Positions 1 through 64,000 of a stretch of DNA of 64,000 bases are shown here, one piece after another; position 1 is the first letter of the stretch, and every line of letters begins with the position of its first letter. A program made the position numbers and the translations under genes. The notes beneath the pieces are model-generated. The model had not been told where the DNA came from. It did no database searches and worked only from the letters and a program-made list of their open reading frames with translations. Origin of the DNA: Candidatus Heimdallarchaeota archaeon (GTDB lineage: Archaea; Asgardarchaeota; Heimdallarchaeia; Hodarchaeales; Hodarchaeaceae); the NCBI GenBank assembly GCA_011364965.1, contig RDOB01000003.1:32001-96000 (forward strand), written 5' to 3'.

Positions 1-318
1 TCCAAGAATAAATGTTAAGGGTTGATAGGTTTGAATAAGGAACAGTCCTAAATAACTCCAGATATAAGCACCAACAATCATTGCTGTAAGAAAGGACGCA
101 AGTACACCCCCAGTGAGAGCAGATACCCACTTCAATATCATGGGGCGTGTAGCATATATTTCCTGCCCATTTTCGCCTTGGGTGCTCTTATTCATTATGC
201 GAAAGACGGTAAGTGGCATTACTGGAAATAAGCATGGGGAAAGGGCAATATATAATCCAGCGAAAAAGAATAACGGTAAACCGATAGAGTTATCGATCTC
301 TATTCCATAGAATTGCAT
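1..318 (-). CDS. ccdA: CcdA/DsbD-type cytochrome c biogenesis / thiol-disulfide transmembrane electron transporter (3' end runs off the window)
   Basis: Not in the ORF track. Manual translation from ATG at 318 gives MQFYGIEIDNSIGLPLFFFAGLYIALSPCLFPVMPLTVF..., open to position 1. It has the CcdA 'LSPCxxPxxP' motif and hydrophobic helices, and lies directly downstream of a TlpA thioredoxin. Confidence 0.8.
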   Translation of the reverse strand, partial: MQFYGIEIDNSIGLPLFFFAGLYIALSPCLFPVMPLTVFRIMNKSTQGENGQEIYATRPMILKWVSALTGGVLASFLTAMIVGAYIWSYLGLFLIQTYQPLTFILG

Positions 319-410
319 AAGAAATCAACTTAAAACTGTTTGGAACGTAAATAAATCAAATGAGTGATTTTTCCTTTACCTTCAAATCATTTGGGATCAA
401 AACTTACAAA

Positions 411-1070
411 TTAACCGTCAGAAATCCATTGAGCTAAGGTCTCATAATAAACGACACCCTGATAATATTGTGTTAATTCTCCGTCTGAATTGATAAATGC
501 CACTGTAGGTATACTTGTAGCAGAGAAAAGTTGTCCTCCTCTCTGTGTGATATCACGCCCTACAACCCAGTTCATGCCATTTGTATCCTTATAGGCTATA
601 AGAGAAGGAATATTATCATTAAGGTCAACTGAAACTGATATGATTCTCACAGAGGGAAAAGAGGCCTTGATAGATTGCAATTCTGCGATTTGTGTTTTAC
701 ATGGAGTGCACCATGTTGCGAATAAATCTAAGATAATTGGATTTCCTTCATAATCAGATAACCACACTTCACTTTCGTCTAGTAGCTGTATTTTAAAATC
801 TAAGTCACTTAAATTTGAATTATCGATAGAAGTAGGTCCCAATAAAGGAATATTCCCTAATACAATAGCTGCAAATCCAATAACTGTGATAATTACTATC
901 ATACCGAAAATCTTAGCCAATGGAAAGGCTGAGTAAGACTTTGGGTTTGATTCGTGCCTTTTCTTTTGAAGAGAGTCAATTGATGCCAAGATATCTTCAA
1001 TACCCTCATTTTTCCCTTCTCCTGCATCAGGGATTTCTTTTACTTGTATTCTTCTTGGACGACGAGACAT
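411..1070 (-). CDS. Membrane-anchored TlpA/ResA-like thioredoxin-fold disulfide reductase
   Basis: One TM helix followed by DLFATWCTPCK (WCxxC) and the cis-Pro motif SIPT; adjacent to ccdA. Confidence 0.85.
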   Translation of the reverse strand: MSRRPRRIQVKEIPDAGEGKNEGIEDILASIDSLQKKRHESNPKSYSAFPLAKIFGMIVIITVIGFAAIVLGNIPLLGPTSIDNSNLSDLDFKIQLLDESEVWLSDYEGNPIILDLFATWCTPCKTQIAELQSIKASFPSVRIISVSVDLNDNIPSLIAYKDTNGMNWVVGRDITQRGGQLFSATSIPTVAFINSDGELTQYYQGVVYYETLAQWISDG

Positions 1071-1181
1071 ACAGACACACCCTTAATTTGAAAAAAACGA
1101 GCTGAAAAAAATTTTTATCTTTGATTATACGAAATCCAGCATTTCTAATGAAAAAAATGAATGAATTTTAAGTTATTTTGT

Positions 1182-1433
1182 TCACTTTCTTTTGTTTTCG
1201 AATTCCTTGTGAATATTTTTCCAATACCTTGGCAATATGCTCATTTTAGGGAAGAATGCAGTGGAAAATGTAATATAAAAGAGGATTAATGTAGTATTAC
1301 CGATTATTGCACATAATCGTAAAGAGAGGTAGATCAAATCTCCTCCATGGGATTCTGAATGTATTAAGACGATGGTGAATATTTAAAATAATAGTGTACC
1401 AAGTATAATCCCAATTGCTTTGAATTTAACCCC
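1182..1433 (-). pseudogene. Possible decayed membrane-protein gene (ferric-reductase-like TM remnant)
   Basis: Minus-strand frame reads GVKFKAIGIILGTLLF*IFTIVLIH...IYLSLRLCAIIGNTTLILFYITFSTAFFPKMSILPRYWKNIHKEFENKRK* with an internal TAA at 1383-1385. It is hydrophobic and ends in a 'WxxIH' motif. Confidence 0.3.
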
Positions 1434-1719
1434 TTAAAAAGCTCCTTGCACAAGAAAAGATTTACTCCCGGTTATTTATAAGATTAAAAATGAATCTTTT
1501 CAAATTCATCTATAAAGGAAACTGAAAATAATATAAATATAGCTCGAATCAAAAAAAAGATTATACGTAGTAGTTCTGAAGGAAGGTTTAAACTTGGATT
1601 TAATATAACGATGAATTTTTTAATCCTCATCAATTTAAAGATATATTAAGATAGTTAACCAAAATACTCTAAGGATTGAATAAGCTTTCCTTCATGAAAC
1701 TAACAAGAGGATCTGTATT

Positions 1720-3084
1720 ATGAGTGCACTCATTTCCGAACCTAAGGCATTAAAAACTCCCAGTGAGAAAATTCAAAGACCATTCAAACACTTTATGAAA
1801 ACTGAGCAGTTCAGTGGAATCTTATTAATAATTTGTACACTTCTAGCCTTAATCTTTGCAAATTCTCCCTTATCTGAAAATTATTTTCTTATTTGGGAAA
1901 CCAATTTCTCTATATCACTAGGTGGCCTATCATTAAGCAAACCTATTCACTTATGGATCAACGATGGATTAATGGCAATTTTTTTCTTTGTTGTAGGGTT
2001 AGAGATAAAGCGTGAATTAATGGTAGGAGAACTAAATACTCTTAAAAAAGCAACACTCCCTGTTTCAGCTGCAATCGGAGGAATGCTCTTTCCTGCTTTT
2101 ATATACTTGATTATTAATATCAATAATCCAGCAGGGATGCGTGGATGGGGGATTCCCATGGCTACTGATATAGCATTCGTAATAGGGGTGTTAGCAATCT
2201 TGGGTCCAAAAGTACCCCTTTCACTAAAAGTTTTTCTCACCAGTCTTGCTATTGTTGATGATATTGGAGCAGTGTTAGTCATCGCTTTATTCTATTCCAA
2301 CAGTATTCGAGTAGAGTTTTTAATAGCTGCAGTGGTAGTATTAGCTATTTTAATTATCATTAATCGCTTAGATATCAATAATCCAATCCTTTTTGGAATA
2401 TTAGGAATTTTAACATGGTATTGTATATTTAATAGCGGAGTACATGCAACTATAGCAGGAATCTTGGTCGCATTCACAATCCCTGCGCGGATTAAAGTTG
2501 ATACAAAGGAATTTATTGAAAGGAGTGAGCTACTTATATCACGCTTTAAAGCTGCAGGAGAAAGAGACAAAGAGATATTACTTAATAGACAACAGTTGGC
2601 TGCATTAAAAACACTAGAACTAGCTTGTGTACAAGTAGAAACTCCTTTACAGCGTTTTGAGAGACTTCTTCATTCATGGGTAGCTTATCTAATCATGCCC
2701 CTTTTTGTTTTCGCAAATGCAGGCATAAAAATTGAGAATATCCAACTCGATGTTTTTTTTCACCCAGTAACGCTTGGGGTTATCCTTGGTCTTGCGATTG
2801 GAAAACAACTAGGAATATTCACTTTAAGTTATTTATCTGTGCATTTTCGATTAACGGAATTACCTTCGGGTGTAACTTGGAGACATATCTATGGTGGAGC
2901 ATTGCTAGGCGGAATAGGGTTTACTATGTCACTATTCATCTCAAGTCTTGCACTTATTAATCCAATAAATATCATTGCAGCAAAAACTGGAATAATTCTA
3001 GGATCATTGATTTCTGGATCAATAGGGTACTATTTACTTGATAAGAATTTCAAGGATAAACAAAAAGCTTACTCTGCGCCATAA
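1720..3084 (+). CDS. nhaA: Na+/H+ antiporter NhaA
   Basis: HLWINDGLMAIFFFVVGLEIKRE, GWGIPMATDIAF, LAIVDD, SGVHATIAG and GIGFTMSLFI are NhaA signature motifs. Confidence 0.95.
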   Translation: MSALISEPKALKTPSEKIQRPFKHFMKTEQFSGILLIICTLLALIFANSPLSENYFLIWETNFSISLGGLSLSKPIHLWINDGLMAIFFFVVGLEIKRELMVGELNTLKKATLPVSAAIGGMLFPAFIYLIININNPAGMRGWGIPMATDIAFVIGVLAILGPKVPLSLKVFLTSLAIVDDIGAVLVIALFYSNSIRVEFLIAAVVVLAILIIINRLDINNPILFGILGILTWYCIFNSGVHATIAGILVAFTIPARIKVDTKEFIERSELLISRFKAAGERDKEILLNRQQLAALKTLELACVQVETPLQRFERLLHSWVAYLIMPLFVFANAGIKIENIQLDVFFHPVTLGVILGLAIGKQLGIFTLSYLSVHFRLTELPSGVTWRHIYGGALLGGIGFTMSLFISSLALINPINIIAAKTGIILGSLISGSIGYYLLDKNFKDKQKAYSAP

Positions 3085-3104
3085 AATCCCCTTTCGGATT
3101 TTCT

Positions 3105-3857
3105 TTACCAATAGAGATCTTTCGCAGAAACATACTCTTGCGTATAATTTTCTACTACTTCACCATCAGATAAACGGATAACACGATCTCCTAGGGGACA
3201 TATTGCTTCATTATGAGTCACTATTATGACAGTTCGGTTTTGTTCCTTACCCGTCATAGCTTCCATTATTTCAAGAATCTGACGACCTATTTTAAAGTCT
3301 AGATTCCCAGTGGGCTCATCAGCTAGAAGGATTTCGGGTTCTTTGGCTAATGCTCTTGCAATCGACACTCGTTGTTGCTCTCCACCAGATAACTGAGCAG
3401 GAAAATGATGAAGTCGATCTCCTAATCCTACTTTATCAAGATATTCGCTTGCTTTTTCTCGAATAATTTTGGACCTAAAAGACACAGAGCTCTCATCTCT
3501 AGGATTAGTTCTTACCCCCACAAGTTCTATTGCATACTCCACATTTTCTAATGCTGTTAGACGACTTATCAGGTTAAAAAATTGAAATACTACTCCAATC
3601 TTCTTTCTTCTATAAACTGTAAGCCATTTTGCTGATAAAGTAGATATAGGAATCTCACTAACTGTCACCTTCCCAGCTGTAGGAATATCGAGTCCCCCGA
3701 TCATATTCATAAGTGTTGTTTTCCCCGCTCCTGAAGGTCCATAAATAATTACTAGTTCTCCCTTCTCAATATCTAGACTTACTCCATTTAAGGCTTTTGT
3801 AATAGTTTCTCCAAGACGATATTCCTTTTGAACATCTCTTAGTGTTATAAGTGCCAT
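3105..3857 (-). CDS. ABC transporter ATP-binding protein, LolD/MacB-like
   Basis: [38 protein letters not shown]. Confidence 0.93.
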
Positions 3858-3870
3858 TCTTTTTAACCTC

Positions 3871-6423
3871 CTAGACTACTCGCTCCTTCGTTGCTTCTGC
3901 GAGATTTAGGTTAAGCGCTCTTCTAAGAGGGAAATACTCTGCAAATAACACACCTAATAAAGTAAGGAAGAAGCTAAAGAATCGAGTATTATCACTCATA
4001 AATATGATAATTCGGAAAAATTCCATATCTAAAACAACAGCCATAAAAAACCATAATAAAAACCATCCAAAGATTAAACCGAAAAAGGAACCAATTATTG
4101 TTATCACAGTATTTTCGATTGTAATATTTCGAATAATATGGCGATTGGGTGTTCCAATAGTGAGAAGTGTCGCTAATTCTCTTTCTTGTTCCTGAAGATT
4201 AATATATACCGTATTATATACCATAGCAACGGCAAGAAGAACAGCGAATAATGCAATGACATACATTACCCAATATAACGCCTCTAATAATCCTAATAAA
4301 TCGGAACTTTGTTCTGCTTTTGTATAAATATTTCTAATATTATAGTTATATCGTGTGTATATTTCAGACCTTACATATTCTAAATTTGTGTCTGTTGGAT
4401 CATCCAGTTGGATTAATATTGTGTTTGCAGGAGATCCTGGGAAATTGCTAACTTCTACTAATCGGTTCAACCCTATATAGGTAACTAATCCATTAAATTC
4501 GTCAACAAGACCTGAAACTCGAAAAGAGACATTAATCATTTCGAAATGCGCTCTCAGAGGCGCTGTGCTTACCAAACTTGTCAATCTTGGAATCTCAAGT
4601 TGGACTTCATCCCCTACTTTAACTCTTAATTTTTCTGCAATGGGTACAGTAAGAACAACACCTTCAGGGTCAAATTCACCTCTTGGTTTGGTATTAATAA
4701 ATCTAAAAGTATGACCCAAATATCCATCTGACTCATTGATGCCAATTAGCTGTGTTGTTTTACTCACCGATGATTTTGCTGAAGTTAATGTAGCTCCAGA
4801 TAAAAGATGATATGTAGAATTCGAGACACCATCGATATTATTCCTTATTGCTTGCGAAATAACTGAAGTATTAGTAGGCACTTCACTAAAATCAAGTTTC
4901 AAATCCCAATCTTCAACTATTGTATATTGTACTCTAAGGCCATAATCCATTGATTCCATCATGCCCCATGCCATACTGATAATAGAAACAGAGATTATAA
5001 CAGCGAAAACAGATGAAAATGTTCTACGCTTGCTTCTAAAAAAGTTCCTCAATGGAAGACGAAATCCTGTCACACGAAAACGAATATGGAATTTATTGAG
5101 AAATTTCTCTGCAAAAGAAATTCTTCCAGCTATTATATGACGTGATGGATCAAAACGTAAACTTTCCGCGGGTAAAGCTTGAATAGCACTTTTAACTGGA
5201 AAGTAACCCCCAATAAATCCCGTGATCAGACCAAGGAAAATACCAACAATTACTAATTCCCATTCAAAAGTAACTACGGCAGGAAATTGGATCGAAATAA
5301 CTTTAACATAAGTAGGACTGAAAACACCGGAAAGAGCAACACCAAATATGGTGCCAATCAATGTTCCCACAATCGAAACAACAATAGCAATTCCTAGGTA
5401 TTGTTTAATTATGGCGTTTCTACTATAACCAAGTGCTTGCGATACACCGATATCTTTTCTTTCAGCAACAACCATTCGCCCTAAAAGAATATATAATCCT
5501 CCACAAGCCATACCTAGAAGAAGTATGGGAAGCATTATTCCCATTTCTCTCGCTTCTTCGATATCTAATTTTAGCAAGTAATAGGATACTTGATCATCAA
5601 AATCAATAGGTTCACCCATTTTAAGTCCTTTTTCATCTTCAAGGAATTTTTTCAAGTCACTCGCAACTTGTTCCCGCTGTGACTTGGATAATATGTCGTT
5701 TAATTTTACAGATATTTCGTTTACCTTGCCTTCTACATTTAAAACGCCTTGAGCAGTTCTTAAAGGCATGAATATTACTCCGAACCGTCGGGGACTAGGT
5801 AAGATATCAGCATAGGATCCCATGTTCATTAAGTATTCAGGTGAAGCAATTGTACCAAGTATTTGAAAAGAAATATAATTATCTCCAACTTCAATAAACT
5901 CATTGGGTTCAAGTTTCCAATATTCAGCAAGATGACCTTCAACCATACAAACATTCCGGTATTCACTTGTTTGAGAGAACCCATTGCCACTTAAAAGTCT
6001 ATAACCATTTACAGAGGGCTGAGAACGAAATGTACCCGTCTTATCTGTCGTATTAAATGCAACAATCCTACCATTCTGTTGATTACCACGAACTCGAAAA
6101 GCTGTATCGTAAACTATTCTTACTTCGAAGTCCTCTACATCTGAACCAGCCTCTGTATTACTAAATTCATTCATTATCCTTGTTAGGTTGGAATAATCAA
6201 TCCAAGCATCGCTTCCTGACCCAGAGGGATTTGCAGTCTGTAAAGTAAAGCTAGCCATTGCATGCTTTTTGAAAGCTCCAGTGTATGTACTATCCAAATG
6301 GACAAATGCAGAGATCATTACATGTGCAGCCATTACGCCTGTAGCAATTACAAGAGCAATCATTAAGAATCTTAATTTATGAGCCATAATAGCTCTGTAT
6401 ATGTTTTTAGTTGTTTTTGCCAT
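3871..6423 (-). CDS. FtsX/MacB-family ABC permease with two tandem FtsX repeats
   Basis: 850 aa with two TM-ectodomain-3TM units, each with an ERxE/DIG/ELA motif ([15 protein letters not shown]; [14 protein letters not shown]); flanked by LolD-like ATPases. Confidence 0.9.
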
Positions 6424-6429
6424 TTACTT

Positions 6430-7155
6430 TCACCATGTAATTTCCATTGCATCTACTGGTTTTTGGGGAGTAATAGAGTCAATTGTTCCAGATCGAAGAG
6501 AAATAACTAAATCTGCGATTTCTGAGATCTTTCTATTATGCGTAACCAGTACTGTTAGTGTATCCGGCCTCGTACGTACTAATTTTTGGATAGTAGCTAA
6601 TACTAATCTCCCCTCTTTCACTGAGAGTTCCCCAGTTGGTTCATCACAGAGAAGGAGTTTGGGTTCTTTTGCTAACGCACGAGCTGCTGCTACTCGCTGT
6701 TGTTCCCCCCCGGATAATTGTGATGGAAACATATCTTTTTTTTCATATAATCCAACTGCTTTCAGATATTCCTCCGCTTTTAATCGAGTTTCATTTCGTG
6801 ATCGTTTTTGGGAAAGTTCCACAGCATATTCCACATTTTCTAATGCGGAATAGACGGGTAGGAGGTTAAAAAATTGGAAGATGAACCCCACATGTTTACG
6901 ACGAAATCTGGAAAGTTTTCTTTTGCCAAATCTGGTAATTTCTTTACCTGCTATGCATATTTTTCCCTCACATTTATCAATACCACCTAATACATTTAAT
7001 AAAGTGGTTTTACCAGACCCTGATGGGCCTAAACATACTACTAAGTTACCAGATTCTAGCTTCAGTGAGATATTTTTGAGTGCATAGATTTTAGAATGCC
7101 CCATTTGGTAAACTCGTTGTACATTTTCCAGTTCGACTAAACTCATGAGGTTCAC
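6430..7155 (-). CDS. ABC transporter ATP-binding protein, LolD/MacB-like (second paralog)
   Basis: [32 protein letters not shown]. Confidence 0.92.
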
Positions 7156-7173
7156 CCAATATTTCTTATGTTT

Positions 7174-7593
7174 TCACAATCCTGAGACTCCAGGATCCAC
7201 CTCTTTAACTACTTTGGTGCCAGCCTTCATGAAAAAGAATCTACGTAGATGCAATCGAAATTTGCGCCTTGTAGACTCATTTTCAGTTGTTACAACTTTC
7301 ATTCCAAAAAACATTTTTCCTACTGTCTGTCCATCGGTTAAAGCAGACATTAAGAAATGATAGATCGGAAAAAAGATAATGAACCACACGATAATTAAGT
7401 AGTCAAGAAATGGTTCAAGTTCGGCAGCATTTGGCAAAATAGCAGTCCATAAGATATCCCATTCAAGCAGTGCACCAAATTGTATTAAAATTGCTAAGAA
7501 AATTCCAACAATTATGTCGATAATCAATGCTGCAAATCGTAGAACTATTGATACTTCTTTGTATGAAATTCTTTCTTTTGACATAAAATACAT
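7174..7593 (-). CDS. RDD family membrane protein
   Basis: LRFAALIID and GQTVGKMFFGMKVV motifs. Confidence 0.85.
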   Translation of the reverse strand: MYFMSKERISYKEVSIVLRFAALIIDIIVGIFLAILIQFGALLEWDILWTAILPNAAELEPFLDYLIIVWFIIFFPIYHFLMSALTDGQTVGKMFFGMKVVTTENESTRRKFRLHLRRFFFMKAGTKVVKEVDPGVSGL

Positions 7594-7602
7594 ACCTCCA
7601 TT

Positions 7603-9648
7603 TTATATTATCTTTCTAGATAGTAATTTTCCTTTTTTAGTTCCAATTAAAGACAATATAGCCAATGAGATTACAACAAAAGGAAATTCAAATGAGGATA
7701 TCTGTCCTCCGCTTGGAACTACCTCTTTTGTTTTTGTTAATTCACCTGTATCTATCAAAACGAAATATGGAGCATATCCTTCATAAGTAGCCTCCCAAAC
7801 AAACTCTACTTCATTAAAATAGGTTTCCATATCTTTCCAACTAGCTTGGTCTTCACTCCAATAAATCCAGTGGTATACAGGAAAATTTGAAGTAGATCCA
7901 TTGATTGGGAGAGCTAAAGTCATAAAGATAATTGCATCTGGTTGTTGACAGCGAAATCTTACTGCATAAGATAAATTAATAACACTTTGGGGTAAGAACT
8001 CTTCGTGAACAATCGTGAAATTAAATGTTTGATCAATTTTTGAAGCTATAGTCAGATAAAACCATACTTCTCCCTGGTGATCTACAAAAGCAATTGAACG
8101 GGGAGTAAAAGCATTTAATTCCCAGTTCCAATTAAAAGAACTAGTATAGATTGAAAATAAATAAATGGATATGATAGTATTATTTGCTTCATCAATCAGA
8201 GTTAGATTTAATGAATAACTGCCATTTATTAATCCAAGATATTGTATTGTACGATTTATCCCCATATTAATAATATATTCTCTGGAATCGTTTGTTTCAA
8301 TTAATAGGGATTTTAACCTCGTTTTCTCGTCAACACTTATTTGGAAGATCACTTTTCCTTTTAAAACGCTATTATTTTGAAACCCATATATTTGGAAGGA
8401 AGGGGGAGTATTATCAACAATGAATACAAAAAGAGTGGAAACTTTTACTTGACTTACACTTTGTACAGAGACATTGAGTACATGAAGTCCTTCATTCATG
8501 GGAGCGGCAATGGTAGTGCCTTCTGGAACCGTTAAAGGTTCGTTACTATCCCAATTATATGTGAATGTACCATTTCCAGATTTGATATCTAATTCAACCC
8601 CTTTATTGCCTTGTATTTTGCTATTATTCTCAAGTTTAATTAATTCAATTGCTGGATAAGTATCATCAGTTATGAAAGTTAAATGAATTGTATTGGTAAT
8701 CGAAAGAGTATCAGTTGCAAAAATCATTAGATGGTGATCTGTTTCGCCAACAGGGAAAGTAGTAGTTATTAAGGAAGTAGAAGTTATGTTCTCTCCTTCA
8801 TCCCAGCTATATTTAACTTCGTTAACTTTGAATGGAGAATCCAACTCTATTTGAATAGTAGTTCCATTTGGACGTATTGTATTGTTACCCGGAGTCAAAC
8901 TAATCATACTAGGACCGATATAATCTTGAGGAAGGGAGGCAAATTCAGCAAGAGTTAGATTATACCAGAATGGGGTTACGTATGTAAAGTTTTGAGACAA
9001 AAATAACCCATCGGTTGAATATCTTGATATAATATCCCCAATATCAGGAACTGTAACGCTAATCTTCCATGCATCGAAACTTCCAATATTTTCTAGTTCA
9101 AAATTCTCATAGGAAACATAAAAGGTTGACTCCTCAATAATAAAAGAATATCCATCGTAGAAATCTGAAGGATTGATCCAAAAATCGAAAGTATTATATC
9201 TCATTCCCCACCACATGAAATACGGAGAAGCATGATAAAAATGTGAGACAGATGATCGATTCACAGAGGGATAAAAAGGAGATTCGTATTCAGGCGCAAC
9301 AGGAGGCCCTGCATCATTAGGTATTGAATAATCACACCTTACATCCCAATGAGTCTTGTTAAGAGATAAAATCGTTGTATTGAATATATTTCCATTCTCC
9401 CATTTCAGATTATATGGATTCCATATGTATTCTTGAACTGTTAAATTTGTATGAGGAAGGAATACAGTATTACTTTCAACTTCTCCGATAGAGTATGTTA
9501 ACCTGGATGAATCATATTCACCATCTATTGCTGAATTATAATTTGATTCTTCAGTGATAGAATATTGTAAATTAGTAAATGCTATTGATGCGATAAGTAT
9601 TCCTATAATAAGGTTGAATTTTATCTCCGATTGTCGAATTAGACCCAT
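7603..9648 (-). CDS. Secreted Ig-like/beta-rich surface glycoprotein with C-terminal sorting-type anchor
   Basis: N-terminal signal/TM, repeated 'DxTxP...YxWD' Ig-like modules, many NxS/T sites, C-terminal ISSFEF-hydrophobic-KKGK. Confidence 0.7.
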   Translation of the reverse strand: MGLIRQSEIKFNLIIGILIASIAFTNLQYSITEESNYNSAIDGEYDSSRLTYSIGEVESNTVFLPHTNLTVQEYIWNPYNLKWENGNIFNTTILSLNKTHWDVRCDYSIPNDAGPPVAPEYESPFYPSVNRSSVSHFYHASPYFMWWGMRYNTFDFWINPSDFYDGYSFIIEESTFYVSYENFELENIGSFDAWKISVTVPDIGDIISRYSTDGLFLSQNFTYVTPFWYNLTLAEFASLPQDYIGPSMISLTPGNNTIRPNGTTIQIELDSPFKVNEVKYSWDEGENITSTSLITTTFPVGETDHHLMIFATDTLSITNTIHLTFITDDTYPAIELIKLENNSKIQGNKGVELDIKSGNGTFTYNWDSNEPLTVPEGTTIAAPMNEGLHVLNVSVQSVSQVKVSTLFVFIVDNTPPSFQIYGFQNNSVLKGKVIFQISVDEKTRLKSLLIETNDSREYIINMGINRTIQYLGLINGSYSLNLTLIDEANNTIISIYLFSIYTSSFNWNWELNAFTPRSIAFVDHQGEVWFYLTIASKIDQTFNFTIVHEEFLPQSVINLSYAVRFRCQQPDAIIFMTLALPINGSTSNFPVYHWIYWSEDQASWKDMETYFNEVEFVWEATYEGYAPYFVLIDTGELTKTKEVVPSGGQISSFEFPFVVISLAILSLIGTKKGKLLSRKII

Positions 9649-9791
9649 TTGATCACCTTTAATAGCAGATTAGATGACATAGTGAATGTATCTTTTCCAA
9701 CTAGGTTTGAAGTAAGAAAAATTAAGAGCTAAAAAAAGGCTTCGTGTACAGTGTGTTTTTTGTGCACATCTATTTTTATAGGGACTAGAAT

Positions 9792-9968
9792 ATGAAGACA
9801 TCAACGATAACAATAAGATTACCTTTAGAGACAATAAAGGAAATCGAGCGTATGTCTAAAGTAACTAGACTTCGTCCATCTGTTCTTTGTGCATTCGTTC
9901 TCCAAGAGAAATTACATGAATGGGTTCAGGAATACTCAGAAGATCTTGCACGAGAATTAGGTGATTAA
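9792..9968 (+). CDS. Ribbon-helix-helix (CopG/Arc-like) DNA-binding protein, 58 aa
   Basis: Below the ORF-track cutoff. Translates as MKTSTITIRLPLETIKEIERMSKVTRLRPSVLCAFVLQEKLHEWVQEYSEDLARELGD*, an alternating beta-strand (TITIRL) plus two helices. The stop is 2 nt before the next ATG. Confidence 0.75.
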   Translation: MKTSTITIRLPLETIKEIERMSKVTRLRPSVLCAFVLQEKLHEWVQEYSEDLARELGD

Positions 9969-9970
9969 CC

Positions 9971-10720
9971 ATGGTAGACCTACTAATCCGATTTAGTGCG
10001 ATATTTTCGTTGATTGCAATGGGTCTTGTTTCAGCATATGGGTCAGTTCATTTTTTGAGATTATGGCAGAAATTTAAAGAAGAAGCGCTTTTCCATCTGG
10101 GAATCTTAGGTTTTGGTTTAATTTTTTATCTTTTATTCGTCGCTGGATTAATATATTTAAATCCAAACAAAGATACTATCTTAATTCTTATAAAGAGGAC
10201 GATTGGAATTATTTATTCGTTTCTATGTCTTGAGTTGAGTCTTTTCTATCTAACAGCCTTTGTTAATCGAAGAAGTATGTTCGAAAAATACATTCCATTT
10301 ATTGTTGGTATTACATCGGGAATGGCTATAGCTTTGGTGGGAATGCAAGAAACTAATCCATGGTTTGAGATTATTCTGTTTGTAGAATATTTTTTACCGT
10401 TTATATTTTTAGTGGGACTTGTTATACGGATATCACGTGGAGCAGTGGAAATACTGGGAGATAAAAGAATTTCTCCACAGGATAGACGGTTCATTAAAGC
10501 ATTGCTCATTACAGCTATAGTAATGTTTATTTCAGCCATTGGAGATCTTGTTTTCTTCGGAATTTTTATATTTATTACCATCAATATCTGGGATTTTGTC
10601 ATTACCTTTAGCGCGGTGATAGGACCATTCGTAGCAATTCTTTTCCTTAGCTTAGTAAGAAGGGTATTTATAGATATAGAAGAAGCTGATGTTGTGCACC
10701 TGATGAATTTAATAAGTTAA
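9971..10720 (+). CDS. Hypothetical ~7-TM membrane protein (receptor-like)
   Basis: About seven hydrophobic helices, no catalytic motif; closely follows the RHH gene. Confidence 0.7.
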   Translation: MVDLLIRFSAIFSLIAMGLVSAYGSVHFLRLWQKFKEEALFHLGILGFGLIFYLLFVAGLIYLNPNKDTILILIKRTIGIIYSFLCLELSLFYLTAFVNRRSMFEKYIPFIVGITSGMAIALVGMQETNPWFEIILFVEYFLPFIFLVGLVIRISRGAVEILGDKRISPQDRRFIKALLITAIVMFISAIGDLVFFGIFIFITINIWDFVITFSAVIGPFVAILFLSLVRRVFIDIEEADVVHLMNLIS

Positions 10721-11947
10721 ATTATTAATAAAATCTTCAAGATATTGCATTCTTTCTTCAATCGGAGGATGGGATAAGAAAAAATATTTTTCCCACCAGG
10801 GGGGACAAAGATCAGCAAGATTTTGATCGGCCATTTTTATAAAAAGACTTTTAATGACATTAAAATCTGAAACAATGGTAGAGGCAAATTTATCTGTCGC
10901 TTTTTCCAGTTTACGTGAGTACCATAAACTAGGTACATTAAAAATAAACGAATTCAACAACCAGAAACTTAAACCAAGAATAGGTATGTTACTAACATCA
11001 CTAATATCGGAGGAATATCCAAAAAAGCTCACGAGATATGGAAACATTAAATGAGAGAGAAAAAACAAAAGAAATGTAGTTAACAATGCGAGTAGAATAT
11101 TTTTTCTTAAATCATGGTGCCTGTGATGCCCAAATTCATGAGCAAGGATCCATTTGATTTCATCTTTCGTATACTGAGAAAGCATGGTATCAGCAATTAT
11201 GATACGTCTTGTTGGGCCTATCCCCATTAACCCAGCATTTCCAGTAGTTGCTACCTCCCCTAAATGCCAATTAAAGGCATTCGTTACTTTTACACCTGTC
11301 TGGTCTGCCATCTGAAGCAGCTCAGTGACAAATTCAGGGTGAGTTTTCTCCAAAGGATCAAATTTGTAGAATAAAGGAAGAATGAAAATTGGTACTAATA
11401 CTGAAAAAAGGAGCGATAAAAGAAACAAGGCCATTGTAGCCCAGATCCACCAACTATCGGGATAGTATCTAAGTAAGAAATAGAAGCCTTGAAAAATGGG
11501 AAGGCCAATGAGAAAGGTTAAAAATTCACCTTTGAAATATCTTCTAATCCATTGAATGTTGGTTAATTTTGATAAACCATATTTTCTTGAGAGATTCGCA
11601 TGAATATAGAAGGATAAGGGTAATTCCCAAAAACTAATAAGAATAAAACCTGTTATAAAAAACACACCAATTATTAGTATAGGTTCATTGGTAATATATT
11701 CAACGATTAGATCTCGATACCAGATTGTTAATCGGGAGAGTAAAAACACTAATGATAGAAGTAATGAAACGATCATTAGGATAAAATTATATTTTTTAGA
11801 AGTTCGAGTATACTCGATAGCTAATTTTCTTCGTTCAACGTTGAAATCAAAAACAAGATGAGGAATATCGTTAGCATCCTTAGAATTGGGGGCTAATGGC
11901 TGAGATAAGACTGTTTCACTATTATCTTCGATCACTAAAAACACCAA
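10709..11947 (-). CDS. M48 family zinc metalloprotease, Ste24/CAAX prenyl protease 1-like
   Basis: LAHEFGH zinc motif, NAGLMG..RRIIIADT, SRKLEKATD, SHPP; N-terminal TM domain. Confidence 0.92.
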   Translation of the reverse strand: MVFLVIEDNSETVLSQPLAPNSKDANDIPHLVFDFNVERRKLAIEYTRTSKKYNFILMIVSLLLSLVFLLSRLTIWYRDLIVEYITNEPILIIGVFFITGFILISFWELPLSFYIHANLSRKYGLSKLTNIQWIRRYFKGEFLTFLIGLPIFQGFYFLLRYYPDSWWIWATMALFLLSLLFSVLVPIFILPLFYKFDPLEKTHPEFVTELLQMADQTGVKVTNAFNWHLGEVATTGNAGLMGIGPTRRIIIADTMLSQYTKDEIKWILAHEFGHHRHHDLRKNILLALLTTFLLFFLSHLMFPYLVSFFGYSSDISDVSNIPILGLSFWLLNSFIFNVPSLWYSRKLEKATDKFASTIVSDFNVIKSLFIKMADQNLADLCPPWWEKYFFLSHPPIEERMQYLEDFINNLTY

Positions 11948-12083
11948 AACTTAATTTTTTAACAAAAATATCAACCCTTATTTCTTGATTGTGATACTAT
12001 TACTGTGAATAATACTAAAATCTTAGCTCGGGATTGATCCATGTGTTCTAGAACTCTTCCATTTAATTCGAGGTTACCATAAG

Positions 12084-12794
12084 ATGTCACTTCAACGTTT
12101 ATTTACCAAATTCAGTAAATCACTTGAGGATAAAGACTCAAATGAGGATTATAAAAAAGAAGATATTACTTTACATGTTATGAGGGTATTAGCGAATCCT
12201 ATAGTACAACTCTTAAATCCGTACGGATTTATTACTCCTAATCGTATAACATGGTTTGGATTTTTTTGTGTAATCTTTGGAGCTTTAGTCTTAATTATTT
12301 CAGGAGACAATTTAATACTCTTAGGGATTGTTGCGGTTTCTTACTGGCTTTCATCATATTTTGACACCGTGGATGGAATGTTAGCACGTAAACGAGGAAT
12401 TGCTAGCAAAAATGGCGCCTGGTTGGATAGCATATTAGAAGAAGGAAAAGGATATTTCTTTTTCTTTGCCCTAGCTCTTCATATTCAAGACTCAAATGGA
12501 TTATTCACATTAAATTTCGGAGCAACTCCTATTATAACTCTTAATGTATGGATGGTTTTATTTATTATGTATGGAGCAGAGAGATGGCTTGCTTTAATGG
12601 CACTATGGGGAAATATGATATTAGAAGAGCCACGTGTGGTCTCTATGGGACATATATATATTGTTGGTATCTTTTTACTCCTAAATATCTTAGATTGGTT
12701 CCTTGTTATCTATACTATTTTAGTGATAATCGGTGTGGTTTACACACTTGTCGAAAAAACTTTCTTTTTTACCCCATTCAAGAAAAGTGAGTAG
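12084..12794 (+). CDS. CDP-alcohol phosphatidyltransferase family protein
   Basis: ITPNRIT and DTVDGMLARKRGIASKNGAWLD (DxxDGxxAR...GxxxD). Confidence 0.9.
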   Translation: MSLQRLFTKFSKSLEDKDSNEDYKKEDITLHVMRVLANPIVQLLNPYGFITPNRITWFGFFCVIFGALVLIISGDNLILLGIVAVSYWLSSYFDTVDGMLARKRGIASKNGAWLDSILEEGKGYFFFFALALHIQDSNGLFTLNFGATPIITLNVWMVLFIMYGAERWLALMALWGNMILEEPRVVSMGHIYIVGIFLLLNILDWFLVIYTILVIIGVVYTLVEKTFFFTPFKKSE

Positions 12795-12813
12795 AGATCG
12801 CCCAATTGAGGAA

Positions 12814-13599
12814 TCACATTGTAAAAATGGACACCTTGGAGTATGCCGGGGCTTCAACTTCCTCACTTGGATCTAAACATAATTCCTGCAACTCAATGAA
12901 CGTCTCAGATATAGCTTTTTTATAGAGTGATTCAGGAATCCCTCGCTGGTGCGAAAATACTCGTTCCCGTAAAAACCACACAAGATCAGTGATAGACAGT
13001 CTCCTTATACTTAAATGCTCAAATTCAGCATTCTTCCATCCCTGATTCTTTAAAAAGATCTTTACACCTTTTCTTATCAAATCCCATTTAAAATAGTATT
13101 TATAACCCATGTCTTCCAATTTCTGGTAAAAAATTCGAAATGGTAAAGTTTCTTGATAATCTACGAAAATCTCGCAATTAATATAACTTCCTTCAGCTTG
13201 TAAATATTCTAAAATCTTATTTAATAGGGTGTAAGGATTAGAAACCAGATGTAAGAGATGAGAGGTTATTATGGTATTAAATTTTATGGAAAAAGGAAGA
13301 AAAGAACCATCAGCGACTATTAGACTCAACGATTTATCGTTTAAAGCCTTTTTACAACAGTATTGAATCATTTTCTCTGAAATATCGATACCTATAAACG
13401 AAGAAGAGGTTATTTTTTGAAGAGGAATTGCTAAACGTCCCGTACCAACCCCTATCTCTAGGATTCGAGCCCTAGAATCCAGAGAGAGCTGACTTTCTAT
13501 TGTTTCTATAGTGCTATACAATAAATCGACAGGAATAGCACGAGTGTAGTCATAGAAGGACACAGCCCAGTCAAATGAATTTATATTTTCGTTCTTCAT
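12814..13599 (-). CDS. Class I SAM-dependent methyltransferase
   Basis: ILEIGVGTGR, GIDISEKM, ADGSFLPF. Confidence 0.9.
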   Translation of the reverse strand: MKNENINSFDWAVSFYDYTRAIPVDLLYSTIETIESQLSLDSRARILEIGVGTGRLAIPLQKITSSSFIGIDISEKMIQYCCKKALNDKSLSLIVADGSFLPFSIKFNTIITSHLLHLVSNPYTLLNKILEYLQAEGSYINCEIFVDYQETLPFRIFYQKLEDMGYKYYFKWDLIRKGVKIFLKNQGWKNAEFEHLSIRRLSITDLVWFLRERVFSHQRGIPESLYKKAISETFIELQELCLDPSEEVEAPAYSKVSIFTM

Positions 13600-13757
13600 A
13601 ATTTTATTTCATATAGCTCATTTTATATCCCCTTAAGATGTTTTGTGCATACTTAGCTTTGTGTGCCTCAATTGAAAACATTATTAGAAGCATTTTAGAT
13701 TTTCAAGAATTGCTAGTAGAAGCAAATTATTGAGTCTACACGGAAGTTTCGATATCG

Positions 13758-15173
13758 ATGCAACTTTATAATTCACTCACACGAGTAAAAGAAGAACTCA
13801 TCCCAATTGAGGATAAGAAAATCAGGTTTTATTCTTGCGGGCAAACAGTTTATGAAGATGCTCATATAGGAAATGCAAGAACATATTCTTACTGGGATGT
13901 TTTAGTTAGGTATCTTCGTTGGAGAGGTTACGATGTTTTTTGGGTTCAAAACTTTACAGATGTGGGTCATTTGACTGATGATGCCGATGCAGGTGAAGAT
14001 AAAATAATCAAAACTGCGTTAGCGAAAGATATTCAACCAATGGTTCTTGTGGAGAAACAGATTCGCAAATTCTATGAAGATATGGACAAATTGAATATAC
14101 AAAGAGCTGATCTCTACCCTCGAGCTACAGGAGAAATCCCAGAAATGATTGAATTTGTAAGGGATCTCTTAACAAAAGGATATGCTTATGAGGTTAATGG
14201 GTCAATTTACTTCGATATAACTAAATTTGAAAAATATGGTGAACTTAGTCCATCCGATTATTCTGAAGAAACAGCTGGAGTCCGTATAGCGGTTAATCCT
14301 GAGAAAAGAAACCCACGAGACTTCGCTCTATGGATAAAAGCGCCTGAGACTCATTTAATGAAATGGCCCTCCCCCTGGGGAATGGGTTATCCGGGTTGGC
14401 ATCTCGAATGCTCAGTAATGAGTCAGAAATATCTAGGAACGACACTAGATATTCACGCAGGCGGGATTGATCATTTACATCTTCACCACCCAAACGAAAT
14501 TGCGCAAAGTGAATCCCGAACAGGGGAAAAATTCGTTAATTATTGGATTCACGCGGCTTTTCTAACCGTGGATGGAGAAAGAATGGGAAAATCTAAAGGA
14601 AATTATATTTTAATTCGGGATCTCTATAAGGAATTTGATCCCACGCTTATTCGGTTATTCTTAGTGAATTCACACTACCGTAAAAGCGTAGATTTCAATA
14701 AAGATGCTATAAATCAGACTCAAATACTCTTAGATCGCTTTCGAACGACAGTTGCAGCATTAAATCAAGCTCCTGGAGGGAAAAAAAAGGATCTTCTTAA
14801 AAGTATAAATCAAGTGACATCTGATTTTATCACTGCGATGGATGATGACCTCAATACAGTAGGAGCGATACAAGCCATTATGCAATTTATCAAAACGGTT
14901 AATAATTCATTAGATAATACAAAAGAACTTCTTTTAGAAGCAAAAAATACTATAATCACACTTTTAGGGATATTAGGAGTAAATTTGGATATGAGTGAAA
15001 CCCAAGGCCCTGTAGCTCTCCCAGCTCTTGTTAACCTGATAGTAAAATTACGCACTGATCTTCGAAACGTAAAACAATTTCAATTAGCAGATGAAATTCG
15101 CGCAAAACTTCTAAACTTGGGTATCCAACTAGAAGATAAACCCGAAGGTACAATCTGGAAATTTAAAAGCTAA
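13758..15173 (+). CDS. cysS: Cysteine--tRNA ligase
   Basis: CGQTVY..HIGNAR, PGWHLECS, DIHAGGIDH..HHPNE, RMGKSKGN (KMSKS variant). Confidence 0.97.
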   Translation: MQLYNSLTRVKEELIPIEDKKIRFYSCGQTVYEDAHIGNARTYSYWDVLVRYLRWRGYDVFWVQNFTDVGHLTDDADAGEDKIIKTALAKDIQPMVLVEKQIRKFYEDMDKLNIQRADLYPRATGEIPEMIEFVRDLLTKGYAYEVNGSIYFDITKFEKYGELSPSDYSEETAGVRIAVNPEKRNPRDFALWIKAPETHLMKWPSPWGMGYPGWHLECSVMSQKYLGTTLDIHAGGIDHLHLHHPNEIAQSESRTGEKFVNYWIHAAFLTVDGERMGKSKGNYILIRDLYKEFDPTLIRLFLVNSHYRKSVDFNKDAINQTQILLDRFRTTVAALNQAPGGKKKDLLKSINQVTSDFITAMDDDLNTVGAIQAIMQFIKTVNNSLDNTKELLLEAKNTIITLLGILGVNLDMSETQGPVALPALVNLIVKLRTDLRNVKQFQLADEIRAKLLNLGIQLEDKPEGTIWKFKS

Positions 15174-15394
15174 TAATGTATATAAAATTCAAAACTAAGA
15201 AGAGAGATATTTCTTCCTTATTTTGATTATAATCCAAGGACTGCATTTTTTTTAATTTTTATCAGTTAAACTAGGAAGGAATTCACATAATTGCACTAGA
15301 ATTCTATATTTTCTCCTCATCAAACGAAAAGTTTTTCTAAATTGTTCAAATTACCATCAATTATTATAGACTAATCTAACTTGATTTCCAGATA

Positions 15395-16108
15395 ATGAGG
15401 TATCAATCTGTGACAAATCAGAAATTAACTGTATTAACTTTGATCGTAATGATCTTTATAATTGTTTGCAATATATCAACTGCCCAAGCTGATTACGTGG
15501 TTATCGATTGGGGAGATGTAGTAAATATCAAAAGCACTCTTAATTATCGAAAACCAGGTGAACAAACCCCAGCTTTTTATAGTGAAACTCACATTGAATT
15601 ATTTCTAGGTGATATTCCATCCCCATACTTAAACCTTACATATGATAGACTCTTAACCATGTTCCAAGCTTTTCGAGAACATTTAATTGGGATGAGAGAA
15701 GGACAAACGCGAAAATTTACAGTTAGTTATGTAGAAGCGGGGATTACTAACCAATCTGATGTTTTATATAATGCTGAACTTATCTATACAGTTTTATTTA
15801 TCGAAATGCTCTATGACGCTCACTATGATCCGAAAGTTGATATCACATTTACTCATCCGTTGATTCTATTCCCATTATTAGGTTTGTTGTTTGGAACTGT
15901 GTATCTAGTTGCAAATGGATACCATAAACCTCTATTCGAGAAAATCAGGCATGTTGGTGTAGCAAAATGTATAAATTGTCAAAAACCCACTAATTTAATG
16001 TGTGCTAATCCAAGATGTAGAAAACTGATATGTAGTACCTGTTTTTCAAAACATGGATGTCCCATTTGTCACGGAACCAAGCTAATAGAACGTACAAAAA
16101 GGTTCTAA
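15395..16108 (+). CDS. Signal peptide + FKBP-like domain + TM + C-terminal Cys8 RING-like zinc finger
   Basis: FREHLIGMREGQTRKFTV resembles the FKBP/SlyD core. A TM helix follows, then CINC-x7-C-x4-C-x4-CSTC-x5-CPIC. Confidence 0.65.
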   Translation: MRYQSVTNQKLTVLTLIVMIFIIVCNISTAQADYVVIDWGDVVNIKSTLNYRKPGEQTPAFYSETHIELFLGDIPSPYLNLTYDRLLTMFQAFREHLIGMREGQTRKFTVSYVEAGITNQSDVLYNAELIYTVLFIEMLYDAHYDPKVDITFTHPLILFPLLGLLFGTVYLVANGYHKPLFEKIRHVGVAKCINCQKPTNLMCANPRCRKLICSTCFSKHGCPICHGTKLIERTKRF

Positions 16109-16405
16109 ATTAGATTATAGAGTAGAACTTTTAATAAAAAAGGGTCTTATATTCCAATCTAAGGATTTTTAAAAAATTTAACATATAGAAATAAGATTTG
16201 ATGAATTCTTTATTTTACCCCAATTCAATTTGGTATTCAAGTCAGTTATTGATCTTAAATGCCATTTAACGTTAAAAAAATACAAAATCTGAATGCACTC
16301 TTGATAAAGCTTAAAAATTAGAATGATATTACAGAGAAAGTGTAGGACGGGCTAAAGATATATTTTAGCTTCCTATTATTGAAAATAATTTAGAGGTATC
16401 ATGCT

Positions 16406-18532
16406 ATGAAAAAGAAAAACTTGCTTTTTGCTCTGGTTTTCGTAGCGTTCTTCCTTCCATTATATAGCAGTGCTGTACAATCAGTACCTGCTGCTGTTGA
16501 ACCTCTTATTTCAGTGCATGCAATTGCCCCAACAAATAACCCACAACGAGCAATGTATGCCCAGTTAATGGAACAAGAGCTACCAAAAATCGGAATTGAA
16601 GTAGAATTGGATCTTATCAGCTGGCCTGCACTTCTCACCCGCGCTGCAACTAGTGAGGTTGGTGTTTATTCAGAAGGTGGATATGATATTGCACACTTTG
16701 GAATGTCATTAGGATCACCAGCAGGACATCCAGGTGATTCTATGCTTGGAGTATACCATAGTGGCGCAGTTCCGCCAAATGGATTTAACTGTATGTATTG
16801 GTCAGTAAATCCAGGACACAACAACCTTCGTGCTGCTGAATCAGATGCTTTGATTGAAGCTATCAACAGTGAGTTGAATCAGACCTTATCTCGAGAAATG
16901 CTGTTAGAATGGCAGGAGGTCTACTACGACGTTCTTCCAAACATTATGGTTTATAATCTATTAGAAGTTCATGCTGTTTCAAAAGGTATTAGTGGTTATG
17001 ATCCTGTCAATCCCGCGTTATATTCAATTGAAGACATTCGAATGGATCCTGCTACTTATACTGGTACTATGGGAACAGTAGTGTTAGCTTCCTCTGCTCC
17101 TCCAACTAATTTCCTTCAAATGATCATAAATGATGTATATTCACAATATTGCGCTAATCCAGCAATGGATGCCCTAGTAGGTTTAACTCCTTCTAGAACC
17201 GTTGTTCTACCAACAGGCACAACTTATGAAGATTGGATGATGGCTAATTATGGCGTAGATCTTCCACTCCAAAACTATCCTCGTATTGCCCAAGACCTTG
17301 GATTTTACAGTGAGGATGGTCTTAACTTCACTGTTTCCCTAAGAGATGACGCTTATTGGCACGATGGTGAACAAGTAGACGCTTGGGATGTAGCGTTTAC
17401 CTATCAAGCAGTTCTTACACCTGATGTAGGTTCAGATGAATATAGCAACTTAAGACTTGCCCTTGGAGATGATGATAAAGAAAATCTTCACGGTAATTAT
17501 TCTTTCCAGGTTAAAGATCTTGATGATAATGGCCACTTTGAAACCATTAGCATCATCTTTGATATTACATATGCACCATTCCTTACTGACTACTTCGGTT
17601 ATGCACTTCATCCAGAACATATTCTTGGAGATCCTGTAGATCATGGATTCCTAGTTGATGGCACTTTTGATCCTAATACAAAATGGCAAGTTGCCCCAGC
17701 TGAATGGAGTTCCCACTCATATAATACAGCTGATCCAAGTGATCCTGGTGGTCTAGAAGGACCTATTGGTTGCGGTTCATTAGTTTTCTACGACTTTGAT
17801 CAAACCAGCAGAGTCTTAGAACTTCGCAAATTCGAGAACATTAAATGGGATCACGGTACTGGCACTTGGTTAGAAGGAGAGACAGCTTCTGGAGGTTTGT
17901 CTCACTACCTAGTTGCGGATGGTGAATTAGATGACATGGCAGATGTTGCTAAAGTTATCCCAGCTAGCTTAGATGCAGCCCTAGCTGAAATGAAGGCCGG
18001 AGATGTAAATATACTTGACCATCAATTCAGTATGGGAAATATCTTTGACGAGCTCCAAGCAGAACCAACTATTGTCACTGCTCAAACCCCAGCAACTGGT
18101 TGGCAATGCATTTATCCAAACCCAAAGCAACCTGATCTTGCTAAGAAAGGTGTCCGTCACGCAATTTCTCATGTAGTACCACGTGATGATATTGTAAACT
18201 ATCTTTTTGATGGACTCGCATTCCATGGCTACACACCGGTACCTATCACTGGCTGGGGAGCTATGTCCACAACCGATTGGTTAGCAATGAAGAAAAACAT
18301 TGAAGCATCAAACGGAACAAAACTCCTTACGGGTGAAACTACATTCTATGACTCCTACGATGTTGAACTGGCATTAGACTGGCTCGAGACCGAAGATTAT
18401 GATGTTGGCCCATGGAGAGACGGTGGCGCTGGATTAACAGAACCAGGTGGTGCTATCCCCGGTTATGAATTCAGTGTTGCGCTTCTCGCAATATTGGGAT
18501 CAATTTTCATTATTAAGAAACGAAGAAGATAA
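16406..18532 (+). CDS. Peptide ABC transporter substrate-binding protein (SBP family 5, DppA/OppA-like), circularly permuted, PGF-CTERM-like anchor
   Basis: SEDGLNFTVSLRDDAYWHDGEQVDAWDVAFTY, VRHAISHVVPRDDIV, ELPKIGIEVEL; signal peptide; C-terminal IPGYEF-TM-KKRRR. Confidence 0.88.
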   Translation: MKKKNLLFALVFVAFFLPLYSSAVQSVPAAVEPLISVHAIAPTNNPQRAMYAQLMEQELPKIGIEVELDLISWPALLTRAATSEVGVYSEGGYDIAHFGMSLGSPAGHPGDSMLGVYHSGAVPPNGFNCMYWSVNPGHNNLRAAESDALIEAINSELNQTLSREMLLEWQEVYYDVLPNIMVYNLLEVHAVSKGISGYDPVNPALYSIEDIRMDPATYTGTMGTVVLASSAPPTNFLQMIINDVYSQYCANPAMDALVGLTPSRTVVLPTGTTYEDWMMANYGVDLPLQNYPRIAQDLGFYSEDGLNFTVSLRDDAYWHDGEQVDAWDVAFTYQAVLTPDVGSDEYSNLRLALGDDDKENLHGNYSFQVKDLDDNGHFETISIIFDITYAPFLTDYFGYALHPEHILGDPVDHGFLVDGTFDPNTKWQVAPAEWSSHSYNTADPSDPGGLEGPIGCGSLVFYDFDQTSRVLELRKFENIKWDHGTGTWLEGETASGGLSHYLVADGELDDMADVAKVIPASLDAALAEMKAGDVNILDHQFSMGNIFDELQAEPTIVTAQTPATGWQCIYPNPKQPDLAKKGVRHAISHVVPRDDIVNYLFDGLAFHGYTPVPITGWGAMSTTDWLAMKKNIEASNGTKLLTGETTFYDSYDVELALDWLETEDYDVGPWRDGGAGLTEPGGAIPGYEFSVALLAILGSIFIIKKRRR

Positions 18533-18580
18533 AACGGATTAACCCCGTTTCTTTCTTCCTCCCTTTTTTTTATTTTGTTT
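18532..18580 (+). terminator. Hairpin plus T-tract terminator after the binding-protein gene
   Basis: AAACGG-attaacc-CCGTTT stem followed by pyrimidine and T runs. Confidence 0.55.
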
Positions 18581-18916
18581 TGATTCTAGAGAAGTATTTT
18601 ATCTCTTCTTTTGAAATATCTTCTTTTTTCATATTGAAGTATTGAAATATCCCTATTGAGGAACTCTAGAATTAGAATATGGTCGAAGATTTTAATGGAT
18701 ATTCATATGAATTCGAAAATCAATATGTTGAGATCAGGACAAATTTAAAGAATGAAAAAGCAGATCAATTTTTCTATATTATTGTACTAAAAGAAAGGTT
18801 CAAAAGGGGTAAGAAATCTATGAACAAAACGTGAAAAGGATATTATGGAAAACCATCTCTTCTATAATTGCCTTTTTCATTAAGATTCTATATATAGAAT
18901 TGGAGGATAATTAAAA

Positions 18917-19795
18917 ATGAATAAAAAGATTCTATTTGGAGTCGGCATTCTGACTCTTATCATTCTTTTACAAAGTATGCCTGCCTCCAGTGCTGTCACA
19001 GTCGAGTCTGTTAAATGGCACCCAGCAGTCAAAGAAGATGCCGTTTATTCTTGGTCGATTGACACAATCAACGCTTCTGGTGAAACCTCATGGGATTGGG
19101 GTTGGGCCAATAATGTCACTCTGAAACAGGGTGAAAAAATTACTCTAGAGTGGACCGCGGACCCCGATGAGGAAACTGCAATAGCAACCCTTGGACCAAT
19201 TATCTACACAGGCATTGTAACAAAAGTTGGATCTCATACTATGAACTTCACCGCTGGTGAGACTACTTTCAATTTCCTTCAGGTACCTGTTTATATTCGA
19301 AATGATCCGACTGGTTTAAATGCTCTTGAAGCAGGTTTAAACTCTCTTGAACGATTATGGATTAATAGCTTTGGTTTACCAACTGGAGCATCATCCGCTG
19401 ATCGTCGCTGGAGCATTGGGATGCATGGCGCAACTCTTCTAAACACAGGGGAAAATGGAACTAAAGGGGAAACCATTATAGGCGAAATTAGCGGTGGTAC
19501 ACCCGCACAACATTATGTGTTCGACATCGAATATGATTCAGTCACTGGATTTGTAACATCATTAAAATACCCCTCAGCAGGTAATCCTGATGATCCAACA
19601 ATTCCAATTGCTAATAGCACATTTGGTATTGTCTCGGGTCTTGATGAACTTGTCATCACATTTGATGGTGAAATGAAAGATGTTTATGCGGAAGCAGAGT
19701 GGGGTAAGGCCAAAGCTGCTCCAGGTTTTGAAGCTCCTATAGCAATTATTACACTAGTTATGTTTGGAGCACTTATTCGAAAACGCAAGAAATAA
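18917..19795 (+). CDS. Secreted surface protein with PGF-CTERM-like anchor
   Basis: Signal peptide; C-terminal APGFE-hydrophobic-RKRKK; GGAGG upstream. Confidence 0.8.
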   Translation: MNKKILFGVGILTLIILLQSMPASSAVTVESVKWHPAVKEDAVYSWSIDTINASGETSWDWGWANNVTLKQGEKITLEWTADPDEETAIATLGPIIYTGIVTKVGSHTMNFTAGETTFNFLQVPVYIRNDPTGLNALEAGLNSLERLWINSFGLPTGASSADRRWSIGMHGATLLNTGENGTKGETIIGEISGGTPAQHYVFDIEYDSVTGFVTSLKYPSAGNPDDPTIPIANSTFGIVSGLDELVITFDGEMKDVYAEAEWGKAKAAPGFEAPIAIITLVMFGALIRKRKK

Positions 19796-19816
19796 GCATC
19801 TATCTGATTGAATGAA

Positions 19817-19862
19817 AATAAAATCCTTAGAAATTAAGGATTTTATTCCTCTATTTTTTTTT
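19817..19862 (+). terminator. 13-bp stem terminator
   Basis: AATAAAATCCTTA-gaaat-TAAGGATTTTATT perfect inverted repeat followed by a T-run. Confidence 0.65.
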
Positions 19863-19882
19863 GGTTTAAGGTATAATATAAA

Positions 19883-20497
19883 ATGTGTTCATTTATGGCT
19901 TCTAATGATAAATCATCATTATTGAAAGTAATTCTTTCTGATCTAGAATGTTTTAGGACACAGGAAAACAATTATGTATGGCACGGTTCAGAGGAACCTT
20001 TTTTTTTGGAGGATGAAAATGTAATTTTCTATACTACTGAAATTTTTGCAATGTATGAAGATAAAAAAATCATTAGCGCTAAATTGATTTGGACCACTGC
20101 TCGTGCGCTATTGTATGGAACTGAAGTGCGGGGGACTATTGTAGCTGATATGGTCTCAAGAGAGTATGAAACAATACGAGGATTGACGAAATCGGATAAA
20201 CTGGAAGCCCCTAGTATTCTAGGATGGTCAATCCCTCATACCATTATTACTAAATTAGAGATTATTAAATTAGGGGAGCGATATTCAATTTACTTCTTTG
20301 AAAATGAAAATAGAAAGTTTGTCGTTAATGATTTACTTTCATCGGAAATGGAAGAAATAAGTAACTTTATGAAAAATAAACCTGTAGAAATAGTTTATGG
20401 TCAATTTAATTTGCCTTGGAGAGATATTTTCCTTTTCTTTTGCGGAGGGATTTTTATTTTTATTATTGGATTAATTCTGATAGCTCTTATATTTTAA
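19883..20497 (+). CDS. Tail-anchored protein with possible PH-like (GRAM/GLUE) domain
   Basis: No signal peptide and a single C-terminal TM. The LEDENVIF...AKLIWTTARALLY...WSIPHTIITKLEI pattern is GRAM/GLUE-like. Confidence 0.55.
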   Translation: MCSFMASNDKSSLLKVILSDLECFRTQENNYVWHGSEEPFFLEDENVIFYTTEIFAMYEDKKIISAKLIWTTARALLYGTEVRGTIVADMVSREYETIRGLTKSDKLEAPSILGWSIPHTIITKLEIIKLGERYSIYFFENENRKFVVNDLLSSEMEEISNFMKNKPVEIVYGQFNLPWRDIFLFFCGGIFIFIIGLILIALIF

Positions 20498-20500
20498 GAT

Positions 20501-20851
20501 TTAAAACAATACTGTTAGGAATGAGAACAGAATTAGAAAAGCTCCAGCTACAATATCTTCTCCTGCCTTTCCAAAACCATAAAAATAATCTCTTTGAGGA
20601 GAACTCAAGTATTCGTTTATATCCTGTCCCCGAACCTTTCGAATAACAATCGATTCTAGAAAATCTCTGAGCCCTCCCACCACGAGAAACAACCCCCCAA
20701 TTAAGAATAATACTAATCCTAGTTCGCTAAACGAGAATTCTTTTTGATTCAACAGGATATTAATTACCAAAATAAAAAAAGACGCGAGTATCCCAAATCC
20801 TACTTTTTTAGCAATCTCAAATCGAGGATCACGTTTGAAAATAACTTCCAA
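20501..20851 (-). CDS. Small hypothetical membrane protein (3 TM)
   Basis: Hydrophobic helices; fills the gap between neighbouring genes. Confidence 0.65.
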   Translation of the reverse strand: MEVIFKRDPRFEIAKKVGFGILASFFILVINILLNQKEFSFSELGLVLFLIGGLFLVVGGLRDFLESIVIRKVRGQDINEYLSSPQRDYFYGFGKAGEDIVAGAFLILFSFLTVLF

Positions 20852-20898
20852 AATAGAACACCAAGTGACCTTTGTAATTGTAAAAAAATACGTCGGGA

Positions 20899-21240
20899 TT
20901 ATTTCGGGTGTTTTAATCCAGCCATAGATGATTTCAGCTTTTCTGTGGAATATCTTTCAAATTTGGTTTCATCTTGAATGGGTCTTGATATAAGATTTAA
21001 TTTGTATTCAGCGACTCTCATATTCTTTAAATTGATATGCTTTTGGATAATGCCTTCCTCTAAAAGAGTTCTCAGAGAGTATCGAATAGTTCGAGTGGAG
21101 TATCCTGTGAGATCCTTTAACTCATTAGTTGTGATAGTTTGGCCTTGTTTAAAAGCTTTAAGGATTGCAATAGTTGCAGGAGGCATAGATTTGAGTTTGG
21201 ATTGTTTTACTTCAATTGGAAATTCAGATGCAAACTTCAT
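20899..21240 (-). CDS. Winged-helix transcriptional regulator (archaeal MarR-like)
   Basis: MPPATIAIL...TTNELKDLTGYSTRTIRYSLRTLLEEGII. Confidence 0.85.
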   Translation of the reverse strand: MKFASEFPIEVKQSKLKSMPPATIAILKAFKQGQTITTNELKDLTGYSTRTIRYSLRTLLEEGIIQKHINLKNMRVAEYKLNLISRPIQDETKFERYSTEKLKSSMAGLKHPK

Positions 21241-21393
21241 TTTCTATTGATCTTCCTAATTCTTTTTGACTTATCTGTATATTAAAAGTCTTTCCAAGAA
21301 TGTAAGAAACTAATAATGTGATTGCACGTATATGCCACAAACTAGATTTTCTTCTTGAATACTCTGGGATAGAGGAAATTTCTTTGTGCAAAA

Positions 21394-21858
21394 CTAGGTT
21401 AATTCATATCTTTGCTCTAAAAAGGGATTTTCATCTGTTCCTGCATAATGATATAGAATGATCAAAGACAATAAATACAGTGAAGAAACTACTCCTAAAC
21501 CAAAAAAGGATCCTATAATTAGAAAGGTTCCAATAATAGTAGTTATCCAAATGAAAATGATCACAATATTCTTCCTCATTTGAATTCGAATCCATGCTTT
21601 TTCTGGTTCTGTTAAAGTATCAGGGAAGAATTTTGCCAACATTAATGAAGCAGTATTATAAAGGAGAAATATTGAACCAATTAGAACTTCCACAATAATT
21701 GTGGCTATAATAAGAGTCATATATATCCCCTCTCTAAAATTAAAAAAGAATCCACTTATAAATAAAAAAATCACTCCGATTAAACCGTAGAAACTCAGAG
21801 GATATTGAGACTTAAATTGTGTTATTGACAGTTTTTTTCCAGAGATCAAAGATATCAC
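21394..21858 (-). CDS. Hypothetical membrane protein (4 TM)
   Basis: Hydrophobic helices; same strand as neighbours. Confidence 0.6.
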   Translation of the reverse strand: MISLISGKKLSITQFKSQYPLSFYGLIGVIFLFISGFFFNFREGIYMTLIIATIIVEVLIGSIFLLYNTASLMLAKFFPDTLTEPEKAWIRIQMRKNIVIIFIWITTIIGTFLIIGSFFGLGVVSSLYLLSLIILYHYAGTDENPFLEQRYELT

Positions 21859-21890
21859 CTACATGAGGATTCATGAGGAACTAATAAAAT

Positions 21891-22424
21891 TTATGCAATG
21901 ATGGAATATAATAATCCCCCAATAATTGAGGCCATTCCCAATAATACACTAATATATCCCAGCATAGGAATAATTTGATATCCAAGAAAGTTTAAGGTCT
22001 GTAGGGTAATAAAATCGGAATAACGATCACCTAATCCAGGTAGAAATATTGGATTTCCAATCACGGAAAGAATGAAGAAAACTAAAAACACATTCCCATA
22101 TTCTAATAATCGTATATCTCTGATTTTGGTATTTTTGGTCTTTAATACCCGAATGATAATAATCCCTGAGAAAATAATTGAAAGCAATAAAAACGCTAAA
22201 GCTTCTATTCTCATTTGCAAAGGTCCAGCATCAATAACTATTGAACCATAGGGACGGTAAAGCCTATACCAAGGCAAAAAAATTGCTAAACTGAATATAA
22301 GTATCTGAAAACCGTTCCTAAGAAGACTGATTCTCCAGTTGAGTTTATCATAATCTGTACCGGTGATTGAGGGTATGTTCGTCCTTTCTGAAAGCCAATC
22401 CCAAAAAGAATTTTTATTTTCCAT
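21891..22424 (-). CDS. Hypothetical four-TM (tetraspan/claudin-topology) protein
   Basis: TM1-FLPW-loop-TM2-TM3-loop-TM4 (LLGMASIIGG). Confidence 0.65.
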   Translation of the reverse strand: MENKNSFWDWLSERTNIPSITGTDYDKLNWRISLLRNGFQILIFSLAIFLPWYRLYRPYGSIVIDAGPLQMRIEALAFLLLSIIFSGIIIIRVLKTKNTKIRDIRLLEYGNVFLVFFILSVIGNPIFLPGLGDRYSDFITLQTLNFLGYQIIPMLGYISVLLGMASIIGGLLYSIIA

Positions 22425-22583
22425 TAATATTCCACTGAATTAAAGGATTTGAGGATTTATTATGAATATTCATATTCGATAAACTGAATTATCTCACTAA
22501 TTCCTGAACCAAATGTCTCATTTATATGTTTATATAAGGGCAAAAAAAATATCCACACCAGAAAGAACAATTTCTCAAGTCTG

Positions 22584-23321
22584 TTATAACGTAACATTCA
22601 AAATTGTGAAGTAAAGATTAAATGAAAGATGTAGAAAAATTGCAGGAATTATTGATCGTGATCTCAAGGTAATGAAGGTATTAAATAAACCTAATAGAAA
22701 AACTAGAACATATAATACAAAATTTCCTACAAGAAAATACTTTAAGTGATAAATTGGGCCAAACCATAATGAAACAAACAATAAACTTTGAAGTTGAGCC
22801 TCCTTATAAGAGGATGGATTCCTTTTTAATAAAAAGAATAGAATTTGAACTAGGAAGATTGACCGAAATTCAAGTTCTTCGATTAAACCTAAAAATAGAG
22901 GGAAAAAAAGACGTTCAGGCCAAGCATCAACAGGAAATAGAATTACTGTATTGATTTTATCAATGGAATATAAAAGAATAGCGAATAAAATAACAATGCT
23001 CCCAATAATCATAACTAGGATATAATACGGAGCAATTTTATTTAAAATGAAATATTGTTTGAAATAAGATCGATTACACCAAAAGAAAAGCATGACAGGA
23101 ACTGCCCCGATCAATAATCCAAGCTCTGTACCTGCTTTATCTGCAAGCATATGTTCTTCTTGAGGATATAATAAGAAGAACACTTGACGAGTGATCCAAT
23201 AATATACTTTAAAAGTTCTTAATATGATTAAGATAAGGATAATTTTTATTTTCAGAGGCCAAGAGTCAAAAAGCGGAGGAATTTCCGATTCATATTGAGC
23301 CAGCAAAAAATGTAACTCCAA
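22584..23321 (-). CDS. CPBP/Abi (Rce1-like) intramembrane protease
   Basis: IEELEFR, WFGPIYH and SIIPAIFLHLSFN motifs. Confidence 0.85.
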   Translation of the reverse strand: MELHFLLAQYESEIPPLFDSWPLKIKIILILIILRTFKVYYWITRQVFFLLYPQEEHMLADKAGTELGLLIGAVPVMLFFWCNRSYFKQYFILNKIAPYYILVMIIGSIVILFAILLYSIDKINTVILFPVDAWPERLFFPLFLGLIEELEFRSIFLVQILFFLLKRNPSSYKEAQLQSLLFVSLWFGPIYHLKYFLVGNFVLYVLVFLLGLFNTFITLRSRSIIPAIFLHLSFNLYFTILNVTL

Positions 23322-23357
23322 AAGAGATTTTTATTTAAAATTGAAAAAAGAGGAGAA

Positions 23358-24938
23358 TTAAGAAGCTTCTCCTCTACTAGAATAAATTTCCTTCGAGAAC
23401 CAACACGCTACTTGATGTCCTGGAAAAACTTCGTCAAGAGTAGGTTCCTGATTGCATTTGTCCTTTGCATAATTGCAGCGATCTTTAAATCGACAACCAG
23501 GTTGAGGATTAATTGGCGTGGGGACATCTCCTCGTAAAATGATTCTTTCTTTCCTCGTTTTGGGATCAGGGATTGGGACAGCAGACATTAGGGCTTCAGT
23601 ATAGGGATGTAGAGGGCGAAGAAATAGTTCATCAGTGTCAGCTATTTCCATCATCTTTCCTACATACATCACTGCAACACGATCTGAAACATGACGGATG
23701 ACACTTAAATCGTGAGCTACTACGATATATGTTAAACCTAAGGTATTTTGAAGATCATCTAAAAGATTTAATATCTGTGCACGAATCGAGACATCCAAAG
23801 CTGACACAGGCTCATCTGCAACAATTATTTGTGGATTCACGGACAGAGCACGAGCAATCCCAATTCTCTGGCGTTGACCTCCGGAAAATTCATGAGGATA
23901 TCGATAAATATGGAATGGGGCCAAACCAACGAGATCCATAAGCTCAAGTACTTTCTGTTCTTTTTCCTTTTGATTATAAGCTAGACCATACAGATCTAGT
24001 CCTTCACTAATGATGTCATATACGGTCATTCGGGGATTTAATGAGGAATATGGATCTTGAAATATTAATTGAATATATTTTCTAAATGCACGCATTTTTT
24101 TGTCTAATGGTTCGTTTTTGTCAATTCTTTGCCAAACCACTCCTCCAATGATTAGTATAGCTGATCCAAGTAAGGTAATTATTAGCGTTGGTATATCAGG
24201 AAAGTACGGACGTCCACCAATGATTATAACCAAGAACATTAAAACCCATTCGCTTAGAACCCCGAAGACGGCAATAATAACCCCAGTTTTAGTGGTTGGA
24301 AAATCTGGTGGTCTTTTGTTCAATAAATGATATAACGGGGAAGCTAAAAACATACCTGTTCCTATGAAAGTTGTTATAGTGAAAGTAAATATCCAGATAA
24401 ATAGTAATGCTACGATGAAGGAAAGATTAGGCCAATTTCGCGTTAAACTAGCAAAGCTAATTAGCTCTAATTCCGAAGTAGCATCATTGAATATGTAAGC
24501 ACCAGAGATAATAACGGAGCCCTCATCAACGAGGGAGTTTAAGAAGGTTCCATTAATACCTGGAATGAATCTTGCAGGAATGAGAAAAGTAAGAAATAAA
24601 AAAGCGAGTCCAGTTAAAATCATAAGAATACTATAAACAAAATTTGTCCGAACAAATTCCTTACCCATTCGGGTGACATCACGATCGTTGATAATGACAC
24701 TTCCGGACGTAGGTTCTAGTAGATGAAGAAGCATTCGTCCGGTCGTAGTTTTCCCACAACCACTTTCACCCACGAGTCCAAATGTTTCTCCTTTGAATAC
24801 ATCAAATGTAATATCATCAACGGCATGAACATTTCCAACAACTGATTGTCTAATTATTCCCTCTCTAATTGGGAAAAGTTTCACAAGGTTCTTAACACTA
24901 ATGATAGGGGTTTTTGTTAAATTTGCCATTTTTTTCAC
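23358..24938 (-). CDS. dppF: Oligopeptide/dipeptide ABC ATPase (DppF/OppF) with internal 4-TM insertion
   Basis: [48 protein letters not shown] and a C-terminal Cys-rich oligo_HPY tail; ~180-aa hydrophobic insertion. Confidence 0.9.
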   Translation of the reverse strand: MKKMANLTKTPIISVKNLVKLFPIREGIIRQSVVGNVHAVDDITFDVFKGETFGLVGESGCGKTTTGRMLLHLLEPTSGSVIINDRDVTRMGKEFVRTNFVYSILMILTGLAFLFLTFLIPARFIPGINGTFLNSLVDEGSVIISGAYIFNDATSELELISFASLTRNWPNLSFIVALLFIWIFTFTITTFIGTGMFLASPLYHLLNKRPPDFPTTKTGVIIAVFGVLSEWVLMFLVIIIGGRPYFPDIPTLIITLLGSAILIIGGVVWQRIDKNEPLDKKMRAFRKYIQLIFQDPYSSLNPRMTVYDIISEGLDLYGLAYNQKEKEQKVLELMDLVGLAPFHIYRYPHEFSGGQRQRIGIARALSVNPQIIVADEPVSALDVSIRAQILNLLDDLQNTLGLTYIVVAHDLSVIRHVSDRVAVMYVGKMMEIADTDELFLRPLHPYTEALMSAVPIPDPKTRKERIILRGDVPTPINPQPGCRFKDRCNYAKDKCNQEPTLDEVFPGHQVACWFSKEIYSSRGEAS

Positions 24939-24942
24939 CTTT

Positions 24943-25929
24943 TTACAATGTTGCTGCGTAGTGACAAAATGAAAAATGTGAAGGTTCGATTTCTACATAA
25001 GGAGGTACTTGAGTAGAGCACTTCTCTGTCGCATAAGGACATCGTGGATGAAAACGACATCCACTTGGTGGAGTTATAAGGTTGGGTACAGTACCTCTGA
25101 TGACTCCAAGTCGCGAAATTTTCTTATCCATACGTGGAATAGAACTAAGCAACGCTCTGGTGTAAGGATGGTCAGGTTTGTCATAGATAGTATTAACATC
25201 TGTATATTCAACTATATTACCTGCATACATCACTGCTACATTATCAGCAATCTCTGCTATGACGCCAAGGTTATGTGTAATATAAAGAACAGCCATATTT
25301 AAATCTTCTTGAAGATCTTTAATTAAATCCAATACTTGTGCTTGAATAGTGACATCAAGAGCTGTTGTAGGTTCATCTGCTATAAGCATCTGTGGATTAC
25401 AAGACAATGCCATTGCAATCATCACCCTTTGTCTCATTCCACCAGAAAATAGATGTGGATAGTCATTAATTCTACGTCTAGCTTCAGGGATACCGACCAT
25501 TTGCATTAATTCTATCCCTTTTTCTAGAGCTTCATCTTCTGAGACATCTTGATGGAGTTTGATATTCTCAAGAATTTGATTTTTTACTGTAAAAACTGGA
25601 TTTAATGAAGTCATTGGATCTTGGAAGATCATTGAAATCTCATTTCCTCTAATTTGCCTCATTCTTTCTTCTGAAAGTTCCAGCAAATCCTCTCCATTAA
25701 ACATCACCTTACCTCCAACAATTTTCCCTGGTGGAGTAGGTACTAGTTTTAAAATCGACAAGGAAGTGATAGTTTTTCCGCATCCACTTTCCCCCACCAA
25801 GCCCAAGACTTCTCCACGATGTAGCTTGAAACTAACATCATCAACTGCCTTTACCACACCATCCTCGGTGAAGAATTGCGTTTTTAAATGTTCTAACTCT
25901 AATAATGGTTCTTCTGCAAATGTCATCAA
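24943..25929 (-). CDS. dppD: Oligopeptide/dipeptide ABC ATPase (DppD/OppD)
   Basis: [43 protein letters not shown]. Confidence 0.95.
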
Positions 25930-25942
25930 TGTTTATCTCCTA

Positions 25943-27646
25943 TTAATTCTTCAGTCGTGGGTCTAACGCGTCTCTTAGCGCATCACCCATTAGATTAAAT
26001 CCTAATACAACAACAAATATGGCTAACCCAGGGATGGTCGCAACCCATGGAGCAAATCGTAAGGTGTTACCCGTCATCCCCCATTGAATTGCTGTACCCC
26101 ATGAAACCGCGAGAGGATCTCCAAAACCTAAGAATGATAATCCTGCTTCAATTAGGATGACTGTGGCAGTTCCTAGAGTCGTTTGAACGATTACTGGAGC
26201 AAGAGCATTGGGTAAGAGATGTTTGAACATAATTGTTACATTTGAAACTCCTAATGCTCTCGCAGCTTCAGTATATTCTAATTCTCGCAATGAAAGAAAC
26301 TGTGCTCGGACAACTCGCGCTATCCCTGCCCAACCCAGCACACCTATAATTATCGCCATGAAATATAGACTTATTTGTTCCCATAATGTAATAGCAATCA
26401 ATAATAAGAAGAAAAATGGAATGGCTAAGATAATATCTGTTAATCTCATAAGCACATTATCCCAAAATCCTCCATAATATCCCGCTATTGTACCAACGAT
26501 TATTCCAATCAATGTAGTAATTCCTTGAGCTAAAAATGCAACGGTTAGGGAGGAAGTAGCGCCCCAAATGGTTGCTGCAAGAATGTCGCGCCCTAAAGCA
26601 TCAGTCCCAAACACATGAAATTTGTTAGTGACATAAAAAACCGCTACATATGCCATCCAACCTTCATAAGTTGCAGTATCTTGATCATTCCACCCATCTA
26701 ATGCATTCCAATTCTGATTCGTGGTTCTAAGAGGATCCATCTCTGCAGGTCCAGACCGTGTAACAACATATTGATTAATTCCAGGGAATTCTATATCCAT
26801 AATTTCCGTATCCAAGACAACAGTGTAAGTTGATCCGGTTGTGATTTGGAGTCCTGCTACACTAAACCTAAAATCAATTAACCTTAGGCTAATACTGGGC
26901 CCAGTAGAGACCAAATAGCTTTGAACACTTGAAGATGCAAGATAATTTGCTGAATTCAAATCTGATTCTGCTTCATATAGATAAACCTTAAATTTGCCTC
27001 CCCATACTGATTCTGGAGAATCCACACGAACTGCTAAGAAAATAGATACGAAAGTTAACTTATTTTTAGAAGGATTTATTTGAAAGGCAATTTTTCCTCC
27101 AGTACGATAATCAATAAGAGCACTGCCATTAAATGAAGTTGGTAACCTGAGAGAACCATTTGCATTCAAATAGTCAGCTGGATCCAAAGAACTACTCCAT
27201 AATTCTTCTTCAGTAGTTTCATCAACAATACTATCAATTTTACTAAGTTGTAAATAGTGAGGAAGGGCTGTTGTTGACATACCATTTATGAAATTAAGTT
27301 TATAATTAGCATAAAAAGCAGCAACGGTTTTTTCTAAAGTACTTGCTTCTTGACTTGCAGCTGTATCTTTAGCAGATTCATAGGAAAATGGAGGTGTGAA
27401 TCGAGCTTGTACATTGGATTCTCTTGGCCCAAATGGAACCAATCTCCCCGGTCCTGCGAGGAAAGGGGCAAAAACTCCTACAAAAGTAACAAAGATTATG
27501 ATAAAAAGCCCGAAAACTCCCATTCTATGCCGACGGAATCTTCGCCAAAAAATCATAATTCGTCCTGCACGTCTTCTTTTCTCCTTTTCTTTTTCAAAGG
27601 CCTCTAATCTCTCATCGTCAATAACGATTTTTCCTTCTTTACTCAT
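25943..27646 (-). CDS. dppC: Oligopeptide ABC permease DppC/OppC with large extracellular insertion
   Basis: WRRFRRH, HVFGTDALGRD, EAARALG (EAA motif), GDALRDALDPR. Confidence 0.92.
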   Translation of the reverse strand: MSKEGKIVIDDERLEAFEKEKEKRRRAGRIMIFWRRFRRHRMGVFGLFIIIFVTFVGVFAPFLAGPGRLVPFGPRESNVQARFTPPFSYESAKDTAASQEASTLEKTVAAFYANYKLNFINGMSTTALPHYLQLSKIDSIVDETTEEELWSSSLDPADYLNANGSLRLPTSFNGSALIDYRTGGKIAFQINPSKNKLTFVSIFLAVRVDSPESVWGGKFKVYLYEAESDLNSANYLASSSVQSYLVSTGPSISLRLIDFRFSVAGLQITTGSTYTVVLDTEIMDIEFPGINQYVVTRSGPAEMDPLRTTNQNWNALDGWNDQDTATYEGWMAYVAVFYVTNKFHVFGTDALGRDILAATIWGATSSLTVAFLAQGITTLIGIIVGTIAGYYGGFWDNVLMRLTDIILAIPFFFLLLIAITLWEQISLYFMAIIIGVLGWAGIARVVRAQFLSLRELEYTEAARALGVSNVTIMFKHLLPNALAPVIVQTTLGTATVILIEAGLSFLGFGDPLAVSWGTAIQWGMTGNTLRFAPWVATIPGLAIFVVVLGFNLMGDALRDALDPRLKN

Positions 27647-27665
27647 AAGCTAAACCTCTGTTTCA

Positions 27666-28787
27666 CTAATAACGAATTCTAGGATCCAAAAATGCGTATG
27701 TTATATCAGTAACAAGATTTGAGACAATAACCATGATAGCGATTAACATATTTACTCCCATCATAAAATTATAATCTCTCAAATTAATACGTGCTACTGC
27801 TTCTCGTCCCAATCCAGGCCAAGAGAATACTGTTTCTGTCAAAGCTGCTCCAGCCAGCAAAAAACCGATTGAAAGTCCAACAACTGTAACAACAGGCAAT
27901 AAAGCATTCCTCAATGCGTGTTTATATATAACTAACCTTTCAGGAAGCCCTTTTGATCTTGCAGTCAGAATATAATCTTGTCTTAAAACTTCGAGCATGC
28001 TTGAACGTGTGAGGCGTAATACCAGAGCAGTTCCAGCTAATCCAAGGACTATTGTTGGCAAGATCATATGTGCTAGTTCATCAACTAGAAGTTCTATTGC
28101 TCCTTCATTCCCTGTCAAGGTATAACTTGTGGAACCAAGAGCTGGAAAGCGAATCCCGAAAAATATCTTATAATCAGAGAAAAGTAGAATGAACATAATT
28201 CCTGTCCAAAAAACAGGCATCGAAACACCAAATAAAGCCAAAGTTGTCCCTAAATTGTCTAATCTTGAGTAAGGTTTTCTTGCGGAAAATATTCCCAAAG
28301 GAATGCCAATCATTAGACTCATTAGCAACGATGCTAATTGTAATTTTATTGTTTCCCACGCAAGCGCTCCAATTATTGAATTAATGCTTGATCCTGTAAA
28401 GGATCGTCCCATATTCCCAAAAATGAACCCTGGTTCAAAATTAGAATCAGGAACTCCAAAATCAAGGACTCCTGTATCTTGAATAAACCTAAAAGGAATA
28501 AAAATAACAAAATTCGCAAATTCCTCAAAGAAATTCCCCCAATCCCCTACTTCGGAATTACGTCCTAAGAGCCAAAGGATATACTGTTCCATTGGTTCAC
28601 GATCTAAACCTAGATTATGTCTGATATTTGCAGCCTCTTCTGGAGACATAGTCGGATTTGTAAGCCTGAGGACGTCCACGTAGTCCGCTGGCGCGTTAAT
28701 CATTAAGGCAAATAGGATAATGGAAATTCCTAAGAATAATGGTATACTAAACAATAATCGTCTAATGACGTAATTTCTCAAACTCAT
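27666..28787 (-). CDS. dppB: Oligopeptide ABC permease DppB/OppB
   Basis: YVIRRLL, RSSMLEVLRQDYILTARSKGL, KHALRNA, LDPRIRY. Confidence 0.95.
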   Translation of the reverse strand: MSLRNYVIRRLLFSIPLFLGISIILFALMINAPADYVDVLRLTNPTMSPEEAANIRHNLGLDREPMEQYILWLLGRNSEVGDWGNFFEEFANFVIFIPFRFIQDTGVLDFGVPDSNFEPGFIFGNMGRSFTGSSINSIIGALAWETIKLQLASLLMSLMIGIPLGIFSARKPYSRLDNLGTTLALFGVSMPVFWTGIMFILLFSDYKIFFGIRFPALGSTSYTLTGNEGAIELLVDELAHMILPTIVLGLAGTALVLRLTRSSMLEVLRQDYILTARSKGLPERLVIYKHALRNALLPVVTVVGLSIGFLLAGAALTETVFSWPGLGREAVARINLRDYNFMMGVNMLIAIMVIVSNLVTDITYAFLDPRIRY

Positions 28788-29110
28788 TTTTTATTCCACT
28801 CATTTACTCTGATTTCTAAATTAAAATCTTGATTAATTTTTAAATCGATTTGTTTAGATTTACGAAGATAGAATATTAATGCTTTTATAAATAAGTACCT
28901 ATCCCTGCAGGATTCTGCAAGTTCTTTATTCAATACCCTCAAACAATTATTAGCAAAGTAATTAACCATTGTAAATACTAATGAACCCATTAAATTGTTA
29001 ACAGAGATTTTATAATCAAGCCTCAACAAATCAAGCAGATATAATTAAAAGGATAGCAATCTGGTTTAATCATTTACTATTTTGCATTTCTCTTTAGAGA
29101 AAATCCTGTT

Positions 29111-29350
29111 CTAATCTTGAACTATAACCATTGTAAGAGTGGATCGCACACCTTTAGCTTGGCGTATCTGATTTATCACCATATCTTTAAGAATCTTCAT
29201 GGTATCCGCTGATACTTTAGCCACTAGATCATAAACGCCATATACAACATAGGCTTCATCAACTTTGATTTCTTCCTTTAAAAATCGCAGTACTTCGTCC
29301 TCTTCTCCAATTTCCGCATTCACCATGACAAAAGCTGTTGGTCGGCTCAT
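29111..29350 (-). CDS. Stand-alone Lrp/AsnC ligand-binding (RAM) domain protein
   Basis: AFVMVNAE..EAYVVYGVYDLVAKV..IRQAKGVRSTLTMV; no HTH. Confidence 0.88.
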   Translation of the reverse strand: MSRPTAFVMVNAEIGEEDEVLRFLKEEIKVDEAYVVYGVYDLVAKVSADTMKILKDMVINQIRQAKGVRSTLTMVIVQD

Positions 29351-29749
29351 TAACTTTTCACGTACCTTATTTCAGATTTCCTTTAGGAAAAATGATTTTC
29401 TATCATATTTTCCTTGATAGAGACCGAATGCAAATTTCTATATTAAAAATTCTTTGTGAATAGTAAAAAGAGAATTTTGATTTTTTATGAAATAAGTTGA
29501 GAAAGTTAATAAATAAATTATAAGAGTAAAGCTACCTATAATTTGAAAACAAAAGAATGTAAAGTCAATAAATGAGTAATAAGAATGTAATGATAGGTCG
29601 TATGCTTTATTAAAACACATCTAATTAAAAAAAGGTTACAACTAAATATAGTTTAGACTAAGTAACATTCCTCCAATATAGTAATCTTTTTCAGAAGAAT
29701 TTACATTATTAAGCTAGAATTCTTTTTCTTAAATTTATCGTGATGTAAT

Positions 29750-30262
29750 ATGGAATTTAATTTAGATGAGACAATAGAACTTTTATCTCGGACTCCGAAG
29801 GTCGTACGTGATTTGTTGGGTGGACTCAGCAATAACTGGGTTGATTTTCGGAAACACAAAACAGCATTTTCCCCTTCTGAGGTCATCGGCCACCTCATTG
29901 CTGGAGAGCAAACTGATTGGATTCCTAGAATGAAAATCATGTTATCAATAGAAGGATCCAAAAATTTCCCCCCTTTTATTCGTGAAAGCTTCGATAAGCA
30001 CCTAAGTCTTGAGGAACGATTGGATCAATTCGAAACTCTTCGCATGCAAAATCTCGAGACTTTAAAAAACTCTGTATCAACAAATGATCTCCAAAAAACT
30101 GGTTTTCATCCTGATTTTGGAGAAGTTACATTACAGCAGCATTTAGCTACTTGGGTTGTGCATGATTTGACACATATTTTCCAAATTACTGAATCCTTAG
30201 CTTTATGTTACAAAGATGCAGTAGGGCCTTGGATCAAATATTTAAGACTTCTTAATGTTTAA
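29750..30262 (+). CDS. DinB/YfiT family protein
   Basis: SPSEVIGHL..E..DWIPR, HPDFGEVTL..LATWVVHDLTH. Confidence 0.88.
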   Translation: MEFNLDETIELLSRTPKVVRDLLGGLSNNWVDFRKHKTAFSPSEVIGHLIAGEQTDWIPRMKIMLSIEGSKNFPPFIRESFDKHLSLEERLDQFETLRMQNLETLKNSVSTNDLQKTGFHPDFGEVTLQQHLATWVVHDLTHIFQITESLALCYKDAVGPWIKYLRLLNV

Positions 30263-30578
30263 TAACAATTCAAATTATTATATATAGCAGGATTGGAAAA
30301 AATTAAAGGGTGTTTTTCTTTTCTAAAAATATTAACCCGCCTCTAATCACATATATTAATACATAAAGGTCTATTTTCGATTTTTATTAATTTTAATGAT
30401 TACTACAATCTTCTCAATATGAAAATTCTCATCGTACATAATTTCTATTCATACTATATCTATATAAATGATAAAAAAACCCATTTTCTCCATACATATT
30501 TTGGAGTTTTGCTACTTGAAATAGTGCAGAATCTACATTATCATTTTTTTTCTTTTTATTTGCTTTGGAGACGCGAGT

Positions 30579-31862
30579 ATGGACACTATAAGAGAGAAGT
30601 TGCAGATAACTGAAAAGAATTTATTGGAAATAAATAAATTCTTGTTAAACAAAAATAATCCTCTAATTAATGATTTATTTGAGGTCATTGACAAGTATGG
30701 AGGCATTAACGAGATTAACCGAAAAGCTAAAGAAGCTAGGCAGCTGGAAGGATTAATCGATCGGTTAGAAAGAAAGCAACCTGATTATGTTAAGGATCTT
30801 AATTGGTTAATAAATAAACGTGATCAAGAAGCCTTTATAAGTATAGATGAATATAGAAAAAAGGTTTTAGAAGAAAAATATGCATCGACTACATTTGATG
30901 ACTCATTCGCTGTCACATTAGAACTCTCTGCATGTCAATATTTCCCATTTCTCATCGTTGGAGCTCAGCAGGCTATTGAAAAAGCAGAACTGATGCCCGG
31001 TCGAATCATTCGTGTTCGTAGAATGAAAGAACAAGAGGAAGATGGGGATCTCCTAGCTATGGCGGCAGCAATGCAGATAATTGGAGCCTCTTATGTTGAA
31101 ACACTTGATACAAAAGGAACGAGTCCTGGTCCTGATGGTGCTCCTGTAAATATTCATCTTGGAGGCCCAGAAACTATTACAGGATATTTTGGGGGAGTAG
31201 GGCAACCAAATACATTTGCCTTGAAATGGATCGATGAATTCTTATATTATTATACTAATTATGGAGTTAAACAAGTCCTGAATATTAACCCAGGGACAGT
31301 TCTTTTGGGTTACATGCTTTATAAACTTGGAATCGATAATGAATTCAAAATCTCGGTTTATATGGGTAACGATAATCCTTATAGCTGCTTATGGACCTTA
31401 ATGACAGCAAAGCTCTTTTCTCGAGATGATGGAACAAGCCCTTTAATTGGATTTAATCTTTCAAACGCGGTAGATAACACCACACTAGAGCTTAGTGCTT
31501 ATATTCGAAAGGAGTTTGGATTTGAAGACGTCGTTCGCTTAGAACATCATATCATTGAAACAATCAAATCAATTGTTCGGCAACCTTATGACCGGACAGA
31601 GGAATTAATAGAGCTTGCAAAACGCGTGAAGAATATTTCAGCTAAGCATGAGGGTGGACCTGTAGAAATCGATAGTAAACGTGAACACCCTACAGATATT
31701 CTAGATTATTTCAGAGCAAAAGATGAAATTATCAAAGCAGGTCATTGGGAATATTTGAAGATTAATTATTTAGATCGACATGCAGCTGTAAATGCAACCG
31801 CAAAAGCTCTTACCGAGAATGGTATTAGTGTCATTTCTGCTCAGAAATTACACCACCATTAA
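30579..31862 (+). CDS. Conserved hypothetical enzyme-like protein (possible TIM barrel)
   Basis: 427 aa, Gly-rich conserved-looking motifs (ETLDTKGT, HLGGPETITGYFGG, FKISVYMGNDNP, KHEGG); first gene of an amino-acid metabolic operon. Confidence 0.75.
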   Translation: MDTIREKLQITEKNLLEINKFLLNKNNPLINDLFEVIDKYGGINEINRKAKEARQLEGLIDRLERKQPDYVKDLNWLINKRDQEAFISIDEYRKKVLEEKYASTTFDDSFAVTLELSACQYFPFLIVGAQQAIEKAELMPGRIIRVRRMKEQEEDGDLLAMAAAMQIIGASYVETLDTKGTSPGPDGAPVNIHLGGPETITGYFGGVGQPNTFALKWIDEFLYYYTNYGVKQVLNINPGTVLLGYMLYKLGIDNEFKISVYMGNDNPYSCLWTLMTAKLFSRDDGTSPLIGFNLSNAVDNTTLELSAYIRKEFGFEDVVRLEHHIIETIKSIVRQPYDRTEELIELAKRVKNISAKHEGGPVEIDSKREHPTDILDYFRAKDEIIKAGHWEYLKINYLDRHAAVNATAKALTENGISVISAQKLHHH

Positions 31863-31878
31863 CTCTCAAGTGATTATA

Positions 31879-33033
31879 ATGGTTAATTATGAGGTTTTAA
31901 GAGAGACTGGTGCTGGAATTTTCAAAGTATTAGCAAAAGCCAAAGCTCTAGAAAGAGAAGGAAAGAAAATTCTACATTTCGAAATTGGCCAACCAGATCA
32001 AAACACACCTGAGCATATTAAGCAAGCAGCGAAGGATGCGCTTGATGCAAATTTCACAGGATATGTACCCTCAAGTGGTATACAAGAACTGAAGGAAGTT
32101 GTACAAGAAGAAGTCCAAAAAACACGGGGATTTACACCTTCTCTCAATCAGATCCTAATTCTACCAGGAGCTAATTCTGGGGTTTATTATACATTAAGAG
32201 CAGTAGTAGAAAATGAAGCGCACGAAATTATCTATCCCAATCCAGGATTCCCAACATATGGATCAGTGGTAAATTATCTAAATGCTGGTGACAAAGCAGT
32301 ACGTATTAAGGAAGAAAATGAATTTCGCCTAAATCCATTTGACATAGAGGAAAACCTTTCTCCAAATACAAAAGCAATCATCCTAAATAGCCCCCAAAAT
32401 CCCACTGGATCAGTTATGAAGAAAGTAGAAATTCAAAAGATCGCTGAACTCGCAGAAAGACATGATTTTTATATTTTATCAGATGAAATTTACTCCAAAA
32501 TGACATATGAAGAAGAATTTTTCTCCTGTTCTGTTCAAGATGAATGTAAAGAAAGAACTATCCTCCTAGATGGATTTTCCAAATCTTATTCCATGACAGG
32601 ATGGCGACTTGGGTGGTTAATAGCCCCAGAGGAAATAGTAGATCGAATGGATCTTCTTATATCCATAGGGGTATCCTGTACATCCTCATTTGTGCAGAAA
32701 GCTGGTGTGGCTGCATTAACAGGGCCACAAGACTCCATTCGAGAAAATATGATAGAATATCGAAAACGCAGAGACATGATTGTTAAGGGTTTGAATGAAG
32801 TGAATGGGTTTTCTTGTTTAACCCCGCAAGGAGCTTTTTATGTTTTCCCGAATATAACTAAGACAGGAATGAGCTCACAAGAATGTGCGGATTACCTTTT
32901 GAACCATGGGATAGCTTGTTTACCTGGAACAATATTTGGGAAAAACGGTGAAGGTTATCTACGATTCTCTTATGCAACATCAATTGATATAATAAAAGAA
33001 GGTATTGAGCAAATTAAGGCAATTTTCAATTAA
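31879..33033 (+). CDS. PLP-dependent aminotransferase class I/II (aspartate aminotransferase-like)
   Basis: GQPD, NSPQNPTG, SDEIY, GFSKSYSMTGWRLG, YLRFSYA. Start moved to ATG 31879 to remove the overlap with the upstream gene. Confidence 0.93.
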   Translation: MVNYEVLRETGAGIFKVLAKAKALEREGKKILHFEIGQPDQNTPEHIKQAAKDALDANFTGYVPSSGIQELKEVVQEEVQKTRGFTPSLNQILILPGANSGVYYTLRAVVENEAHEIIYPNPGFPTYGSVVNYLNAGDKAVRIKEENEFRLNPFDIEENLSPNTKAIILNSPQNPTGSVMKKVEIQKIAELAERHDFYILSDEIYSKMTYEEEFFSCSVQDECKERTILLDGFSKSYSMTGWRLGWLIAPEEIVDRMDLLISIGVSCTSSFVQKAGVAALTGPQDSIRENMIEYRKRRDMIVKGLNEVNGFSCLTPQGAFYVFPNITKTGMSSQECADYLLNHGIACLPGTIFGKNGEGYLRFSYATSIDIIKEGIEQIKAIFN

Positions 33034-33052
33034 AATTGTTGAAGGAATAATA

Positions 33053-34096
33053 ATGAAAGATATTACGCGTATTTGTTTCGTGGGATGGGGAGTAGTTGGT
33101 CAAGGGTTAGCTGAAATTCTTCTTGAACAAGAAAAGGAATTAAAAGAAAAATATGGCTTTGAATATAAAGTCGTAGCAATAGCAGATAAGCTTAAGGGGT
33201 CTGTTTATGATGAAAAGGGACTAGACCTTACTAAACTTCTTAAATTAGTAAAAGAAACAGGAAAGATTGATACTTATCCAGGAGGTATAAAAGGATGGGA
33301 TAGTATTCAAACAATCACAGAATCCAATGCTAATTTAATAGTAGAAGCAAGTTGGACCGATATAAATACTGGAGAGCCAGCTATAAGTCATGTTAAGAGT
33401 GCTATTGGGTGTCATAAACACGTGGTCATGACAAATAAGGGACCTATCGCTCTAGCAGTGAAAGAACTCTTAAAAATGGCAAAGAAAAATGGTGTACAAC
33501 TCAGATTTGAAGGAACAGTACTCAGTGGCACCCCTGCGATAAATCTTGCTCTGAAGAATTTAGCAGGCTCGAAAATAACGAAATTCGCTGGAATAGTCAA
33601 TGGAACTACCAATTATATTCTCACAGAGATGGAAAAAGGATTAAAATATCAAGATGCACTGAAACAAGCTCAAGAACTTGGGTACGCGGAAGCAGATCCG
33701 ACTGCAGATGTTGAAGGTTACGATGCGCTTGGAAAGGTAATTATACTTGCCAACGTTGTTCTTGGAGCGAATCTAACAAAGAATCAAGTCCTGTGTCAAG
33801 GGATTACTAAGATTACTTCAAAAGATATCGAAGATGCAAAACAGGAAGGAAAAAGGTGGAAACTGATTGCAGGGGCAGAGCTTAAGGAAGATGGTTCGAT
33901 TGTTGCCTCTGTTAAACCTTTAAAGATACCCCTCACTCACCCTCTGGCTTCCGTTGGAGGCCCAATTAACGCATTAACTTTTACCACAAAATATCTTGGA
34001 GATGTTACAATCATTGGCCCTGGTGCAGGAAGAGAGGCAACTGGATATGCATTACTGACTGATATCCTTGATATTCATCGGAATTTGACTAAATAA
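33053..34096 (+). CDS. hom: Homoserine dehydrogenase (no ACT domain)
   Basis: GWGVVG, VVMTNKGP, FEGTVLSGTP, GIVNGTTNYIL, GYAEADPTADVEGYD, GPGAG. Start moved to ATG 33053. Confidence 0.95.
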   Translation: MKDITRICFVGWGVVGQGLAEILLEQEKELKEKYGFEYKVVAIADKLKGSVYDEKGLDLTKLLKLVKETGKIDTYPGGIKGWDSIQTITESNANLIVEASWTDINTGEPAISHVKSAIGCHKHVVMTNKGPIALAVKELLKMAKKNGVQLRFEGTVLSGTPAINLALKNLAGSKITKFAGIVNGTTNYILTEMEKGLKYQDALKQAQELGYAEADPTADVEGYDALGKVIILANVVLGANLTKNQVLCQGITKITSKDIEDAKQEGKRWKLIAGAELKEDGSIVASVKPLKIPLTHPLASVGGPINALTFTTKYLGDVTIIGPGAGREATGYALLTDILDIHRNLTK

Positions 34097-34128
34097 TATT
34101 AATAAAAAAATTAAGACGAAGTGGCTTT

Positions 34129-35925
34129 ATGGGTTACATGGGAAAATATCTTGACGTAAATTTAACCAATGGTAAGTTGAATGAGCTTCCTATTGATTTG
34201 AAGAAGGCAGAACAATTCATTGGAGGAAAGGGATTGGGTGCTAATATTCTATATGATTCTCTTGCAGCTAATGTTGATCCTTTAAGCTCAGAGAATATTA
34301 TCTTATTCATGACTGGTCCCTTGACCGGTACATCGATTCAAACATCAGGAAGATGGTGTATAGTCACCAAATCCCCTCACACGGGAATCTTTCTAGATAG
34401 TCAGGTAGGAGGCAAGTTTGGCCATCGATTAAAGCAAGCTGGTTACGACTATATACTTGTACGTGGAAAATCCGCTGAACCTGTTTATCTTGAAGTATCT
34501 TCAGACGGATTTGAACTTCATTCTGCAATTAAACTATGGGGTAAAGGAAATTATGAAACAGAAGTAGATTTGAGAAAAATACATCCCAAAATGGAAGTTG
34601 CTTCAATAGGACCAGCTGGAGAAAATTTAGTAAGTTATGCTACAATAACGACAGATAAAACCCACATAGCAGGTAGAGGAGGAGCAGGAGCAGTTATGGG
34701 ATCGAAAAATCTCAAAGCTATTGTAGCTGGGGGAACAGAAGCAATAAACGTGAGTAATCCTAACCAATTTGCTAGGTTAACACGAAAATTTGGTAAAAAG
34801 GTCCGAGCAAACCCTGGAGTTAAAAGAAGACATGAAATTGGTACTGTAATGTGGGTAAGGATGGCAAATGAGGCTGGTTTTCTTCCAACACATAATTTTC
34901 AATCTGGAGTTTTTAAGGGAGCAGAAAATATTTCAGGAGAACGGATGAGAGATGAATATGTTGTGGGACATACAGCTTGCTACCGTTGTGCTATCGCTTG
35001 TGGTAAAACCACACGATTTACAGAAGGAATGTATTCAGGGTTAGAAGTTGATGGACCAGAATATGAGACATCTGCATTAATGGGAGCAAGCTGCGGTATT
35101 GATGACCTTGGGGCTATAGCAAAAGCTAACGCAATTTGTGATGATCTCGGACTAGATACAATTACTGCAGGAGGAACCATTGCTTTTGCAATGGAATGCA
35201 TGGAAAAGAATATTTTAAAACAGCGTGAACTTCCTGATCTTCATTTCGGAAATGCAGAAGCTCTGCATACCTTTTTACACAAGATTGCATACAGGGAGGG
35301 AATGGGAGACCTATTTGCTAAGGGATCGTTAATAGCTGCAAAATCATTGGGAAAGAATAGTTCTGATTTCGCGATACAAGTAAAAGGATTAGAACTTGCT
35401 GGAGTGGAACCACGAGGTTCTTTCGGAATGGCTTTGGCTTATAGCACCTCTGATCGGGGTGGATGTCATCAAAGATGTTGGACACCAGGAGCAGAACTTT
35501 CGGGTTCTCTCACAAGATTTTCTTTCAAAAGCGTTCCAAAGTTTGTAAAGGATTCTCAGGATGAACGAGCAGCGTGCTTTTCTCTTGTACTATGTGATTT
35601 CCTTCCTTTCGATCTACCAGAAATGGTAGAAATGCTAAATATGACAACTGGTTTTAGTTACACTTCTGAAACATACCTCCGAGCAGGTGAACGAATTTGG
35701 AATCAAACAAGACTATTTAATGTACGAGAAGGAATGACCGCAACTAACGATGTACTTCCAAACCGATTCTACATCGAGAAAGCTCCAGAAGGAGATCCTA
35801 AGGGTCAAATAATCGATAAAAAAGCATTTGAAAAAGCAAAACAGGAATATTACTCTTTCAGAAATTGGGATTCACAGGGAATCCCAACGCAAAAGAAATT
35901 AGAGGAATTGAATCTTCAGTTTTGA
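34129..35925 (+). CDS. aor: Tungsten-containing aldehyde:ferredoxin oxidoreductase family
   Basis: SIGPAGE, GRGGAGAVMGSKNLKA, CYRCAIAC, GPEYET, DDLGLDTI, DRGGCH. Confidence 0.93.
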   Translation: MGYMGKYLDVNLTNGKLNELPIDLKKAEQFIGGKGLGANILYDSLAANVDPLSSENIILFMTGPLTGTSIQTSGRWCIVTKSPHTGIFLDSQVGGKFGHRLKQAGYDYILVRGKSAEPVYLEVSSDGFELHSAIKLWGKGNYETEVDLRKIHPKMEVASIGPAGENLVSYATITTDKTHIAGRGGAGAVMGSKNLKAIVAGGTEAINVSNPNQFARLTRKFGKKVRANPGVKRRHEIGTVMWVRMANEAGFLPTHNFQSGVFKGAENISGERMRDEYVVGHTACYRCAIACGKTTRFTEGMYSGLEVDGPEYETSALMGASCGIDDLGAIAKANAICDDLGLDTITAGGTIAFAMECMEKNILKQRELPDLHFGNAEALHTFLHKIAYREGMGDLFAKGSLIAAKSLGKNSSDFAIQVKGLELAGVEPRGSFGMALAYSTSDRGGCHQRCWTPGAELSGSLTRFSFKSVPKFVKDSQDERAACFSLVLCDFLPFDLPEMVEMLNMTTGFSYTSETYLRAGERIWNQTRLFNVREGMTATNDVLPNRFYIEKAPEGDPKGQIIDKKAFEKAKQEYYSFRNWDSQGIPTQKKLEELNLQF

Positions 35926-36089
35926 AACAATGTTATTTTTGGAACTATAAATCAAGTCATTTTATTCAGAATACCTTAAATGCAATATATAACTGAACTG
36001 AGAAAGACCGCGATCTCAATCCCCTAATAGACTGATTTGAAGACCAAAAGCTATTATCTGAGATTTAGTTTTATTTAGAGGTTTGTAAA

Positions 36090-38183
36090 TTGTCTTTGAA
36101 TGAAGAATATTTACAATTAATTCCATCATGGTATCATCCCTTCTTTAAGTATGTTCCAGAAAACGAATTAGAAAGTATTCACATGCAAATAGAATTTGAT
36201 CGCTCTAACAGAACAACTACTATTCCTTTCTTTCAAGAGCTGTCTGAAGTCTGTTTAAAACTGTATAAAAACCGTAAAGTGCGAAGTAGATATTTTGCTT
36301 ATTTATTAGGGCGATTGACTATTTCAGCGGGAAGAAATAAAGAACTAAAGGAACTTATGAAGGATTTTGATGGCATTCCTGAACTGAAATTATGGATGGG
36401 AGAAATTTTGGTAGGTGAAGGAGATTATGAAGGCGCACGACAAATCTACCAGCAATGTGAAAAAACTATCACAAGCGAAAATCCTTATCCTTACTTGGAT
36501 TTAAAATTAAAGAAATCAAACATTGTAGTTGCTACTAATGAATATGAAAAAGGGATGGAAGAAAATGAGGAGTTAATGGATCTAATAGATTTCATTCAAC
36601 GACAGCACGAAGGATTAGATACTATAATGTTTGAATTTACTGGTAAATGTGAACGAGTTCAAATTCTCCTAGAACTGGGACGCATTCCTGAAGCTCAGGA
36701 TTTAGTGGAGGAATTACTTCATAGGGTTGAATCAATTGAGAATCAAGAGGTCCAAGGATATATTTACGTCGTATCGGGTCTCCTGAAACAGGTTTTAGGT
36801 AAGATTCCCGAATCTAAAGACCTTTTTTTAAAAGCTAAGGCGATCTACAATGCGATCGGAGAAGTTCCAAGCGTAACATTTGTTGATGGAGTATTAGGGG
36901 TATTTGCAATTATTGAGGGAAATCGTGCGAAAGGAGAAGAGATCTTAGAAGATGTAATTGATAGATTCCGTGAATTAAACTCATTGTTTGATGTAGTGCA
37001 ATTTTCAATGATACTAGCTCAATCCTATTCAGGAGCAGATGAAAAAGATAAAGCTCATGCCTTAGTGAAAGAACTTGATAAGTATTTAGATCAAATGAAA
37101 GAGATTACACAAAGTACCTGCATTGATGTAGCGCGAATAGCAATTAACAATGAGGATACTAAACTAGCACAAAAGTATCTTGAAAAATTGCGTTCTTCAT
37201 TAACGAAAAACCCCTCAGTATATAACCAAATAAGCTTGCATATTTTAGAATCATCTTCAGAATCTACTCAAGCAAATATGCACACTGGAATAGCGCAAAC
37301 AGAGAAAGCTTTAGAAATTGCAGAAAGAAATGAAATTCTACCTCAAGTTTTAACCTGCAAAATACGACTTTCAAGTCTAAATCTCACAAAATGGATGTAT
37401 GTAGAAAACGACCAGTTATTGCGTATATCGCAATCGAATTTGTATGACGCTCTCATGCTTATACCATCTGATAATCCGAATCGTGTTGAATTTCAGGTCA
37501 TAGGAGCGATGATAGAACAACTTCTTGGAAACGAATTCGAAAATACACTCACTAAAATTGATGAAATAAGGCAAGAAGTCCAAAAAAGTGCTTGGGGAGA
37601 AGATATATTATCTAAAGTAGAGAAAAACAGACTTAAGATTCAAAAATTGAAGGATTTGTACGAAAAGGAAGAATTAGTGGAAGATGATATTAAAATATTG
37701 CTCTACAACACAATTCGTAGATTGTTAATAGGTTTAAGTGGAATTCATGTAGATCAAGTCAAAACTACAGAAATTCGGATGATTTTGATTGTAAACGAAG
37801 CGGGATTGCCCATTTTTGTCAAGAATTTTGGAACAGCAGGTGAAAATGAAGATCTACTGCTTTCAGGGTTTCTAACAGCATTGAATAGCTTTTCATCGGT
37901 TTTTTCCAGTACACCTGAAGGACATTTGAAGGTAATACGGCATGAAAATTATTCTATTATGGTAGAAATATATCTATCATATATGATTGCCATGGTATGC
38001 CTCGAAGACACCTATGAAGCGCATCAAAAACTTCATAGACTTGTTACATTACTCAGTAAAGACGAATTTATTAAATTCCGTGATTTATCCCAAACTACAG
38101 AGCGTTTACCTCAATTTGAGGAATCAATCTCAGCGAAAATTAATAACCTCTTCCCTGTTCCCCAGAAGAATCCAACAGAGTGA
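36090..38183 (+). CDS. TPR/alpha-solenoid protein with C-terminal longin/roadblock-like domain
   Basis: Helical repeats followed by ILIVNEAGLPIF...LLLSGFLTALNSF...LKVIRHENYSIMV, the Asgard longin-like pattern. Confidence 0.75.
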   Translation: MSLNEEYLQLIPSWYHPFFKYVPENELESIHMQIEFDRSNRTTTIPFFQELSEVCLKLYKNRKVRSRYFAYLLGRLTISAGRNKELKELMKDFDGIPELKLWMGEILVGEGDYEGARQIYQQCEKTITSENPYPYLDLKLKKSNIVVATNEYEKGMEENEELMDLIDFIQRQHEGLDTIMFEFTGKCERVQILLELGRIPEAQDLVEELLHRVESIENQEVQGYIYVVSGLLKQVLGKIPESKDLFLKAKAIYNAIGEVPSVTFVDGVLGVFAIIEGNRAKGEEILEDVIDRFRELNSLFDVVQFSMILAQSYSGADEKDKAHALVKELDKYLDQMKEITQSTCIDVARIAINNEDTKLAQKYLEKLRSSLTKNPSVYNQISLHILESSSESTQANMHTGIAQTEKALEIAERNEILPQVLTCKIRLSSLNLTKWMYVENDQLLRISQSNLYDALMLIPSDNPNRVEFQVIGAMIEQLLGNEFENTLTKIDEIRQEVQKSAWGEDILSKVEKNRLKIQKLKDLYEKEELVEDDIKILLYNTIRRLLIGLSGIHVDQVKTTEIRMILIVNEAGLPIFVKNFGTAGENEDLLLSGFLTALNSFSSVFSSTPEGHLKVIRHENYSIMVEIYLSYMIAMVCLEDTYEAHQKLHRLVTLLSKDEFIKFRDLSQTTERLPQFEESISAKINNLFPVPQKNPTE

Positions 38184-38187
38184 ATAT

Positions 38188-38940
38188 CTACAAAGTAATT
38201 TGAATCTCCCTAATAAGGAAATCTACAATATTCTGTAAATAAATCTCCCCCTTCTCAGCAGTTGCTGAACGAGGATCACCCAGAACACCAATATCAGTTA
38301 GAGAGATCAATCCATCCTTAAAAAGTTTATTTATCTCTTCTTTTCCTAATTCACCGAGAAAACCTTCTGTGAATCGGTCTTTTCGGACAAATTTACTTTC
38401 TGTGGCAAGAACCATAGAAGTCTCATTTTCTCCAGCATGAATCCCCGCCTCTTCTTTACTCAACCCAGTATCTATAGATGGTCTTATAAGCTCCGTTACG
38501 AATTTATCAAGATCTGTTATACCTAAAATTTTCACATTAGGGTATTTTGGAGCTAATTCTGCAATTGCATCAGCTGTTGGTTTAAAATTCCCGCCATGGA
38601 AAGGGATCAAAATAATTTTAGTAAATCTATGATTCACAAGACTAATAATATAGTCAGTAATTACTGCTTTTAACGTCGAAGATTTCAAAGAGATTGTACC
38701 AGGAAAATCAAGGTGATGATCGGAACAACCAATTCGAATGGTTGGAGCTTGCAAAGCATTTTCCAGCTTGAGAGCCACTCGATTAGTTATAGTCTCAGCT
38801 AATAGGGAATCAGTTTTTTCAGGTAAGTGTGGACCGTGTTGCTCTGATGATCCTAATCCAAAAACAACGGTCTTGTATCCAGATTGAATTTTTTTTCCAA
38901 TATCTACCCAAGTTAAATCTTCTAAGCGAATAGAATCCAT
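38188..38940 (-). CDS. Creatininase/creatinine amidohydrolase family
   Basis: GSSEQHGPHLP..TD, SDHHLDFPGTISL, HGGN, HAGENETS. Confidence 0.92.
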   Translation of the reverse strand: MDSIRLEDLTWVDIGKKIQSGYKTVVFGLGSSEQHGPHLPEKTDSLLAETITNRVALKLENALQAPTIRIGCSDHHLDFPGTISLKSSTLKAVITDYIISLVNHRFTKIILIPFHGGNFKPTADAIAELAPKYPNVKILGITDLDKFVTELIRPSIDTGLSKEEAGIHAGENETSMVLATESKFVRKDRFTEGFLGELGKEEINKLFKDGLISLTDIGVLGDPRSATAEKGEIYLQNIVDFLIREIQITL

Positions 38941-38970
38941 AAATAAGGAACCCCATTACCCTGATTGAAA

Positions 38971-39225
38971 TCATTCTGATTTATTAGGGAAGAATTTGGA
39001 CTGAACTTCGGTTAAAGCGGTAATTATTTCTTCAAGATCACTAGGTCCAATCTGTACCGACATCGCATCTCCCAATTTTGTCTTATATGAACGGCCATTA
39101 ATCATTGAAAGATTAATATTTCTATATTGACCTTTTTGGGTTACAGAAATAACCATCTTTCCATCAAATCTCACATTAATCCATTTATCAAATAAAGTGT
39201 CTGTTTTTCCTGACAATTTACTCAC
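38971..39225 (-). CDS. Small hypothetical protein, possible PC4/PUR-like nucleic-acid-binding fold
   Basis: Four predicted beta-strands then an amphipathic C-terminal helix (SDLEEIITALTEV). Confidence 0.55.
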   Translation of the reverse strand: MSKLSGKTDTLFDKWINVRFDGKMVISVTQKGQYRNINLSMINGRSYKTKLGDAMSVQIGPSDLEEIITALTEVQSKFFPNKSE

Positions 39226-39384
39226 CGAATCTTTGAATTTTGATTAGAGGCAACAAAGAACATTTATTTATCATTTTTTGCATTTTTAGTGAATAAATTT
39301 CTACAATAAAAAAAGAGGATAGAGGAACGAAAAATAATTTTTCCTGAACAAATCCGTGAGATGACTTATCATTGGAATGAATTT

Positions 39385-40038
39385 TTATTGAATTAATTCA
39401 CTCCAGCTCTGGAATACCTTCGTTGCGCCAAATTTAAAAAAATCTTGAAAATCTCTTCTTCCATAACAAAACCCATATCGCTCAGGAATTGAAAATTCTT
39501 TATAACAGGGGAAATATCCAGGAAAGTCATCAACAACACGGATAATTGATATGGATTCAATTGTGTCGAATATTCGTGTTAATTGTTCTTTCCTTGTAAC
39601 AGTTAAAGGAACTTTGAAGAGCTGATCCTCCTTCTCAATCATAAAGAGATTAGATTCCTTAATTGGAAAACCAAAGCTTTTCAATTCATTAATTGTTAAA
39701 GATCGAACTTTTTCAAGCCTTCCGGTAAGATAAATCAATTGATATGCGTTTTTCCAAAGTTGTAAGACTTTTGCTGCGGTAGGAATTGCTAAATTTAACT
39801 TCATCAGGTCAATACCTAAACTATTCCTACACAATAAGATATCCTGGAATTGTTGGGTCAGCTCATTCGCACGAGCTTTTTGATCATCGTTTGCATATTT
39901 AGCAAAAACTTGATTGAGATTTAAATTTTTCATATCATCCAGAGAGATTTCACAATCCAGAAGTAACTCACCTATGGCCTTTGTTCGAGGTATACTATCA
40001 ATAAGCGTGTCATCTATATCAATCAAAATTGTCTTCAT
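39385..40038 (-). CDS. HAD superfamily hydrolase
   Basis: DIDDTL motif I, YLTGR motif II, VVDD motif IV. Confidence 0.88.
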   Translation of the reverse strand: MKTILIDIDDTLIDSIPRTKAIGELLLDCEISLDDMKNLNLNQVFAKYANDDQKARANELTQQFQDILLCRNSLGIDLMKLNLAIPTAAKVLQLWKNAYQLIYLTGRLEKVRSLTINELKSFGFPIKESNLFMIEKEDQLFKVPLTVTRKEQLTRIFDTIESISIIRVVDDFPGYFPCYKEFSIPERYGFCYGRRDFQDFFKFGATKVFQSWSELIQ

Positions 40039-40186
40039 TGTTATTTTATCCTTATGCTTTAATTTTTCCTTTGAATTTTGTAAAATAGGTAAGATAGTCA
40101 GTATTCACCCTTTCATTACCTTTAATAGGTTTATATATAGTCATAAATGACCCCTGACTGAAAGTAGGATAATCGGAAGTATTCAT

Positions 40187-40456
40187 TCAATTTAACCTAG
40201 CTTTATGATTGGGAAAACCAGTTTCTTTTGCACAATAATAGTGTCTACGAGCATCATTCAAATCAACTAATTGAATTACAAGGTTTGCTCGAATTAGATA
40301 ATGAATTGCGTACCTAATCGTCCTATCTGAATATAGTGTCATATTCGCAATTTCCTCAATATTCATATAACTCGACTCTAGAAGAATCTCATAGACTTTT
40401 TTTGCTGAAGGAGGAAAATTTTCAAAAGAAGAGTAATTCTGAACAACGGTCATCAA
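40187..40456 (-). CDS. Winged-helix transcriptional regulator (archaeal MarR-like)
   Basis: PPSAKKVYEIL...YSDRTIRYAI..L...DARRHYY; paralog of 20899..21240. Confidence 0.85.
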   Translation of the reverse strand: MMTVVQNYSSFENFPPSAKKVYEILLESSYMNIEEIANMTLYSDRTIRYAIHYLIRANLVIQLVDLNDARRHYYCAKETGFPNHKARLN

Positions 40457-40656
40457 GATACTTCCACTAAGTGATTTGAATTCGTTTTATGATTTTAATG
40501 AACCAATAGTAAACATTCACTTTTACAACGAATTTCATTATGTCACAAATTTTAGAACGTTATAAACCTTGCTTTACTCATTTTAGATTGAACTCAAATT
40601 AAAGATAAAAAATGCATCTAGTTTAATAGAAATATATAAAAAAATTGGAGAGAAGA

Positions 40657-41268
40657 TTACATCTCGTCAAGCTTAGGGATAGCAACTAAAAAAAGCAAAA
40701 ATTGTTCCTCCTTCTCAAAGTTTGTACTTTGATAACCCTCTTGATTCTCTCCCCTCTCTTTTGCTCTACTCCATAGCTCTTTCCTCAGTTCCATCAATTT
40801 ATTTAACGTAAATATATAATCTTCTTTATTCATACCATATAATTTAATAAGAAAGGGAGTTTGAGAATTTTGCTGAAAATTAGAGAATTTTTCCTTATCT
40901 AAGGTTTCAAGAGATACGAGATCTTCTTGAATAAATGCATTGAAAAATCGGATAAAAGATGAAAATGTTAAAGGTTCTTTACTAACTGATTGGTTATAAT
41001 TCTTATTAATAATTCTGGAAGTTTCGGGATCTTCAATAGCTATCTCTGAACGTCTCCATACTTTTTTATTTAAATTTCTAACACGTACTTCATCTGAAAC
41101 TATAAATCCATCTTCCTCCAGAGCATTTAAATAATAATAGACAGTTGTTAAAGGAACTTTTATATTAGAAGCGATTTCTTTTGCGGAAATTTCGCCACCA
41201 TGACGTGTGACCTGTGCTAACACATCTGCACTTAATTTATCTGACAATAATTCATGAATAGTCTTCAT
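40657..41268 (-). CDS. ArsR-type winged-helix regulator
   Basis: SAKEIASNIKVPLTTVYYYLNALEEDGFI. Confidence 0.82.
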   Translation of the reverse strand: MKTIHELLSDKLSADVLAQVTRHGGEISAKEIASNIKVPLTTVYYYLNALEEDGFIVSDEVRVRNLNKKVWRRSEIAIEDPETSRIINKNYNQSVSKEPLTFSSFIRFFNAFIQEDLVSLETLDKEKFSNFQQNSQTPFLIKLYGMNKEDYIFTLNKLMELRKELWSRAKERGENQEGYQSTNFEKEEQFLLFLVAIPKLDEM

Positions 41269-41437
41269 GTGTTTTTTCGACCTTCAAAATTATAAATACA
41301 TTTAAATTATAAATAATGTTTCGATTCAAATATTGAGACATTTCAAAAAAGTAATCTTAGTGTAATTCCTGGAAAAGAAATTTTCTCTCTCCCATTAAGA
41401 GGAAAAGGGTCTTTGAAACGCTATAGAAGAGACAATA

Positions 41438-42229
41438 ATGTCAAGAAAAGGAGTTAAGAAAAGAATGAAACATTTAGTACTCGGACATCATGGAGAAGTA
41501 GGTTCTGCCATCTACAAATTACTTAAAAATCATGCAGATTACATAGTTCATGGGATAGATATTGTAGAGACGACTTTTAAAAATAAAAACATAAAATTTG
41601 ATACTATTCATGTATGCATTCCATTTTTACCCGAAGATGAATTCTATAGAACAGTAAAGGATGTACTTACATATGGAAAGAAAGAAGTTATCCTGATAAT
41701 TCACTCAACCGTAAAACCAGGAACGACAAACAGCTTAAATGAATTCTGTAAAAATGTCGTTTATTCCCCAGTTCGGGGACGCCATGCAGAAGGATTAATT
41801 CATGGATTAAAAACTTATCAGAAGTTTTATATGTCTGAAAATAACGAAATTTTATCTATTGTTGAACAAATTTTTGACCGAATGAACATTCCTTCGAAAG
41901 CCATTTCTGGAAATCCGACATCATTGGAATATGCTAAGCTTTTTAATACGACATGGCATTATATGAACGTGGTATTCGCTGAAGAAGTTTATACGATGGC
42001 TGAAGAAAAAGAATTGGATTTGGAAGTCATTTCGTCATTTATAGATTCTACAATGGATCGAAAAATATATCCATATGCACAAGCGGTTGGAAATAAAAAG
42101 AATGATCATTGTTTGGATCCGAATGCACATTTATTGTCACAAGAAGGATCATCATTTGCAGCTTTTCTGATTTCTCGCAATTATGAATTTTATAAAAAAT
42201 ATGGAAACGAACAAAAACGAATCAAATGA
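41438..42229 (+). CDS. UDP-glucose/GDP-mannose dehydrogenase-like protein lacking the C-terminal domain
   Basis: Rossmann start, IHVCIP, HSTVKPGTT, YSP, EYAKLFNTT..NV.FAEE, HCL. The likely start is ATG at 41465. Confidence 0.75.
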   Translation: MSRKGVKKRMKHLVLGHHGEVGSAIYKLLKNHADYIVHGIDIVETTFKNKNIKFDTIHVCIPFLPEDEFYRTVKDVLTYGKKEVILIIHSTVKPGTTNSLNEFCKNVVYSPVRGRHAEGLIHGLKTYQKFYMSENNEILSIVEQIFDRMNIPSKAISGNPTSLEYAKLFNTTWHYMNVVFAEEVYTMAEEKELDLEVISSFIDSTMDRKIYPYAQAVGNKKNDHCLDPNAHLLSQEGSSFAAFLISRNYEFYKKYGNEQKRIK

Positions 42230-42260
42230 AAATAACCACGTTTGGAGAAATTCAGGCAGT

Positions 42261-43091
42261 TTAAAACACTGTTAATTCCCCTCGCTTTTTTAGAGAAGAC
42301 TCAATTCTCTGTAAAAAAATAAAGCCAATTAATAATGATAGGAAAGCTATTACACCTAATAATAGGATTTCTTCTGTAAAATCCAGAAATGAAATATTAG
42401 GAGTAAAACTTCCCCGAATAATACGTAATGCGTAATTTAATGGAAGGAAAGAGCCAATGAATTGTCCCCAAGGAGGTAACATTTCAACTGGGGCGATAGT
42501 GCCAGAAAAAATGAAGAAAATTGAAGTTAAAATATTTGCTGTATTAGTTCTGTCTCGCAAACTTAAAGTAATTCCATTTATTACTAATCCAACACCAAAT
42601 AGCGAAATGATTAACAATGAAAATCCTATGATTGCTAAAGAAAGATTAAAGGAAGCTAGTTTACCTCCAAAAATAAGAGTTCCAAATGAAAAGATAATTA
42701 GAAAATCAATAGTTGCATTCAACATAGAAAAAAGAAGATGACCGAACATAAACGATCTTCTTGGAACTGGACTTAAAAAAAGAGGTTCAATAGTACCACC
42801 CATTCTTTCCCAAAAAAAAGTCCTTCCTAGTTGAAAAATGCAAGCATACATATAAACAAACACAGCTTGACTGATAATGATGAATGTTAGGTAATCCACA
42901 GAGGAATATACTGAAAAAGTGCTTTTCAATCTCTCAGATCCAAAAATAACCCGATATAAAATCCAAGCTGTTGCCATAGTTATGAAGGGAAGAAAAAAAC
43001 GTAAAGCAAAACTAGTTAGAGAAAATACACGATAAAAGGAAATTAGATTATATTTTGCTGTACTAAAAATGATTCTTAAATGATATTTCAT
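42261..43091 (-). CDS. ABC-2 type exporter permease
   Basis: ERMGGTIEPLFLSP, FSGTIAPVEMLPPW, LPLNYA. Start moved to ATG 43091. Confidence 0.9.
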   Translation of the reverse strand: MKYHLRIIFSTAKYNLISFYRVFSLTSFALRFFLPFITMATAWILYRVIFGSERLKSTFSVYSSVDYLTFIIISQAVFVYMYACIFQLGRTFFWERMGGTIEPLFLSPVPRRSFMFGHLLFSMLNATIDFLIIFSFGTLIFGGKLASFNLSLAIIGFSLLIISLFGVGLVINGITLSLRDRTNTANILTSIFFIFSGTIAPVEMLPPWGQFIGSFLPLNYALRIIRGSFTPNISFLDFTEEILLLGVIAFLSLLIGFIFLQRIESSLKKRGELTVF

Positions 43092-43104
43092 TAGACTTAA
43101 TCTC

Positions 43105-43926
43105 CTAAAATAAAGTGAGGTTTGCTTTGTGCTTAACATGCCTCTCAACAAGAACGATAAATTTTGATGAAAGAAAGAAAAGGCAAATAGAAGAGAGTAA
43201 TAGGATACTTAGTTCTAGGTAAATATCCATCAAAGTTAATGCTCCTAATAATGTTCCTCGTAAAATCAGAAAAATATAGGTTAATGGAATGGCAATTGAA
43301 ATCGCTTTGAAAATTCTTGGGAGGTACTGAACAGGAAAGACTAAACCTGATAGAAATTGTAGGGGCTCTTGAATTGCAGTAGCCCACATATTTCCTAAAC
43401 GACTGGCAATGAAAAACGCTTCAAAAAACATGCCCATTGTAAGAAGAACGAGGAATGAAACAAGAAGAGAGAAAAAAACAGCGAGTAAAGACCCTATTTT
43501 AAACTGTACCTGAAGGATTATTATACTAATCACTAATCCAAGACTAAACCAAAGGAAATTAACTGTAGCTGCCAAAGCAGTACCTGTAATAACTCCAACA
43601 CGAGAGCCAGGGGAGAGAAATAAAGGTTCTAAAGTTCCTTCCCAACGTTCTCGCATGAAAAATACCCCACCAAAGAGAGAAGCATTAATAAAAAGTACCC
43701 AACAAAATTGGCCAGTCAATGTAAATCCTAAGAGGTCAACTTCCAAATTTGAAGCGTTTAAGAGTTGTAGATTAATAGTATCAAATTCAAATGGCAGATA
43801 AAGAAAATAAAATTGTAATCCCCAAGTAAATGGGAGGATTAAATTCCAGAATAAGACAAATGGACGAAAAAATTCAGTTCTCGTCCATCGGATCACTTGT
43901 GCTTTCACAACTCTAAAGTATCCCAT
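43105..43926 (-). CDS. ABC-2 type exporter permease
   Basis: ERWEGTLEPLFLSP, LSGLVFPVQYLP, IPLTY. Confidence 0.9.
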   Translation of the reverse strand: MGYFRVVKAQVIRWTRTEFFRPFVLFWNLILPFTWGLQFYFLYLPFEFDTINLQLLNASNLEVDLLGFTLTGQFCWVLFINASLFGGVFFMRERWEGTLEPLFLSPGSRVGVITGTALAATVNFLWFSLGLVISIIILQVQFKIGSLLAVFFSLLVSFLVLLTMGMFFEAFFIASRLGNMWATAIQEPLQFLSGLVFPVQYLPRIFKAISIAIPLTYIFLILRGTLLGALTLMDIYLELSILLLSSICLFFLSSKFIVLVERHVKHKANLTLF

Positions 43927-43935
43927 TTTTTTCCC

Positions 43936-44937
43936 CTACTCTCCTATTATCTGAACAAAAACATCCTCTAGCGACGGAACAGAACGTTTAGCTTCATAGA
44001 TTATTAATCCCGAATTTTGGATATCTTGAATTGCCTTAGAAATATCATCTTCCCTTCCAGCTTCAATTGTAATTTCCCATGTAGGTTTATCAACTTCGAA
44101 TTTCTGAGCGCCAGGTTTGATAGATATATCTTTAAAATTCTCTAAAGATCTAAATGTATCTTTTTCAGGTTTGTTCGACCCTCCAACGGAAATAGATATT
44201 ATAGGTCGGGGGTGGTACCTCTTTTTTAGCAATTTGGGGGTTTCAATAGTCAAAATTTCCCCGTGATGTATTATTGCAACACGATCACATAATTCATCAG
44301 CTTCATGAAGATAATGGGTTGTTAGAAGAACACTCATCCCATTGTGATTAACTCGATCTCGAATTAGTTTCCGAAGCTCACGAGCTACCTGTACATCTAA
44401 TCCCAAAGTGGGCTCATCTAAAAAAAGTACCAGAGGATCATTCAGGAAAGCTTTTGCTATCTGCAAGCGTTGACGCATCCCTTTGGAATACCCCTCTACA
44501 GGAGAATTTGCTCGCTCTAAAAGGCCAACCTGTCCAAGAAGCTCGTCAATCTTTTCTTTTAACCCCTTTTGAGGAAGATTATAGAGATCAGCAAAATATT
44601 GCATATTCTCTTTAGCAGTAAGCCGAAAATAGAGCATTCGTTCAGCCCCAGCAACCATATTTATTAAGGGACGAATTCTTTGAGGTTCAGTGACGATATT
44701 ATAGTCTAAAACCGAGGCAGTTCCTTTTGAGGGATAAAGTAAAGTACATAAAATCTTTGTTAGTGTGGTTTTTCCTGCTCCATTTGGACCTAATAAACCA
44801 AGCATTTCTCCTTTATATATATCGAAACTTACGTTTTTTAACGCCTTTATATTGGTATTTTGATTCTTAAAAAGCCATTTTCGATTTTTTACAGTAAAAT
44901 CTCTGTGTAAAGCAAAGACTGATACGACTTTTTCCAT
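43936..44937 (-). CDS. ABC-2 exporter ATP-binding protein (DrrA-like)
   Basis: GPNGAGKTT, YSKGMRQR, LDEPTLGLD, TTHYLHEADELCDR, SLEDVF. Confidence 0.93.
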   Translation of the reverse strand: MEKVVSVFALHRDFTVKNRKWLFKNQNTNIKALKNVSFDIYKGEMLGLLGPNGAGKTTLTKILCTLLYPSKGTASVLDYNIVTEPQRIRPLINMVAGAERMLYFRLTAKENMQYFADLYNLPQKGLKEKIDELLGQVGLLERANSPVEGYSKGMRQRLQIAKAFLNDPLVLFLDEPTLGLDVQVARELRKLIRDRVNHNGMSVLLTTHYLHEADELCDRVAIIHHGEILTIETPKLLKKRYHPRPIISISVGGSNKPEKDTFRSLENFKDISIKPGAQKFEVDKPTWEITIEAGREDDISKAIQDIQNSGLIIYEAKRSVPSLEDVFVQIIGE

Positions 44938-45044
44938 GTTAATCGCTCTTCTGAAACTGTAACATAACGAATTATGTAACGATGCAATATTTATAAAATT
45001 ATATATTGAGGTATTTGTATGAATTAAAGGATAAAATATAACTT

Positions 45045-45689
45045 TTAATCAGAAAAGTCAAATGTGTTCTCTACAACATTAGGGAGAAAGTGATAAACGG
45101 ACTTTCCTAATTTTTTATTGAAATACTTTCTTATCTGTAGATATTTAGACCATCGTTGAAGAACAAATAACTTGATATCACTTTGGTCAGCCAAACAATA
45201 ACGAAGAGCTACATCAAATAATCGTTTCTCCATTAAAACATACTTATCATGCTGAACAAGACAATCACACATTTGAATTAATCTATCATAGTCGTTATAT
45301 TCGATTTCAGCGAGGAATGATTTAATAAAATTTAATTCCGAATTATCACAATCCCATTTCCCTACATTGGCATAGACATTTTGAGTTGGAAAACAATGAG
45401 TTATACAAACCCGAGCTAACTCCTCATAACCTAACCTCAGAAGAAAATGATAACCATCTATTGTATGTCGTTCCTGACTAGATCCAAACTTTTTTCCTAT
45501 ATCATGCACCAATCCCATAATATATGCTTGATAGGGATATAAATCTACTGTATTTTCTGCAATTACCTTGGCTGCATTCCCAACAAGATAACTATGTTTA
45601 ACCCAAATCCCTGGATTTTCTTTAAACCCCTGACTCAACCAGTTTTCAACTGTTTCAATAGGAGGAAGCTTCATTTTTACCATCCTCAA
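45045..45689 (-). CDS. HD-domain phosphohydrolase
   Basis: WVKHS, LVHDIGK, H..DGY, CITH, LIQMCD. Confidence 0.85.
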   Translation of the reverse strand: MRMVKMKLPPIETVENWLSQGFKENPGIWVKHSYLVGNAAKVIAENTVDLYPYQAYIMGLVHDIGKKFGSSQERHTIDGYHFLLRLGYEELARVCITHCFPTQNVYANVGKWDCDNSELNFIKSFLAEIEYNDYDRLIQMCDCLVQHDKYVLMEKRLFDVALRYCLADQSDIKLFVLQRWSKYLQIRKYFNKKLGKSVYHFLPNVVENTFDFSD

Positions 45690-45870
45690 AGGATTAACTT
45701 AATATATAAAATGTTTTTCAATTATTGTAACGTAACAAAACTTAAAACTTAATCTATATTTTTCAAAATTAGGTTCAAAAAGTCATAAGTGTTACAGTAG
45801 CAGATTAAAACGACTTTGATATAATATATATGCAAGAAACAACTTAATTTAGAGATAGGGTTGCGATCGT

Positions 45871-46713
45871 TTGAGTAAAATACCATTACTTTCGATATCA
45901 ACAGGTCCCTTACCTCGAATGCTTAAAAGGAAGTATTATGACCTCGAAATTACATTAAAAATAATGAATGAGCTTATGCGAGAGGATATTGTAGATGGAT
46001 TTGAATTTCAGTTATTAGCTGAATGGAATGCCACTCAACCACCCTTAGATGACCCAAATGGAACACGTCTAGGCGCGTGGAAATCGAGCTCGAAGTATTC
46101 TGTTAACCAAATCGCACTTCGGTTAGAAGAAATAGCACTGCCTATTTTTTCTATACATGCAAATCGAGATATTGGGAAATTGTTATGCTCAGCAGAAGAA
46201 TCTGAAATTGAGAAAGGTAAATCATTTTGTCAACAATCAATGGAATTAGCAGAACAAATCGAAGCCAAATTATGCGTTTTTCACATTTGGGATCCGTTAA
46301 GCCAAAATTTTGATATAAAATTCCTCCAAGAAACTCTCCGCGATATCTCCAGACAATTTCCGGCATTGAGAGCTTCTGTTGAGAATATTCCAACAAGTAT
46401 TCCAGGATGCACTCCTATTCACTTGTTACACGGATTTAAGTGGATTACATTAGATCTAAGATGGGCTGCAATGTACAATGAATTGTACCTCTTTAGAAAT
46501 CTGTTACAGAAAATTATTAACGTACATTTACGAGGAGAAATATTGAATAAATTTTGGGTTCTTCCAGATGCTCCTTTTACCTTTGAAGAAGCTATAAATC
46601 TAATGTTAAATGACTGGCGTTATCTTGACATATATACTTTAGAACCTGATGGAGATTTAAAATTAAGTAATTGGCAGAATCTCAAAACTGCAATACAAGC
46701 TTTAAAAAAATAA
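45871..46713 (+). CDS. Sugar phosphate isomerase/epimerase (xylose isomerase-like TIM barrel)
   Basis: SIHA, VFH, SVENIP, ITLD, NVHL, TLE motifs. Confidence 0.75.
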   Translation: MSKIPLLSISTGPLPRMLKRKYYDLEITLKIMNELMREDIVDGFEFQLLAEWNATQPPLDDPNGTRLGAWKSSSKYSVNQIALRLEEIALPIFSIHANRDIGKLLCSAEESEIEKGKSFCQQSMELAEQIEAKLCVFHIWDPLSQNFDIKFLQETLRDISRQFPALRASVENIPTSIPGCTPIHLLHGFKWITLDLRWAAMYNELYLFRNLLQKIINVHLRGEILNKFWVLPDAPFTFEEAINLMLNDWRYLDIYTLEPDGDLKLSNWQNLKTAIQALKK

Positions 46714-46731
46714 GAAAATGAGGACTCAAAA

Positions 46732-47097
46732 ATGGTAATTTTTTCATTTTGTGGTTTAAATTGTACTACATGTTCCGCGTATATTGCCAAAAGAACAAAC
46801 GATCAAGAGCTTCGGATTAAAACTGCAGAAAAATGGTCGTTCTTATTGAAACTAAAACCGGAAGAAATTAATTGTGATGGTTGTCCTGAACTAGATGGAG
46901 TTTTGATTCCCTTTTGTAAAAAGGACTGTAAAGTGAGAGAATGTGTTATATCAAGAAATATTGATAGTTGCGCTTATTGTGTAGATTACCCATGTCATTT
47001 ACTTGAAGATCTCTGGGAATGGTTACGAATCGAGAGTTTTGCCAGGAAAAATTTAAATTGGATCCGAGAAAATTCAAAATCATTAAAAAAACTATAA
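46732..47097 (+). CDS. DUF3795-like cysteine-rich protein
   Basis: CGLNCTTC, CDGC, C...CKVREC, CAYCVDYPC. Confidence 0.85.
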   Translation: MVIFSFCGLNCTTCSAYIAKRTNDQELRIKTAEKWSFLLKLKPEEINCDGCPELDGVLIPFCKKDCKVRECVISRNIDSCAYCVDYPCHLLEDLWEWLRIESFARKNLNWIRENSKSLKKL

Positions 47098-47310
47098 GTA
47101 AGCAATCTTTTTTTGTTTTTAATGTTCCCTTTAATCATCTGGTAAGATTCGATTAATTTCAATGAAATTATAAAGGAAAAAAATGAACTCTATTTAAAGT
47201 AGATGTGAACGTTCATATTTTTTCCCAAACTCGATAAAGCTTCTATGTTAATAGAATGATAAAATATTGACGTTTGTATTATTTCTAGAACTATTAATTG
47301 AGGAAACCGA

Positions 47311-49047
47311 ATGACGGCCAAGGAAGCTCGCTGGTATCAGATGAATAACGATGAAAGAATTGTAGAGATCCGATTAAGACGTGCAAATAATGAATCCTTT
47401 GCAAAAATAGCTGAGGAACTTCTAGGAGACGAAAAAAATAAATCTACAATTTGGAGCTGGGCTAAACGTAATATGCAAGATGAAGACTTATATCCACGGA
47501 TGCAAAGCCTTCCAAGTCAACCTTATAGTGAATTCAGCTCTGTAGAACAGTGGTATATGTATGATATCATGTCATCCCTCTTTCCTCGTCTTGATGCCAT
47601 AACTCAACACATTCTGTTCGAAATCCAGAAAATATTAACCGAACAGCAAAAAAAATTCAGTCTTACTGCTAGCTTTTTAGATGACTTGGAAGAAAGGGTT
47701 ATTAAAACGATTGAACAATATTCTGCAACTCTTGGTCCACGTATGTCTGTCCCAGTTCCTCCAGGGAAGGTTTCTGCATCCCCTCCCCCTCCAGTTCCAA
47801 GAGCTACTGGCGCACCTCCTCCACCTCCTGTTTCAGGTTCAGGAATACACTCACGTGTTGGAATTCCATCTGGATCTATGGCTGAACTTAGAACAGATTT
47901 CGAAGAAATGTCTATGGAGGAGATCACCGCTCTTCCCCCTGATTTTTTAGAAGCATTGACACCAACAGACAGGAATAGAGTACAGGAACGAGTTAAAGAA
48001 CTTCGGATGCTTGAAAAGATGTCCGAAGAAGAACGTGAGGAGTATCTACGACTGAAACAAGAAGAAAAAGAAAGAGTAGAAGCCTCTGAAGGACTAGGAG
48101 GCTCTTTAACAGCGATGTTAGATGACCAAGACTCGCTTTTTGCTCGAATGCGACGAGCAGCAGATGATTCACAAGTTTCTGGGACTGGAACATTTGGAAA
48201 ATTTTTAACAGAGTATATATATTTCTATTGTTTCTCCTGTGGCAAAATGAACCGATCTGAGGGGGATGAATTAGAGATGTGTGAATATTGCCGAGCAGGG
48301 CCGGAATTAATGGTTCTGGATGAAGAGAAAACGAATTATCGCTACTGGGAGTGCATCTCTGAGAAGAATCGCGAACCTGTGAATCCACAATATACTCGCG
48401 GACATCAAATAGTGGTTCGTTCGAGATGGAAAACTCCATTTGACCAAGAATTGGACGTTGGGGATTGTCCATCAGAAAAAGTACGGGAGATAACAAGTGC
48501 AGTAGCAATTAAATCTGACCCTGATAAACAATTCTCTCATTATATCATCCTTTTTCGGTTATATTCTCAATTAAACTTGCAAGGTGATCTTAAAACATAT
48601 ATTTCAGAATTAGGTGAAGCAATTCAGACACTACCTGATATAATTACAAAAGAACAAGCAAATATTCAAGCTCTATCCATCCTTGATAAAATTATATTCT
48701 TATTAGATTGGATTGAATCACGGAAATTTATAGAATCGCATCCAAACTCTAAGGAAATTATTAAACAAGTTAATAATTTGAGGCTAGATATTAAAGCTTT
48801 AAGTAATCCAGAATCTCCGCAAGAACTCAGAAAAGCTAGTGAAGTAGGACAGATTTCAAGTAAGGTTGATCAAATTCTAAACCGGCTTTCGAATATCTTC
48901 TTGCAACTTGAATCTGAGCTACTAGTTCCATCAAAGTGGAAATGCAGTTCCTGTGAGAATGAGTTTGAGGTTAAAGATCGACTTTCCATACCAGAGAAAT
49001 GCGTTTCGTGTGGAAAAATAATAACAAAACTTTTGCCAGTTGATTAA
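47311..49047 (+). CDS. Multidomain hypothetical: N-terminal HTH, polyproline tract, charged helices, two zinc ribbons
   Basis: SFAKIAEELL..KSTIWSW (HTH); PPPPVP..PPPPPV; CFSC..CEYC; CSSC..CVSC. Confidence 0.75.
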   Translation: MTAKEARWYQMNNDERIVEIRLRRANNESFAKIAEELLGDEKNKSTIWSWAKRNMQDEDLYPRMQSLPSQPYSEFSSVEQWYMYDIMSSLFPRLDAITQHILFEIQKILTEQQKKFSLTASFLDDLEERVIKTIEQYSATLGPRMSVPVPPGKVSASPPPPVPRATGAPPPPPVSGSGIHSRVGIPSGSMAELRTDFEEMSMEEITALPPDFLEALTPTDRNRVQERVKELRMLEKMSEEEREEYLRLKQEEKERVEASEGLGGSLTAMLDDQDSLFARMRRAADDSQVSGTGTFGKFLTEYIYFYCFSCGKMNRSEGDELEMCEYCRAGPELMVLDEEKTNYRYWECISEKNREPVNPQYTRGHQIVVRSRWKTPFDQELDVGDCPSEKVREITSAVAIKSDPDKQFSHYIILFRLYSQLNLQGDLKTYISELGEAIQTLPDIITKEQANIQALSILDKIIFLLDWIESRKFIESHPNSKEIIKQVNNLRLDIKALSNPESPQELRKASEVGQISSKVDQILNRLSNIFLQLESELLVPSKWKCSSCENEFEVKDRLSIPEKCVSCGKIITKLLPVD

Positions 49048-49106
49048 AAGACTTTTTCTTAATTACTTCCCTCAGGTTTATTAATTAAAACCATTAATCA
49101 TATAAA

Positions 49107-50717
49107 ATGATCATTATGTCAATTCTAAATACAAGAATTTCCAAAGTAACTGTATACCCCGAAAAAGCCTTAATTATCCGGGAAGGTACAGTAAAAATCT
49201 CCTCTGGTAAATCAATTCTTGAAATTCCCTCCCTCCCTCTCAAACTAGATCCATCATCTATTCGGGTTAAAGGATCGAGTGTAACAGGGAGTATAATAGA
49301 AGGAATTGATATTCAAAAAATCTATCATAAAGAGGCAACTGAGCCCGACCAAAAGCTCCTAGATAAATTAGAAGAGTTGCACGATAAATTAGAAGAATTA
49401 GAACAGGAAATAAATTTCTTAGAGAACCGTTTAGGGAATAGCAAGGAACTTGAAATGAACTTTGCACAAGATTTTTCACGCTATTACTCCCGAGGAGAAA
49501 TTTCACTTGAGAAATTTAATGAGTTACGAGAGCAGATTGCTAAAGAATATTTAGCTATCATCAAAAAGAAAAAAGAGTTAGAGCGTAAAAAAAAGGAAAT
49601 TGAGAAAGAAACTGAGATTCTTAACAAAAAATTAGTTGATCGAAAGTTACCCACGCAACCTACAGATTATACAGTTTATATTCAGATTAATAATCCTGAT
49701 GGAAAAAAAGATGATGAATTTGCGTTAGAATTATCTTACATTGCAACTGATGCTCAGTGGTGGCCATCTTACGACTTCAGAAGTGATCTTCTGAAAGGAG
49801 AGATTATTGTTGAATATTTTGGGATGGTTAAGCAAACAACGGGCGAAGAATGGGAAAATATTGAATTAACTCTCTCCACAGCCAGTCCGACCAGAATAAC
49901 AACTATCCCGGAATTGTCTCCCTGGTATGTTGATGCATATCGACCACCGCCACATCCGCCTCGCATGGCCAAACTAGCGGTAAAAAAGGAAATGGATTAT
50001 CTTGCTGCACGACTCCCAGCCCCTGCAGGCGCGATAATGGAAGAGCCACTTGAGGAAGAAAGAGAAGAGGCGAAAATTATCGAAGCGGTTCTGGAAGACG
50101 TTGGAGAAGCCCAAACATATAAAATCCCTAAAAATGAATCAATCACTTCTGAAAATCGTCCTCATCAAGTTTTGATAGCTCAAATTACGAACCCTCTCAA
50201 GGATGACTTCATATCATTCCCTACTATTGCATCTGAAGTGATCCATCGAGGAACAATGGTAAATGAATCTGAGTATATTTTCTTACCAGGACAAGTTCGA
50301 TTATTTGATTCAAATGAATTTATCGGAACGACACACATTGAACAAATCGCTCCCGCAGAAAAATTTCGATTTGCACTTGGAACAACTGGAAAAATCAAAG
50401 TGAAACGAAAACTATCAAGCCAAGAAGTTTCAAAGAAAGGAATGATAGCAAAAACAAAACAAATACATAAGGAAGTAACAATTGAAATAACAAATAATCG
50501 GACAACAGATTCAACTCTTTTAGTCAAAGACACTCTTCCTCTTTCTCGACACGAAGATATTAAAGTTAAAATCCTTAACCTAACTCCTGTACCCAAAGAA
50601 CAGACAGATATGAATATTTGCACATGGAAACTAGTTCTGAAGCCAAATGAAAAACTTACGATTGTTCAATCTTATGACATAGAACATCCTGTTGATTTAT
50701 CTTTACAAGGAGCATAA
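49107..50717 (+). CDS. DUF4139/DUF4140 (mucoidy inhibitor MuiA-like) protein
   Basis: ISKVTVYPEKALIIR, coiled coil, A.WWPSYD, QTTGEEWENIELTLSTA. Confidence 0.88.
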   Translation: MIIMSILNTRISKVTVYPEKALIIREGTVKISSGKSILEIPSLPLKLDPSSIRVKGSSVTGSIIEGIDIQKIYHKEATEPDQKLLDKLEELHDKLEELEQEINFLENRLGNSKELEMNFAQDFSRYYSRGEISLEKFNELREQIAKEYLAIIKKKKELERKKKEIEKETEILNKKLVDRKLPTQPTDYTVYIQINNPDGKKDDEFALELSYIATDAQWWPSYDFRSDLLKGEIIVEYFGMVKQTTGEEWENIELTLSTASPTRITTIPELSPWYVDAYRPPPHPPRMAKLAVKKEMDYLAARLPAPAGAIMEEPLEEEREEAKIIEAVLEDVGEAQTYKIPKNESITSENRPHQVLIAQITNPLKDDFISFPTIASEVIHRGTMVNESEYIFLPGQVRLFDSNEFIGTTHIEQIAPAEKFRFALGTTGKIKVKRKLSSQEVSKKGMIAKTKQIHKEVTIEITNNRTTDSTLLVKDTLPLSRHEDIKVKILNLTPVPKEQTDMNICTWKLVLKPNEKLTIVQSYDIEHPVDLSLQGA

Positions 50718-50733
50718 AAAAATTATATCAAAT

Positions 50734-51816
50734 CTAACGATTCTTTCTTCGTACAACAAGAATTACCAGAGTTAAAGATAGAAGTACCAAAGAAATAAAA
50801 TCTGCTGTTTCCTTAGATGCAATAATTGTTGTTACGTAAGTAATCCAAGTCGTATAGGTCAACCAAGTGGTTAGATTTTCCTCTTGATCAGTTGTCGAAG
50901 AGATGGTGTTAGAAGTTTGTGTCTCAGAACTTATTCCTGATGTAGTGCATATTTCACTTAATTCACCAGCTAAAAAATCAATTTTAATATTATCTCCATC
51001 AGAAGAGACATTTATATACTTCGTAACAGGAATCTCAAAATATTTACCAGTAACTGTTAAAGTGATGCTTCCATTTACAGTTATTGGGATACTATAACCA
51101 CCTGAAGGGCCAGTGATTGTAAAAAAGTCACCTTGGCTAGGTGTGATGATAACATCTTCCAATCCTTCACCGATATTATAGAAACCATTTGCATTGGTGT
51201 CATTGTATACTACTCCTAACAGATATGCAATGTTAGAGAGACCATATAGGAGATCACAATATCCCCCATTATAATTTCCAATCCCGAATTCATTTGAGTT
51301 TATTGGAATTCCTAAGATAAATTCACGATGTAATGGTTGGCCAAACGATTCCCATCCTGAGTCTTGCATGAGTGCTGAATATAGAAAATCAACGTTAGAA
51401 AAATATGAAGCTACACTTTCGCCACGTGGTAGACCAGTATAATTATTGGCTATCAACCTTTCAGTAAACGAGGTTCCGTCTACTGAATGTCCTAAAGTAG
51501 AGTAATTAAACATAACTTCGGAATATGCAGTAGCAGTCTGGCATAATATCTTATGCATTGCTAAAGGAGGTTGAGGAGTTAGATTCACTGGTACACCATC
51601 TTGTAAATCAATGCTAAGTCTAAGAGCCTCAGCTTCAGGATTTTCTCGAGCTCGATTGTGTAATTCTAACATATATTGCTCTGCTGATGAATATGTCCCA
51701 TGATCATACAAAACTTGGGTTTGGATAAAATTCAGATCGTTTTTTGAAGGTACTATCATAATACATAAACCTAACACTAGAATTAGAACGATTAAATAAT
51801 TAGATTTCTTTTCCAT
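50734..51816 (-). CDS. Secreted CAP/SCP-domain protein with SdrD-B-like domain and C-terminal anchor
   Basis: EQYMLELHNRAR, H, GES, HREFIL, GVVYNDTNANGFYNIGEGL, Ser/Thr linker, TM-RRKNR. Confidence 0.82.
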   Translation of the reverse strand: MEKKSNYLIVLILVLGLCIMIVPSKNDLNFIQTQVLYDHGTYSSAEQYMLELHNRARENPEAEALRLSIDLQDGVPVNLTPQPPLAMHKILCQTATAYSEVMFNYSTLGHSVDGTSFTERLIANNYTGLPRGESVASYFSNVDFLYSALMQDSGWESFGQPLHREFILGIPINSNEFGIGNYNGGYCDLLYGLSNIAYLLGVVYNDTNANGFYNIGEGLEDVIITPSQGDFFTITGPSGGYSIPITVNGSITLTVTGKYFEIPVTKYINVSSDGDNIKIDFLAGELSEICTTSGISSETQTSNTISSTTDQEENLTTWLTYTTWITYVTTIIASKETADFISLVLLSLTLVILVVRRKNR

Positions 51817-52288
51817 TGCTATTTGCCCTTCTAAAGAAATATTACGCGATTTTAAATTATTTAGGAATTTTAAAATAAAAACTTTTAGAAATTAAATAGT
51901 AAAAACTAGATAATTGAGGATAATATCGGTTAGGTTAAGAGAAGTATAATAGTTGGTATATACCTTTATAATTTATCCCTGATTATCCTAAGAATTCCAC
52001 TTATCTTAAGAAATAGATTTTTTTAACGGTGTAGTTGTTTTATTATTAGTGCTTTTTTATTATTGGATTTCTAATGATTCTGATTTTCCTATCATACTAA
52101 CCATCTTCATCTTTTTTGGAGTAATTATACCAGTAAGAGAGGTAATAAGAAAACGATGTTAAATAATACGAATTTGGACGAATAACTTCAAATCATTCAT
52201 TTTACTTAGTTTACCCAATCGGATAGACATTAATTATCGATGATCATTCTGGACTAATTGTAAACACTGATTGAAATAGAGGAGTAGC

Positions 52289-52852
52289 ATGTCAAAGATT
52301 AAATTAACGCCTAATGTTTCACCCTTTCCAATGCCTGTCGCTATTGTTGGAGCACTTGTCAAAAATCGTCCTAATTTCATGACTGTCGCGTGGTTCAATC
52401 GTTTACATGGCAAACCCCCGATCTGGGGTATAGCTTTTGGGAAAAAACAATACACCCTTGAAGGAATCAGAGAAAATAAAACTTTTAGCATTAATATTCC
52501 TAATGTAAACTTGGTAAAGAAAGTTGATCATTGTGGTATTGTATCTGGAAGAAAGGTTGACAAATCAAAGCTTTTTACGGTTTTTTATGGAGAGTTACAA
52601 TCAGTTCCTATGGTTCAGGAATGCCCCCTAAGTCTGGAATGTCGGGTATACGATATTATTGAATTACCTGAAATAACACTTGTACTTGGCGAAGTCATCA
52701 CTGCTTACACTGAAGAGCAATATATGAGTAAGGGGAAATTAGACTCAAGAAAAATTAATCCTTTCACATTTTCGCAACCTGATAATAAATATTGGGCGCT
52801 AGGTGATATGATTGCCGATGCTTTTGCCATTGGCAAGATATTTAAAGATTAA
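52289..52852 (+). CDS. Flavin reductase-like FMN-binding protein
   Basis: PMPVAIVG, NFMTVAW, FSINIP, CGIVSGRKVDK, ECPLSLEC. Confidence 0.92.
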   Translation: MSKIKLTPNVSPFPMPVAIVGALVKNRPNFMTVAWFNRLHGKPPIWGIAFGKKQYTLEGIRENKTFSINIPNVNLVKKVDHCGIVSGRKVDKSKLFTVFYGELQSVPMVQECPLSLECRVYDIIELPEITLVLGEVITAYTEEQYMSKGKLDSRKINPFTFSQPDNKYWALGDMIADAFAIGKIFKD

Positions 52853-53441
52853 ACCCTGTCTGATTTACCAGATTTCTATAATAAAAATCGGTATTAAATC
52901 ACAGGGGTCAACTTACTGCTTCAGACCTTTTGGGTTTTACTATTAAGATTTTATTTCAGTAAACTATAGTATAGTGCTATATATCATCCCAAACTTTTTT
53001 TTCATGATTTTTTTGGAGAATGGACTTCTTTTGTATTACACGTTTGTTATTCACTTGAAAATTCTGGTTATTCGCTTCAAGGAATATATGGAAACTCACT
53101 CCTTGAATTCTCTTCTTTTGTTCAGGATGGACGGCACTTTGTATCCAATTATATTCTTTCTCACCCCTCATAACCGTTGGAAACGAAAATATTTCATTAA
53201 CGACTCTGATCTTCAGTGGATCTGGAAGTGACGAGATTAGTGAGGGAGATGAGACCCTTCTGGGAGACTTTGGTTATGTGAATCTCATTATTACGGCAGC
53301 TTCAGTAACTGGTAAGGCAACAGTGACTGGATTTCAATCTGAGACAGGAATAATCTATGAATCTTAATATCTCTCCTCTCCTTTTTTTATGTATGAATCT
53401 AGTATTTCTCCAGTTATTATTTATTATTATTGTGTGAAGGT

Positions 53442-54761
53442 TTATGGTGTTGCTCGGTTTATTAACCTTGGATATAGACAGGCTTCTCGGATATGATCGA
53501 GATTCAACATCGCTTGAACAAATCTCTCTAATCCTAATCCAAATCCAGAATGTGTGACTGATCCATATTTTCTTTGGTCAATATACCAATAATATGGCTC
53601 AGGACTAAGATTCTCCTCTTTCATTCTTTCAAGAAGCACCTCAAGGTTATCCTCTCTCTGTGATGATCCAATGATTTCACCCACGCCAGGAAGCAACAAA
53701 TCAGCTGCATTCATTACTTCAGGATTCGTTTCATTTACTTTCATATAGAATGGTTTCATCCCTGTAGGGAAATATGTAAGATATGTAGGTTTCCCAATTG
53801 TATCCACTAGAGTTCGTTCAGGTCCTTCAGTAATATCGTCTCCATATTCTAAAAACGCTCCATTTTCACCTTTGATTCCATATTCCTTTAGCAATTCGAT
53901 TGCTCGTTCATAGGAAACTCGTTCAAACGGTTTAGTGGGCAATTGAAGATCGGGATTTAACTGAATTCTCAATGGATGATTATAAACAGAGGTGAAGACC
54001 TGGATAATCATATCTTCCATAAAATTGAGGAGATCTTCAAAATCAAACCATGGCATTTCTGCTTCAATATGAGTATATTCTGTTAAATGCCGTCTAGTCC
54101 TACTTTTTTCAGCTCTAAATGACGGGAGAATGCAAAAGACATTTCCTAAACTCGACAGGAGGGTTTCCAAATATAATTGACTCGATTGAGTAAGGTAAGC
54201 GTCCTGTTCAAAATATTTGAACCCAAATAGTGTTGATCCACCTTCAACTTGGGTTTGAACAATGGTCGAAGGAGTCACTTCAACAAAATCCCGCTCAAAG
54301 AAGAATTTGCGGAATCCGCGGGTTGTTAAATCTCGAAAACGCATAATATCGGACGCCCGTTCTCCTCGAAGCACCAAATGACGTTTATCTAAGTATACTT
54401 GAGGTCCAGAATCAGGTCGTATTTCCTGTTCTAATTCTGGTGAGGCAATATTGAGAGCTGGTTGAATTGATTTTATCTGAATTTCCAATCCTAAATAGGG
54501 GGCTCGCTTATCTTCTTTTACTAAACCTGTGGCAATTATTGCAGTTTCGCGGGTAAGCTGTTCTGCAATCACGAACTTGGCTTTACCGATTGATGGTTTA
54601 GCAACTGCCTGAACATATCCAGAATAATCCCTAATAATGAAAAAAATTAATTTTCCTTGCCGTCGAACTCTATGAAGCCAGCCACGTATTGTAACTAGTT
54701 CGCCTGCTTTCGTAGGGAGTTCTTTTATAGCCTTATACTCCATTTTATGATACCTCACCAT
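53442..54761 (-). CDS. asnS: Asparagine--tRNA ligase (archaeal/eukaryotic type)
   Basis: OB-fold N-terminus, AYLTQSSQLYLE, FRAEKSRTRRHLTEYTHIEAE, GEIIGSSQR, HSGFGLGLERF. Confidence 0.93.
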   Translation of the reverse strand: MVRYHKMEYKAIKELPTKAGELVTIRGWLHRVRRQGKLIFFIIRDYSGYVQAVAKPSIGKAKFVIAEQLTRETAIIATGLVKEDKRAPYLGLEIQIKSIQPALNIASPELEQEIRPDSGPQVYLDKRHLVLRGERASDIMRFRDLTTRGFRKFFFERDFVEVTPSTIVQTQVEGGSTLFGFKYFEQDAYLTQSSQLYLETLLSSLGNVFCILPSFRAEKSRTRRHLTEYTHIEAEMPWFDFEDLLNFMEDMIIQVFTSVYNHPLRIQLNPDLQLPTKPFERVSYERAIELLKEYGIKGENGAFLEYGDDITEGPERTLVDTIGKPTYLTYFPTGMKPFYMKVNETNPEVMNAADLLLPGVGEIIGSSQREDNLEVLLERMKEENLSPEPYYWYIDQRKYGSVTHSGFGLGLERFVQAMLNLDHIREACLYPRLINRATP

Positions 54762-54951
54762 GGTACAAACAACAGGAAGCCTTTCTTTTTCGTTTTTTTG
54801 AATGTTAGGAATTTCAAATTATAGGTCTTCTTTGAGTTATGTTCAAAGGAAGAATCTGAATTTGTATTCATCGAAATAGGTTAGGATAATAATCACTTTG
54901 CATTCCTTAATTTACCTTCAATTTGAGCTGTATTAAGAGCTCTTTGATAGG

Positions 54952-55494
54952 TTAGAAAAGTTTAGACATCTCAAACCGCACTTCGTGTCTTTCAATATCG
55001 GTATTCGTGTAGGATATCAAATTAAATCCCGATAACTCAAAACCAAATTTCAAGTAGAATTGAATTGCAGGGTAATTAGAGCTTTGACATTCTAGAATTA
55101 TTCCCCGAACATTTAAAGCTCGGGCTTTATTTTCTGCAAACTCTAGCAATTTAGTTCCAATTCCTTTTCTTTGCCATCTCTTTTCAATGTAAATATCCCA
55201 GATTCTCAGAAGATTATTCCAAGAAATTTTTCCCATTACAACAAGACCTATTTCCTTTCCGTTTTCTCCAGAAGCTAAATAGTATTCCGCGTGCTCTTTA
55301 TAAGTTTTGAACACCTTTTCTTTTTCATATTTTTCAAAAGGTTTACTAAAACTCTTTTTTTCTAGCTTAAAAATCCATCCTTCGTTTTTATCCTTTTTAA
55401 TAACCTCAACATCATAATAATAAGAGGAGCTATATGCAAATGGAATTATTTTATTATCAGGATAGTCCTCCTCGAAAATTTGATTAATTTGCAT
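54952..55494 (-). CDS. GNAT family N-acetyltransferase
   Basis: WQRKGIGTKLL, LECQSSNYPAIQFYLKFGF. Confidence 0.9.
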   Translation of the reverse strand: MQINQIFEEDYPDNKIIPFAYSSSYYYDVEVIKKDKNEGWIFKLEKKSFSKPFEKYEKEKVFKTYKEHAEYYLASGENGKEIGLVVMGKISWNNLLRIWDIYIEKRWQRKGIGTKLLEFAENKARALNVRGIILECQSSNYPAIQFYLKFGFELSGFNLISYTNTDIERHEVRFEMSKLF

Positions 55495-55636
55495 AACTTA
55501 AAATTGAACATTAGACTTTATTAAGCAATTTATATTCCAGAAGATAAATTAGTAATTAATTAAGATATACTCTTCTTAGCAAAAATATTATATAAATCAT
55601 ATCTCTTACAAATAAACGCAAGGGAATGAAAAAACC

Positions 55637-56179
55637 ATGGTTCATTATACAACGAAAGTTGTAATGCTGGGAGAAGGAGGTGTAGGAAAAACCTCCCTCA
55701 TTCGTCGGTACGTTGAACAAACTTTCTCGCATAACTATATAACAACAGTTGGCTCAAATTTCCTATTGAAAAAAGTACAACTGGATAAAAACACACGGAT
55801 GACTATGCAGCTTTGGGATATCTCAGGACAAGATTCATTTCGAACTATTCGTGCTCAATATTATCTACACTCCCATGGTGGGATATTGGTATTTGATTTG
55901 ACCAGAAAAAGTACATTTACAGAATTAAATAAATGGCATACCGATTTCATTAAGAAAGCAGGTAAAGTTCCTTTATTAGTTTTTGGGAATAAAATGGATT
56001 TAATAAATCAGAGGGAAACATCCTCACAGGAGGGATCTGCTATTGCAAATGAATTTGACTCGTCGTATTTCGAAACTTCTGCCCTTAATGGCACTGGAGT
56101 TGAGGATGCTTTCCATAGTCTCGCTTGGAAAATCGTGGATGACCTAAATCGGAAACGAAGAACACTTACTTATCGGTAG
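55637..56179 (+). CDS. Rab/Ras-like small GTPase
   Basis: G1 GEGGVGKT, G2 YITTVG, G3 WDISGQ, G4 NKMD, G5 ETSAL. Confidence 0.95.
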   Translation: MVHYTTKVVMLGEGGVGKTSLIRRYVEQTFSHNYITTVGSNFLLKKVQLDKNTRMTMQLWDISGQDSFRTIRAQYYLHSHGGILVFDLTRKSTFTELNKWHTDFIKKAGKVPLLVFGNKMDLINQRETSSQEGSAIANEFDSSYFETSALNGTGVEDAFHSLAWKIVDDLNRKRRTLTYR

Positions 56180-56325
56180 GATAATTATATTTAAATTCAA
56201 TCCAATTTCAATTCCAAAATTGTACATAGTATAACACTATCTATTTATAGAATATTATTAAATAATATCCTAACACATATTGCGATTATCGCGAATTCCC
56301 GTTTGAAAAAAGTAGGTAGAAAAAA

Positions 56326-56529
56326 ATGGCAGAGAACGAAGCAAGTGAACCGATATTGATTTTCACGACGAAAGTGAGTCGATGTGCCAATGGTTATCAT
56401 TTAAAAATTAGAAAGAAAGATGTTGAGCTCCTCAGTCTGGCAGGTAGCATGGTTAAAATCAAAGTTTATAGAGTTGAAGATGTTCCTGGAGAAGTATCTA
56501 AGGATCCATATGAAAATTTGATTGAATAG
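56326..56529 (+). CDS. Small AbrB/MazE-like swapped-hairpin protein
   Basis: TKVSRCANGYHLKIRKKDVELLSLAGSMVKIKV pattern. Confidence 0.6.
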   Translation: MAENEASEPILIFTTKVSRCANGYHLKIRKKDVELLSLAGSMVKIKVYRVEDVPGEVSKDPYENLIE

Positions 56530-57334
56530 CATTTTATACAATTCACTTTTGAGAGTGAGTGCATTTTTACCCCAAGAAAAGCATTGGAGAATTATTCCAT
56601 TCCATTATTACTCTGCAGCGAAAAATATGGCTATAGATGAGGCGATATTCCGATTATATGACACATTCCACCTAGATACTATTCGTTTTTATGGTTGGAA
56701 ACCAAGTTCGGTGTCAATTGGAAAAAACCAACTTCTCTTAGAAGAAGTTGATCTTGAAAATCTAGCTAAACTGAGTTATCAATGTGTTAGGAGGATTTCG
56801 GGAGGAGGAGCTGTATTTCACGATGAACTGGGGGAATTAACCTATTCTATTGTAACAAGCTCGCGTTATTTAAAATCTAAAAATGTAGAGGGTAATTATT
56901 ATGAACTTGCAAACCTAGTCTTTAAACCTCTTGAAACTATAGGACTTAGTATTGATTATGATCAAATTCATTGTCCCTCCGTATTTATCGGAGGTAAGAA
57001 AATCTCAGGAAATGCTCAAGTAAGGCAGGGAGATAAAATCCTTCAACATGGTACAATCTTAATTGATATTCGTCCAGAGATCATGTATTCAGTATTACGA
57101 GTTCGTTCAGGTAGAACTCAGTCAAGTATGATTGCGTCGGTGTATCAAAATGTAACATCGATTGGTGAAAAATTAAATCAGGTTTTTACACCCAGGTCTC
57201 TAGCAGATTTTCTTATAACAAATTTGAAAACTTTAAAATTTAGGATAGCTACATTAACAGAAGAGGAATTACAGCTAGCAGTAGAGCTTCAAGAAGAAAA
57301 GTATGCAACGGACGAATGGACCTCATTAAAATGA
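56522..57334 (+). CDS. Lipoate-protein ligase A / octanoyltransferase catalytic domain
   Basis: NMAIDEA, VSIGKNQ, RRISGGGAVFHD, GKKISGNAQ, LQHGT. Confidence 0.92.
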   Translation: MNSILYNSLLRVSAFLPQEKHWRIIPFHYYSAAKNMAIDEAIFRLYDTFHLDTIRFYGWKPSSVSIGKNQLLLEEVDLENLAKLSYQCVRRISGGGAVFHDELGELTYSIVTSSRYLKSKNVEGNYYELANLVFKPLETIGLSIDYDQIHCPSVFIGGKKISGNAQVRQGDKILQHGTILIDIRPEIMYSVLRVRSGRTQSSMIASVYQNVTSIGEKLNQVFTPRSLADFLITNLKTLKFRIATLTEEELQLAVELQEEKYATDEWTSLK

Positions 57335-57360
57335 ATTTACATAATTATTAACGTATTAGA

Positions 57361-58758
57361 TTAAAGTTTTTTCTCTAATTGATTTTTAAAATCCTCTACC
57401 AGAGTACGAGCAAACTGAATTAACTCGGTTTGAACTTCTTCTCTAGCCTGTGGATCAAATACTTCGATGTTTAGAGTATGATTGTTTGTGCCAAGATAGT
57501 AATGTAACCAAGCATTATTTTTTGAAATTAGCTTAATTCCGATATATGTATCAATAGCAGAGTAATCTTCTGGAGGATTGTTTAAGGTCTTTGTAAAAAA
57601 GTGAAGCATCTCTTCTTCTCGAAGAGTCACCTCTGCGATCCTTTGAGGAAATATTTGATGATTTCTATAGAGTTCTGTTGATTTTATGTTTTGTTTCGCT
57701 AGTTGTGCTAATACTGTCAATGCGGCCACCATTCCATCTGAACCAGGGGAAAATAGTGGATAGACGAACAATCCAGTGTCATTAAATCCATAAATTGCCC
57801 GATTTTCAAGAACTGCTCTTGCTAAACTTCCAGGTTCTCCATGTTTTGAAAAAATTATATTTTTATTAAGACCATGATAAACAGAAGGATGTACTGTAAC
57901 TCCTGCGACGACAGTTAAGTTAGGATCAGGATCATAGCGAGAATGTAAGCTAACAGAGGCAGTTTCCTCAGCAGTTCGAATACGTCCCTGACTGTCAATC
58001 ATGACAGCATGTCTTGCTTCAGCGTCAAGTGCAATTCCTAAATCAGAATGAGTCGCCACAACTGTTTCTCTTAATCTCACTAATGATTCAGGATTTGGCA
58101 AAAATGCTGGATTTCGAGGCCGGTGAGCATTTAAAGTGATTAATGAACAACCAAATTCACTTAGAAGATCAGGCATTATTAATGCGGAAGGGCCACAAGC
58201 ACAATCAATAACAACACGTAACCCTGCATTTATTAAAGGTTCTTTTGCATCTGCAAAATATCCTGCAAGTGCACTTTCATAAATCTTTATGGGGTCTGCT
58301 AAATTAATCCACCCAACTTCTTGGGACGAAACACGACGAAGTTGTTTCTGCTCAGCTATTTTAATTATTTCTTCTACCTTTGCAACGGGATACTCAATTC
58401 CATTTGAATCAAATAATTTGATTGAAACCATTCCAGCCAAATTATGGCTCCTAGTGGCCATTAATCCTGCATCAGCTCCAAATTTCCGAACAGAAAACTG
58501 TAGAACACTTGTTGGGACAGCATGCAGATCAATTAGTTCTATACCTGCTCCTAATAATCCACCAGAAAAAGAACGCTTCAGCATTCGAGAATCACGTCGA
58601 TAATCTCTTCCTGCCATTACTACAGATTTTTTGTCTAATTGTGTCCCCATTGCACCCCCAAGAAGAGCAGCGAGTTCTGGTGTTAATTCAGTGTTCGAGA
58701 ATCCCATAATCCTCCCCCATTTTTTGAATCTTTTTAAATATGACTCTTCATCACTCAT
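57361..58758 (-). CDS. Phosphoglucomutase/phosphomannomutase-family protein with degenerate metal loop
   Basis: GRDYRRDSRMLK, TRSHN, VIDCACG, DLGIALDAEARH in place of DGDADR. Confidence 0.8.
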   Translation of the reverse strand: MSDEESYLKRFKKWGRIMGFSNTELTPELAALLGGAMGTQLDKKSVVMAGRDYRRDSRMLKRSFSGGLLGAGIELIDLHAVPTSVLQFSVRKFGADAGLMATRSHNLAGMVSIKLFDSNGIEYPVAKVEEIIKIAEQKQLRRVSSQEVGWINLADPIKIYESALAGYFADAKEPLINAGLRVVIDCACGPSALIMPDLLSEFGCSLITLNAHRPRNPAFLPNPESLVRLRETVVATHSDLGIALDAEARHAVMIDSQGRIRTAEETASVSLHSRYDPDPNLTVVAGVTVHPSVYHGLNKNIIFSKHGEPGSLARAVLENRAIYGFNDTGLFVYPLFSPGSDGMVAALTVLAQLAKQNIKSTELYRNHQIFPQRIAEVTLREEEMLHFFTKTLNNPPEDYSAIDTYIGIKLISKNNAWLHYYLGTNNHTLNIEVFDPQAREEVQTELIQFARTLVEDFKNQLEKKL

Positions 58759-58804
58759 TAACGTTCACATTATCCTAATTTGGCTCATCATAAATCTTTC
58801 TGCA

Positions 58805-59965
58805 TCATAAACCATTAATTTTTTCCAAAATTTGATTAGTTTCTGTAATTAATTCCTTTTGAAACTTTAAATTAGGTCCGATGACGGTTCCAGTTGCTAA
58901 TATAGAATTATCGGGAATGAGAACATTATTACATATAATTGTGTCATCAATTGACACGTTTTTTCCTATTTCAACATCATTCCATATAACAGAGCCATTT
59001 ATGGATGTATTATCTCCGATGTTCACATTATCACCTATAACACTGAGACCTGATATAATAGCGGAATTACCAATAACTAAACTTTGGCCAATAGCTGCAG
59101 GAGGGTGAATCTGACTTGAAGAAGGAACTTGGGGCTTTCCTCCATTCCACCAAATACCATTCTCTTCCCAAGTAGCTTTGGGAAAATATGGAAACGACCA
59201 TCTCCGCAGTACATCCCGATTAGTGTACAAATAAGTTTGTGGATTCCCTGCATCCATCCAATAATAATCTGTTCTCGCATATCCATATATTCCATATTCT
59301 CTTGCAAGATACGGAAATACGTGTTTGCCAAAATCCATTAGATCATTTAATCTATCGAGAATTTCTAATACTCTATGTCTAAATGCATAAATACCTGTAT
59401 TAACCAGATTAGATTGAAGACGTATCGTTTCTTTTGAAGAAAAGGTCAAGGTTGCTAATCCTAATTCTTGAGGGTGCGGTTTTTCAAGAAAAAGTAGAAT
59501 TTGGGAATTTTGATTCAGAATAATTACTCCAAACGCCCGGGGATGAGGAACATCTTTTAACGTTATACTTGCTATTCCTTTCTTTTCTTGGTGGAATGAC
59601 ATGAAATCCTTTAAGGAGATATTAGTTATTATATCCGCCATCGAAACAATAAAATTATCGGTATCTATATAATTTGCAGCTTTCCTAACAGCATCTGCTG
59701 TGTCTAGTGGATCAACATGAGGTATTACAATATCAAGCTCTTTAAAATGGTCAATTTGATCGAAATACTTCCTTATTTCTTCTTCCAAATATTTTGTAAT
59801 AATAACAATTTTTCCCCTAATCCCTGCTCTCTCTAGAAGTTCCAAATTATAATCTATCATAGGTTTATTAGCAACAGGAACCAATGGCTTTGGACATTCT
59901 GTAGTTAAAGGACTCAGTCGAGAACCTACACCTCCAGCTAGTACGACTGCACTCCATTCTTCCAT
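58805..59965 (-). CDS. Sugar-phosphate nucleotidyltransferase (mannose-1-P guanylyltransferase-like) with left-handed beta-helix
   Basis: VLAGGVGSRLSPLT..PKPLVP, FLEKP, VNTGIY, DFGKHVFP, YWMDAG; hexapeptide repeats. Confidence 0.92.
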   Translation of the reverse strand: MEEWSAVVLAGGVGSRLSPLTTECPKPLVPVANKPMIDYNLELLERAGIRGKIVIITKYLEEEIRKYFDQIDHFKELDIVIPHVDPLDTADAVRKAANYIDTDNFIVSMADIITNISLKDFMSFHQEKKGIASITLKDVPHPRAFGVIILNQNSQILLFLEKPHPQELGLATLTFSSKETIRLQSNLVNTGIYAFRHRVLEILDRLNDLMDFGKHVFPYLAREYGIYGYARTDYYWMDAGNPQTYLYTNRDVLRRWSFPYFPKATWEENGIWWNGGKPQVPSSSQIHPPAAIGQSLVIGNSAIISGLSVIGDNVNIGDNTSINGSVIWNDVEIGKNVSIDDTIICNNVLIPDNSILATGTVIGPNLKFQKELITETNQILEKINGL

Positions 59966-60287
59966 AACTACCGTAACACCTTTGTTAGAATAGCCTCTAT
60001 GTAGAAATTCAGATTACTATACTTAACCATCTAGTCAATTAAGAATTTATCCCTTTAAGAAGGATTACTGCACGATCTGCAGATTGGATAAATTGAAAAA
60101 GATTAATAGTTTTAAGGCTTAATAAGAAAAAAATAATGTCTAAAGGTTATGAAAAGTCGAATAATTTGCAAGTTCTGAGTCTGTAATATACAGACAAATA
60201 TCAAAACGAAATAATTTTAATAAGAAGATCTGCATATACGATAAAGAGATTTTTTATATAAGGAAAATCAAACAAGGACGTCTAAGA

Positions 60288-61055
60288 ATGCCCGATTCAA
60301 ATCAGAATGAAGACAGTGTACCTTCTCATGACGAAGAGGATATAGAGCCAACTTCCACATCTATTACCAATGTAGAAAACGTTCAAAAACGCGACAAAGA
60401 CATTTTCGAGAAACAGATTGAAGTTTTAAAGATCGAATTTATGAATTACCAACGGAAAGCTGAGGCTGATAAGATAACTCTCGGATCACGCATTCAGATG
60501 CTTCAAGGTGAGCTAAGCGAAACAAAAAAGCTGTATCAAAGCGCTGAAGCAGCCTTGGAAAGCTACAAAAATATAATATCTACTCTAGAAGAAGAGATTG
60601 AAATCCTCAAATCAAATACTCAAAAAGCGGAGACTGAAAAAGTAGATTATCTAAGTCAAATTCGTAAGCTTCAGGATATAATTCAACAAACTGAATCAGA
60701 TATTGAGGATATTGAAGCTGGACATATCGAAATTCAGAATCAACTACGATCAGAAATCCAACGTCTCGAAGAACGTACTGGACAGATGAGTGAAGATCTA
60801 TCACGAGAAACAACGGGATCCTTAGCAAGAAATCAACACATCAGAACGATTTTAGAGGAAACAGAATTAGGAAAAATCACTCTATACATCGTCGATTATT
60901 TCGAAAATACCAAGAAAAGGACCTTAGCTCTTTCAACATTAGCATCTGAAGTCGGAATGACCCCAATTATTGTCCGATCACATATTAGAAATCTCCACGG
61001 ACTTGGGATATGTGAATTTAACGAAGTAACAAGAGAAATCCGTTTAACAAAATAA
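60288..61055 (+). CDS. Long coiled-coil protein with C-terminal winged helix
   Basis: Heptad-rich residues ~35-180; LSTLASEVGMTPIIVRSHIRNLHGLGICEF. Confidence 0.75.
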   Translation: MPDSNQNEDSVPSHDEEDIEPTSTSITNVENVQKRDKDIFEKQIEVLKIEFMNYQRKAEADKITLGSRIQMLQGELSETKKLYQSAEAALESYKNIISTLEEEIEILKSNTQKAETEKVDYLSQIRKLQDIIQQTESDIEDIEAGHIEIQNQLRSEIQRLEERTGQMSEDLSRETTGSLARNQHIRTILEETELGKITLYIVDYFENTKKRTLALSTLASEVGMTPIIVRSHIRNLHGLGICEFNEVTREIRLTK

Positions 61056-61062
61056 ATTTCAG

Positions 61063-61410
61063 TTACTTTTTCTTTTTGGAATCTAGTTGAATTGTAAATA
61101 CTCCCTCATTTCCCGCGATCATTGGAGTTTTCTGTTTCGAATTTTGAGGCAATAATTGTCCAACATTTATGTCATAAACTCCGATAGACCGCTCTCGAAC
61201 AGTAAGGAATTCCAAGTCCTCTTTTTGTGCATTCTTACGCAGACCAGACTGTGTCATGGGTTTCGTATAAGAAGAAACGATTCGAAATAAACGATGCCCG
61301 CATTGACATCCCCGAAAAACTTCCTGAGAAGTCTCGGGGCGCTTTCCACATTTTGCGCATTGATATTTAGCTAAATTTACTTCTTCATCTCCTAGATACG
61401 CCACAGGCAA
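61063..61410 (-). CDS. oapC: OapC/ArvC (DUF2072-like) zinc-ribbon protein
   Basis: QCAKCG...RGCQCGHRLF, GVYDINV..L, EGVFTI; third gene of the GTPase cluster. Confidence 0.82.
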   Translation of the reverse strand: MPVAYLGDEEVNLAKYQCAKCGKRPETSQEVFRGCQCGHRLFRIVSSYTKPMTQSGLRKNAQKEDLEFLTVRERSIGVYDINVGQLLPQNSKQKTPMIAGNEGVFTIQLDSKKKK

Positions 61411-61419
61411 CCCTCGAAA

Positions 61420-61728
61420 CTATACTAAGGCTACGGATAGGTTATCATAGAATGGTGGCGCAATTACAGTCATTTTAACATCTTTCCGAGAGAATAATCC
61501 AGAGGAACGAAGGGGTGTGGGATTCAATATCTTATATCCAATAAAACTTCTATGATCAATTCGAGTCATAGTTTCAGAAATGAGTACGGCCTCTTCTTCA
61601 GGATTCAGACCACCTTCAAAAACTACAATACGCTCTCGTTGTAGCTTCGAGATGATCAGATCACACTTTTGAGATGGATCCATTTTTCTGGTGGTTGTTT
61701 CCGTTATAAAATCGATTTTTAATTCCAT
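61420..61728 (-). CDS. oapB: OapB/ArvB (DUF2073-like) protein
   Basis: IVVFEGGLNPEEEAVLISETMTRID..F.G, MTVIAP. Start moved to ATG 61728, which has GGAGG upstream. Confidence 0.85.
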   Translation of the reverse strand: MELKIDFITETTTRKMDPSQKCDLIISKLQRERIVVFEGGLNPEEEAVLISETMTRIDHRSFIGYKILNPTPLRSSGLFSRKDVKMTVIAPPFYDNLSVALV

Positions 61729-61739
61729 TTGAGGGCCTC

Positions 61740-62354
61740 CTACATACTCGCAATACTTAATATGCATCCATAGAGTTCGTTCATTCCTGTGCCATCTTTG
61801 GCTGAAATTGGAATTATATCAGTCTGAAAAGCTTCTCTCACCAACACAGGATCAGCGTTAGGTAAATCTGATTTATTAGCTGCAATGATTAACGGTATCT
61901 TTCGTGCTTCCAAATTTCCAAGCACAGTCCAGTTGACTTGATCAAAAGGGGCTTCTGATGAATCCACAACTACGATAGCTGCATCCATATTATCCAGTGA
62001 TTGAATCGCTTTAATAACACCTCGTGTAGCTTCTTTTGCTCGCTCAATACTTTGTTGCTTGCTTAAACCATGCGACTGAAACTCCCGATAATCAACTGTG
62101 GTTGCGATCCCTGGAGTATCAACGACTGTTAAGTCAAGACTTCCACTCTGGTCAGTAATAGTACAATGTTCCAATGCAACTACATCGCGTGTTTCATGAG
62201 GTATGGGACTCACAACACCTAAAGGAGTACCATTCCCACATTCAGAGGAGATCCGGTTTGCTAAGGTGGTTTTCCCAGCATTTGGGGCTCCAACAATTCC
62301 TATTGTCAAAGATGTCTTACGACTTCGCGCAAAAATTCTTGCTAAAATACCCAA
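61740..62354 (-). CDS. oapA: OapA/ArvA Era-like small GTPase
   Basis: GAPNAGKTTLANRI, PHETR, VDTPG, AKEATRGV, ANKSD, ISAK. Start moved to TTG 62354 (GGAGG upstream), giving MGILARIF. Confidence 0.9.
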   Translation of the reverse strand: MGILARIFARSRKTSLTIGIVGAPNAGKTTLANRISSECGNGTPLGVVSPIPHETRDVVALEHCTITDQSGSLDLTVVDTPGIATTVDYREFQSHGLSKQQSIERAKEATRGVIKAIQSLDNMDAAIVVVDSSEAPFDQVNWTVLGNLEARKIPLIIAANKSDLPNADPVLVREAFQTDIIPISAKDGTGMNELYGCILSIASM

Positions 62355-62540
62355 TCTATTTAGCCTCCAGTTACTTGTACTAAAGGTACATTTCGTAATT
62401 AACATAATTATAACTGCTGTTCTTGATATGAGATGATAGTATCGAGATATTATCAGGAGATTATGATAATACACTGGAATACGCAACATATATCCAATGA
62501 AAAAAGGAACAATCATCAAGATTCTCTTTGAAGTTGCCTC

Positions 62541-62558
62541 ACAGGATAAAAATCCTGT
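62541..62558. terminator. Inverted repeat between the MFS gene and oapA
   Basis: ACAGGAT-aaaa-ATCCTGT perfect 7-bp stem ~30 nt past the MFS stop codon. Confidence 0.4.
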
Positions 62559-62586
62559 TGGAATAAATTAATGAAATAAAATGTGT

Positions 62587-63948
62587 CTAAGTTTGCTTTG
62601 AAGTTTCCAAAATATAATCTAATGGATTTGGATAAATTAATTTATGGAGACTAGCAGATATAAACCTAATTGCTGCAATTCCTAATAGTAAAATAAATAA
62701 AACCGTATTAAATTCTGGTGTTTGATAATCAATATGCGAAAGCTGCAACCAAATATCCATAATTATTCCAGCTGATAATGATCCTATAAATGCGCTAAAT
62801 CCTTCCGCTGTTAATAGTATTGAATAATAACGCCCTTTTGTATCCTCAGTCGAACAATCTAATGAATAAGTAGCTATACTTGTTTCCTCTGCACCAAAAG
62901 CTAATCCTCCTGGTATATTCCCCAAGATAAGAAACCAAACATTACCCGTTACTAAGCCTGCAGCATAACCAAGAGGAACCACCGTATAGCCAAGACGAGA
63001 GATCAATAAAATAATTTTTTTGTTGTACTTATCTGCGAGTGTTCCTCCAATATTCTGACCAATTCCGCGTGGTAAATTAAAGATTGCCCACATAAGGGAA
63101 ACCATAAGCCAAGAATCTGCAACTTGAAGAGTTACAAAGGGAAATATGGGCCAAGCTGTTGACATAGCGAATTTAAAAAAGGTATCAATTGGAAGTAAAC
63201 GTTTAAAAGGTTTATTTCGTTGAACAAGAGTCATCCAGCTGGTACGGATCTCCTCACTAATCACAGTATGATTTTTTGCATCATATTTCTCCACTAATGT
63301 TAAAGAGATTACAATAGTAATCGCAAAGATCCCCGCACCAAGAAGGAAAGGAATGAAGAAAGCGCCTCTGCTAGCTTCATACAAAGCTGCATTTCTAGGA
63401 AAAGGAAATGGACTTAGATCCATAATGATTCCCAGAGCTAGAATCAAGAAAATTGAAGTTGTAGTCCCAAGAGAATTAATTCGGCCTATAAAAGAAGCCC
63501 GTGTTCTCTCAAAAGCATAATCCCCTAGAAATGCATTCCATGCAGGAATAATAGAGAAACCAACAGTGGTCATAATTATCGAGATAAGAACCAATTCAAA
63601 TGGGTTTCTTGAAAATGGTGCTAGAAATGTTGATATCATCAATGTAGATAAGCCAATGGTAATGACTAATTTTCGTCCTTTAAGATCAGCTAACCAGCCC
63701 CAAACTGATTGTAAAACGTTTGATCCCAAATTCCTAACTGAAGTAAGGATAGATTGTTCAAATGGAGAAGCTCCCAGAATAACTCCGAAATAGGATAAAA
63801 AAACAAACAAGGCAGATCGACCCCCCGCATAACCAATACTTGTGGCCCAAATGGATACCTTTTCTCTTCTCTCAGAGCTCTTACTTTGAGGATCTATTGG
63901 TTCAGAAAAATTCTCTAGCCTTATATCTGTATTTCTGTCTTCTTCCAT
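62587..63948 (-). CDS. MFS transporter
   Basis: About 12 TM; GWLADLKGRK and GTLADKYNKK motif-A copies. Confidence 0.92.
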   Translation of the reverse strand: MEEDRNTDIRLENFSEPIDPQSKSSERREKVSIWATSIGYAGGRSALFVFLSYFGVILGASPFEQSILTSVRNLGSNVLQSVWGWLADLKGRKLVITIGLSTLMISTFLAPFSRNPFELVLISIIMTTVGFSIIPAWNAFLGDYAFERTRASFIGRINSLGTTTSIFLILALGIIMDLSPFPFPRNAALYEASRGAFFIPFLLGAGIFAITIVISLTLVEKYDAKNHTVISEEIRTSWMTLVQRNKPFKRLLPIDTFFKFAMSTAWPIFPFVTLQVADSWLMVSLMWAIFNLPRGIGQNIGGTLADKYNKKIILLISRLGYTVVPLGYAAGLVTGNVWFLILGNIPGGLAFGAEETSIATYSLDCSTEDTKGRYYSILLTAEGFSAFIGSLSAGIIMDIWLQLSHIDYQTPEFNTVLFILLLGIAAIRFISASLHKLIYPNPLDYILETSKQT

Positions 63949-64000
63949 AATCTAAACTCGCAAAAAAGTCGTGTAGTTCCCTAATTCAAGATCATTTTTA

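Follow-up and report, generated by a model that had tools for sequence, protein, structure and literature searches.

Human FKBP11 (FKBP19; PDB 9n9j/9ygy), a transmembrane protein, has been termed a ribosome-binding adaptor: its positively charged C-terminal helix adjoins uL22 and H24 of the 28S rRNA, and isomerisation is not believed to make use of its nominal catalytic site (PMC12804085). The archaeal protein described here has a similar layout, in which a signal peptide is followed by an FKBP domain on the exoplasmic or lumenal side, one transmembrane (TM) helix and a short basic cytosolic part, but whereas the cytosolic part of FKBP11 is a plain basic helix, that of the archaeal protein appears to be a zinc finger. 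Several bacterial folding catalysts, including the extracytoplasmic PPIase chaperones FkpA and PrsA (a lipoprotein) and the thioredoxins ResA, TlpA and CcmG, are likewise exported across or tethered to the cytoplasmic membrane. However, they use N-terminal or lipid anchors and lack a cytoplasmic zinc finger. Sibling archaeal proteins with AhpC-TSA/Redoxin domains, discussed below, parallel the membrane-anchored thioredoxins among these (ResA, TlpA and CcmG). The best matches to the FKBP core itself, SlyD and the archaeal FKBP17/26 proteins (3cgm, 1ix5 and 3prb), differ from the archaeal protein in being cytosolic and in carrying an IF chaperone insert in the flap.

Two further groups of proteins are relevant to the cytosolic finger. 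The eukaryotic PA-TM-RING ligases (RNF13, RNF128 and plant RMR) and RNF43/ZNRF3 are similarly type I proteins with a ligand-binding ectodomain; their C-terminal cytoplasmic zinc finger is a cross-brace, as that of the archaeal protein is predicted to be. By contrast with the PA-TM-RING proteins, the archaeal ectodomain is of FKBP rather than PA type, and the finger is all-Cys, without RING-H2 spacing or RING-model scores. B-boxes, such as PML B-box1 (2mvw/6imq) and that of ZFYVE19/ANCHR (2d8v), show the same general pattern, C-x2-C-x6/7-C-x2/4-C-x4-C-x2-C-x4-6-C-x2-C, in a binuclear cross-brace treble-clef. They usually end in His, whereas the archaeal ligands are all Cys, and the archaeal finger sits in the tail of a membrane protein, together with a conserved basic C-terminal strand, rather than in a TRIM-type RBCC setting. 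Most known B-boxes belong to proteins of eukaryotes, such as TRIM proteins, PML and plant BBX proteins.

The gene lies in a 64,000-nucleotide stretch of DNA (the window) from a Candidatus Heimdallarchaeota archaeon of the Hodarchaeales, a group counted with the archaea that are placed nearest to eukaryotes. Its features are listed in Table 1. The motifs GDVVNI, FREHLIGMREGQTRKFTV and LIYTVLF, picked out in a first-pass annotation, were all found in the translation of the open reading frame. A GTG at codon 6 (nt 15410), from which a product of 232 residues would be made, may be the true start, because the stored copy of the protein (P0002) begins at this codon and the orthologues are 230-232 residues long. 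The TATA-like box upstream may be an archaeal promoter, from which a leaderless or short-leader mRNA would be made. At C11:47395-48108, the gene is flanked by a Cys-tRNA ligase gene and, downstream, by an SBP_bac_5 gene. An operon with the latter was considered as a functional link and rejected, as the adjacency is limited to orthologues of at least 68% identity and is absent from more distant family members within the flank of approximately 1.5 kb fetched for each locus. Past the close orthologues, the gene neighbourhood offers no functional clue.

Table 1. Features of the FKBP-TM-finger gene, given as positions in the window
Feature	Residues	Position	Strand	Basis
TATA-like box ttattata, ~27 nt 5' of ATG		15361-15368	+	Read from sequence
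Whole gene	237 aa	15395-16108	+	ORF read from sequence
Predicted signal peptide or N-terminal anchor	1-32	15395-15490	+	Hydropathy, charges, AF2 helix 6-25
Predicted extracytoplasmic FKBP-fold domain	33-150	15491-15844	+	Profile matches, AF2, VIA-align, Foldseek
Predicted single transmembrane helix	154-176	15854-15922	+	Hydropathy peak 157-166, AF2 helix 155-173
Basic juxtamembrane helix, net charge +3	177-191	15923-15967	+	AF2 helix 177-187, charges
Putative cytoplasmic 8-Cys binuclear finger, net charge +5	192-225	15968-16069	+	pLDDT, fold and sequence matches
Basic C-terminal tail, conserved	226-237	16070-16105	+	Column counts, AF2 strand 230-232

The AF2 model of the protein has a mean pLDDT of 89.5, rising to 93-98 over residues 41-140, and on this model the ectodomain is an FKBP fold, with a five-stranded antiparallel sheet around a short helix. 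When the model was searched with VIA-align, SlyD was matched with Z 11.5 (rmsd 1.9, 85 residues aligned), FKBP2 with Z 10.9 and translocon-bound FKBP11 (9ygy_A) with Z 10.1, the last over 133 aligned residues that span positions 31-189 of the model and so include the TM helix; E. coli FkpA gave Z 8.0 against the ectodomain. Among the best 50 matches listed, 43 are FKBP-type PPIases or FKBP-like domains (FKBPs, SlyD/SlpA, trigger factor and Mip/FkpA). Foldseek assigned a probability of 1.00 to FKBPs, with FKBP11 ranking first, and a family profile compared with the PDB matched 1ix5 at E 1.2e-7 and FKBP25 at E 1.5e-5. The parallel with FKBP11 is one of architecture and charge, SlyD and FKBP2 scoring as well or better. 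In agreement with the first-pass annotation, a signal peptide, an FKBP/SlyD-like ectodomain and one TM helix are borne out by hydropathy, the AF2 model and the SlyD alignment.

Alone, the protein scores 12.8 bits (E 0.16) against Pfam FKBP_C (PF00254), below the 21.1-bit gathering cut-off that family relatives exceed (L036, 40.0 bits; L041, 30.3; L038, 26.1). No match at E up to 10 was found between the ectodomain alone and PDB sequences, and searching Pfam/NCBIfam with the whole protein as a single query returned sub-threshold matches only. Similarly, single-sequence AF2 modelled the ectodomain poorly (mean pLDDT 49), with confidence only in the finger; this model was reused for the finger-alone fold search described below.

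The ectodomain is acidic and has N-x-S/T sequons at N80 and N119, both of them conserved. In the AF2 model the flap is a short loop of 16 residues bearing a glycosylation sequon, and a SlyD-like IF chaperone insert is absent. Profile alignment to FKBP25, together with a second alignment, places S47, F61, Y62, M89, F90, F93, I117 and Y131 at the positions of the conserved FKBP12 active-site residues Y26, F36, D37, V55, I56, W59, Y82 and F99, respectively. The hydrophobic pocket is retained, but the equivalents of the three polar residues, Y26, D37 and Y82, are substituted (S47, Y62 and I117). The L036 protein is an example of a relative in which Y/D/Y is retained. Because of these replacements PPIase catalysis by the ectodomain is doubtful, and even a foldase role is uncertain.

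Two hydrophobic segments are evident from hydropathy, centred on residues 14-28 and 157-166. The first has the features of a signal peptide, with a basic N-terminus and a hydrophobic core at 12-27 followed by AQA↓D, the likely cleavage site. Net charge is +2 at the N-terminus, -8 in the ectodomain and +11 in the C-terminal cytoplasmic part. Because this distribution fits the positive-inside rule, the finger is predicted to be in the cytoplasm, where it had originally been annotated, and the FKBP domain outside. All eight ligand cysteines are cytoplasmic by this topology, and the ectodomain has no Cys. Beyond the finger, the C-terminal tail follows a pattern recognisable across the family (x-S/G-N/R-K/T, two hydrophobic residues, P/R and one further hydrophobic residue), and in the AF2 model it forms a short beta-strand at residues 230-232.

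The cysteines of the finger are arranged as C192-x2-C195-x7-C203-x4-C208-x4-C213-x2-C216-x5-C222-x2-C225, ending in CPIC, exactly as first recorded, and the segment is modelled by AF2 with a pLDDT of 95-97. Six of the cysteines are invariant in the family and two nearly so; the variable ligands are C2 and C6 only, which would belong to the same site (site 1) if the pairing is that of a cross-brace, with C1, C2, C5 and C6 at one site and C3, C4, C7 and C8 at the other. The finger segment is basic in every member, with a net charge between +3 and +13. In the fold search with the finger alone, the matches included the Prp19 U-box (Z 4.6), the TRAF6 RING (4.2), the Nbr1 ZZ domain (4.1) and the BIRC7 RING (4.0), and all of the matches listed (Z 3.9-4.6) are cross-brace domains of U-box, RING or ZZ type. 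On this modelling the finger looks like a member of the two-zinc, cross-brace fold class. No B-box chain is present among the best 50 fold matches listed, which was not counted against a B-box-like fold because such small chains may score lower. A metal-storage finger had also been suggested, but eight strictly conserved ligands at fixed intervals, in a fold that is confidently modelled and cross-brace-like, argue for a structural zinc finger.

In sequence, the affinity of the finger is with B-boxes more than with RING domains. The consensus of the former, C-x2-C-x7-12-C-x2-C-x4-C-x2-C/H-x3-6-H/C-x2-8-H/C, accommodates the spacing of the finger, in which Cys takes the place of His at the final two ligand positions. 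Loop 1 has 6-7 residues in most family members and 11-12 in two of them, and the remaining loops are C3-x2/4-C4 (x4 in this protein, x2 in many relatives), C4-x4-C5 and C6-x4-6-C7. The ANCHR-like_BBOX model (PF22586) matches 28 of the 31 family members at E up to 1 (best E 6.6e-6) and zf-B_box (PF00643) matches 15 (best E 0.0012), with every one of these scores below the Pfam gathering cut-off; for ANCHR-like_BBOX on the finger of the protein itself, the figures are 16.7 bits against a cut-off of 27. The top matches of the family profile in the PDB are PML B-box1 (E 3.6e-4) and the ZFYVE19 B-box (E 1.3e-3). These comparisons are consistent with a B-box affinity, which the first-pass annotation had mentioned only as an alternative and which is now the better supported description, falling short of proof that the finger is a member of the B-box class.

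The finger is not restricted to FKBP-type proteins. In two loci (L043 and L045) the TM-plus-finger tail stands behind an exported AhpC-TSA/Redoxin/thioredoxin ectodomain. A search with a finger profile recovered only open frames of approximately 210-290 and 267-316 residues, corresponding to FKBP-type and thioredoxin-type members where these were checked individually, plus free-standing fingers of approximately 54-67 residues, which are found both in related genomes and in the same genome as the gene described here. Because related genomes also carry the tail on an exported thioredoxin-like domain, these sequences indicate that it is a portable module.

About half of our confidence is placed in the explanation that the protein is a membrane-tethered surface folding helper, for which the basic finger serves as a docking or assembly module. 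By means of the signal peptide, the FKBP-fold domain would be exported across the cytoplasmic membrane to its outer side, giving a type I protein whose TM helix would link this domain to the basic juxtamembrane helix and the very basic B-box-like finger inside. We infer that segments of newly exported proteins, either unfolded or containing proline, are the most likely ligands of the outer domain, which would act as a holdase or a weak foldase, and that the TM-plus-finger tail most likely docks or clusters such surface folding catalysts at a partner on the cytoplasmic face. The translating ribosome at SecYEG would be the favoured partner, because in FKBP11 the positively charged cytosolic helix is in contact with the ribosome at Sec61; by this analogy docking may occur at the ribosome-translocon, with anionic lipids or self-assembly as the alternatives.

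The two- and three-copy tandem arrays carried by relatives, and the presence of the same tail on thioredoxin-like domains, fit a shared anchor better than they do a set of specific sensors. Furthermore, no regulator or target gene is found among the conserved neighbours, and no DNA-binding family was matched. These observations make it unlikely that the protein is a transmembrane sensor or regulator, in which the FKBP domain would sense unfolded envelope proteins or a peptide ligand and the finger would bind nucleic acid or sequester a regulator, as do membrane-tethered anti-sigma factors and transcription regulators. Such a role would nevertheless suit the receptor-like layout with its single-pass TM helix, the strongly basic character of the finger throughout the family and of the cytoplasmic part here, and the existence of free-standing fingers, and the degenerate active site favours binding over catalysis.

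The first-pass annotation had identified the finger as a RING and the protein as a membrane E3 ligase, possibly of a proto-ERAD system. In such a scheme, the finger would recruit a charged E2 and ubiquitinate membrane proteins or misfolded exported proteins sensed by the FKBP domain, in a proto-ERAD or PA-TM-RING-like manner. The annotation had named three findings beforehand as fatal to this scheme, namely a finger that is not cross-brace, a genome without E1, E2 and ubiquitin, and cysteines outside the cell, and none of these was fully observed. The genome does encode a ubiquitin system, comprising at least four UQ_con E2s, ubiquitins and ThiF-type E1s; the finger is cytoplasmic by predicted topology; and the fold matches include active E3 domains (those of Prp19, TRAF6 and BIRC7). 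There are also weak matches to Prok-RING_4 (11.3 bits for the protein, against a cut-off of 27) and, in the NCBIfam/Pfam search of the protein, to a SCO0854-type RING. The residue at C7+1 is P223, and Pro is found here in 19 of the 31 members, giving a CPxC knuckle at C7-C8 like that of RING domains. In addition, MID1 B-box1 reportedly has weak E3 activity in vitro.

It is in its loops and sequence that the finger departs from this description. RING domains have a loop 1 of at least approximately nine residues, C3-x1-3-H/C4 and C4-x2-3-C5. The spacing of the finger is outside these ranges, with a loop 1 of seven, C3-x2/4-C4 and C4-x4-C5 fitting those of B-boxes instead. By comparison with the broad coverage of the family by the ANCHR-like_BBOX model, RING models match at most five of the 31 members, and weakly (Prok-RING_4 five, zf-RING_5 three, zf-C3HC4_3 three and zf-RING_2 three, the last with a best E of 0.38). 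Ordinary RING-H2 genes are present in the genome, including one at L050:5270-5629 in a ubiquitin operon, with ubiquitin at L050:7670-7900 and an E1 at L050:7937-8929, and a genome-wide search with zf-RING_2 at E up to 1 recovered nine loci, the FKBP-TM-finger gene not being among them. At C1+2, where contact with the E2 is usually made, the residue is N194, and just 11 of the 31 members have an aliphatic residue there (V, I or M). C16, C1 and C13 carry the loci for ubiquitin, E1 and E2, whereas the FKBP-TM-finger gene is on C11 and near none of them, and in related genomes the same tail follows an ectodomain of thioredoxin-like type. Because of the B-box-range loops, the disparity between profiles, the Asn at C1+2, the distant ubiquitin loci and the thioredoxin-linked tail, the ligase and proto-ERAD proposal is not supported, and we regard it as distinctly unlikely. 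Of the two, a surface folding helper that is docked and has the layout of human FKBP11 is the more likely.

It is quite improbable that the finger serves self-assembly alone, clustering FKBP and thioredoxin ectodomains in membrane patches without a heterologous partner after the manner of PML B-box1 and TRIM B-boxes, since strong like-charge repulsion would oppose this unless a polyanionic partner were involved, even though B-boxes are oligomerisation elements, PML B-box1 and other B-boxes are the best sequence matches, and the conserved C-terminal strand and hydrophobic pair could form an interface.

If surface folding helpers are indeed docked in this way, then these archaea would arrange the folding of proteins on the external side of the membrane in a manner resembling that of the accessory factors of the ER translocon, and exported folding catalysts wired to a cytoplasmic finger would provide a concrete candidate for how this folding is organised. 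It would also place a B-box-like finger in an archaeal membrane protein. A more specific version, to which we give only a small chance, is that the tail is an Asgard-specific docking tag placing FKBP and thioredoxin domains at the ribosome-bound Sec translocon, which would make these proteins an archaeal counterpart, and possibly a forerunner, of FKBP11-type factors, and the finger a prokaryotic relative of the B-box. Were the finger instead to prove an E3, it would represent a prokaryotic transmembrane ubiquitin ligase, with a bearing on the origin of ERAD.

The distribution of the family is narrow. Sequence comparison indicates that the gene is real and conserved, with orthologues at 68-77% identity, but the family is small, with 23 representatives among the 1.8 billion proteins searched, and the FKBP-TM-finger architecture is confined to part of the Heimdallarchaeia. 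A literature search found no description of this architecture. Related loci were recovered when four close orthologues were used as the query, a single-protein query yielding no loci. A third paralogue (G000 C12:3040-3759) has the same layout of signal peptide, FKBP domain and TM helix but no finger, and has a charged helix ending in RRRR where the finger would stand.

The FKBP-finger protein carries two hydrophobic segments, centred at residues 14-28 and 157-166 in a 19-residue hydropathy scan. Its N-terminus has a net charge of +2, the Cys-free residues 33-153 between the segments one of -8 (pI 4.6), and the last 61 residues, in which all eight finger Cys lie (C192-x2-C195-x7-C203-x4-C208-x4-C213-x2-C216-x5-C222-x2-C225), one of +11 (pI 9.8). 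Under the positive-inside rule, these charges predict that the FKBP-like part is extracytoplasmic and the finger cytoplasmic. The first-pass annotation described a receptor-like FKBP-TM-RING protein as a candidate membrane E3 ligase, and its account of the architecture and topology holds: the motifs it quoted, the Cys spacing, the CPIC end and the inside position of the finger are all present. Two N-x-S/T sequons conserved in the orthogroup and many relatives, N80 (7/19 ectodomain sequences) and N119 (10/19), fit an exported ectodomain. A TATA-like ttattata is found approximately 27 nt 5' of the ATG at 15395. Translation may start at this ATG or five residues later, because the copy in the protein collection (232 aa) begins at GTG 15410 and the orthologues are of 230-232 aa.

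By itself, the protein scores 12.8 bits to Pfam FKBP_C, under the cut-off, and its ectodomain has no match among PDB sequences; the FKBP assignment rests on the family and the structural model. A 19-sequence family profile matches Methanococcus FKBP 1ix5 (E 1.2e-7) and FKBP25 (1.5e-5) in the PDB, and relatives exceed the FKBP_C cut-off, reaching 40 bits. The AF2 model, from a 26-sequence alignment, has a mean pLDDT of 89.5 (93-98 in the sheet). Comparison with 48,161 chains by VIA-align returned SlyD (Z 11.5, rmsd 1.9, 85 aligned), SlpA (Z 11.2), FKBP2/FKBP13 (Z 10.9) and translocon-bound FKBP11 (9ygy_A; Z 10.1, 133 residues aligned, covering the FKBP domain and TM helix), with FKBP-type PPIase or FKBP-like domains making up 43 of the best 50 rows. 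Foldseek concurs, its best match being FKBP11 (9n9j_A). The model lacks the SlyD-type IF insert, the flap being a 16-residue loop. Taking FKBP12 Y26, F36, D37, V55, I56, W59, Y82 and F99 as the active-site positions, a profile alignment to FKBP25 transferred onto the family alignment maps them to S47, F61, Y62, M89, F90, F93, I117 and Y131. This leaves an aromatic and hydrophobic pocket in place, with the three polar active-site residues substituted. Tyr persists at positions Y26 and Y82 in some more distant family members. The ectodomain of this orthologue would therefore have a peptide-binding or holdase role, with isomerase activity weak or nil. One of the two sequons is in the flap loop, adjoining the position of FKBP12 Tyr82.

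The finger is modelled with high confidence (pLDDT 95-97 with an alignment, 86-91 from the single sequence). In a wide structure search using the single-sequence AF2 model, confident in the finger only, every row aligning the finger alone was a cross-brace domain. These comprised the Prp19 U-box (Z 4.6, rmsd 2.6, 45 aligned; further rows at 4.3 and 4.1), the TRAF6 RING (4.2), the Nbr1 ZZ (4.1), the 3lrq U-box (4.0), the BIRC7 RING (4.0) and the Ada2 ZZ (3.9); such modest Z scores over about 45 residues indicate a fold class, not a family. Across a 31-sequence finger alignment, C1, C3, C4, C5, C7 and C8 are invariant, variation being limited to C2 (Gly in one sequence) and C6 (H, D or S in four). 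This indirectly supports a cross-brace arrangement of the zinc ligands, because C2 and C6 would both belong to site 1, whereas sequential pairing would damage both sites.

By sequence, the finger is B-box-like. The ANCHR-like_BBOX family matches 28/31 members (best E 6.6e-6) and zf-B_box 15/31 (best E 0.0012), against 5/31 for Prok-RING_4 and 3/31 each for zf-RING_5, zf-C3HC4_3 and zf-RING_2 (best E 0.38); all of these fall below curated cut-offs, hence the term B-box-like rather than membership of the B-box family. Searching PDB sequences with the finger profile ranked PML B-box1 (E 3.6e-4), the ZFYVE19/ANCHR B-box (1.3e-3) and a further PML row (7.5e-3) above a piggyBac finger, a HIT finger and the BIRC7 RING (0.05). 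The loop lengths (x7, x2/4, x4, x2, x4-6) agree with the B-box consensus and fall outside the ranges usual for RINGs.

The tail is not confined to FKBP ectodomains. In genomes of family f4, an AhpC-TSA/Redoxin/thioredoxin ectodomain is followed by the same TM helix and finger, the likeness extending to the terminal ...GCPNCGS-K/R-KFIRL. Open frames detected by the finger profile fall into only two size classes, matching the FKBP-type and thioredoxin-type members that were checked one by one, plus free-standing fingers of approximately 54-67 aa (E 2.8e-6 to 3e-14). The latter represent the tail finger in soluble form, without TM helix or ectodomain. All finger segments in the family alignment are basic, with net charges of +3 to +13. 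The use of one basic module by two unrelated extracytoplasmic folding catalysts points to a cytoplasmic tag for docking or clustering, rather than signalling or ligase activity specific to one domain.

Human FKBP11 has the same layout as the FKBP-finger protein; it has been described as an adaptor that binds the ribosome and probably does not use its catalytic site for isomerisation (PMC12804085). By analogy, the basic juxtamembrane helix (177-187) and finger may dock at translating ribosome-SecYEG sites, keeping the FKBP domain where it would take in emerging exported chains. We consider it about as likely as not that the protein is a membrane-tethered helper of folding at the cell surface, docked through its B-box-like tail. 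Binding of the helix and finger to anionic lipid, or their self-assembly, would be alternative roles for the same module. A sensor or regulator seems unlikely, given the sharing of the tail between ectodomains.

The proposal of a ligase in proto-ERAD or surface quality control is slightly more doubtful still. The ubiquitin machinery it presupposed does exist in this genome: four UQ_con E2 loci above cut-off, five ThiF loci and ubiquitins, including a cluster encoding an E2 (156 aa), a small RING-H2 protein (120 aa), an Arf-like small GTPase, a KaiC-like ATPase, ubiquitin (77 aa) and an E1 (331 aa). The FKBP-finger gene, flanked by Cys-tRNA ligase and SBP_bac_5 genes on C11, is far from all ubiquitin loci, and is not among the nine loci found genome-wide by zf-RING_2 at E up to 1. 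In RINGs, the residue two after C1 is canonically a hydrophobic one that contacts the E2; here it is N194, is Asn in all four of the closest orthologues, and is aliphatic in only 11/31 members. Pro follows C7 in this protein and 19/31 members. The best-conserved non-ligand positions are F/Y at C6+1, Gly at C7-1 and the tail after C8 (S/G, N/R, K/T, two hydrophobic, P/R, one hydrophobic), so the conserved surface is not the classical E2 groove. Neither RING membership nor the ligase role was borne out. A pure self-assembly module is the least probable reading. Separately, a Yip1-domain membrane protein adjoins the ubiquitin cluster, and a candidate non-RING or atypical E3 lies beside a second E2-ubiquitin-E1 cluster.

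Features of the window, its genome and related loci (G000, the window's own genome; G058 and G060, other genomes; C, contigs, of G000 where no genome is named; L, fetched loci)
Feature	Location	Strand	Length	Remarks
FKBP-finger gene	window 15395-16108	+	237 aa	ORF from ATG
Sequon N80-T82	window 15632-15640			
Sequon N119-S121	window 15749-15757			
Ste24-like CAAX prenyl protease	window 10709-11947	-		Peptidase_M48_N + Peptidase_M48
CDP-alcohol phosphatidyltransferase and Cys-tRNA ligase genes	window 12084-15173			
SBP_bac_5 solute-binding protein	window 16406-18532	+	708 aa	
Protein of no known family	window 18917-19795	+	292 aa	
Paralogue 2	C9:32562-33266		234 aa	same finger as FKBP-finger gene
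Paralogue 3	C12:3040-3759 (L048, G000:C12:1-7000)	-	239 aa	signal peptide, FKBP-like domain, Ser/Thr-rich stalk, TM helix
Thioredoxin-type member	L043		270 aa	63 bits to AhpC-TSA
Thioredoxin-type member	L045		314 aa	77 bits to Redoxin
Free-standing finger	G000:C11:256187-256300	+		
Free-standing finger	G058:C66:13446-13583			
Free-standing finger	G060:C11:32787-32924			
Ubiquitin cluster	L050 (G000:C16:71000-88000), 1911-8929			
Candidate atypical E3	L049 (G000:C13:35000-44000), 6081-7826	+	582 aa	weak match to E3_UFM1_ligase/PCI-like winged-helix regions; C-terminal Cys-rich finger (C1_2-like)

The membrane FKBP with a B-box-like finger is a lineage-restricted combination of known kinds, and no description of this architecture was found in the literature searched. 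The family is small: 1.84 billion representative proteins, searched exhaustively, yielded only 23 with E no higher than 1e-3, and close orthologues are 68-77% identical. Of the 400 genomes searched in the phylum, those with full-length matches all belong to the class of the window's own genome, in families f1 (21/21), f3 (1/1), f4 (31/31, frequently two or three copies in tandem) and f6 (12/12); in other classes the FKBP part alone matches. The finger profile by itself matched f1 (18/21), f3 (1/1), f4 (17/18) and f6 (5/5), but nothing in those f2, f5 and f7 genomes that were searched. The window's genome has three paralogues, including this gene, and in the third the finger is replaced by a cytoplasmic charged helix ending RRRR. 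This finger-less form is common to several representatives elsewhere (stored proteins P0019, P0024 and P0025).

No neighbouring gene is treated as a system partner; the SBP_bac_5 gene, approximately 300 bp 3' of the FKBP-finger gene, is conserved there only in orthologues of at least 68% identity. Upstream, the phosphatidyltransferase and Cys-tRNA ligase pair is an insertion relative to the syntenic loci L011 and L013 of relatives, between a methyltransferase gene and the FKBP-finger gene. The SBP_bac_5 and 292-aa proteins both end in a PGF/PEF-CTERM-like signal (Pro-Gly motif, hydrophobic helix and Arg/Lys-rich end), which suggests archaeosortase-processed surface proteins. The Ste24-like protease gene is syntenic with the methyltransferase gene in relatives, and may merit attention because the CAAX protease architecture it encodes, in an Asgard archaeon, is of eukaryotic type.

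Follow-up and report, generated by a model that had tools for sequence, protein, structure and literature searches.

Few ABC receptors have been studied as much as the family-5 substrate-binding proteins (SBPs), which also serve widely as biosensor scaffolds. Every solved family-5 structure that could be matched has one and the same chain order. The literature on circular permutation in SBPs of the family-5, OppA or DppA type yielded nothing on this protein family, and the nearest published case belongs to another cluster. TpMglB-2 (Tp0684) from Treponema pallidum is a circularly permuted glucose-binding protein and the founding member of "Cluster Bc" (PMC4990184).

The window analysed here, a stretch of 64,000 nucleotides from a Candidatus Heimdallarchaeota archaeon, contains an open reading frame whose product is best read as a functional, surface-tethered family-5 (cluster C) ABC SBP that is a natural circular permutant. 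The sequence comparisons and the predicted structure together give this reading a probability of about 0.85. The open reading frame, the unusual order of its motifs and its C-terminal tail had been described in an initial annotation, and all three were found as claimed. The parts of the gene and its relevant neighbors are listed in Table 1.

Table 1. Features of the permuted SBP gene and its surroundings, with positions counted in the window.
Feature	Residues	Positions	Strand	Basis
Permuted family-5 SBP (P0001), whole ORF, 708 aa plus stop		16406-18532	+	profile searches, AF2 model, structural alignment
Predicted N-terminal Sec-type signal peptide without lipobox cysteine, plus short spacer	1-29	16406-16492	+	
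C module, equivalent to DppA 340-507	30-214	16493-17047	+	sequence and structure
New join from old C-terminus to old N-terminus	215-221	17048-17068	+	alignment ranges, AF2 pLDDT, dN/dS
N module, equivalent to DppA 1-345	222-670	17069-18415	+	structural alignment, Pfam, profiles
Predicted Gly/Pro-rich flexible stalk	671-682	18416-18451	+	pLDDT <50 at residues 676-686
Putative Heimdall-CTERM-type sorting/anchor signal (IPGYEF, TM helix, KKRRR)	683-708	18452-18529	+	NF045529
g292, no known family; signal peptide and Heimdall-CTERM tail		18917-19795	+	
g204, no known family; C-terminal TM helix		19883-20497	+	conserved synteny
dppBCDF set, likely cognate translocator		23358-28787	-	
dppB		27666-28787	-	
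dppC, 567 aa, extracytoplasmic insert of about 285 aa		25943-27646	-	
dppD		24943-25929	-	
dppF, membrane insert		23358-24938	-	

Permuted Chain Order in Sequence and Predicted Structure

The Pfam search matches the protein to PF00496 (SBP_bac_5) with an E value of 1.5e-33 and a score of 116.8 bits (cut-off 32.4), in a single run at residues 291–633 that covers only positions 3–267 of the 368 in the profile. When the family profile is compared with PDB sequences, residues 36–216 align with AppA 360–518, residues 287–411 with AppA 60–166 and residues 488–622 with AppA 196–319, and comparison of the single sequence with PDB sequences gives the permuted order again. A profile of the N-terminal module alone matches nine solved chains (E 2.8e-4 to 9.7e-3), all of them family-5 SBPs and every one within the C-terminal third of the SBP. 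The same arrangement emerges from an HMM of 530 positions that was purpose-built from canonical relatives, on which residues 37–202 fall at positions 370–514 (45.8 bits), residues 288–408 at 78–178 (46.0 bits) and residues 523–619 at 235–329 (36.3 bits).

The AF2 model of the protein (pLDDT 90.3, pTM 0.83) has the three-domain, two-lobed fold. With VIA-align, residues 223–670 of the model superpose on DppA (1dpp) 1–345 with a Z of 20.6 and 325 residues aligned, and for DppA, AppA and NikZ together the predicted N module gives Z values of 20–22.5 over about 320–330 residues. Residues 30–214, folded alone, superpose on DppA (1dpp) 340–507 with a Z of 8.5 and 160 residues aligned, and their predicted structure gives Z values of 8–9.5 against the same three proteins. 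DppA 340–507 followed by DppA 1–345 covers the parent fold once, with nothing duplicated or missing, and the old termini are linked by a join of 7–8 residues that is ordered in the model (pLDDT 90–96 for the blocks spanning residues 201–230). Among solved SBPs, Foldseek found no collinear full-length match (query-normalised TM-score just 0.24–0.37). The only full-length collinear structural matches are other predicted permuted proteins, which include an ESM Atlas cluster of 175 members, 92% of them from Archaea (TM 0.69/0.83 over 518 residues), and a Bacillota cluster of 100 members (TM 0.56/0.64 over 499 residues). The proposal that the two halves align separately, in swapped order, to SBP profiles and to the DppA and AppA structures is thus borne out, and the sequence profiles, the AlphaFold model and the structural alignment concur in confirming the permutation.

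According to the model, the chain would begin midway through lobe 2 (domain III), near DppA residue 340, reach the old C-terminus in domain I and pass through the 8-residue join to the old N-terminus. It would next form domains I and II, return to domain III and stop near DppA residue 345, where canonical SBPs have a surface loop. The C module would in this way supply the remainder of lobe 2, the second hinge crossing and the final strand of domain I, while domains I and II, along with the first hinge crossing and the initial part of domain III, would come from the N module, which also carries subfamily-specific insertions. The Venus-flytrap fold would keep its two lobes and both hinge crossings, and only the termini would shift from lobe 1 to lobe 2. 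The natural permuted clade indicates that the fold tolerates a cut in a lobe-2 loop, at about DppA residue 340. The permuted order also explains the partial coverage by standard profiles, and because these profiles cover only part of the chain, domain-based annotation and length filters can misread permuted SBPs as truncated or fused.

Conservation, Selection and Phylogeny

Relatives at E 2.7e-91 or better form 61 clusters, nearly all of which align collinearly with 86% or more of the query, a few being fragments. A misassembly is excluded, because over 60 clusters have the layout; they come from independent assemblies, one of which is a closed genome of 4.9 Mb. A 36-sequence alignment of the permuted SBP has 45 invariant columns. 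The gene is under purifying selection with a dN/dS of about 0.1 (0.09–0.13 for the whole gene, 0.06–0.10 for the C module, 0.10–0.14 for the N module and 0.10–0.17 at the join, residues 205–235).

Of 335 proteins collected, 176 have the permuted order, and in 140 of these the chain starts at HMM positions 360–369. When a diverse permuted alignment (A3) is used for the search, the matches are dominated by canonical bacterial proteins that cover 55–60% of the query. The protein belongs to a Hodarchaeales subfamily of ~700 aa that forms a clade with support of 100. This clade is nested in a larger one (support 99) made up of 26 permuted rows and 4 canonical ones. The larger permuted clade is mostly Asgard and shares a common cut (HMM 354/363). 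Trees of 65 relatives require at least 3 switches of chain order. The permuted clade is a further case of the extensive remodelling seen in surface and transport proteins of Asgard archaea.

Ligand

In E. coli DppA, R383 and D436 are the salt-bridge residues for the peptide termini (PMC12136057). In the permuted SBP they correspond to Pro42 and Gly103, in loops where the alignment is approximate. The position of Gly103 is occupied by Gly, Ser or Asp across the subfamily, and a permuted relative from Bacillota (P0122) retains both clamps as R43 and D105. The protein scores far below the cut-offs of all the NCBIfam equivalogs for DppA, OppA and NikA. The initial annotation had named it a peptide-binding protein; this name is unsupported because both of the DppA peptide-clamping residues are replaced, and, judged from the alignment, the ligand need not be a peptide.

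Gene Neighbourhood and Putative Translocator

The dppBCDF set in Table 1 is convergent to the SBP gene and lies 4.8 kb away, so that the SBP gene is outside the dpp operon. The order SBP-g292-g204-...-dppF-D-C-B is kept in three other genomes (L006, L011 and L012), where g292 adjoins the SBP as it does here and the SBPs have diverged to 47–58% identity. Within the genome, this C11 dppBCDF set alone lacks an adjacent canonical SBP; the remaining Dpp sets have their own adjacent canonical SBPs and a DppC of normal length. An SBP-dppB-dppC row in a Bacillota metagenome-assembled genome begins with a permuted relative. An association of the permuted SBP with dppBCDF is therefore likely on the genomic evidence of conserved gene order, and the SBP would deliver its ligand to a DppBCDF-type translocator encoded about 5 kb off.

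Alternatively, the protein could be a true permutant that does not serve the neighboring DppBCDF, being an orphan sensing or adhesion protein or the SBP of some other ABC system. The gene does look monocistronic, with flanks of 297 and 384 nt, in addition to being convergent to the dpp genes. Some paralogues are distant from dpp genes (on contig C1 of the same genome and in L007, L013 and L014). Contig C1 carries no dpp genes within reach of its paralogue, and another paralogue (P0044) follows an FtsX/MacB-type ABC system in an operon-like row whose surroundings contain no dpp genes. This alternative is nevertheless rather unlikely, since the order up to dppB has outlasted considerable divergence of the SBP in three genomes, the dppBCDF set would otherwise be alone in its genome in lacking an SBP of its own, and the Bacillota relative heads a row of dpp genes. 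The FtsX/MacB genes of the window were also considered as a conserved partner and rejected, as the FtsX and 681-aa proteins have no orthologues beside the SBP in L006 and L007, where only generic ABC ATPase matches were found.

It had further been suggested that the SBP, the modified DppC and the modified DppF form a co-evolved, rebuilt importer. The gene order and a DppC of roughly 565 aa are indeed conserved in three other genomes, so that the long DppC is co-conserved with the subfamily in four genomes, and this part of the suggestion stands. The co-occurrence expected for the DppF membrane insert does not hold, because the insert is present in only one of the three other syntenic genomes and absent from two. 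Moreover, the Bacillota relative is found beside an ordinary permease (DppB of 326 aa, DppC of 292 aa), which implies that the permutation needs no modified permease. A complex prediction for the mature SBP (residues 30–672) with the DppC ectodomain (residues 69–352), whose own fold is uncertain, scored 0.00, a value that weighs neither way on binding.

Membrane Tether

The N-terminal hydrophobic segment (residues 5–27) coincides with a low-confidence helix at residues 2–24 in the AF2 model, and this Sec signal peptide would export the SBP. At the other end, the PGYE-TM-KKRRR tail of Heimdall-CTERM type would anchor the protein in the membrane by way of a flexible stalk leaving lobe 2. The tail scores 20.9 bits with NF045529 (Heimdall-CTERM; cut-off 24), compared with 26.9 bits for an orthologue (P0009), 22.6 for g292 and 21.0 for L001, a canonical paralogue encoded by the same genome. 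Nine ORFs of the genome have a tail of this kind. For the sorting enzyme, PF09721 has no match in the 87%-complete genome, in a search of low sensitivity whose control matched only one archaeal genome.

The canonical paralogue L001 has a tail of this same type at the ordinary C-terminus, and the tether of the permuted SBP has therefore moved from lobe 1 to lobe 2. In hhalign of the family profile against L001, the shared C-terminal tail alone aligned, the bodies being too diverged for this method. Because the last third of the fold is placed before the first two thirds, the tether exits from the other lobe, and the new exit point foreseen by the initial annotation is located after a helix that matches DppA residues of about 325–345 in lobe 2. 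The permuted clade is thereby a natural test of whether tether position affects docking on the translocator.

The permutation may have been adaptive, in that a tether on lobe 2 would let the tethered SBP dock on a translocator with a large DppC ectodomain. A TM helix and basic tail end 120 of the 138 complete permuted proteins with this cut (about 87%), compared with 3 of 128 canonical relatives, an association confounded by taxonomy since most of the canonical set is bacterial and a lipobox is present in 65 of its members. The co-conservation of the long DppC, set against the normal DppC of the canonical operons in the same genome, is in line with the idea, and the authors of the TpMglB-2 study likewise raised the idea of a tether-related advantage for their permuted cluster-B protein (PMC4990184). 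Against it, canonical archaeal relatives (L001, L002 and the nested canonical clade) also have C-terminal TM tails, the Bacillota relative is permuted and yet has a DppC of ordinary length (292 aa) as its partner, the long-DppC subfamily is younger in the trees than most permuted clades, and the DppF insert is missing from two of the three syntenic genomes. An adaptive origin is thus doubtful. Equally doubtful is the broader proposal, by analogy with the "Bc" of TpMglB-2, that the mainly Asgard clade forms a topological subclass, "cluster Cc", in which the permutation was fixed for the lobe-2 tether and the Hodarchaeales DppC ectodomain co-evolved as a docking platform. If this were true, chain order would be a selectable and repeatedly switched trait tied to the mode of anchoring.

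Origin of the Layout

The layout would have originated in an ancestor of the mainly Asgard clade, through tandem duplication followed by fusion and trimming. Tandem SBP genes are known in the family (L013 has two adjacent permuted genes), as are tandem fusions (P0145, 2754 aa long, contains four SBP5 units, and in P0098 a full unit stands between two partial ones), and the N module folded alone reaches a pLDDT of 78 only; but it is very improbable that the ORF is a mere fusion remnant, with a C-terminal SBP fragment joined to a 3'-truncated neighbor and an N-terminal piece that is non-functional or an independent domain, given that the two DppA segments are exactly complementary with neither overlap nor gap, that the whole chain is modelled as a single compact body with an ordered join, that both pieces and the join are equally under purifying selection and that the layout is conserved in hundreds of proteins.

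Comparison with Known Systems

Read as a natural circular permutant, the protein has a predicted three-domain, two-lobed fold like that of the canonical cluster C proteins E. coli DppA (1dpp, 1dpe, 8z1z), B. subtilis AppA (1xoc), C. jejuni NikZ (4oet) and GsiB/YliB (1uqw). It also shares the WHDG motif, the VRxA..-type helix and the KIGI strand with canonical cluster C, as well as a like genomic partner, a DppBCDF-type translocator with oligo_HPY ATPases. In contrast to these proteins, its chain runs from about DppA 340 round to about DppA 345, its termini and tether are in lobe 2 instead of lobe 1, and it is about 150 aa longer because of insertions. Its anchor is a putative C-terminal sorting signal, in place of a lipobox or a free periplasmic form.

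The tail has the arrangement of Heimdall-CTERM (NF045529), in which a PGYE or PGFE motif, a TM helix and a basic cluster stand at the C-terminus of exported proteins, although its score is under the cut-off of that model, which the orthologue P0009 passes. By analogy, it also resembles the tripartite tails of the PGF-CTERM/archaeosortase sorting signals.

Like the permuted family-5 SBP, TpMglB-2 is an ABC binding protein whose circular permutation is natural and conserved, and in both cases the permuted form occurs mainly in organisms that tether their binding proteins. TpMglB-2 retains the fold, ligand binding and hinge motion. It differs in being a type I, sugar-binding protein of cluster B with another cut point, and a lipoprotein of bacteria that is anchored at its N-terminus. 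It has a solved structure and a known ligand, whereas the permuted family-5 SBP is known from its sequence and a predicted model. Natural circular permutation of ABC binding proteins was thus already known from TpMglB-2, and the rotated layout described here appears to be a new variant of it, in family-5 SBPs.

Chain Order of the Binding Protein

The chain order of the family-5 substrate-binding protein (SBP) is truly permuted, and four independent lines of evidence are concordant. The gene lies in a 2.97-Mb genome that is 87% complete, the window being positions 32001–96000 of its contig C11; the nearest named relative of the SBP is from Candidatus Hodarchaeum mangrovi (83% identity), and MAGs of Hodarchaeales, Heimdallarchaeota and other Asgard lineages gave the further named matches. 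Pfam SBP_bac_5 scores 116.8 bits, but only positions 3–267 of its 368 are matched, at residues 291–633. HMMER comparison with PDB sequences gave the swapped order whether the query was the single SBP or a family profile of 36 sequences (A1): residues 36–216 correspond to 360–518 of Bacillus subtilis AppA, its C-terminal end, and are followed by residues 287–411 (AppA 60–166) and 488–622 (AppA 196–319). A profile of residues 30–218 alone (A2) matched nine solved chains among 177,635 sequences, every one a family-5 SBP and always in the last third of the chain (E 2.8e-4 to 9.7e-3). The NCBIfam GsiB model places residues 37–211 of two orthologues at GsiB 347–509 of 512. On a purpose-built HMM of 530 positions, made from 70 canonical relatives, residues 37–202, 288–408 and 523–619 align to positions 370–514, 78–178 and 235–329, with 36–46 bits for each segment.

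AlphaFold2, supplied with the family alignment, gave a single compact model (pLDDT 90.3, pTM 0.83) that is ordered around the join. The top VIA-align chain is AppA (Z 22.5); residues 223–670 superpose on E. coli DppA (1dpp) 1–345 (Z 20.6, 325 aligned), and the N-terminal module modelled by itself falls on DppA 340–507 (Z 8.5, 160 residues aligned). The DppA ranges of the two modules are complementary, with no part missing or duplicated. Sequential Foldseek comparison with the PDB reached TM-scores by query of just 0.24–0.37; against predicted archaeal proteins that share this layout, grouped in one ESM Atlas cluster, it gave 0.69/0.83 over 518 residues. A collinear full-length alignment to DppA or OppA was sought in the PDB sequence and structure searches and none turned up. 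The permuted motif order that the initial annotation had read from the sequence stands, borne out by Pfam, HMMER, the canonical HMM and the model. Misassembly is excluded because the same layout is present in a closed 4.9-Mb genome.

Features of the window and segments of the permuted SBP
Feature	Position	Strand	Description
Permuted SBP	16406-18532	+	708 aa
SBP signal segment	residues 5-27		N-terminal, hydrophobic, without lipobox cysteine
SBP body			Globular, between signal segment and stalk
SBP stalk			Gly/Pro-rich, between body and tail
SBP tail			IPGYEF, then TM helix, then KKRRR
g292	18917-19795	+	Signal peptide; tail APGFEA-TM-RKRKK; NF045529 22.6 bits
Rce1/CPBP-type protease	22584-23321	-	Intramembrane protease directly after dppF
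dppB, dppC, dppD, dppF	23358-28787	-	
g427	30579-31862	+	427 aa, adjoins dppB

The cut site is in lobe 2 (domain III), where the canonical chain passes from a 'dpekA..LL'-type helix through a variable surface loop into the strand before the KIGI helix-strand unit. That strand (residues 35–42) is the new N-terminus and that helix (residues 653–661, ELALDWLE) the new C-terminus, leading into stalk and anchor. About eight residues bridge the former termini, which both lie in domain I. Since both hinge crossings are kept, Venus-flytrap closure should be unaffected.

At an E-value no worse than 2.7e-91, 61 clusters match the SBP; apart from a few fragments, almost all align collinearly with 86% or more of the query. 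In the alignment of 36 sequences, 45 columns are invariant. Relative to two orthologues (80–83% identity), whole-gene dN/dS is 0.09–0.13, with 0.06–0.10 for the C module, 0.10–0.14 for the N module, 0.10–0.17 for the join and 0.02–0.19 for the tail, values that are rough because dS is close to saturation.

Membrane Anchor

The SBP tail scores 20.9 bits against the NCBIfam Heimdall-CTERM model (cut-off 24), and orthologue P0009 lies above the cut-off with 26.9. The pattern PG[FY][ED], TM helix and basic cluster ends nine ORFs of the genome, including g292 and a canonical SBP on contig C14 (L001), which carries the tail at its ordinary C-terminus in domain I; in topological terms this bears out the earlier statement that permutation shifted the tether to another place on the fold. 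Among the proteins collected, a C-terminal TM helix with basic tail is found in 120 of 138 complete permuted proteins versus 3 of 128 canonical ones. This association is confounded and is not a demonstration of adaptation, because the canonical set is mostly bacterial (65 have lipoboxes) and canonical archaeal relatives also have C-terminal TM tails.

A search for exosortase/archaeosortase (PF09721) in the 87%-complete genome found none, with a model of low sensitivity in a control search. Some C-terminal signals in bacteria have CPBP proteases as their sorting enzymes, and the Rce1/CPBP-type protease after dppF is a candidate processing enzyme for the PG[FY][ED]-TM-basic tails. It also stands directly behind dppF in L012, a locus of another genome with the same gene order, and another such protease lies near an SBP paralogue in locus L007.

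Ligand

Arg383 and Asp436 of E. coli DppA bind the carboxylate and amino groups of the dipeptide (PMC12136057). By HMM-guided alignment, approximate in these loops, they are replaced by Pro42, inside a conserved APT(N/S)NP motif, and Gly103, so the ~700-aa subfamily has probably moved away from DppA-type specificity, and the name 'peptide-binding' is unproven. None of the NCBIfam equivalogs scores close to its cut-off on the SBP. P0122 (L009, 10001–11803), from a MAG labelled Bacillota by its submitter, retains Arg and Asp at the clamp positions. It has a TM-RRR tail in place of a lipobox, which is unusual among Bacillota binding proteins.

Neighbours and Translocator

The permuted SBP probably feeds the neighbouring DppBCDF translocator, with a likelihood of roughly two in three. 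This is the only Dpp set in the genome without an adjacent SBP; two of the three canonical family-5 SBPs head dpp operons with normal-length DppC, and the third has a dppC-like gene a few kb away. The order SBP-g292-g204-(g116)-HTH-g154-...-dppF-D-C-B-g427 recurs in loci L006, L011 and L012 of other genomes, where the SBP is 47–58% identical. The initial annotation had proposed a co-evolved, rebuilt importer. Its DppC part holds: the 567-aa product has an extracytoplasmic insert of ~285 aa, and the long form, kept at all three loci, is a companion at subfamily level. The membrane insert of the 526-aa DppF, however, is seen at L012 only, and a Bacillota relative heads an ordinary row of SBP, dppB (326 aa) and dppC (292 aa). 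The permutation as such is independent of a remodelled permease. Overall, the observation is confirmed and the interpretation partly supported: permutation and moved tether hold, and rebuilding holds for the DppC companion only.

The g292 product, without a Pfam family, directly follows the SBP at all three loci and has a paralogue on contig C15 (31% identity). The g427 product, with no Pfam match, is 74–76% identical in L006 and L011, versus only 47–48% for the SBP, which is unusually strong conservation for an uncharacterized protein. The DppF of the canonical operon on contig C14 (~179507–180673) aligns to that of the window in two pieces (residues 10–80 and 317–514) ~340 nt apart, and may also contain inserted sequence downstream of Walker A. 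At L007 (3337–12118), a tight same-strand row comprises a permease of the FtsX/MacB type, a pair of ABC ATPases, an uncharacterized protein of 647 aa and, last, P0044, a permuted paralogue (41% identity) with no dpp genes nearby; such a system is an unusual companion for an SBP of family 5.

Distribution and Evolutionary History

When 1.84 billion representatives were searched exhaustively with HMMER, 1082 matched, and 176 of the 335 proteins collected and scored against the canonical HMM are permuted. Since 140 of these start at HMM positions 360–369 and most end at 330–359, one cut point is common to the ~700-aa Hodarchaeales subfamily and many proteins of ~570–640 aa. Named members of the latter are from Hodarchaeota, 'Asgardarchaeia', Heimdallarchaeota AB_125 and Heimdallarchaeaceae, with one from a Bacillota MAG. 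A 100-member Bacillota cluster of the Atlas is structurally collinear with the SBP model and supports a bacterial origin for P0122. The ~700-aa subfamily was found in five of nine other genomes of the window's own family and in no other family when 200 sampled genomes of the phylum were searched by profile (E 1e-30 or better, five candidates scored per genome).

Trees of de-permuted, HMM-aligned sequences place the subfamily as a clade (support 100) within one of 26 permuted and four canonical rows (support 99). At least three order changes are required among 65 tree rows, all forced by well-supported branches, a count that is provisional because FastTree and quick IQ-TREE were used without AU tests. 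In one of them, P0131, P0134, P0163 and P0174 seem to have gone back to canonical order; in another, a small lineage (P0148, P0192) is permuted separately among canonical proteins. The four revertant-like proteins form a well-supported clade with C-terminal TM tails, nested in permuted clades.

Raw material for a duplication-fusion route is visible in tandem genes and fused SBP5 proteins. Two permuted genes of the subfamily stand in tandem in another genome (G190:C75:5868-10193, L013), 34 nt apart, and metagenomic P0145 (2754 aa) has four complete family-5 units in a single chain. P0098 (1524 aa, metagenomic) has partial, full and partial units (HMM 289–526, 47–524 and 41–287), and is an intermediate of fusion or else a pair of permutants joined together and cut elsewhere, near HMM 288.

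Comparison with Known Systems

All solved family-5 SBPs that could be matched are collinear among themselves, but not with the permuted SBP. No literature on circular permutation in family-5/OppA/DppA SBPs was found in a search that left many subscription journals outside. TpMglB-2, of cluster B, is the one naturally permuted ABC binding protein that was found in print; its authors suggested 'Bc' as a label and raised an advantage related to tethering (PMC4990184).

Follow-up and report, generated by a model that had tools for sequence, protein, structure and literature searches.

Within the textbook description of ABC importers, the motor (NBD) is soluble and the membrane parts are separate. 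Insertions that spare the motor's chemistry are exemplified by the regulatory insertion of CFTR NBD1 (residues ~404-435), which is lineage-specific, lies in the antiparallel beta subdomain and leaves the catalysis-related motifs intact. Among tetraspan membrane proteins, the claudin superfamily is marked in outer loop 1 by the signature W-GLW-C-C and its disulfide pair, and in the claudin-fold TARPs the outer sheet modulates a ligand-binding domain of the binding-protein fold. For peptide importers, DppBCDF of E. coli has been described as a complex in which DppF docks on DppC, ATP is hydrolysed only when DppA is bound, and the [4Fe-4S] ligands of DppF are C293, C299, C306 and C323 (PMC12136057). 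E. coli DppF and OppF (PDB 8Z1V, 8Z21) are soluble peripheral proteins of 325-334 aa.

The gene described here lies in a window of 64,000 nucleotides, the whole stretch of DNA that was analysed. Its product shares with the E. coli proteins the ABC motifs, the oligo_HPY domain, the four-Cys spacing and an operon with DppB, DppC and DppD, but 185 aa have been added at the equivalent of E. coli DppF residue ~85/86 (Table 1). The minus-strand translation is stop-free, comprises 526 aa and opens with GTG. Because the N-termini of the orthologs begin at an ATG that aligns to residue 4, the start was placed at nt 24929, and the true product is likely one of 523 aa. In the 526-aa ORF, Pfam recognizes ABC_tran in two stretches (E 4.9e-32), the second at 271-378, together with oligo_HPY (PF08352) at residues 430-495 (E 2.6e-20). 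Walker A (GESGCGKT, 57-64), Q294, the signature FSGGQ (351-355), the Walker B/D-loop region (371-382, with ADEP..SALD at 374-382) and H409 are each invariant in alignment A2. So are the four tail cysteines, Cys482/488/495/512, whose spacing (CX5CX6CX16C) is that of the E. coli DppF cluster ligands, and a [4Fe-4S] cluster may be bound here as well.

When the DppF model was compared with solved structures by Foldseek, 8z21_D (E. coli OppF) and 8z1v_D (DppF) came out on top (E 7.5e-27, TM-score by target 0.87-0.88). The same two were the best single-NBD chains in phmmer (E ~1e-85), where the C-terminal NBD piece matches E. coli DppF residues 86-324, while in the N-terminal piece AF2 places strands at 11-57, a helix at 61-70 and a strand at 78-83. 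Judged from these sequence features, the product is a PepT-family OppF/DppF ABC ATPase (TC 3.A.1.5) with complete catalytic motifs, in agreement with the original prediction, which had named an importer ATPase of DppF type and considered its catalytic motifs and Cys-rich tail intact. The host is an Asgard archaeon, and Ca. Hodarchaeum mangrovi is the nearest relative with a name. A soluble, unbroken NBD of ~320-340 aa, as looked for in PepT members, is not what is found, given the 185-aa hydrophobic insert; the split NBD is an architectural variant of the family and offers no ground for exclusion from it.

Table 1. Features of the dppF gene and of its locus (positions in the window)
Feature	Position	Strand	Basis
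dppF/oppF-type ABC ATPase gene	23358..24938	-	ORF list and translation, Pfam, solved matches, ortholog N-termini
NBD N-terminal piece, residues 1-91: first beta strands, Walker A 57-64, post-Walker-A hairpin	24666..24938	-	Alignments A1/A2
In-frame insert, ~185 aa, residues 92-277: four putative TM helices and small outer beta sheet	24108..24665	-	Absent from paralog and three syntenic orthologs; hydropathy; AF2; dN/dS
TM1, residues ~98-122	24573..24647	-	Kyte-Doolittle peak 2.46; AF2 helix 93-119
Outer loop 1, residues ~123-169 (~47 aa), net acidic; four short beta strands and a short helix predicted	24432..24572	-	Charge counts; AF2 strands 133-160
TM2, residues ~170-199	24342..24431	-	Kyte-Doolittle peak 2.44; AF2 helix 170-206
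TM2-TM3 cytoplasmic loop, residues ~200-216, P-IY-LL-KRPP-F---K	24291..24341	-	Alignment A5; charge counts
TM3, residues ~217-241	24216..24290	-	Kyte-Doolittle peak 2.63; AF2 helix 215-240
Short outer loop 3 (242-248, one predicted strand) and TM4 (~249-272)	24123..24215	-	Kyte-Doolittle peak 2.29; AF2 strand 245-247, helix 249-274
NBD core C-terminal piece, residues 278-429: pre-Q-loop helix, Q294, FSGGQ, Walker B, D-loop, H409	23652..24107	-	Pfam 271-378, A2, phmmer
oligo_HPY C-terminal domain with four Cys, plus stop codon	23358..23651	-	Pfam PF08352, A2
dppD-type partner ATPase, 328 aa, without insert	24943..25929	-	Pfam; maximum Kyte-Doolittle 1.29
dppC-type permease, 567 aa	25943..27646	-	Pfam OppC_N 33-86, BPD_transp_1 381-566
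dppB-type permease, 373 aa	27666..28787	-	Pfam
Rce1-like CPBP membrane protease gene, directly downstream of dppF	22584..23321	-	Pfam PF02517; locus comparison
tetra177, 177-aa tetraspan gene	21891..22424	-	Locus comparison
Family-5 substrate-binding protein (SBP) of the locus, 708 aa	16406..18532	+	Pfam SBP_bac_5

The edges of the insert were set by alignment with an insert-less paralog, in which they fall between 'VTKL' and 'KGRKLRQLRR..QIIFQDP', with the post-Walker-A hairpin on one side, the pre-Q-loop helix on the other, and G92 and P277 as junction residues. The in-frame segment of ~180 aa first placed at 24110..24660 is thereby confirmed with slightly wider limits. The four hydrophobic helices proposed for it, with a first loop of ~50 aa, are likewise recovered, as segments 98-126, 169-199, 217-243 and 245-272 with Kyte-Doolittle peaks of 2.3-2.6 (19-residue window), and the partner DppD is indeed insert-free. 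An even number of helices fits an insert, because the host domain is cytoplasmic. In five of five orthologs the charges follow the positive-inside pattern: K+R number 1-3 and D+E 4-8 in outer loop 1, and the TM2-TM3 loop has three to four K/R without exception. In its sequence, the insert has everything expected of an N-in/C-in membrane domain with four passes and an outer loop of ~47 aa. Hydropathy, charge bias and the AF2 models point to actual membrane insertion, and from the strand/helix topology alone the insertion point would face the membrane.

Such a joint might be taken for a chimera of the assembly, for a pseudogene or for a pair of genes read as one, since the only call for the source genome in the protein collection is one of 331 aa from Met196 (P0004). 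That product, however, would be without Walker A, and four other assemblies have full-length calls of 519-523 aa. Orthologs with the insert at this site, which the original prediction had proposed to look for in Asgard genomes, number six, come from independent assemblies and are free of stops and frameshifts. Support for the junctions was also sought and obtained in metagenome data: a 5,683-bp contig from a mangrove run covers 23200-25100 with zero differences, soil-metagenome contigs cross both junctions with no deletion joints found in them, and the insert stretch is present in 18 runs from 7 studies. An artefact is therefore extremely improbable. One RNA run gave coverage only at 25058-25100, in dppD. 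An intein, self-splicing or mobile in-frame element was considered and rejected, as Pfam reports no intein or endonuclease family, and the insert consists of four hydrophobic helices, has G92/P277 as its junctions and matches the remainder of the gene in GC and GC3.

The insert is conserved and under purifying selection. Among the orthologs its identity is 33-66%, compared with 76-90% for the NBD, and its dN/dS is 0.12-0.42 against 0.05-0.085, so that it evolves 3-5 times faster; with synonymous sites saturated (dS above 1.8), all 185 codons have nevertheless stayed open. The best conserved part is the cytoplasmic TM2-TM3 loop, with P201, Y203, L206, P210, P211, F213 and K217 invariant in alignment A5, and the least conserved is outer loop 1, which varies from 39 to 51 aa and has few invariant residues. 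The insert occurs in three of 22 congeneric species (Hodarchaeales) and in none elsewhere among 400 genomes of the phylum. Searches for free-standing homologs gave, with phmmer on 1.84 billion representative proteins, another insert-bearing DppF as the sole match, with a word-based search orthologs only, and with ESM Atlas features no usable match.

Dpp locus synteny is common to eight distinct ortholog loci, and three syntenic orthologs that are 77-80% identical have no insert. Because of these, the insert appears to have been gained or lost in one event, and it would be dispensable for transport as such, since close and functional-looking orthologs exist without it. In a rooted tree the insert-less clade is nested within insert-bearing clades, and a single insert-bearing clade is not rejected by the AU test (p 0.18). 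An origin from the neighbouring genes found no support at the level of sequence: tetra177, a ~150-aa membrane protein, CPBP, DppB, DppC and a 116-aa protein show no similarity to the insert in BLASTP, and the hhalign probabilities are all below 6%.

AF2 returned the same four long helices and a 4+1-stranded sheet for the full-length protein (pLDDT 79.9) and for the insert alone (pLDDT 77.6), with shallow alignments of 5-6 informative rows behind the insert models and a spread of pLDDT 59.5 to 77.6 over five insert-only models. By VIA-align, the top 10 solved chains were all of the claudin fold (Z 10.4-13.0 over 132-171 aligned residues; TARP γ7 13.0, claudin-15 11.9), in a range where helical bundles with Z below about 13 can mirror a common arrangement. 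The best Foldseek match was TARP gamma-2 (E 9e-4), and structural matches in the ESM Atlas fell in PMP22_Claudin clusters (TM 0.61-0.73); two archaeal clusters, of 534 and 653 aa, also came up in that search. A claudin/TARP-like fold is thus predicted. Screening of five insert sequences against Pfam with hmmscan (E up to 10) gave chance-level matches only and no profile match to a claudin-type family; a weak match to DUF2208 was discarded. Outer loop 1 (123-169) has no Cys and a single Trp, located at the loop end, and hence does not have the W-GLW-C-C motif. It is quite improbable that the insert is a true archaeal member of the claudin/PMP22/TARP group, a built-in TARP-like subunit with its helices on the DppC transmembrane domain and its outer sheet touching the SBP or the DppC ectodomain to tune ATPase coupling. 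If it were, the claudin fold, and with it the arrangement of a tetraspan auxiliary beside a receptor of the binding-protein fold, would have existed in Asgard archaea before eukaryotes.

Taken together, the DppF described here is probably one polypeptide, catalytically intact, with an NBD broken by a four-pass module that works as an auxiliary membrane subunit encoded in cis and keeps DppF anchored next to DppC. By analogy with E. coli, DppC is the expected docking partner, and the module would accordingly be placed next to it. During translation TM1 could serve as a signal anchor, the NBD pieces on either side of the module would join into one fold in the cytoplasm, and TM4 would run into the helix preceding the Q-loop strand, so that DppF would become an integral membrane protein kept beside the DppC permease. 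The module might then stabilise or tune the DppC-DppF half of the transporter as an auxiliary transmembrane subunit, much as channels have their transmembrane domains flanked by separate proteins of the claudin fold (TARPs, Cav gamma, GARLH). Were it instead a transmembrane sensor or gate, one of the roles offered by the original prediction, the outer sheet would contact the docked SBP or the DppC ectodomain, and TM4 with the pre-Q-loop helix would signal to the Q-loop, making ATP hydrolysis hinge on an extracellular event. Such a role is suggested by the position of the insert's end, ~17 residues ahead of Q294 within the helix leading to the Q-loop strand, by the extracytoplasmic stretch of ~290 aa between TM1 and TM2 of DppC, and by the outer-sheet modulation known from TARPs in combination with the claudin-fold match. 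The dependence of ATP hydrolysis on bound DppA in E. coli DppBCDF also makes coupling of this kind a real regulatory step in the family (PMC12136057). However, conservation within the insert is lowest in outer loop 1 and highest in a cytoplasmic element, and the loci of the insert-less orthologs keep an equally long DppC together with an SBP of the same type, which means that the ectodomain partners do not need the insert. A sensor or gate is therefore unlikely, and the scaffold or anchor is the more economical reading.

The neighbourhood of the gene could also be read as a sign that the insert is a docking platform, which recruits tetra177 and/or CPBP to the transporter and, for example, couples peptide processing to uptake. 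In the distinct insert-bearing loci tetra177 lies downstream in 5/5 and CPBP is present in 4/5, and both have a count of 0/3 in the insert-less syntenic loci. This co-occurrence, however, amounts to a single evolutionary event among kin and counts for little statistically. In genome G003, tetra177 has divergent paralogs that are away from any Dpp operon, with no ABC genes nearby, and neither sequence nor profile links the insert to tetra177 or CPBP. The platform is distinctly unlikely on all these grounds. At the place of the SBP, 703-713-aa proteins occur in three ortholog loci (L063, L064, L073). A passenger without function, an in-frame membrane segment that DppF tolerates in a permissive loop at its surface, would agree with the narrow spread among congeners and across the phylum, with the faster evolution relative to the NBD and with the functional-looking orthologs that do without the insert. 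It is very unlikely all the same, because the reading frame has outlasted synonymous saturation under the dN/dS values given above, because at 33% identity the helices are still hydrophobic, the charges still biased and the cytoplasmic loop still all but invariant, and because GC and GC3 do not set the segment apart from its gene.

Related observations extend beyond this gene. A second DppF paralog encoded in this genome bears a hairpin of two hydrophobic helices elsewhere in its NBD, and in other congeners TM segments extend DppF-type subunits at the N-terminus. Counted together with the present insert, unrelated hydrophobic insertions or extensions occupy three different positions in the DppF-type subunits of one Asgard genus, as placed by hydropathy and the location of motifs. 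The pattern hints at a repeated and hitherto undescribed pressure towards embedding the ATPases of peptide importers in archaeal membranes. The papers searched, in full text and from journals open without subscription, contain no description of TM helices within an importer NBD, of a claudin-like module in prokaryotes or of a DppF subfamily with this layout, and on OppF insertions in Mollicutes they offer nothing pertinent. Nesting a folded four-pass domain in the catalytic core of a motor subunit would break with the rule of the soluble NBD, and the insert-less orthologs at 77-80% identity provide a natural control for the effect of extra membrane anchoring on coupling, assembly and regulation. 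If upheld, a claudin-like fold would also be relevant to where a tetraspan superfamily considered eukaryotic came from.

Compared with known systems, the insert resembles that of CFTR NBD1 in being lineage-specific and in sparing the motifs from within the antiparallel beta subdomain. The CFTR insertion, however, is a short, disordered, soluble segment between the first and second strands, whereas the one described here is a predicted folded membrane domain placed after the post-Walker-A hairpin. Half-transporters (ABC exporters, MacB) likewise combine ATPase and membrane helices in one polypeptide, but their TMD stands before or after an unbroken NBD and forms the pathway; here the helices are nested in the NBD, and the pathway is that of DppB/DppC. 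With the claudin/PMP22/TARP fold (TARP gamma-2/7/8, claudin-15/19, MP20, Cav gamma-1, GARLH4) the insert shares, as predicted, the order of helices and strands: TM1, a long four-strand outer loop, TM2, a short cytoplasmic loop, TM3, one outer strand and TM4. Several of the claudin-fold proteins are auxiliary subunits flanking the transmembrane domain of another protein. Those proteins (PF00822, PF13903 and relatives) are free and eukaryotic, whereas the insert is archaeal, nested in an enzyme and devoid of sequence or profile similarity to them, its likeness being that of a fold predicted from a shallow alignment.

In the product of the dppF gene, Pfam divides ABC_tran into two separate stretches, followed by a C-terminal oligo_HPY domain. 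With the orthologs beginning at the ATG equivalent to residue 4, translation probably starts at nt 24929, for a protein of 523 aa. By using a Kyte-Doolittle window of 19 residues, four hydrophobic segments were found (residues 98-126, 169-199, 217-243 and 245-272; peaks of 2.3-2.6), while the neighbouring partner ATPase DppD has a maximum of 1.29. When DppF was aligned with a paralog from this genome that has no insert, the extra residues fell between the post-Walker-A hairpin, whose last residues in the paralog are VTKL, and the helix preceding the Q-loop strand. The protein has Walker A, Q294, FSGGQ, the Walker B/D-loop, H409 and four C-terminal Cys, none of which varies in a 16-row alignment. 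The original prediction, which placed four hydrophobic helices after Walker A and before the Q-loop of an ATPase with intact catalytic motifs and Cys-rich tail, next to an insert-free DppD, is therefore borne out.

Coordinates of dppF, its insert and related genes (window positions unless a contig is named)
Feature	Position	Strand	Description
dppF ORF	23358..24938	minus	single ORF, 526 aa
Insert	24108-24665	minus	residues ~92-277; alignment with insert-less paralog of same genome
P0004 (public protein-collection call)	23358-24353		331 aa from Met196; only dppF product listed for this genome
dppC	25943-27646	minus	567 aa; OppC_N 33-86, permease core 381-566
CPBP/Rce1-like protease gene	22584-23321	minus	adjacent to the dppF side of tetra177
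tetra177	21891-22424	minus	177-aa tetraspan, motifs LPWY and PGLG
~150-aa membrane protein gene	21394-21858	minus	conserved C-terminal EENPFLE-RYE motif
410-aa DppF/OppF paralog	G000:C14:179489-180721 (L007:1486-2718)	minus	outside window, other contig

The insert is a genuine part of the gene. With only the insert as query, word-based and exhaustive searches of proteins returned solely other DppF proteins of the same architecture, namely P0002 (523 aa), P0003 (520 aa) and P0005 (519 aa), originating from NCBI, JGI and ENA assemblies, and two more congeneric carriers, G001 and G017, emerged when genomes were searched. The gene order dppB-dppC-dppD-dppF is common to all insert-bearing loci. Contig C301 of G001 appears to be Ca. 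Hodarchaeum mangrovi contig JAEOUE010000301.1 (L017), judging by the agreement between the L014 and L017 ORF maps. At least half of the sampled words of the stretch are present in 18 public runs from 7 studies; a mangrove metagenome contig of 5,683 bp, carrying no possible-source flag, spans 23200-25100 with zero differences, and soil metagenome contigs cover both insert junctions, without any deletion joint being seen. Orthologs with the insert at the same site were thus found, and a chimeric assembly is not indicated. For the stretch 24543-24654, mainly TM1, each of the metagenomes X9 and X11 holds two 112-bp contig variants differing at 7 positions, which suggests co-existing strains. The public call P0004 was read as a gene-calling error, because its product would be without Walker A; this truncation conceals the architecture, and nested inserts of such type may escape automatic annotation.

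The insert is under purifying selection and evolves faster than the ATPase domain (NBD). Amino-acid identity between the window's DppF and the other orthologs is 33-65% in the insert and 76-90% in the NBD; dN/dS for the non-saturated pair G001/P0003 is 0.42 and 0.085, respectively, and for more distant pairs (dS >1.8) 0.12-0.13 and about 0.05-0.06. The open frame is kept in all six orthologs, and the GC and GC3 of the insert resemble those of the remainder of dppF. Its best conserved element is the TM2-TM3 loop (P-IY-LL-KRPP-F---K), its least conserved part the outer loop between TM1 and TM2 (loop 1). In 5/5 orthologs Lys/Arg are abundant in the segments predicted to be cytoplasmic and loop 1 (39-51 aa) is net acidic, a charge pattern that fits a predicted four-pass N-in/C-in topology; no other parity would suit a host domain in the cytoplasm. 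Judged from the sequences, DppF is catalytically complete, with a conserved, constrained and strongly hydrophobic four-helix insert.

The insert occurs in three of the 22 species of the genus (the window's own genome G000, plus G001 and G017), and among 400 phylum genomes the insert query found no further case. When the closest DppF homologs were compared across 301 phylum genomes, only these three had open frames >400 aa. The nearest named relative is Ca. Hodarchaeum mangrovi, so the first assignment to the Asgard archaea was right. Three congeners (G003, G015 and G010) carry insert-less syntenic orthologs of 328-329 aa, whose C-terminal part is 77-80% identical, as close as that of insert-bearing G017 (81%). 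In a maximum-likelihood tree computed without the insert columns, the nine orthologs form one group (100/100), and a single branch (91/85) divides insert-bearing from insert-less rows; one event therefore suffices. Outgroup rooting nests the insert-less clade within the insert-bearing rows, which would mean loss, while an insert-bearing clade is still allowed by the AU test (p 0.18). Outside the genus, the best NBD matches that a pattern scan of genome contigs gave are bacterial DppF genes (Chloroflexota, Spirochaetales and Solirubrobacterales; L018-L023; 49-64% identity in the best segment), which may point to a bacterial source of the dpp operon.

A 177-188-aa tetraspan gene is found in 5/5 distinct insert-bearing loci and a CPBP/Rce1-like protease gene in 4/5, standing between dppF and the ~150-aa membrane protein gene; L012 differs in having the tetraspan gene twice and lacking the CPBP gene. 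Both genes are absent from the three insert-less loci, and divergent tetra177 copies in G003 sit elsewhere with no ABC genes nearby. This co-occurrence is only a lead, because it represents one event among kin. The ~150-aa protein, for which no Pfam family was found, follows the operon in every ortholog locus reaching far enough downstream, insert or not, and is followed by a 113-aa HTH protein gene. Between OppC_N and the permease core, DppC contains a ~290-aa stretch, presumably extracytoplasmic. Long DppC (563-607 aa) and a ~700-aa substrate-binding protein (L063/L064 and L073) occur in both locus types and are thus not tied to the insert.

Of this genome's 47 NBD-like ORFs, just two show hydrophobic segments in the region from Walker A to the signature: dppF and a 410-aa paralog, in which a two-helix hydrophobic hairpin follows the Q-loop in the helical subdomain, unrelated to the four-helix insert. 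P0007 is 67% identical to this paralog, and similar hairpin forms exist in the congeners G020 (469 aa) and G008 (427 aa). In G001 (Ca. Hodarchaeum mangrovi), several DppF-like NBDs bear N-terminal extensions of 130-330 aa with 2-4 hydrophobic helices and putative starts (L065-L070, contigs C127, C237, C151, C117, C79 and C221); in one operon two such genes overlap by 4 nt. A literature search for membrane helices inside importer NBDs returned nothing on such architectures, nor any documented DppF subfamily with this insertion, and the nested domain is undescribed in the literature found.

The AF2 model of full-length DppF (16-row alignment) has a mean pLDDT of 79.9, with 71-89 per ten-residue block in the insert. 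Helices are predicted at 93-119, 170-206, 215-240 and 249-274, strands at 133-160, a single strand at 245-247, and then helix 278-288, which leads into strand 289-293 and the Q-loop. Modelled alone (5 rows), the insert gave pLDDT 77.6 and pTM 0.72 with unchanged secondary structure. Its top Foldseek PDB matches are TARP gamma-2 chains (E 9e-4, TM 0.51-0.56). In the independent VIA-align search, the first ten entries are all claudin-fold: TARP gamma-7 (Z 13.0, 166 residues aligned), a designed claudin fold (12.2, 165), two TARP gamma-8 entries, 7lep_H and 6qkc_I (12.0, 160-162), claudin-15 (11.9, 165), TARP gamma-3 (11.8, 166), GARLH4 (11.6, 171), MP20 (11.4, 157), Cav1.1 complex chain E, read as gamma subunit (10.6, 132), and claudin-19 (10.4, 146); non-claudin folds, mostly helical bundles, rank next (Z <=10.0). 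PMP22_Claudin clusters of the ESM Atlas also match (TM 0.61-0.62 by query, 0.72-0.73 by target), as do two archaeal clusters without assigned function. However, no claudin-type Pfam model matches the insert even at E 10 and loop 1 is without any Cys; the resemblance thus has no sequence support, and the insert is claudin-like in predicted fold only, from a shallow alignment and against a helical-bundle background of which the tool warns.

The insert would be integrated in the membrane. Strand 289-293 touches the coupling helix of the permease with its Q-loop end, and helix 278-288 presumably runs antiparallel to this strand; the N-terminus of helix 278-288, which is the point reached by TM4 and by the end of the hairpin, would then face the membrane, and with it the insertion point. 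The outer sheet might serve in sensing, but this reading is weakened by the poor conservation of loop 1 and by ectodomain partners that occur without the insert too. Most economically, the module would serve as an auxiliary or anchoring subunit encoded in cis. By every sequence criterion DppF is a PepT-family ATPase; the NBD part of its model resembles E. coli OppF/DppF (TM-score by target 0.87-0.88), and its C-terminal Cys spacing, CX5CX6CX16C, matches the [4Fe-4S] ligand spacing in E. coli DppF (PMC12136057). In E. coli DppBCDF the docking partner of DppF is DppC (PMC12136057), so the four-helix module would be placed next to the transmembrane domain of DppC.
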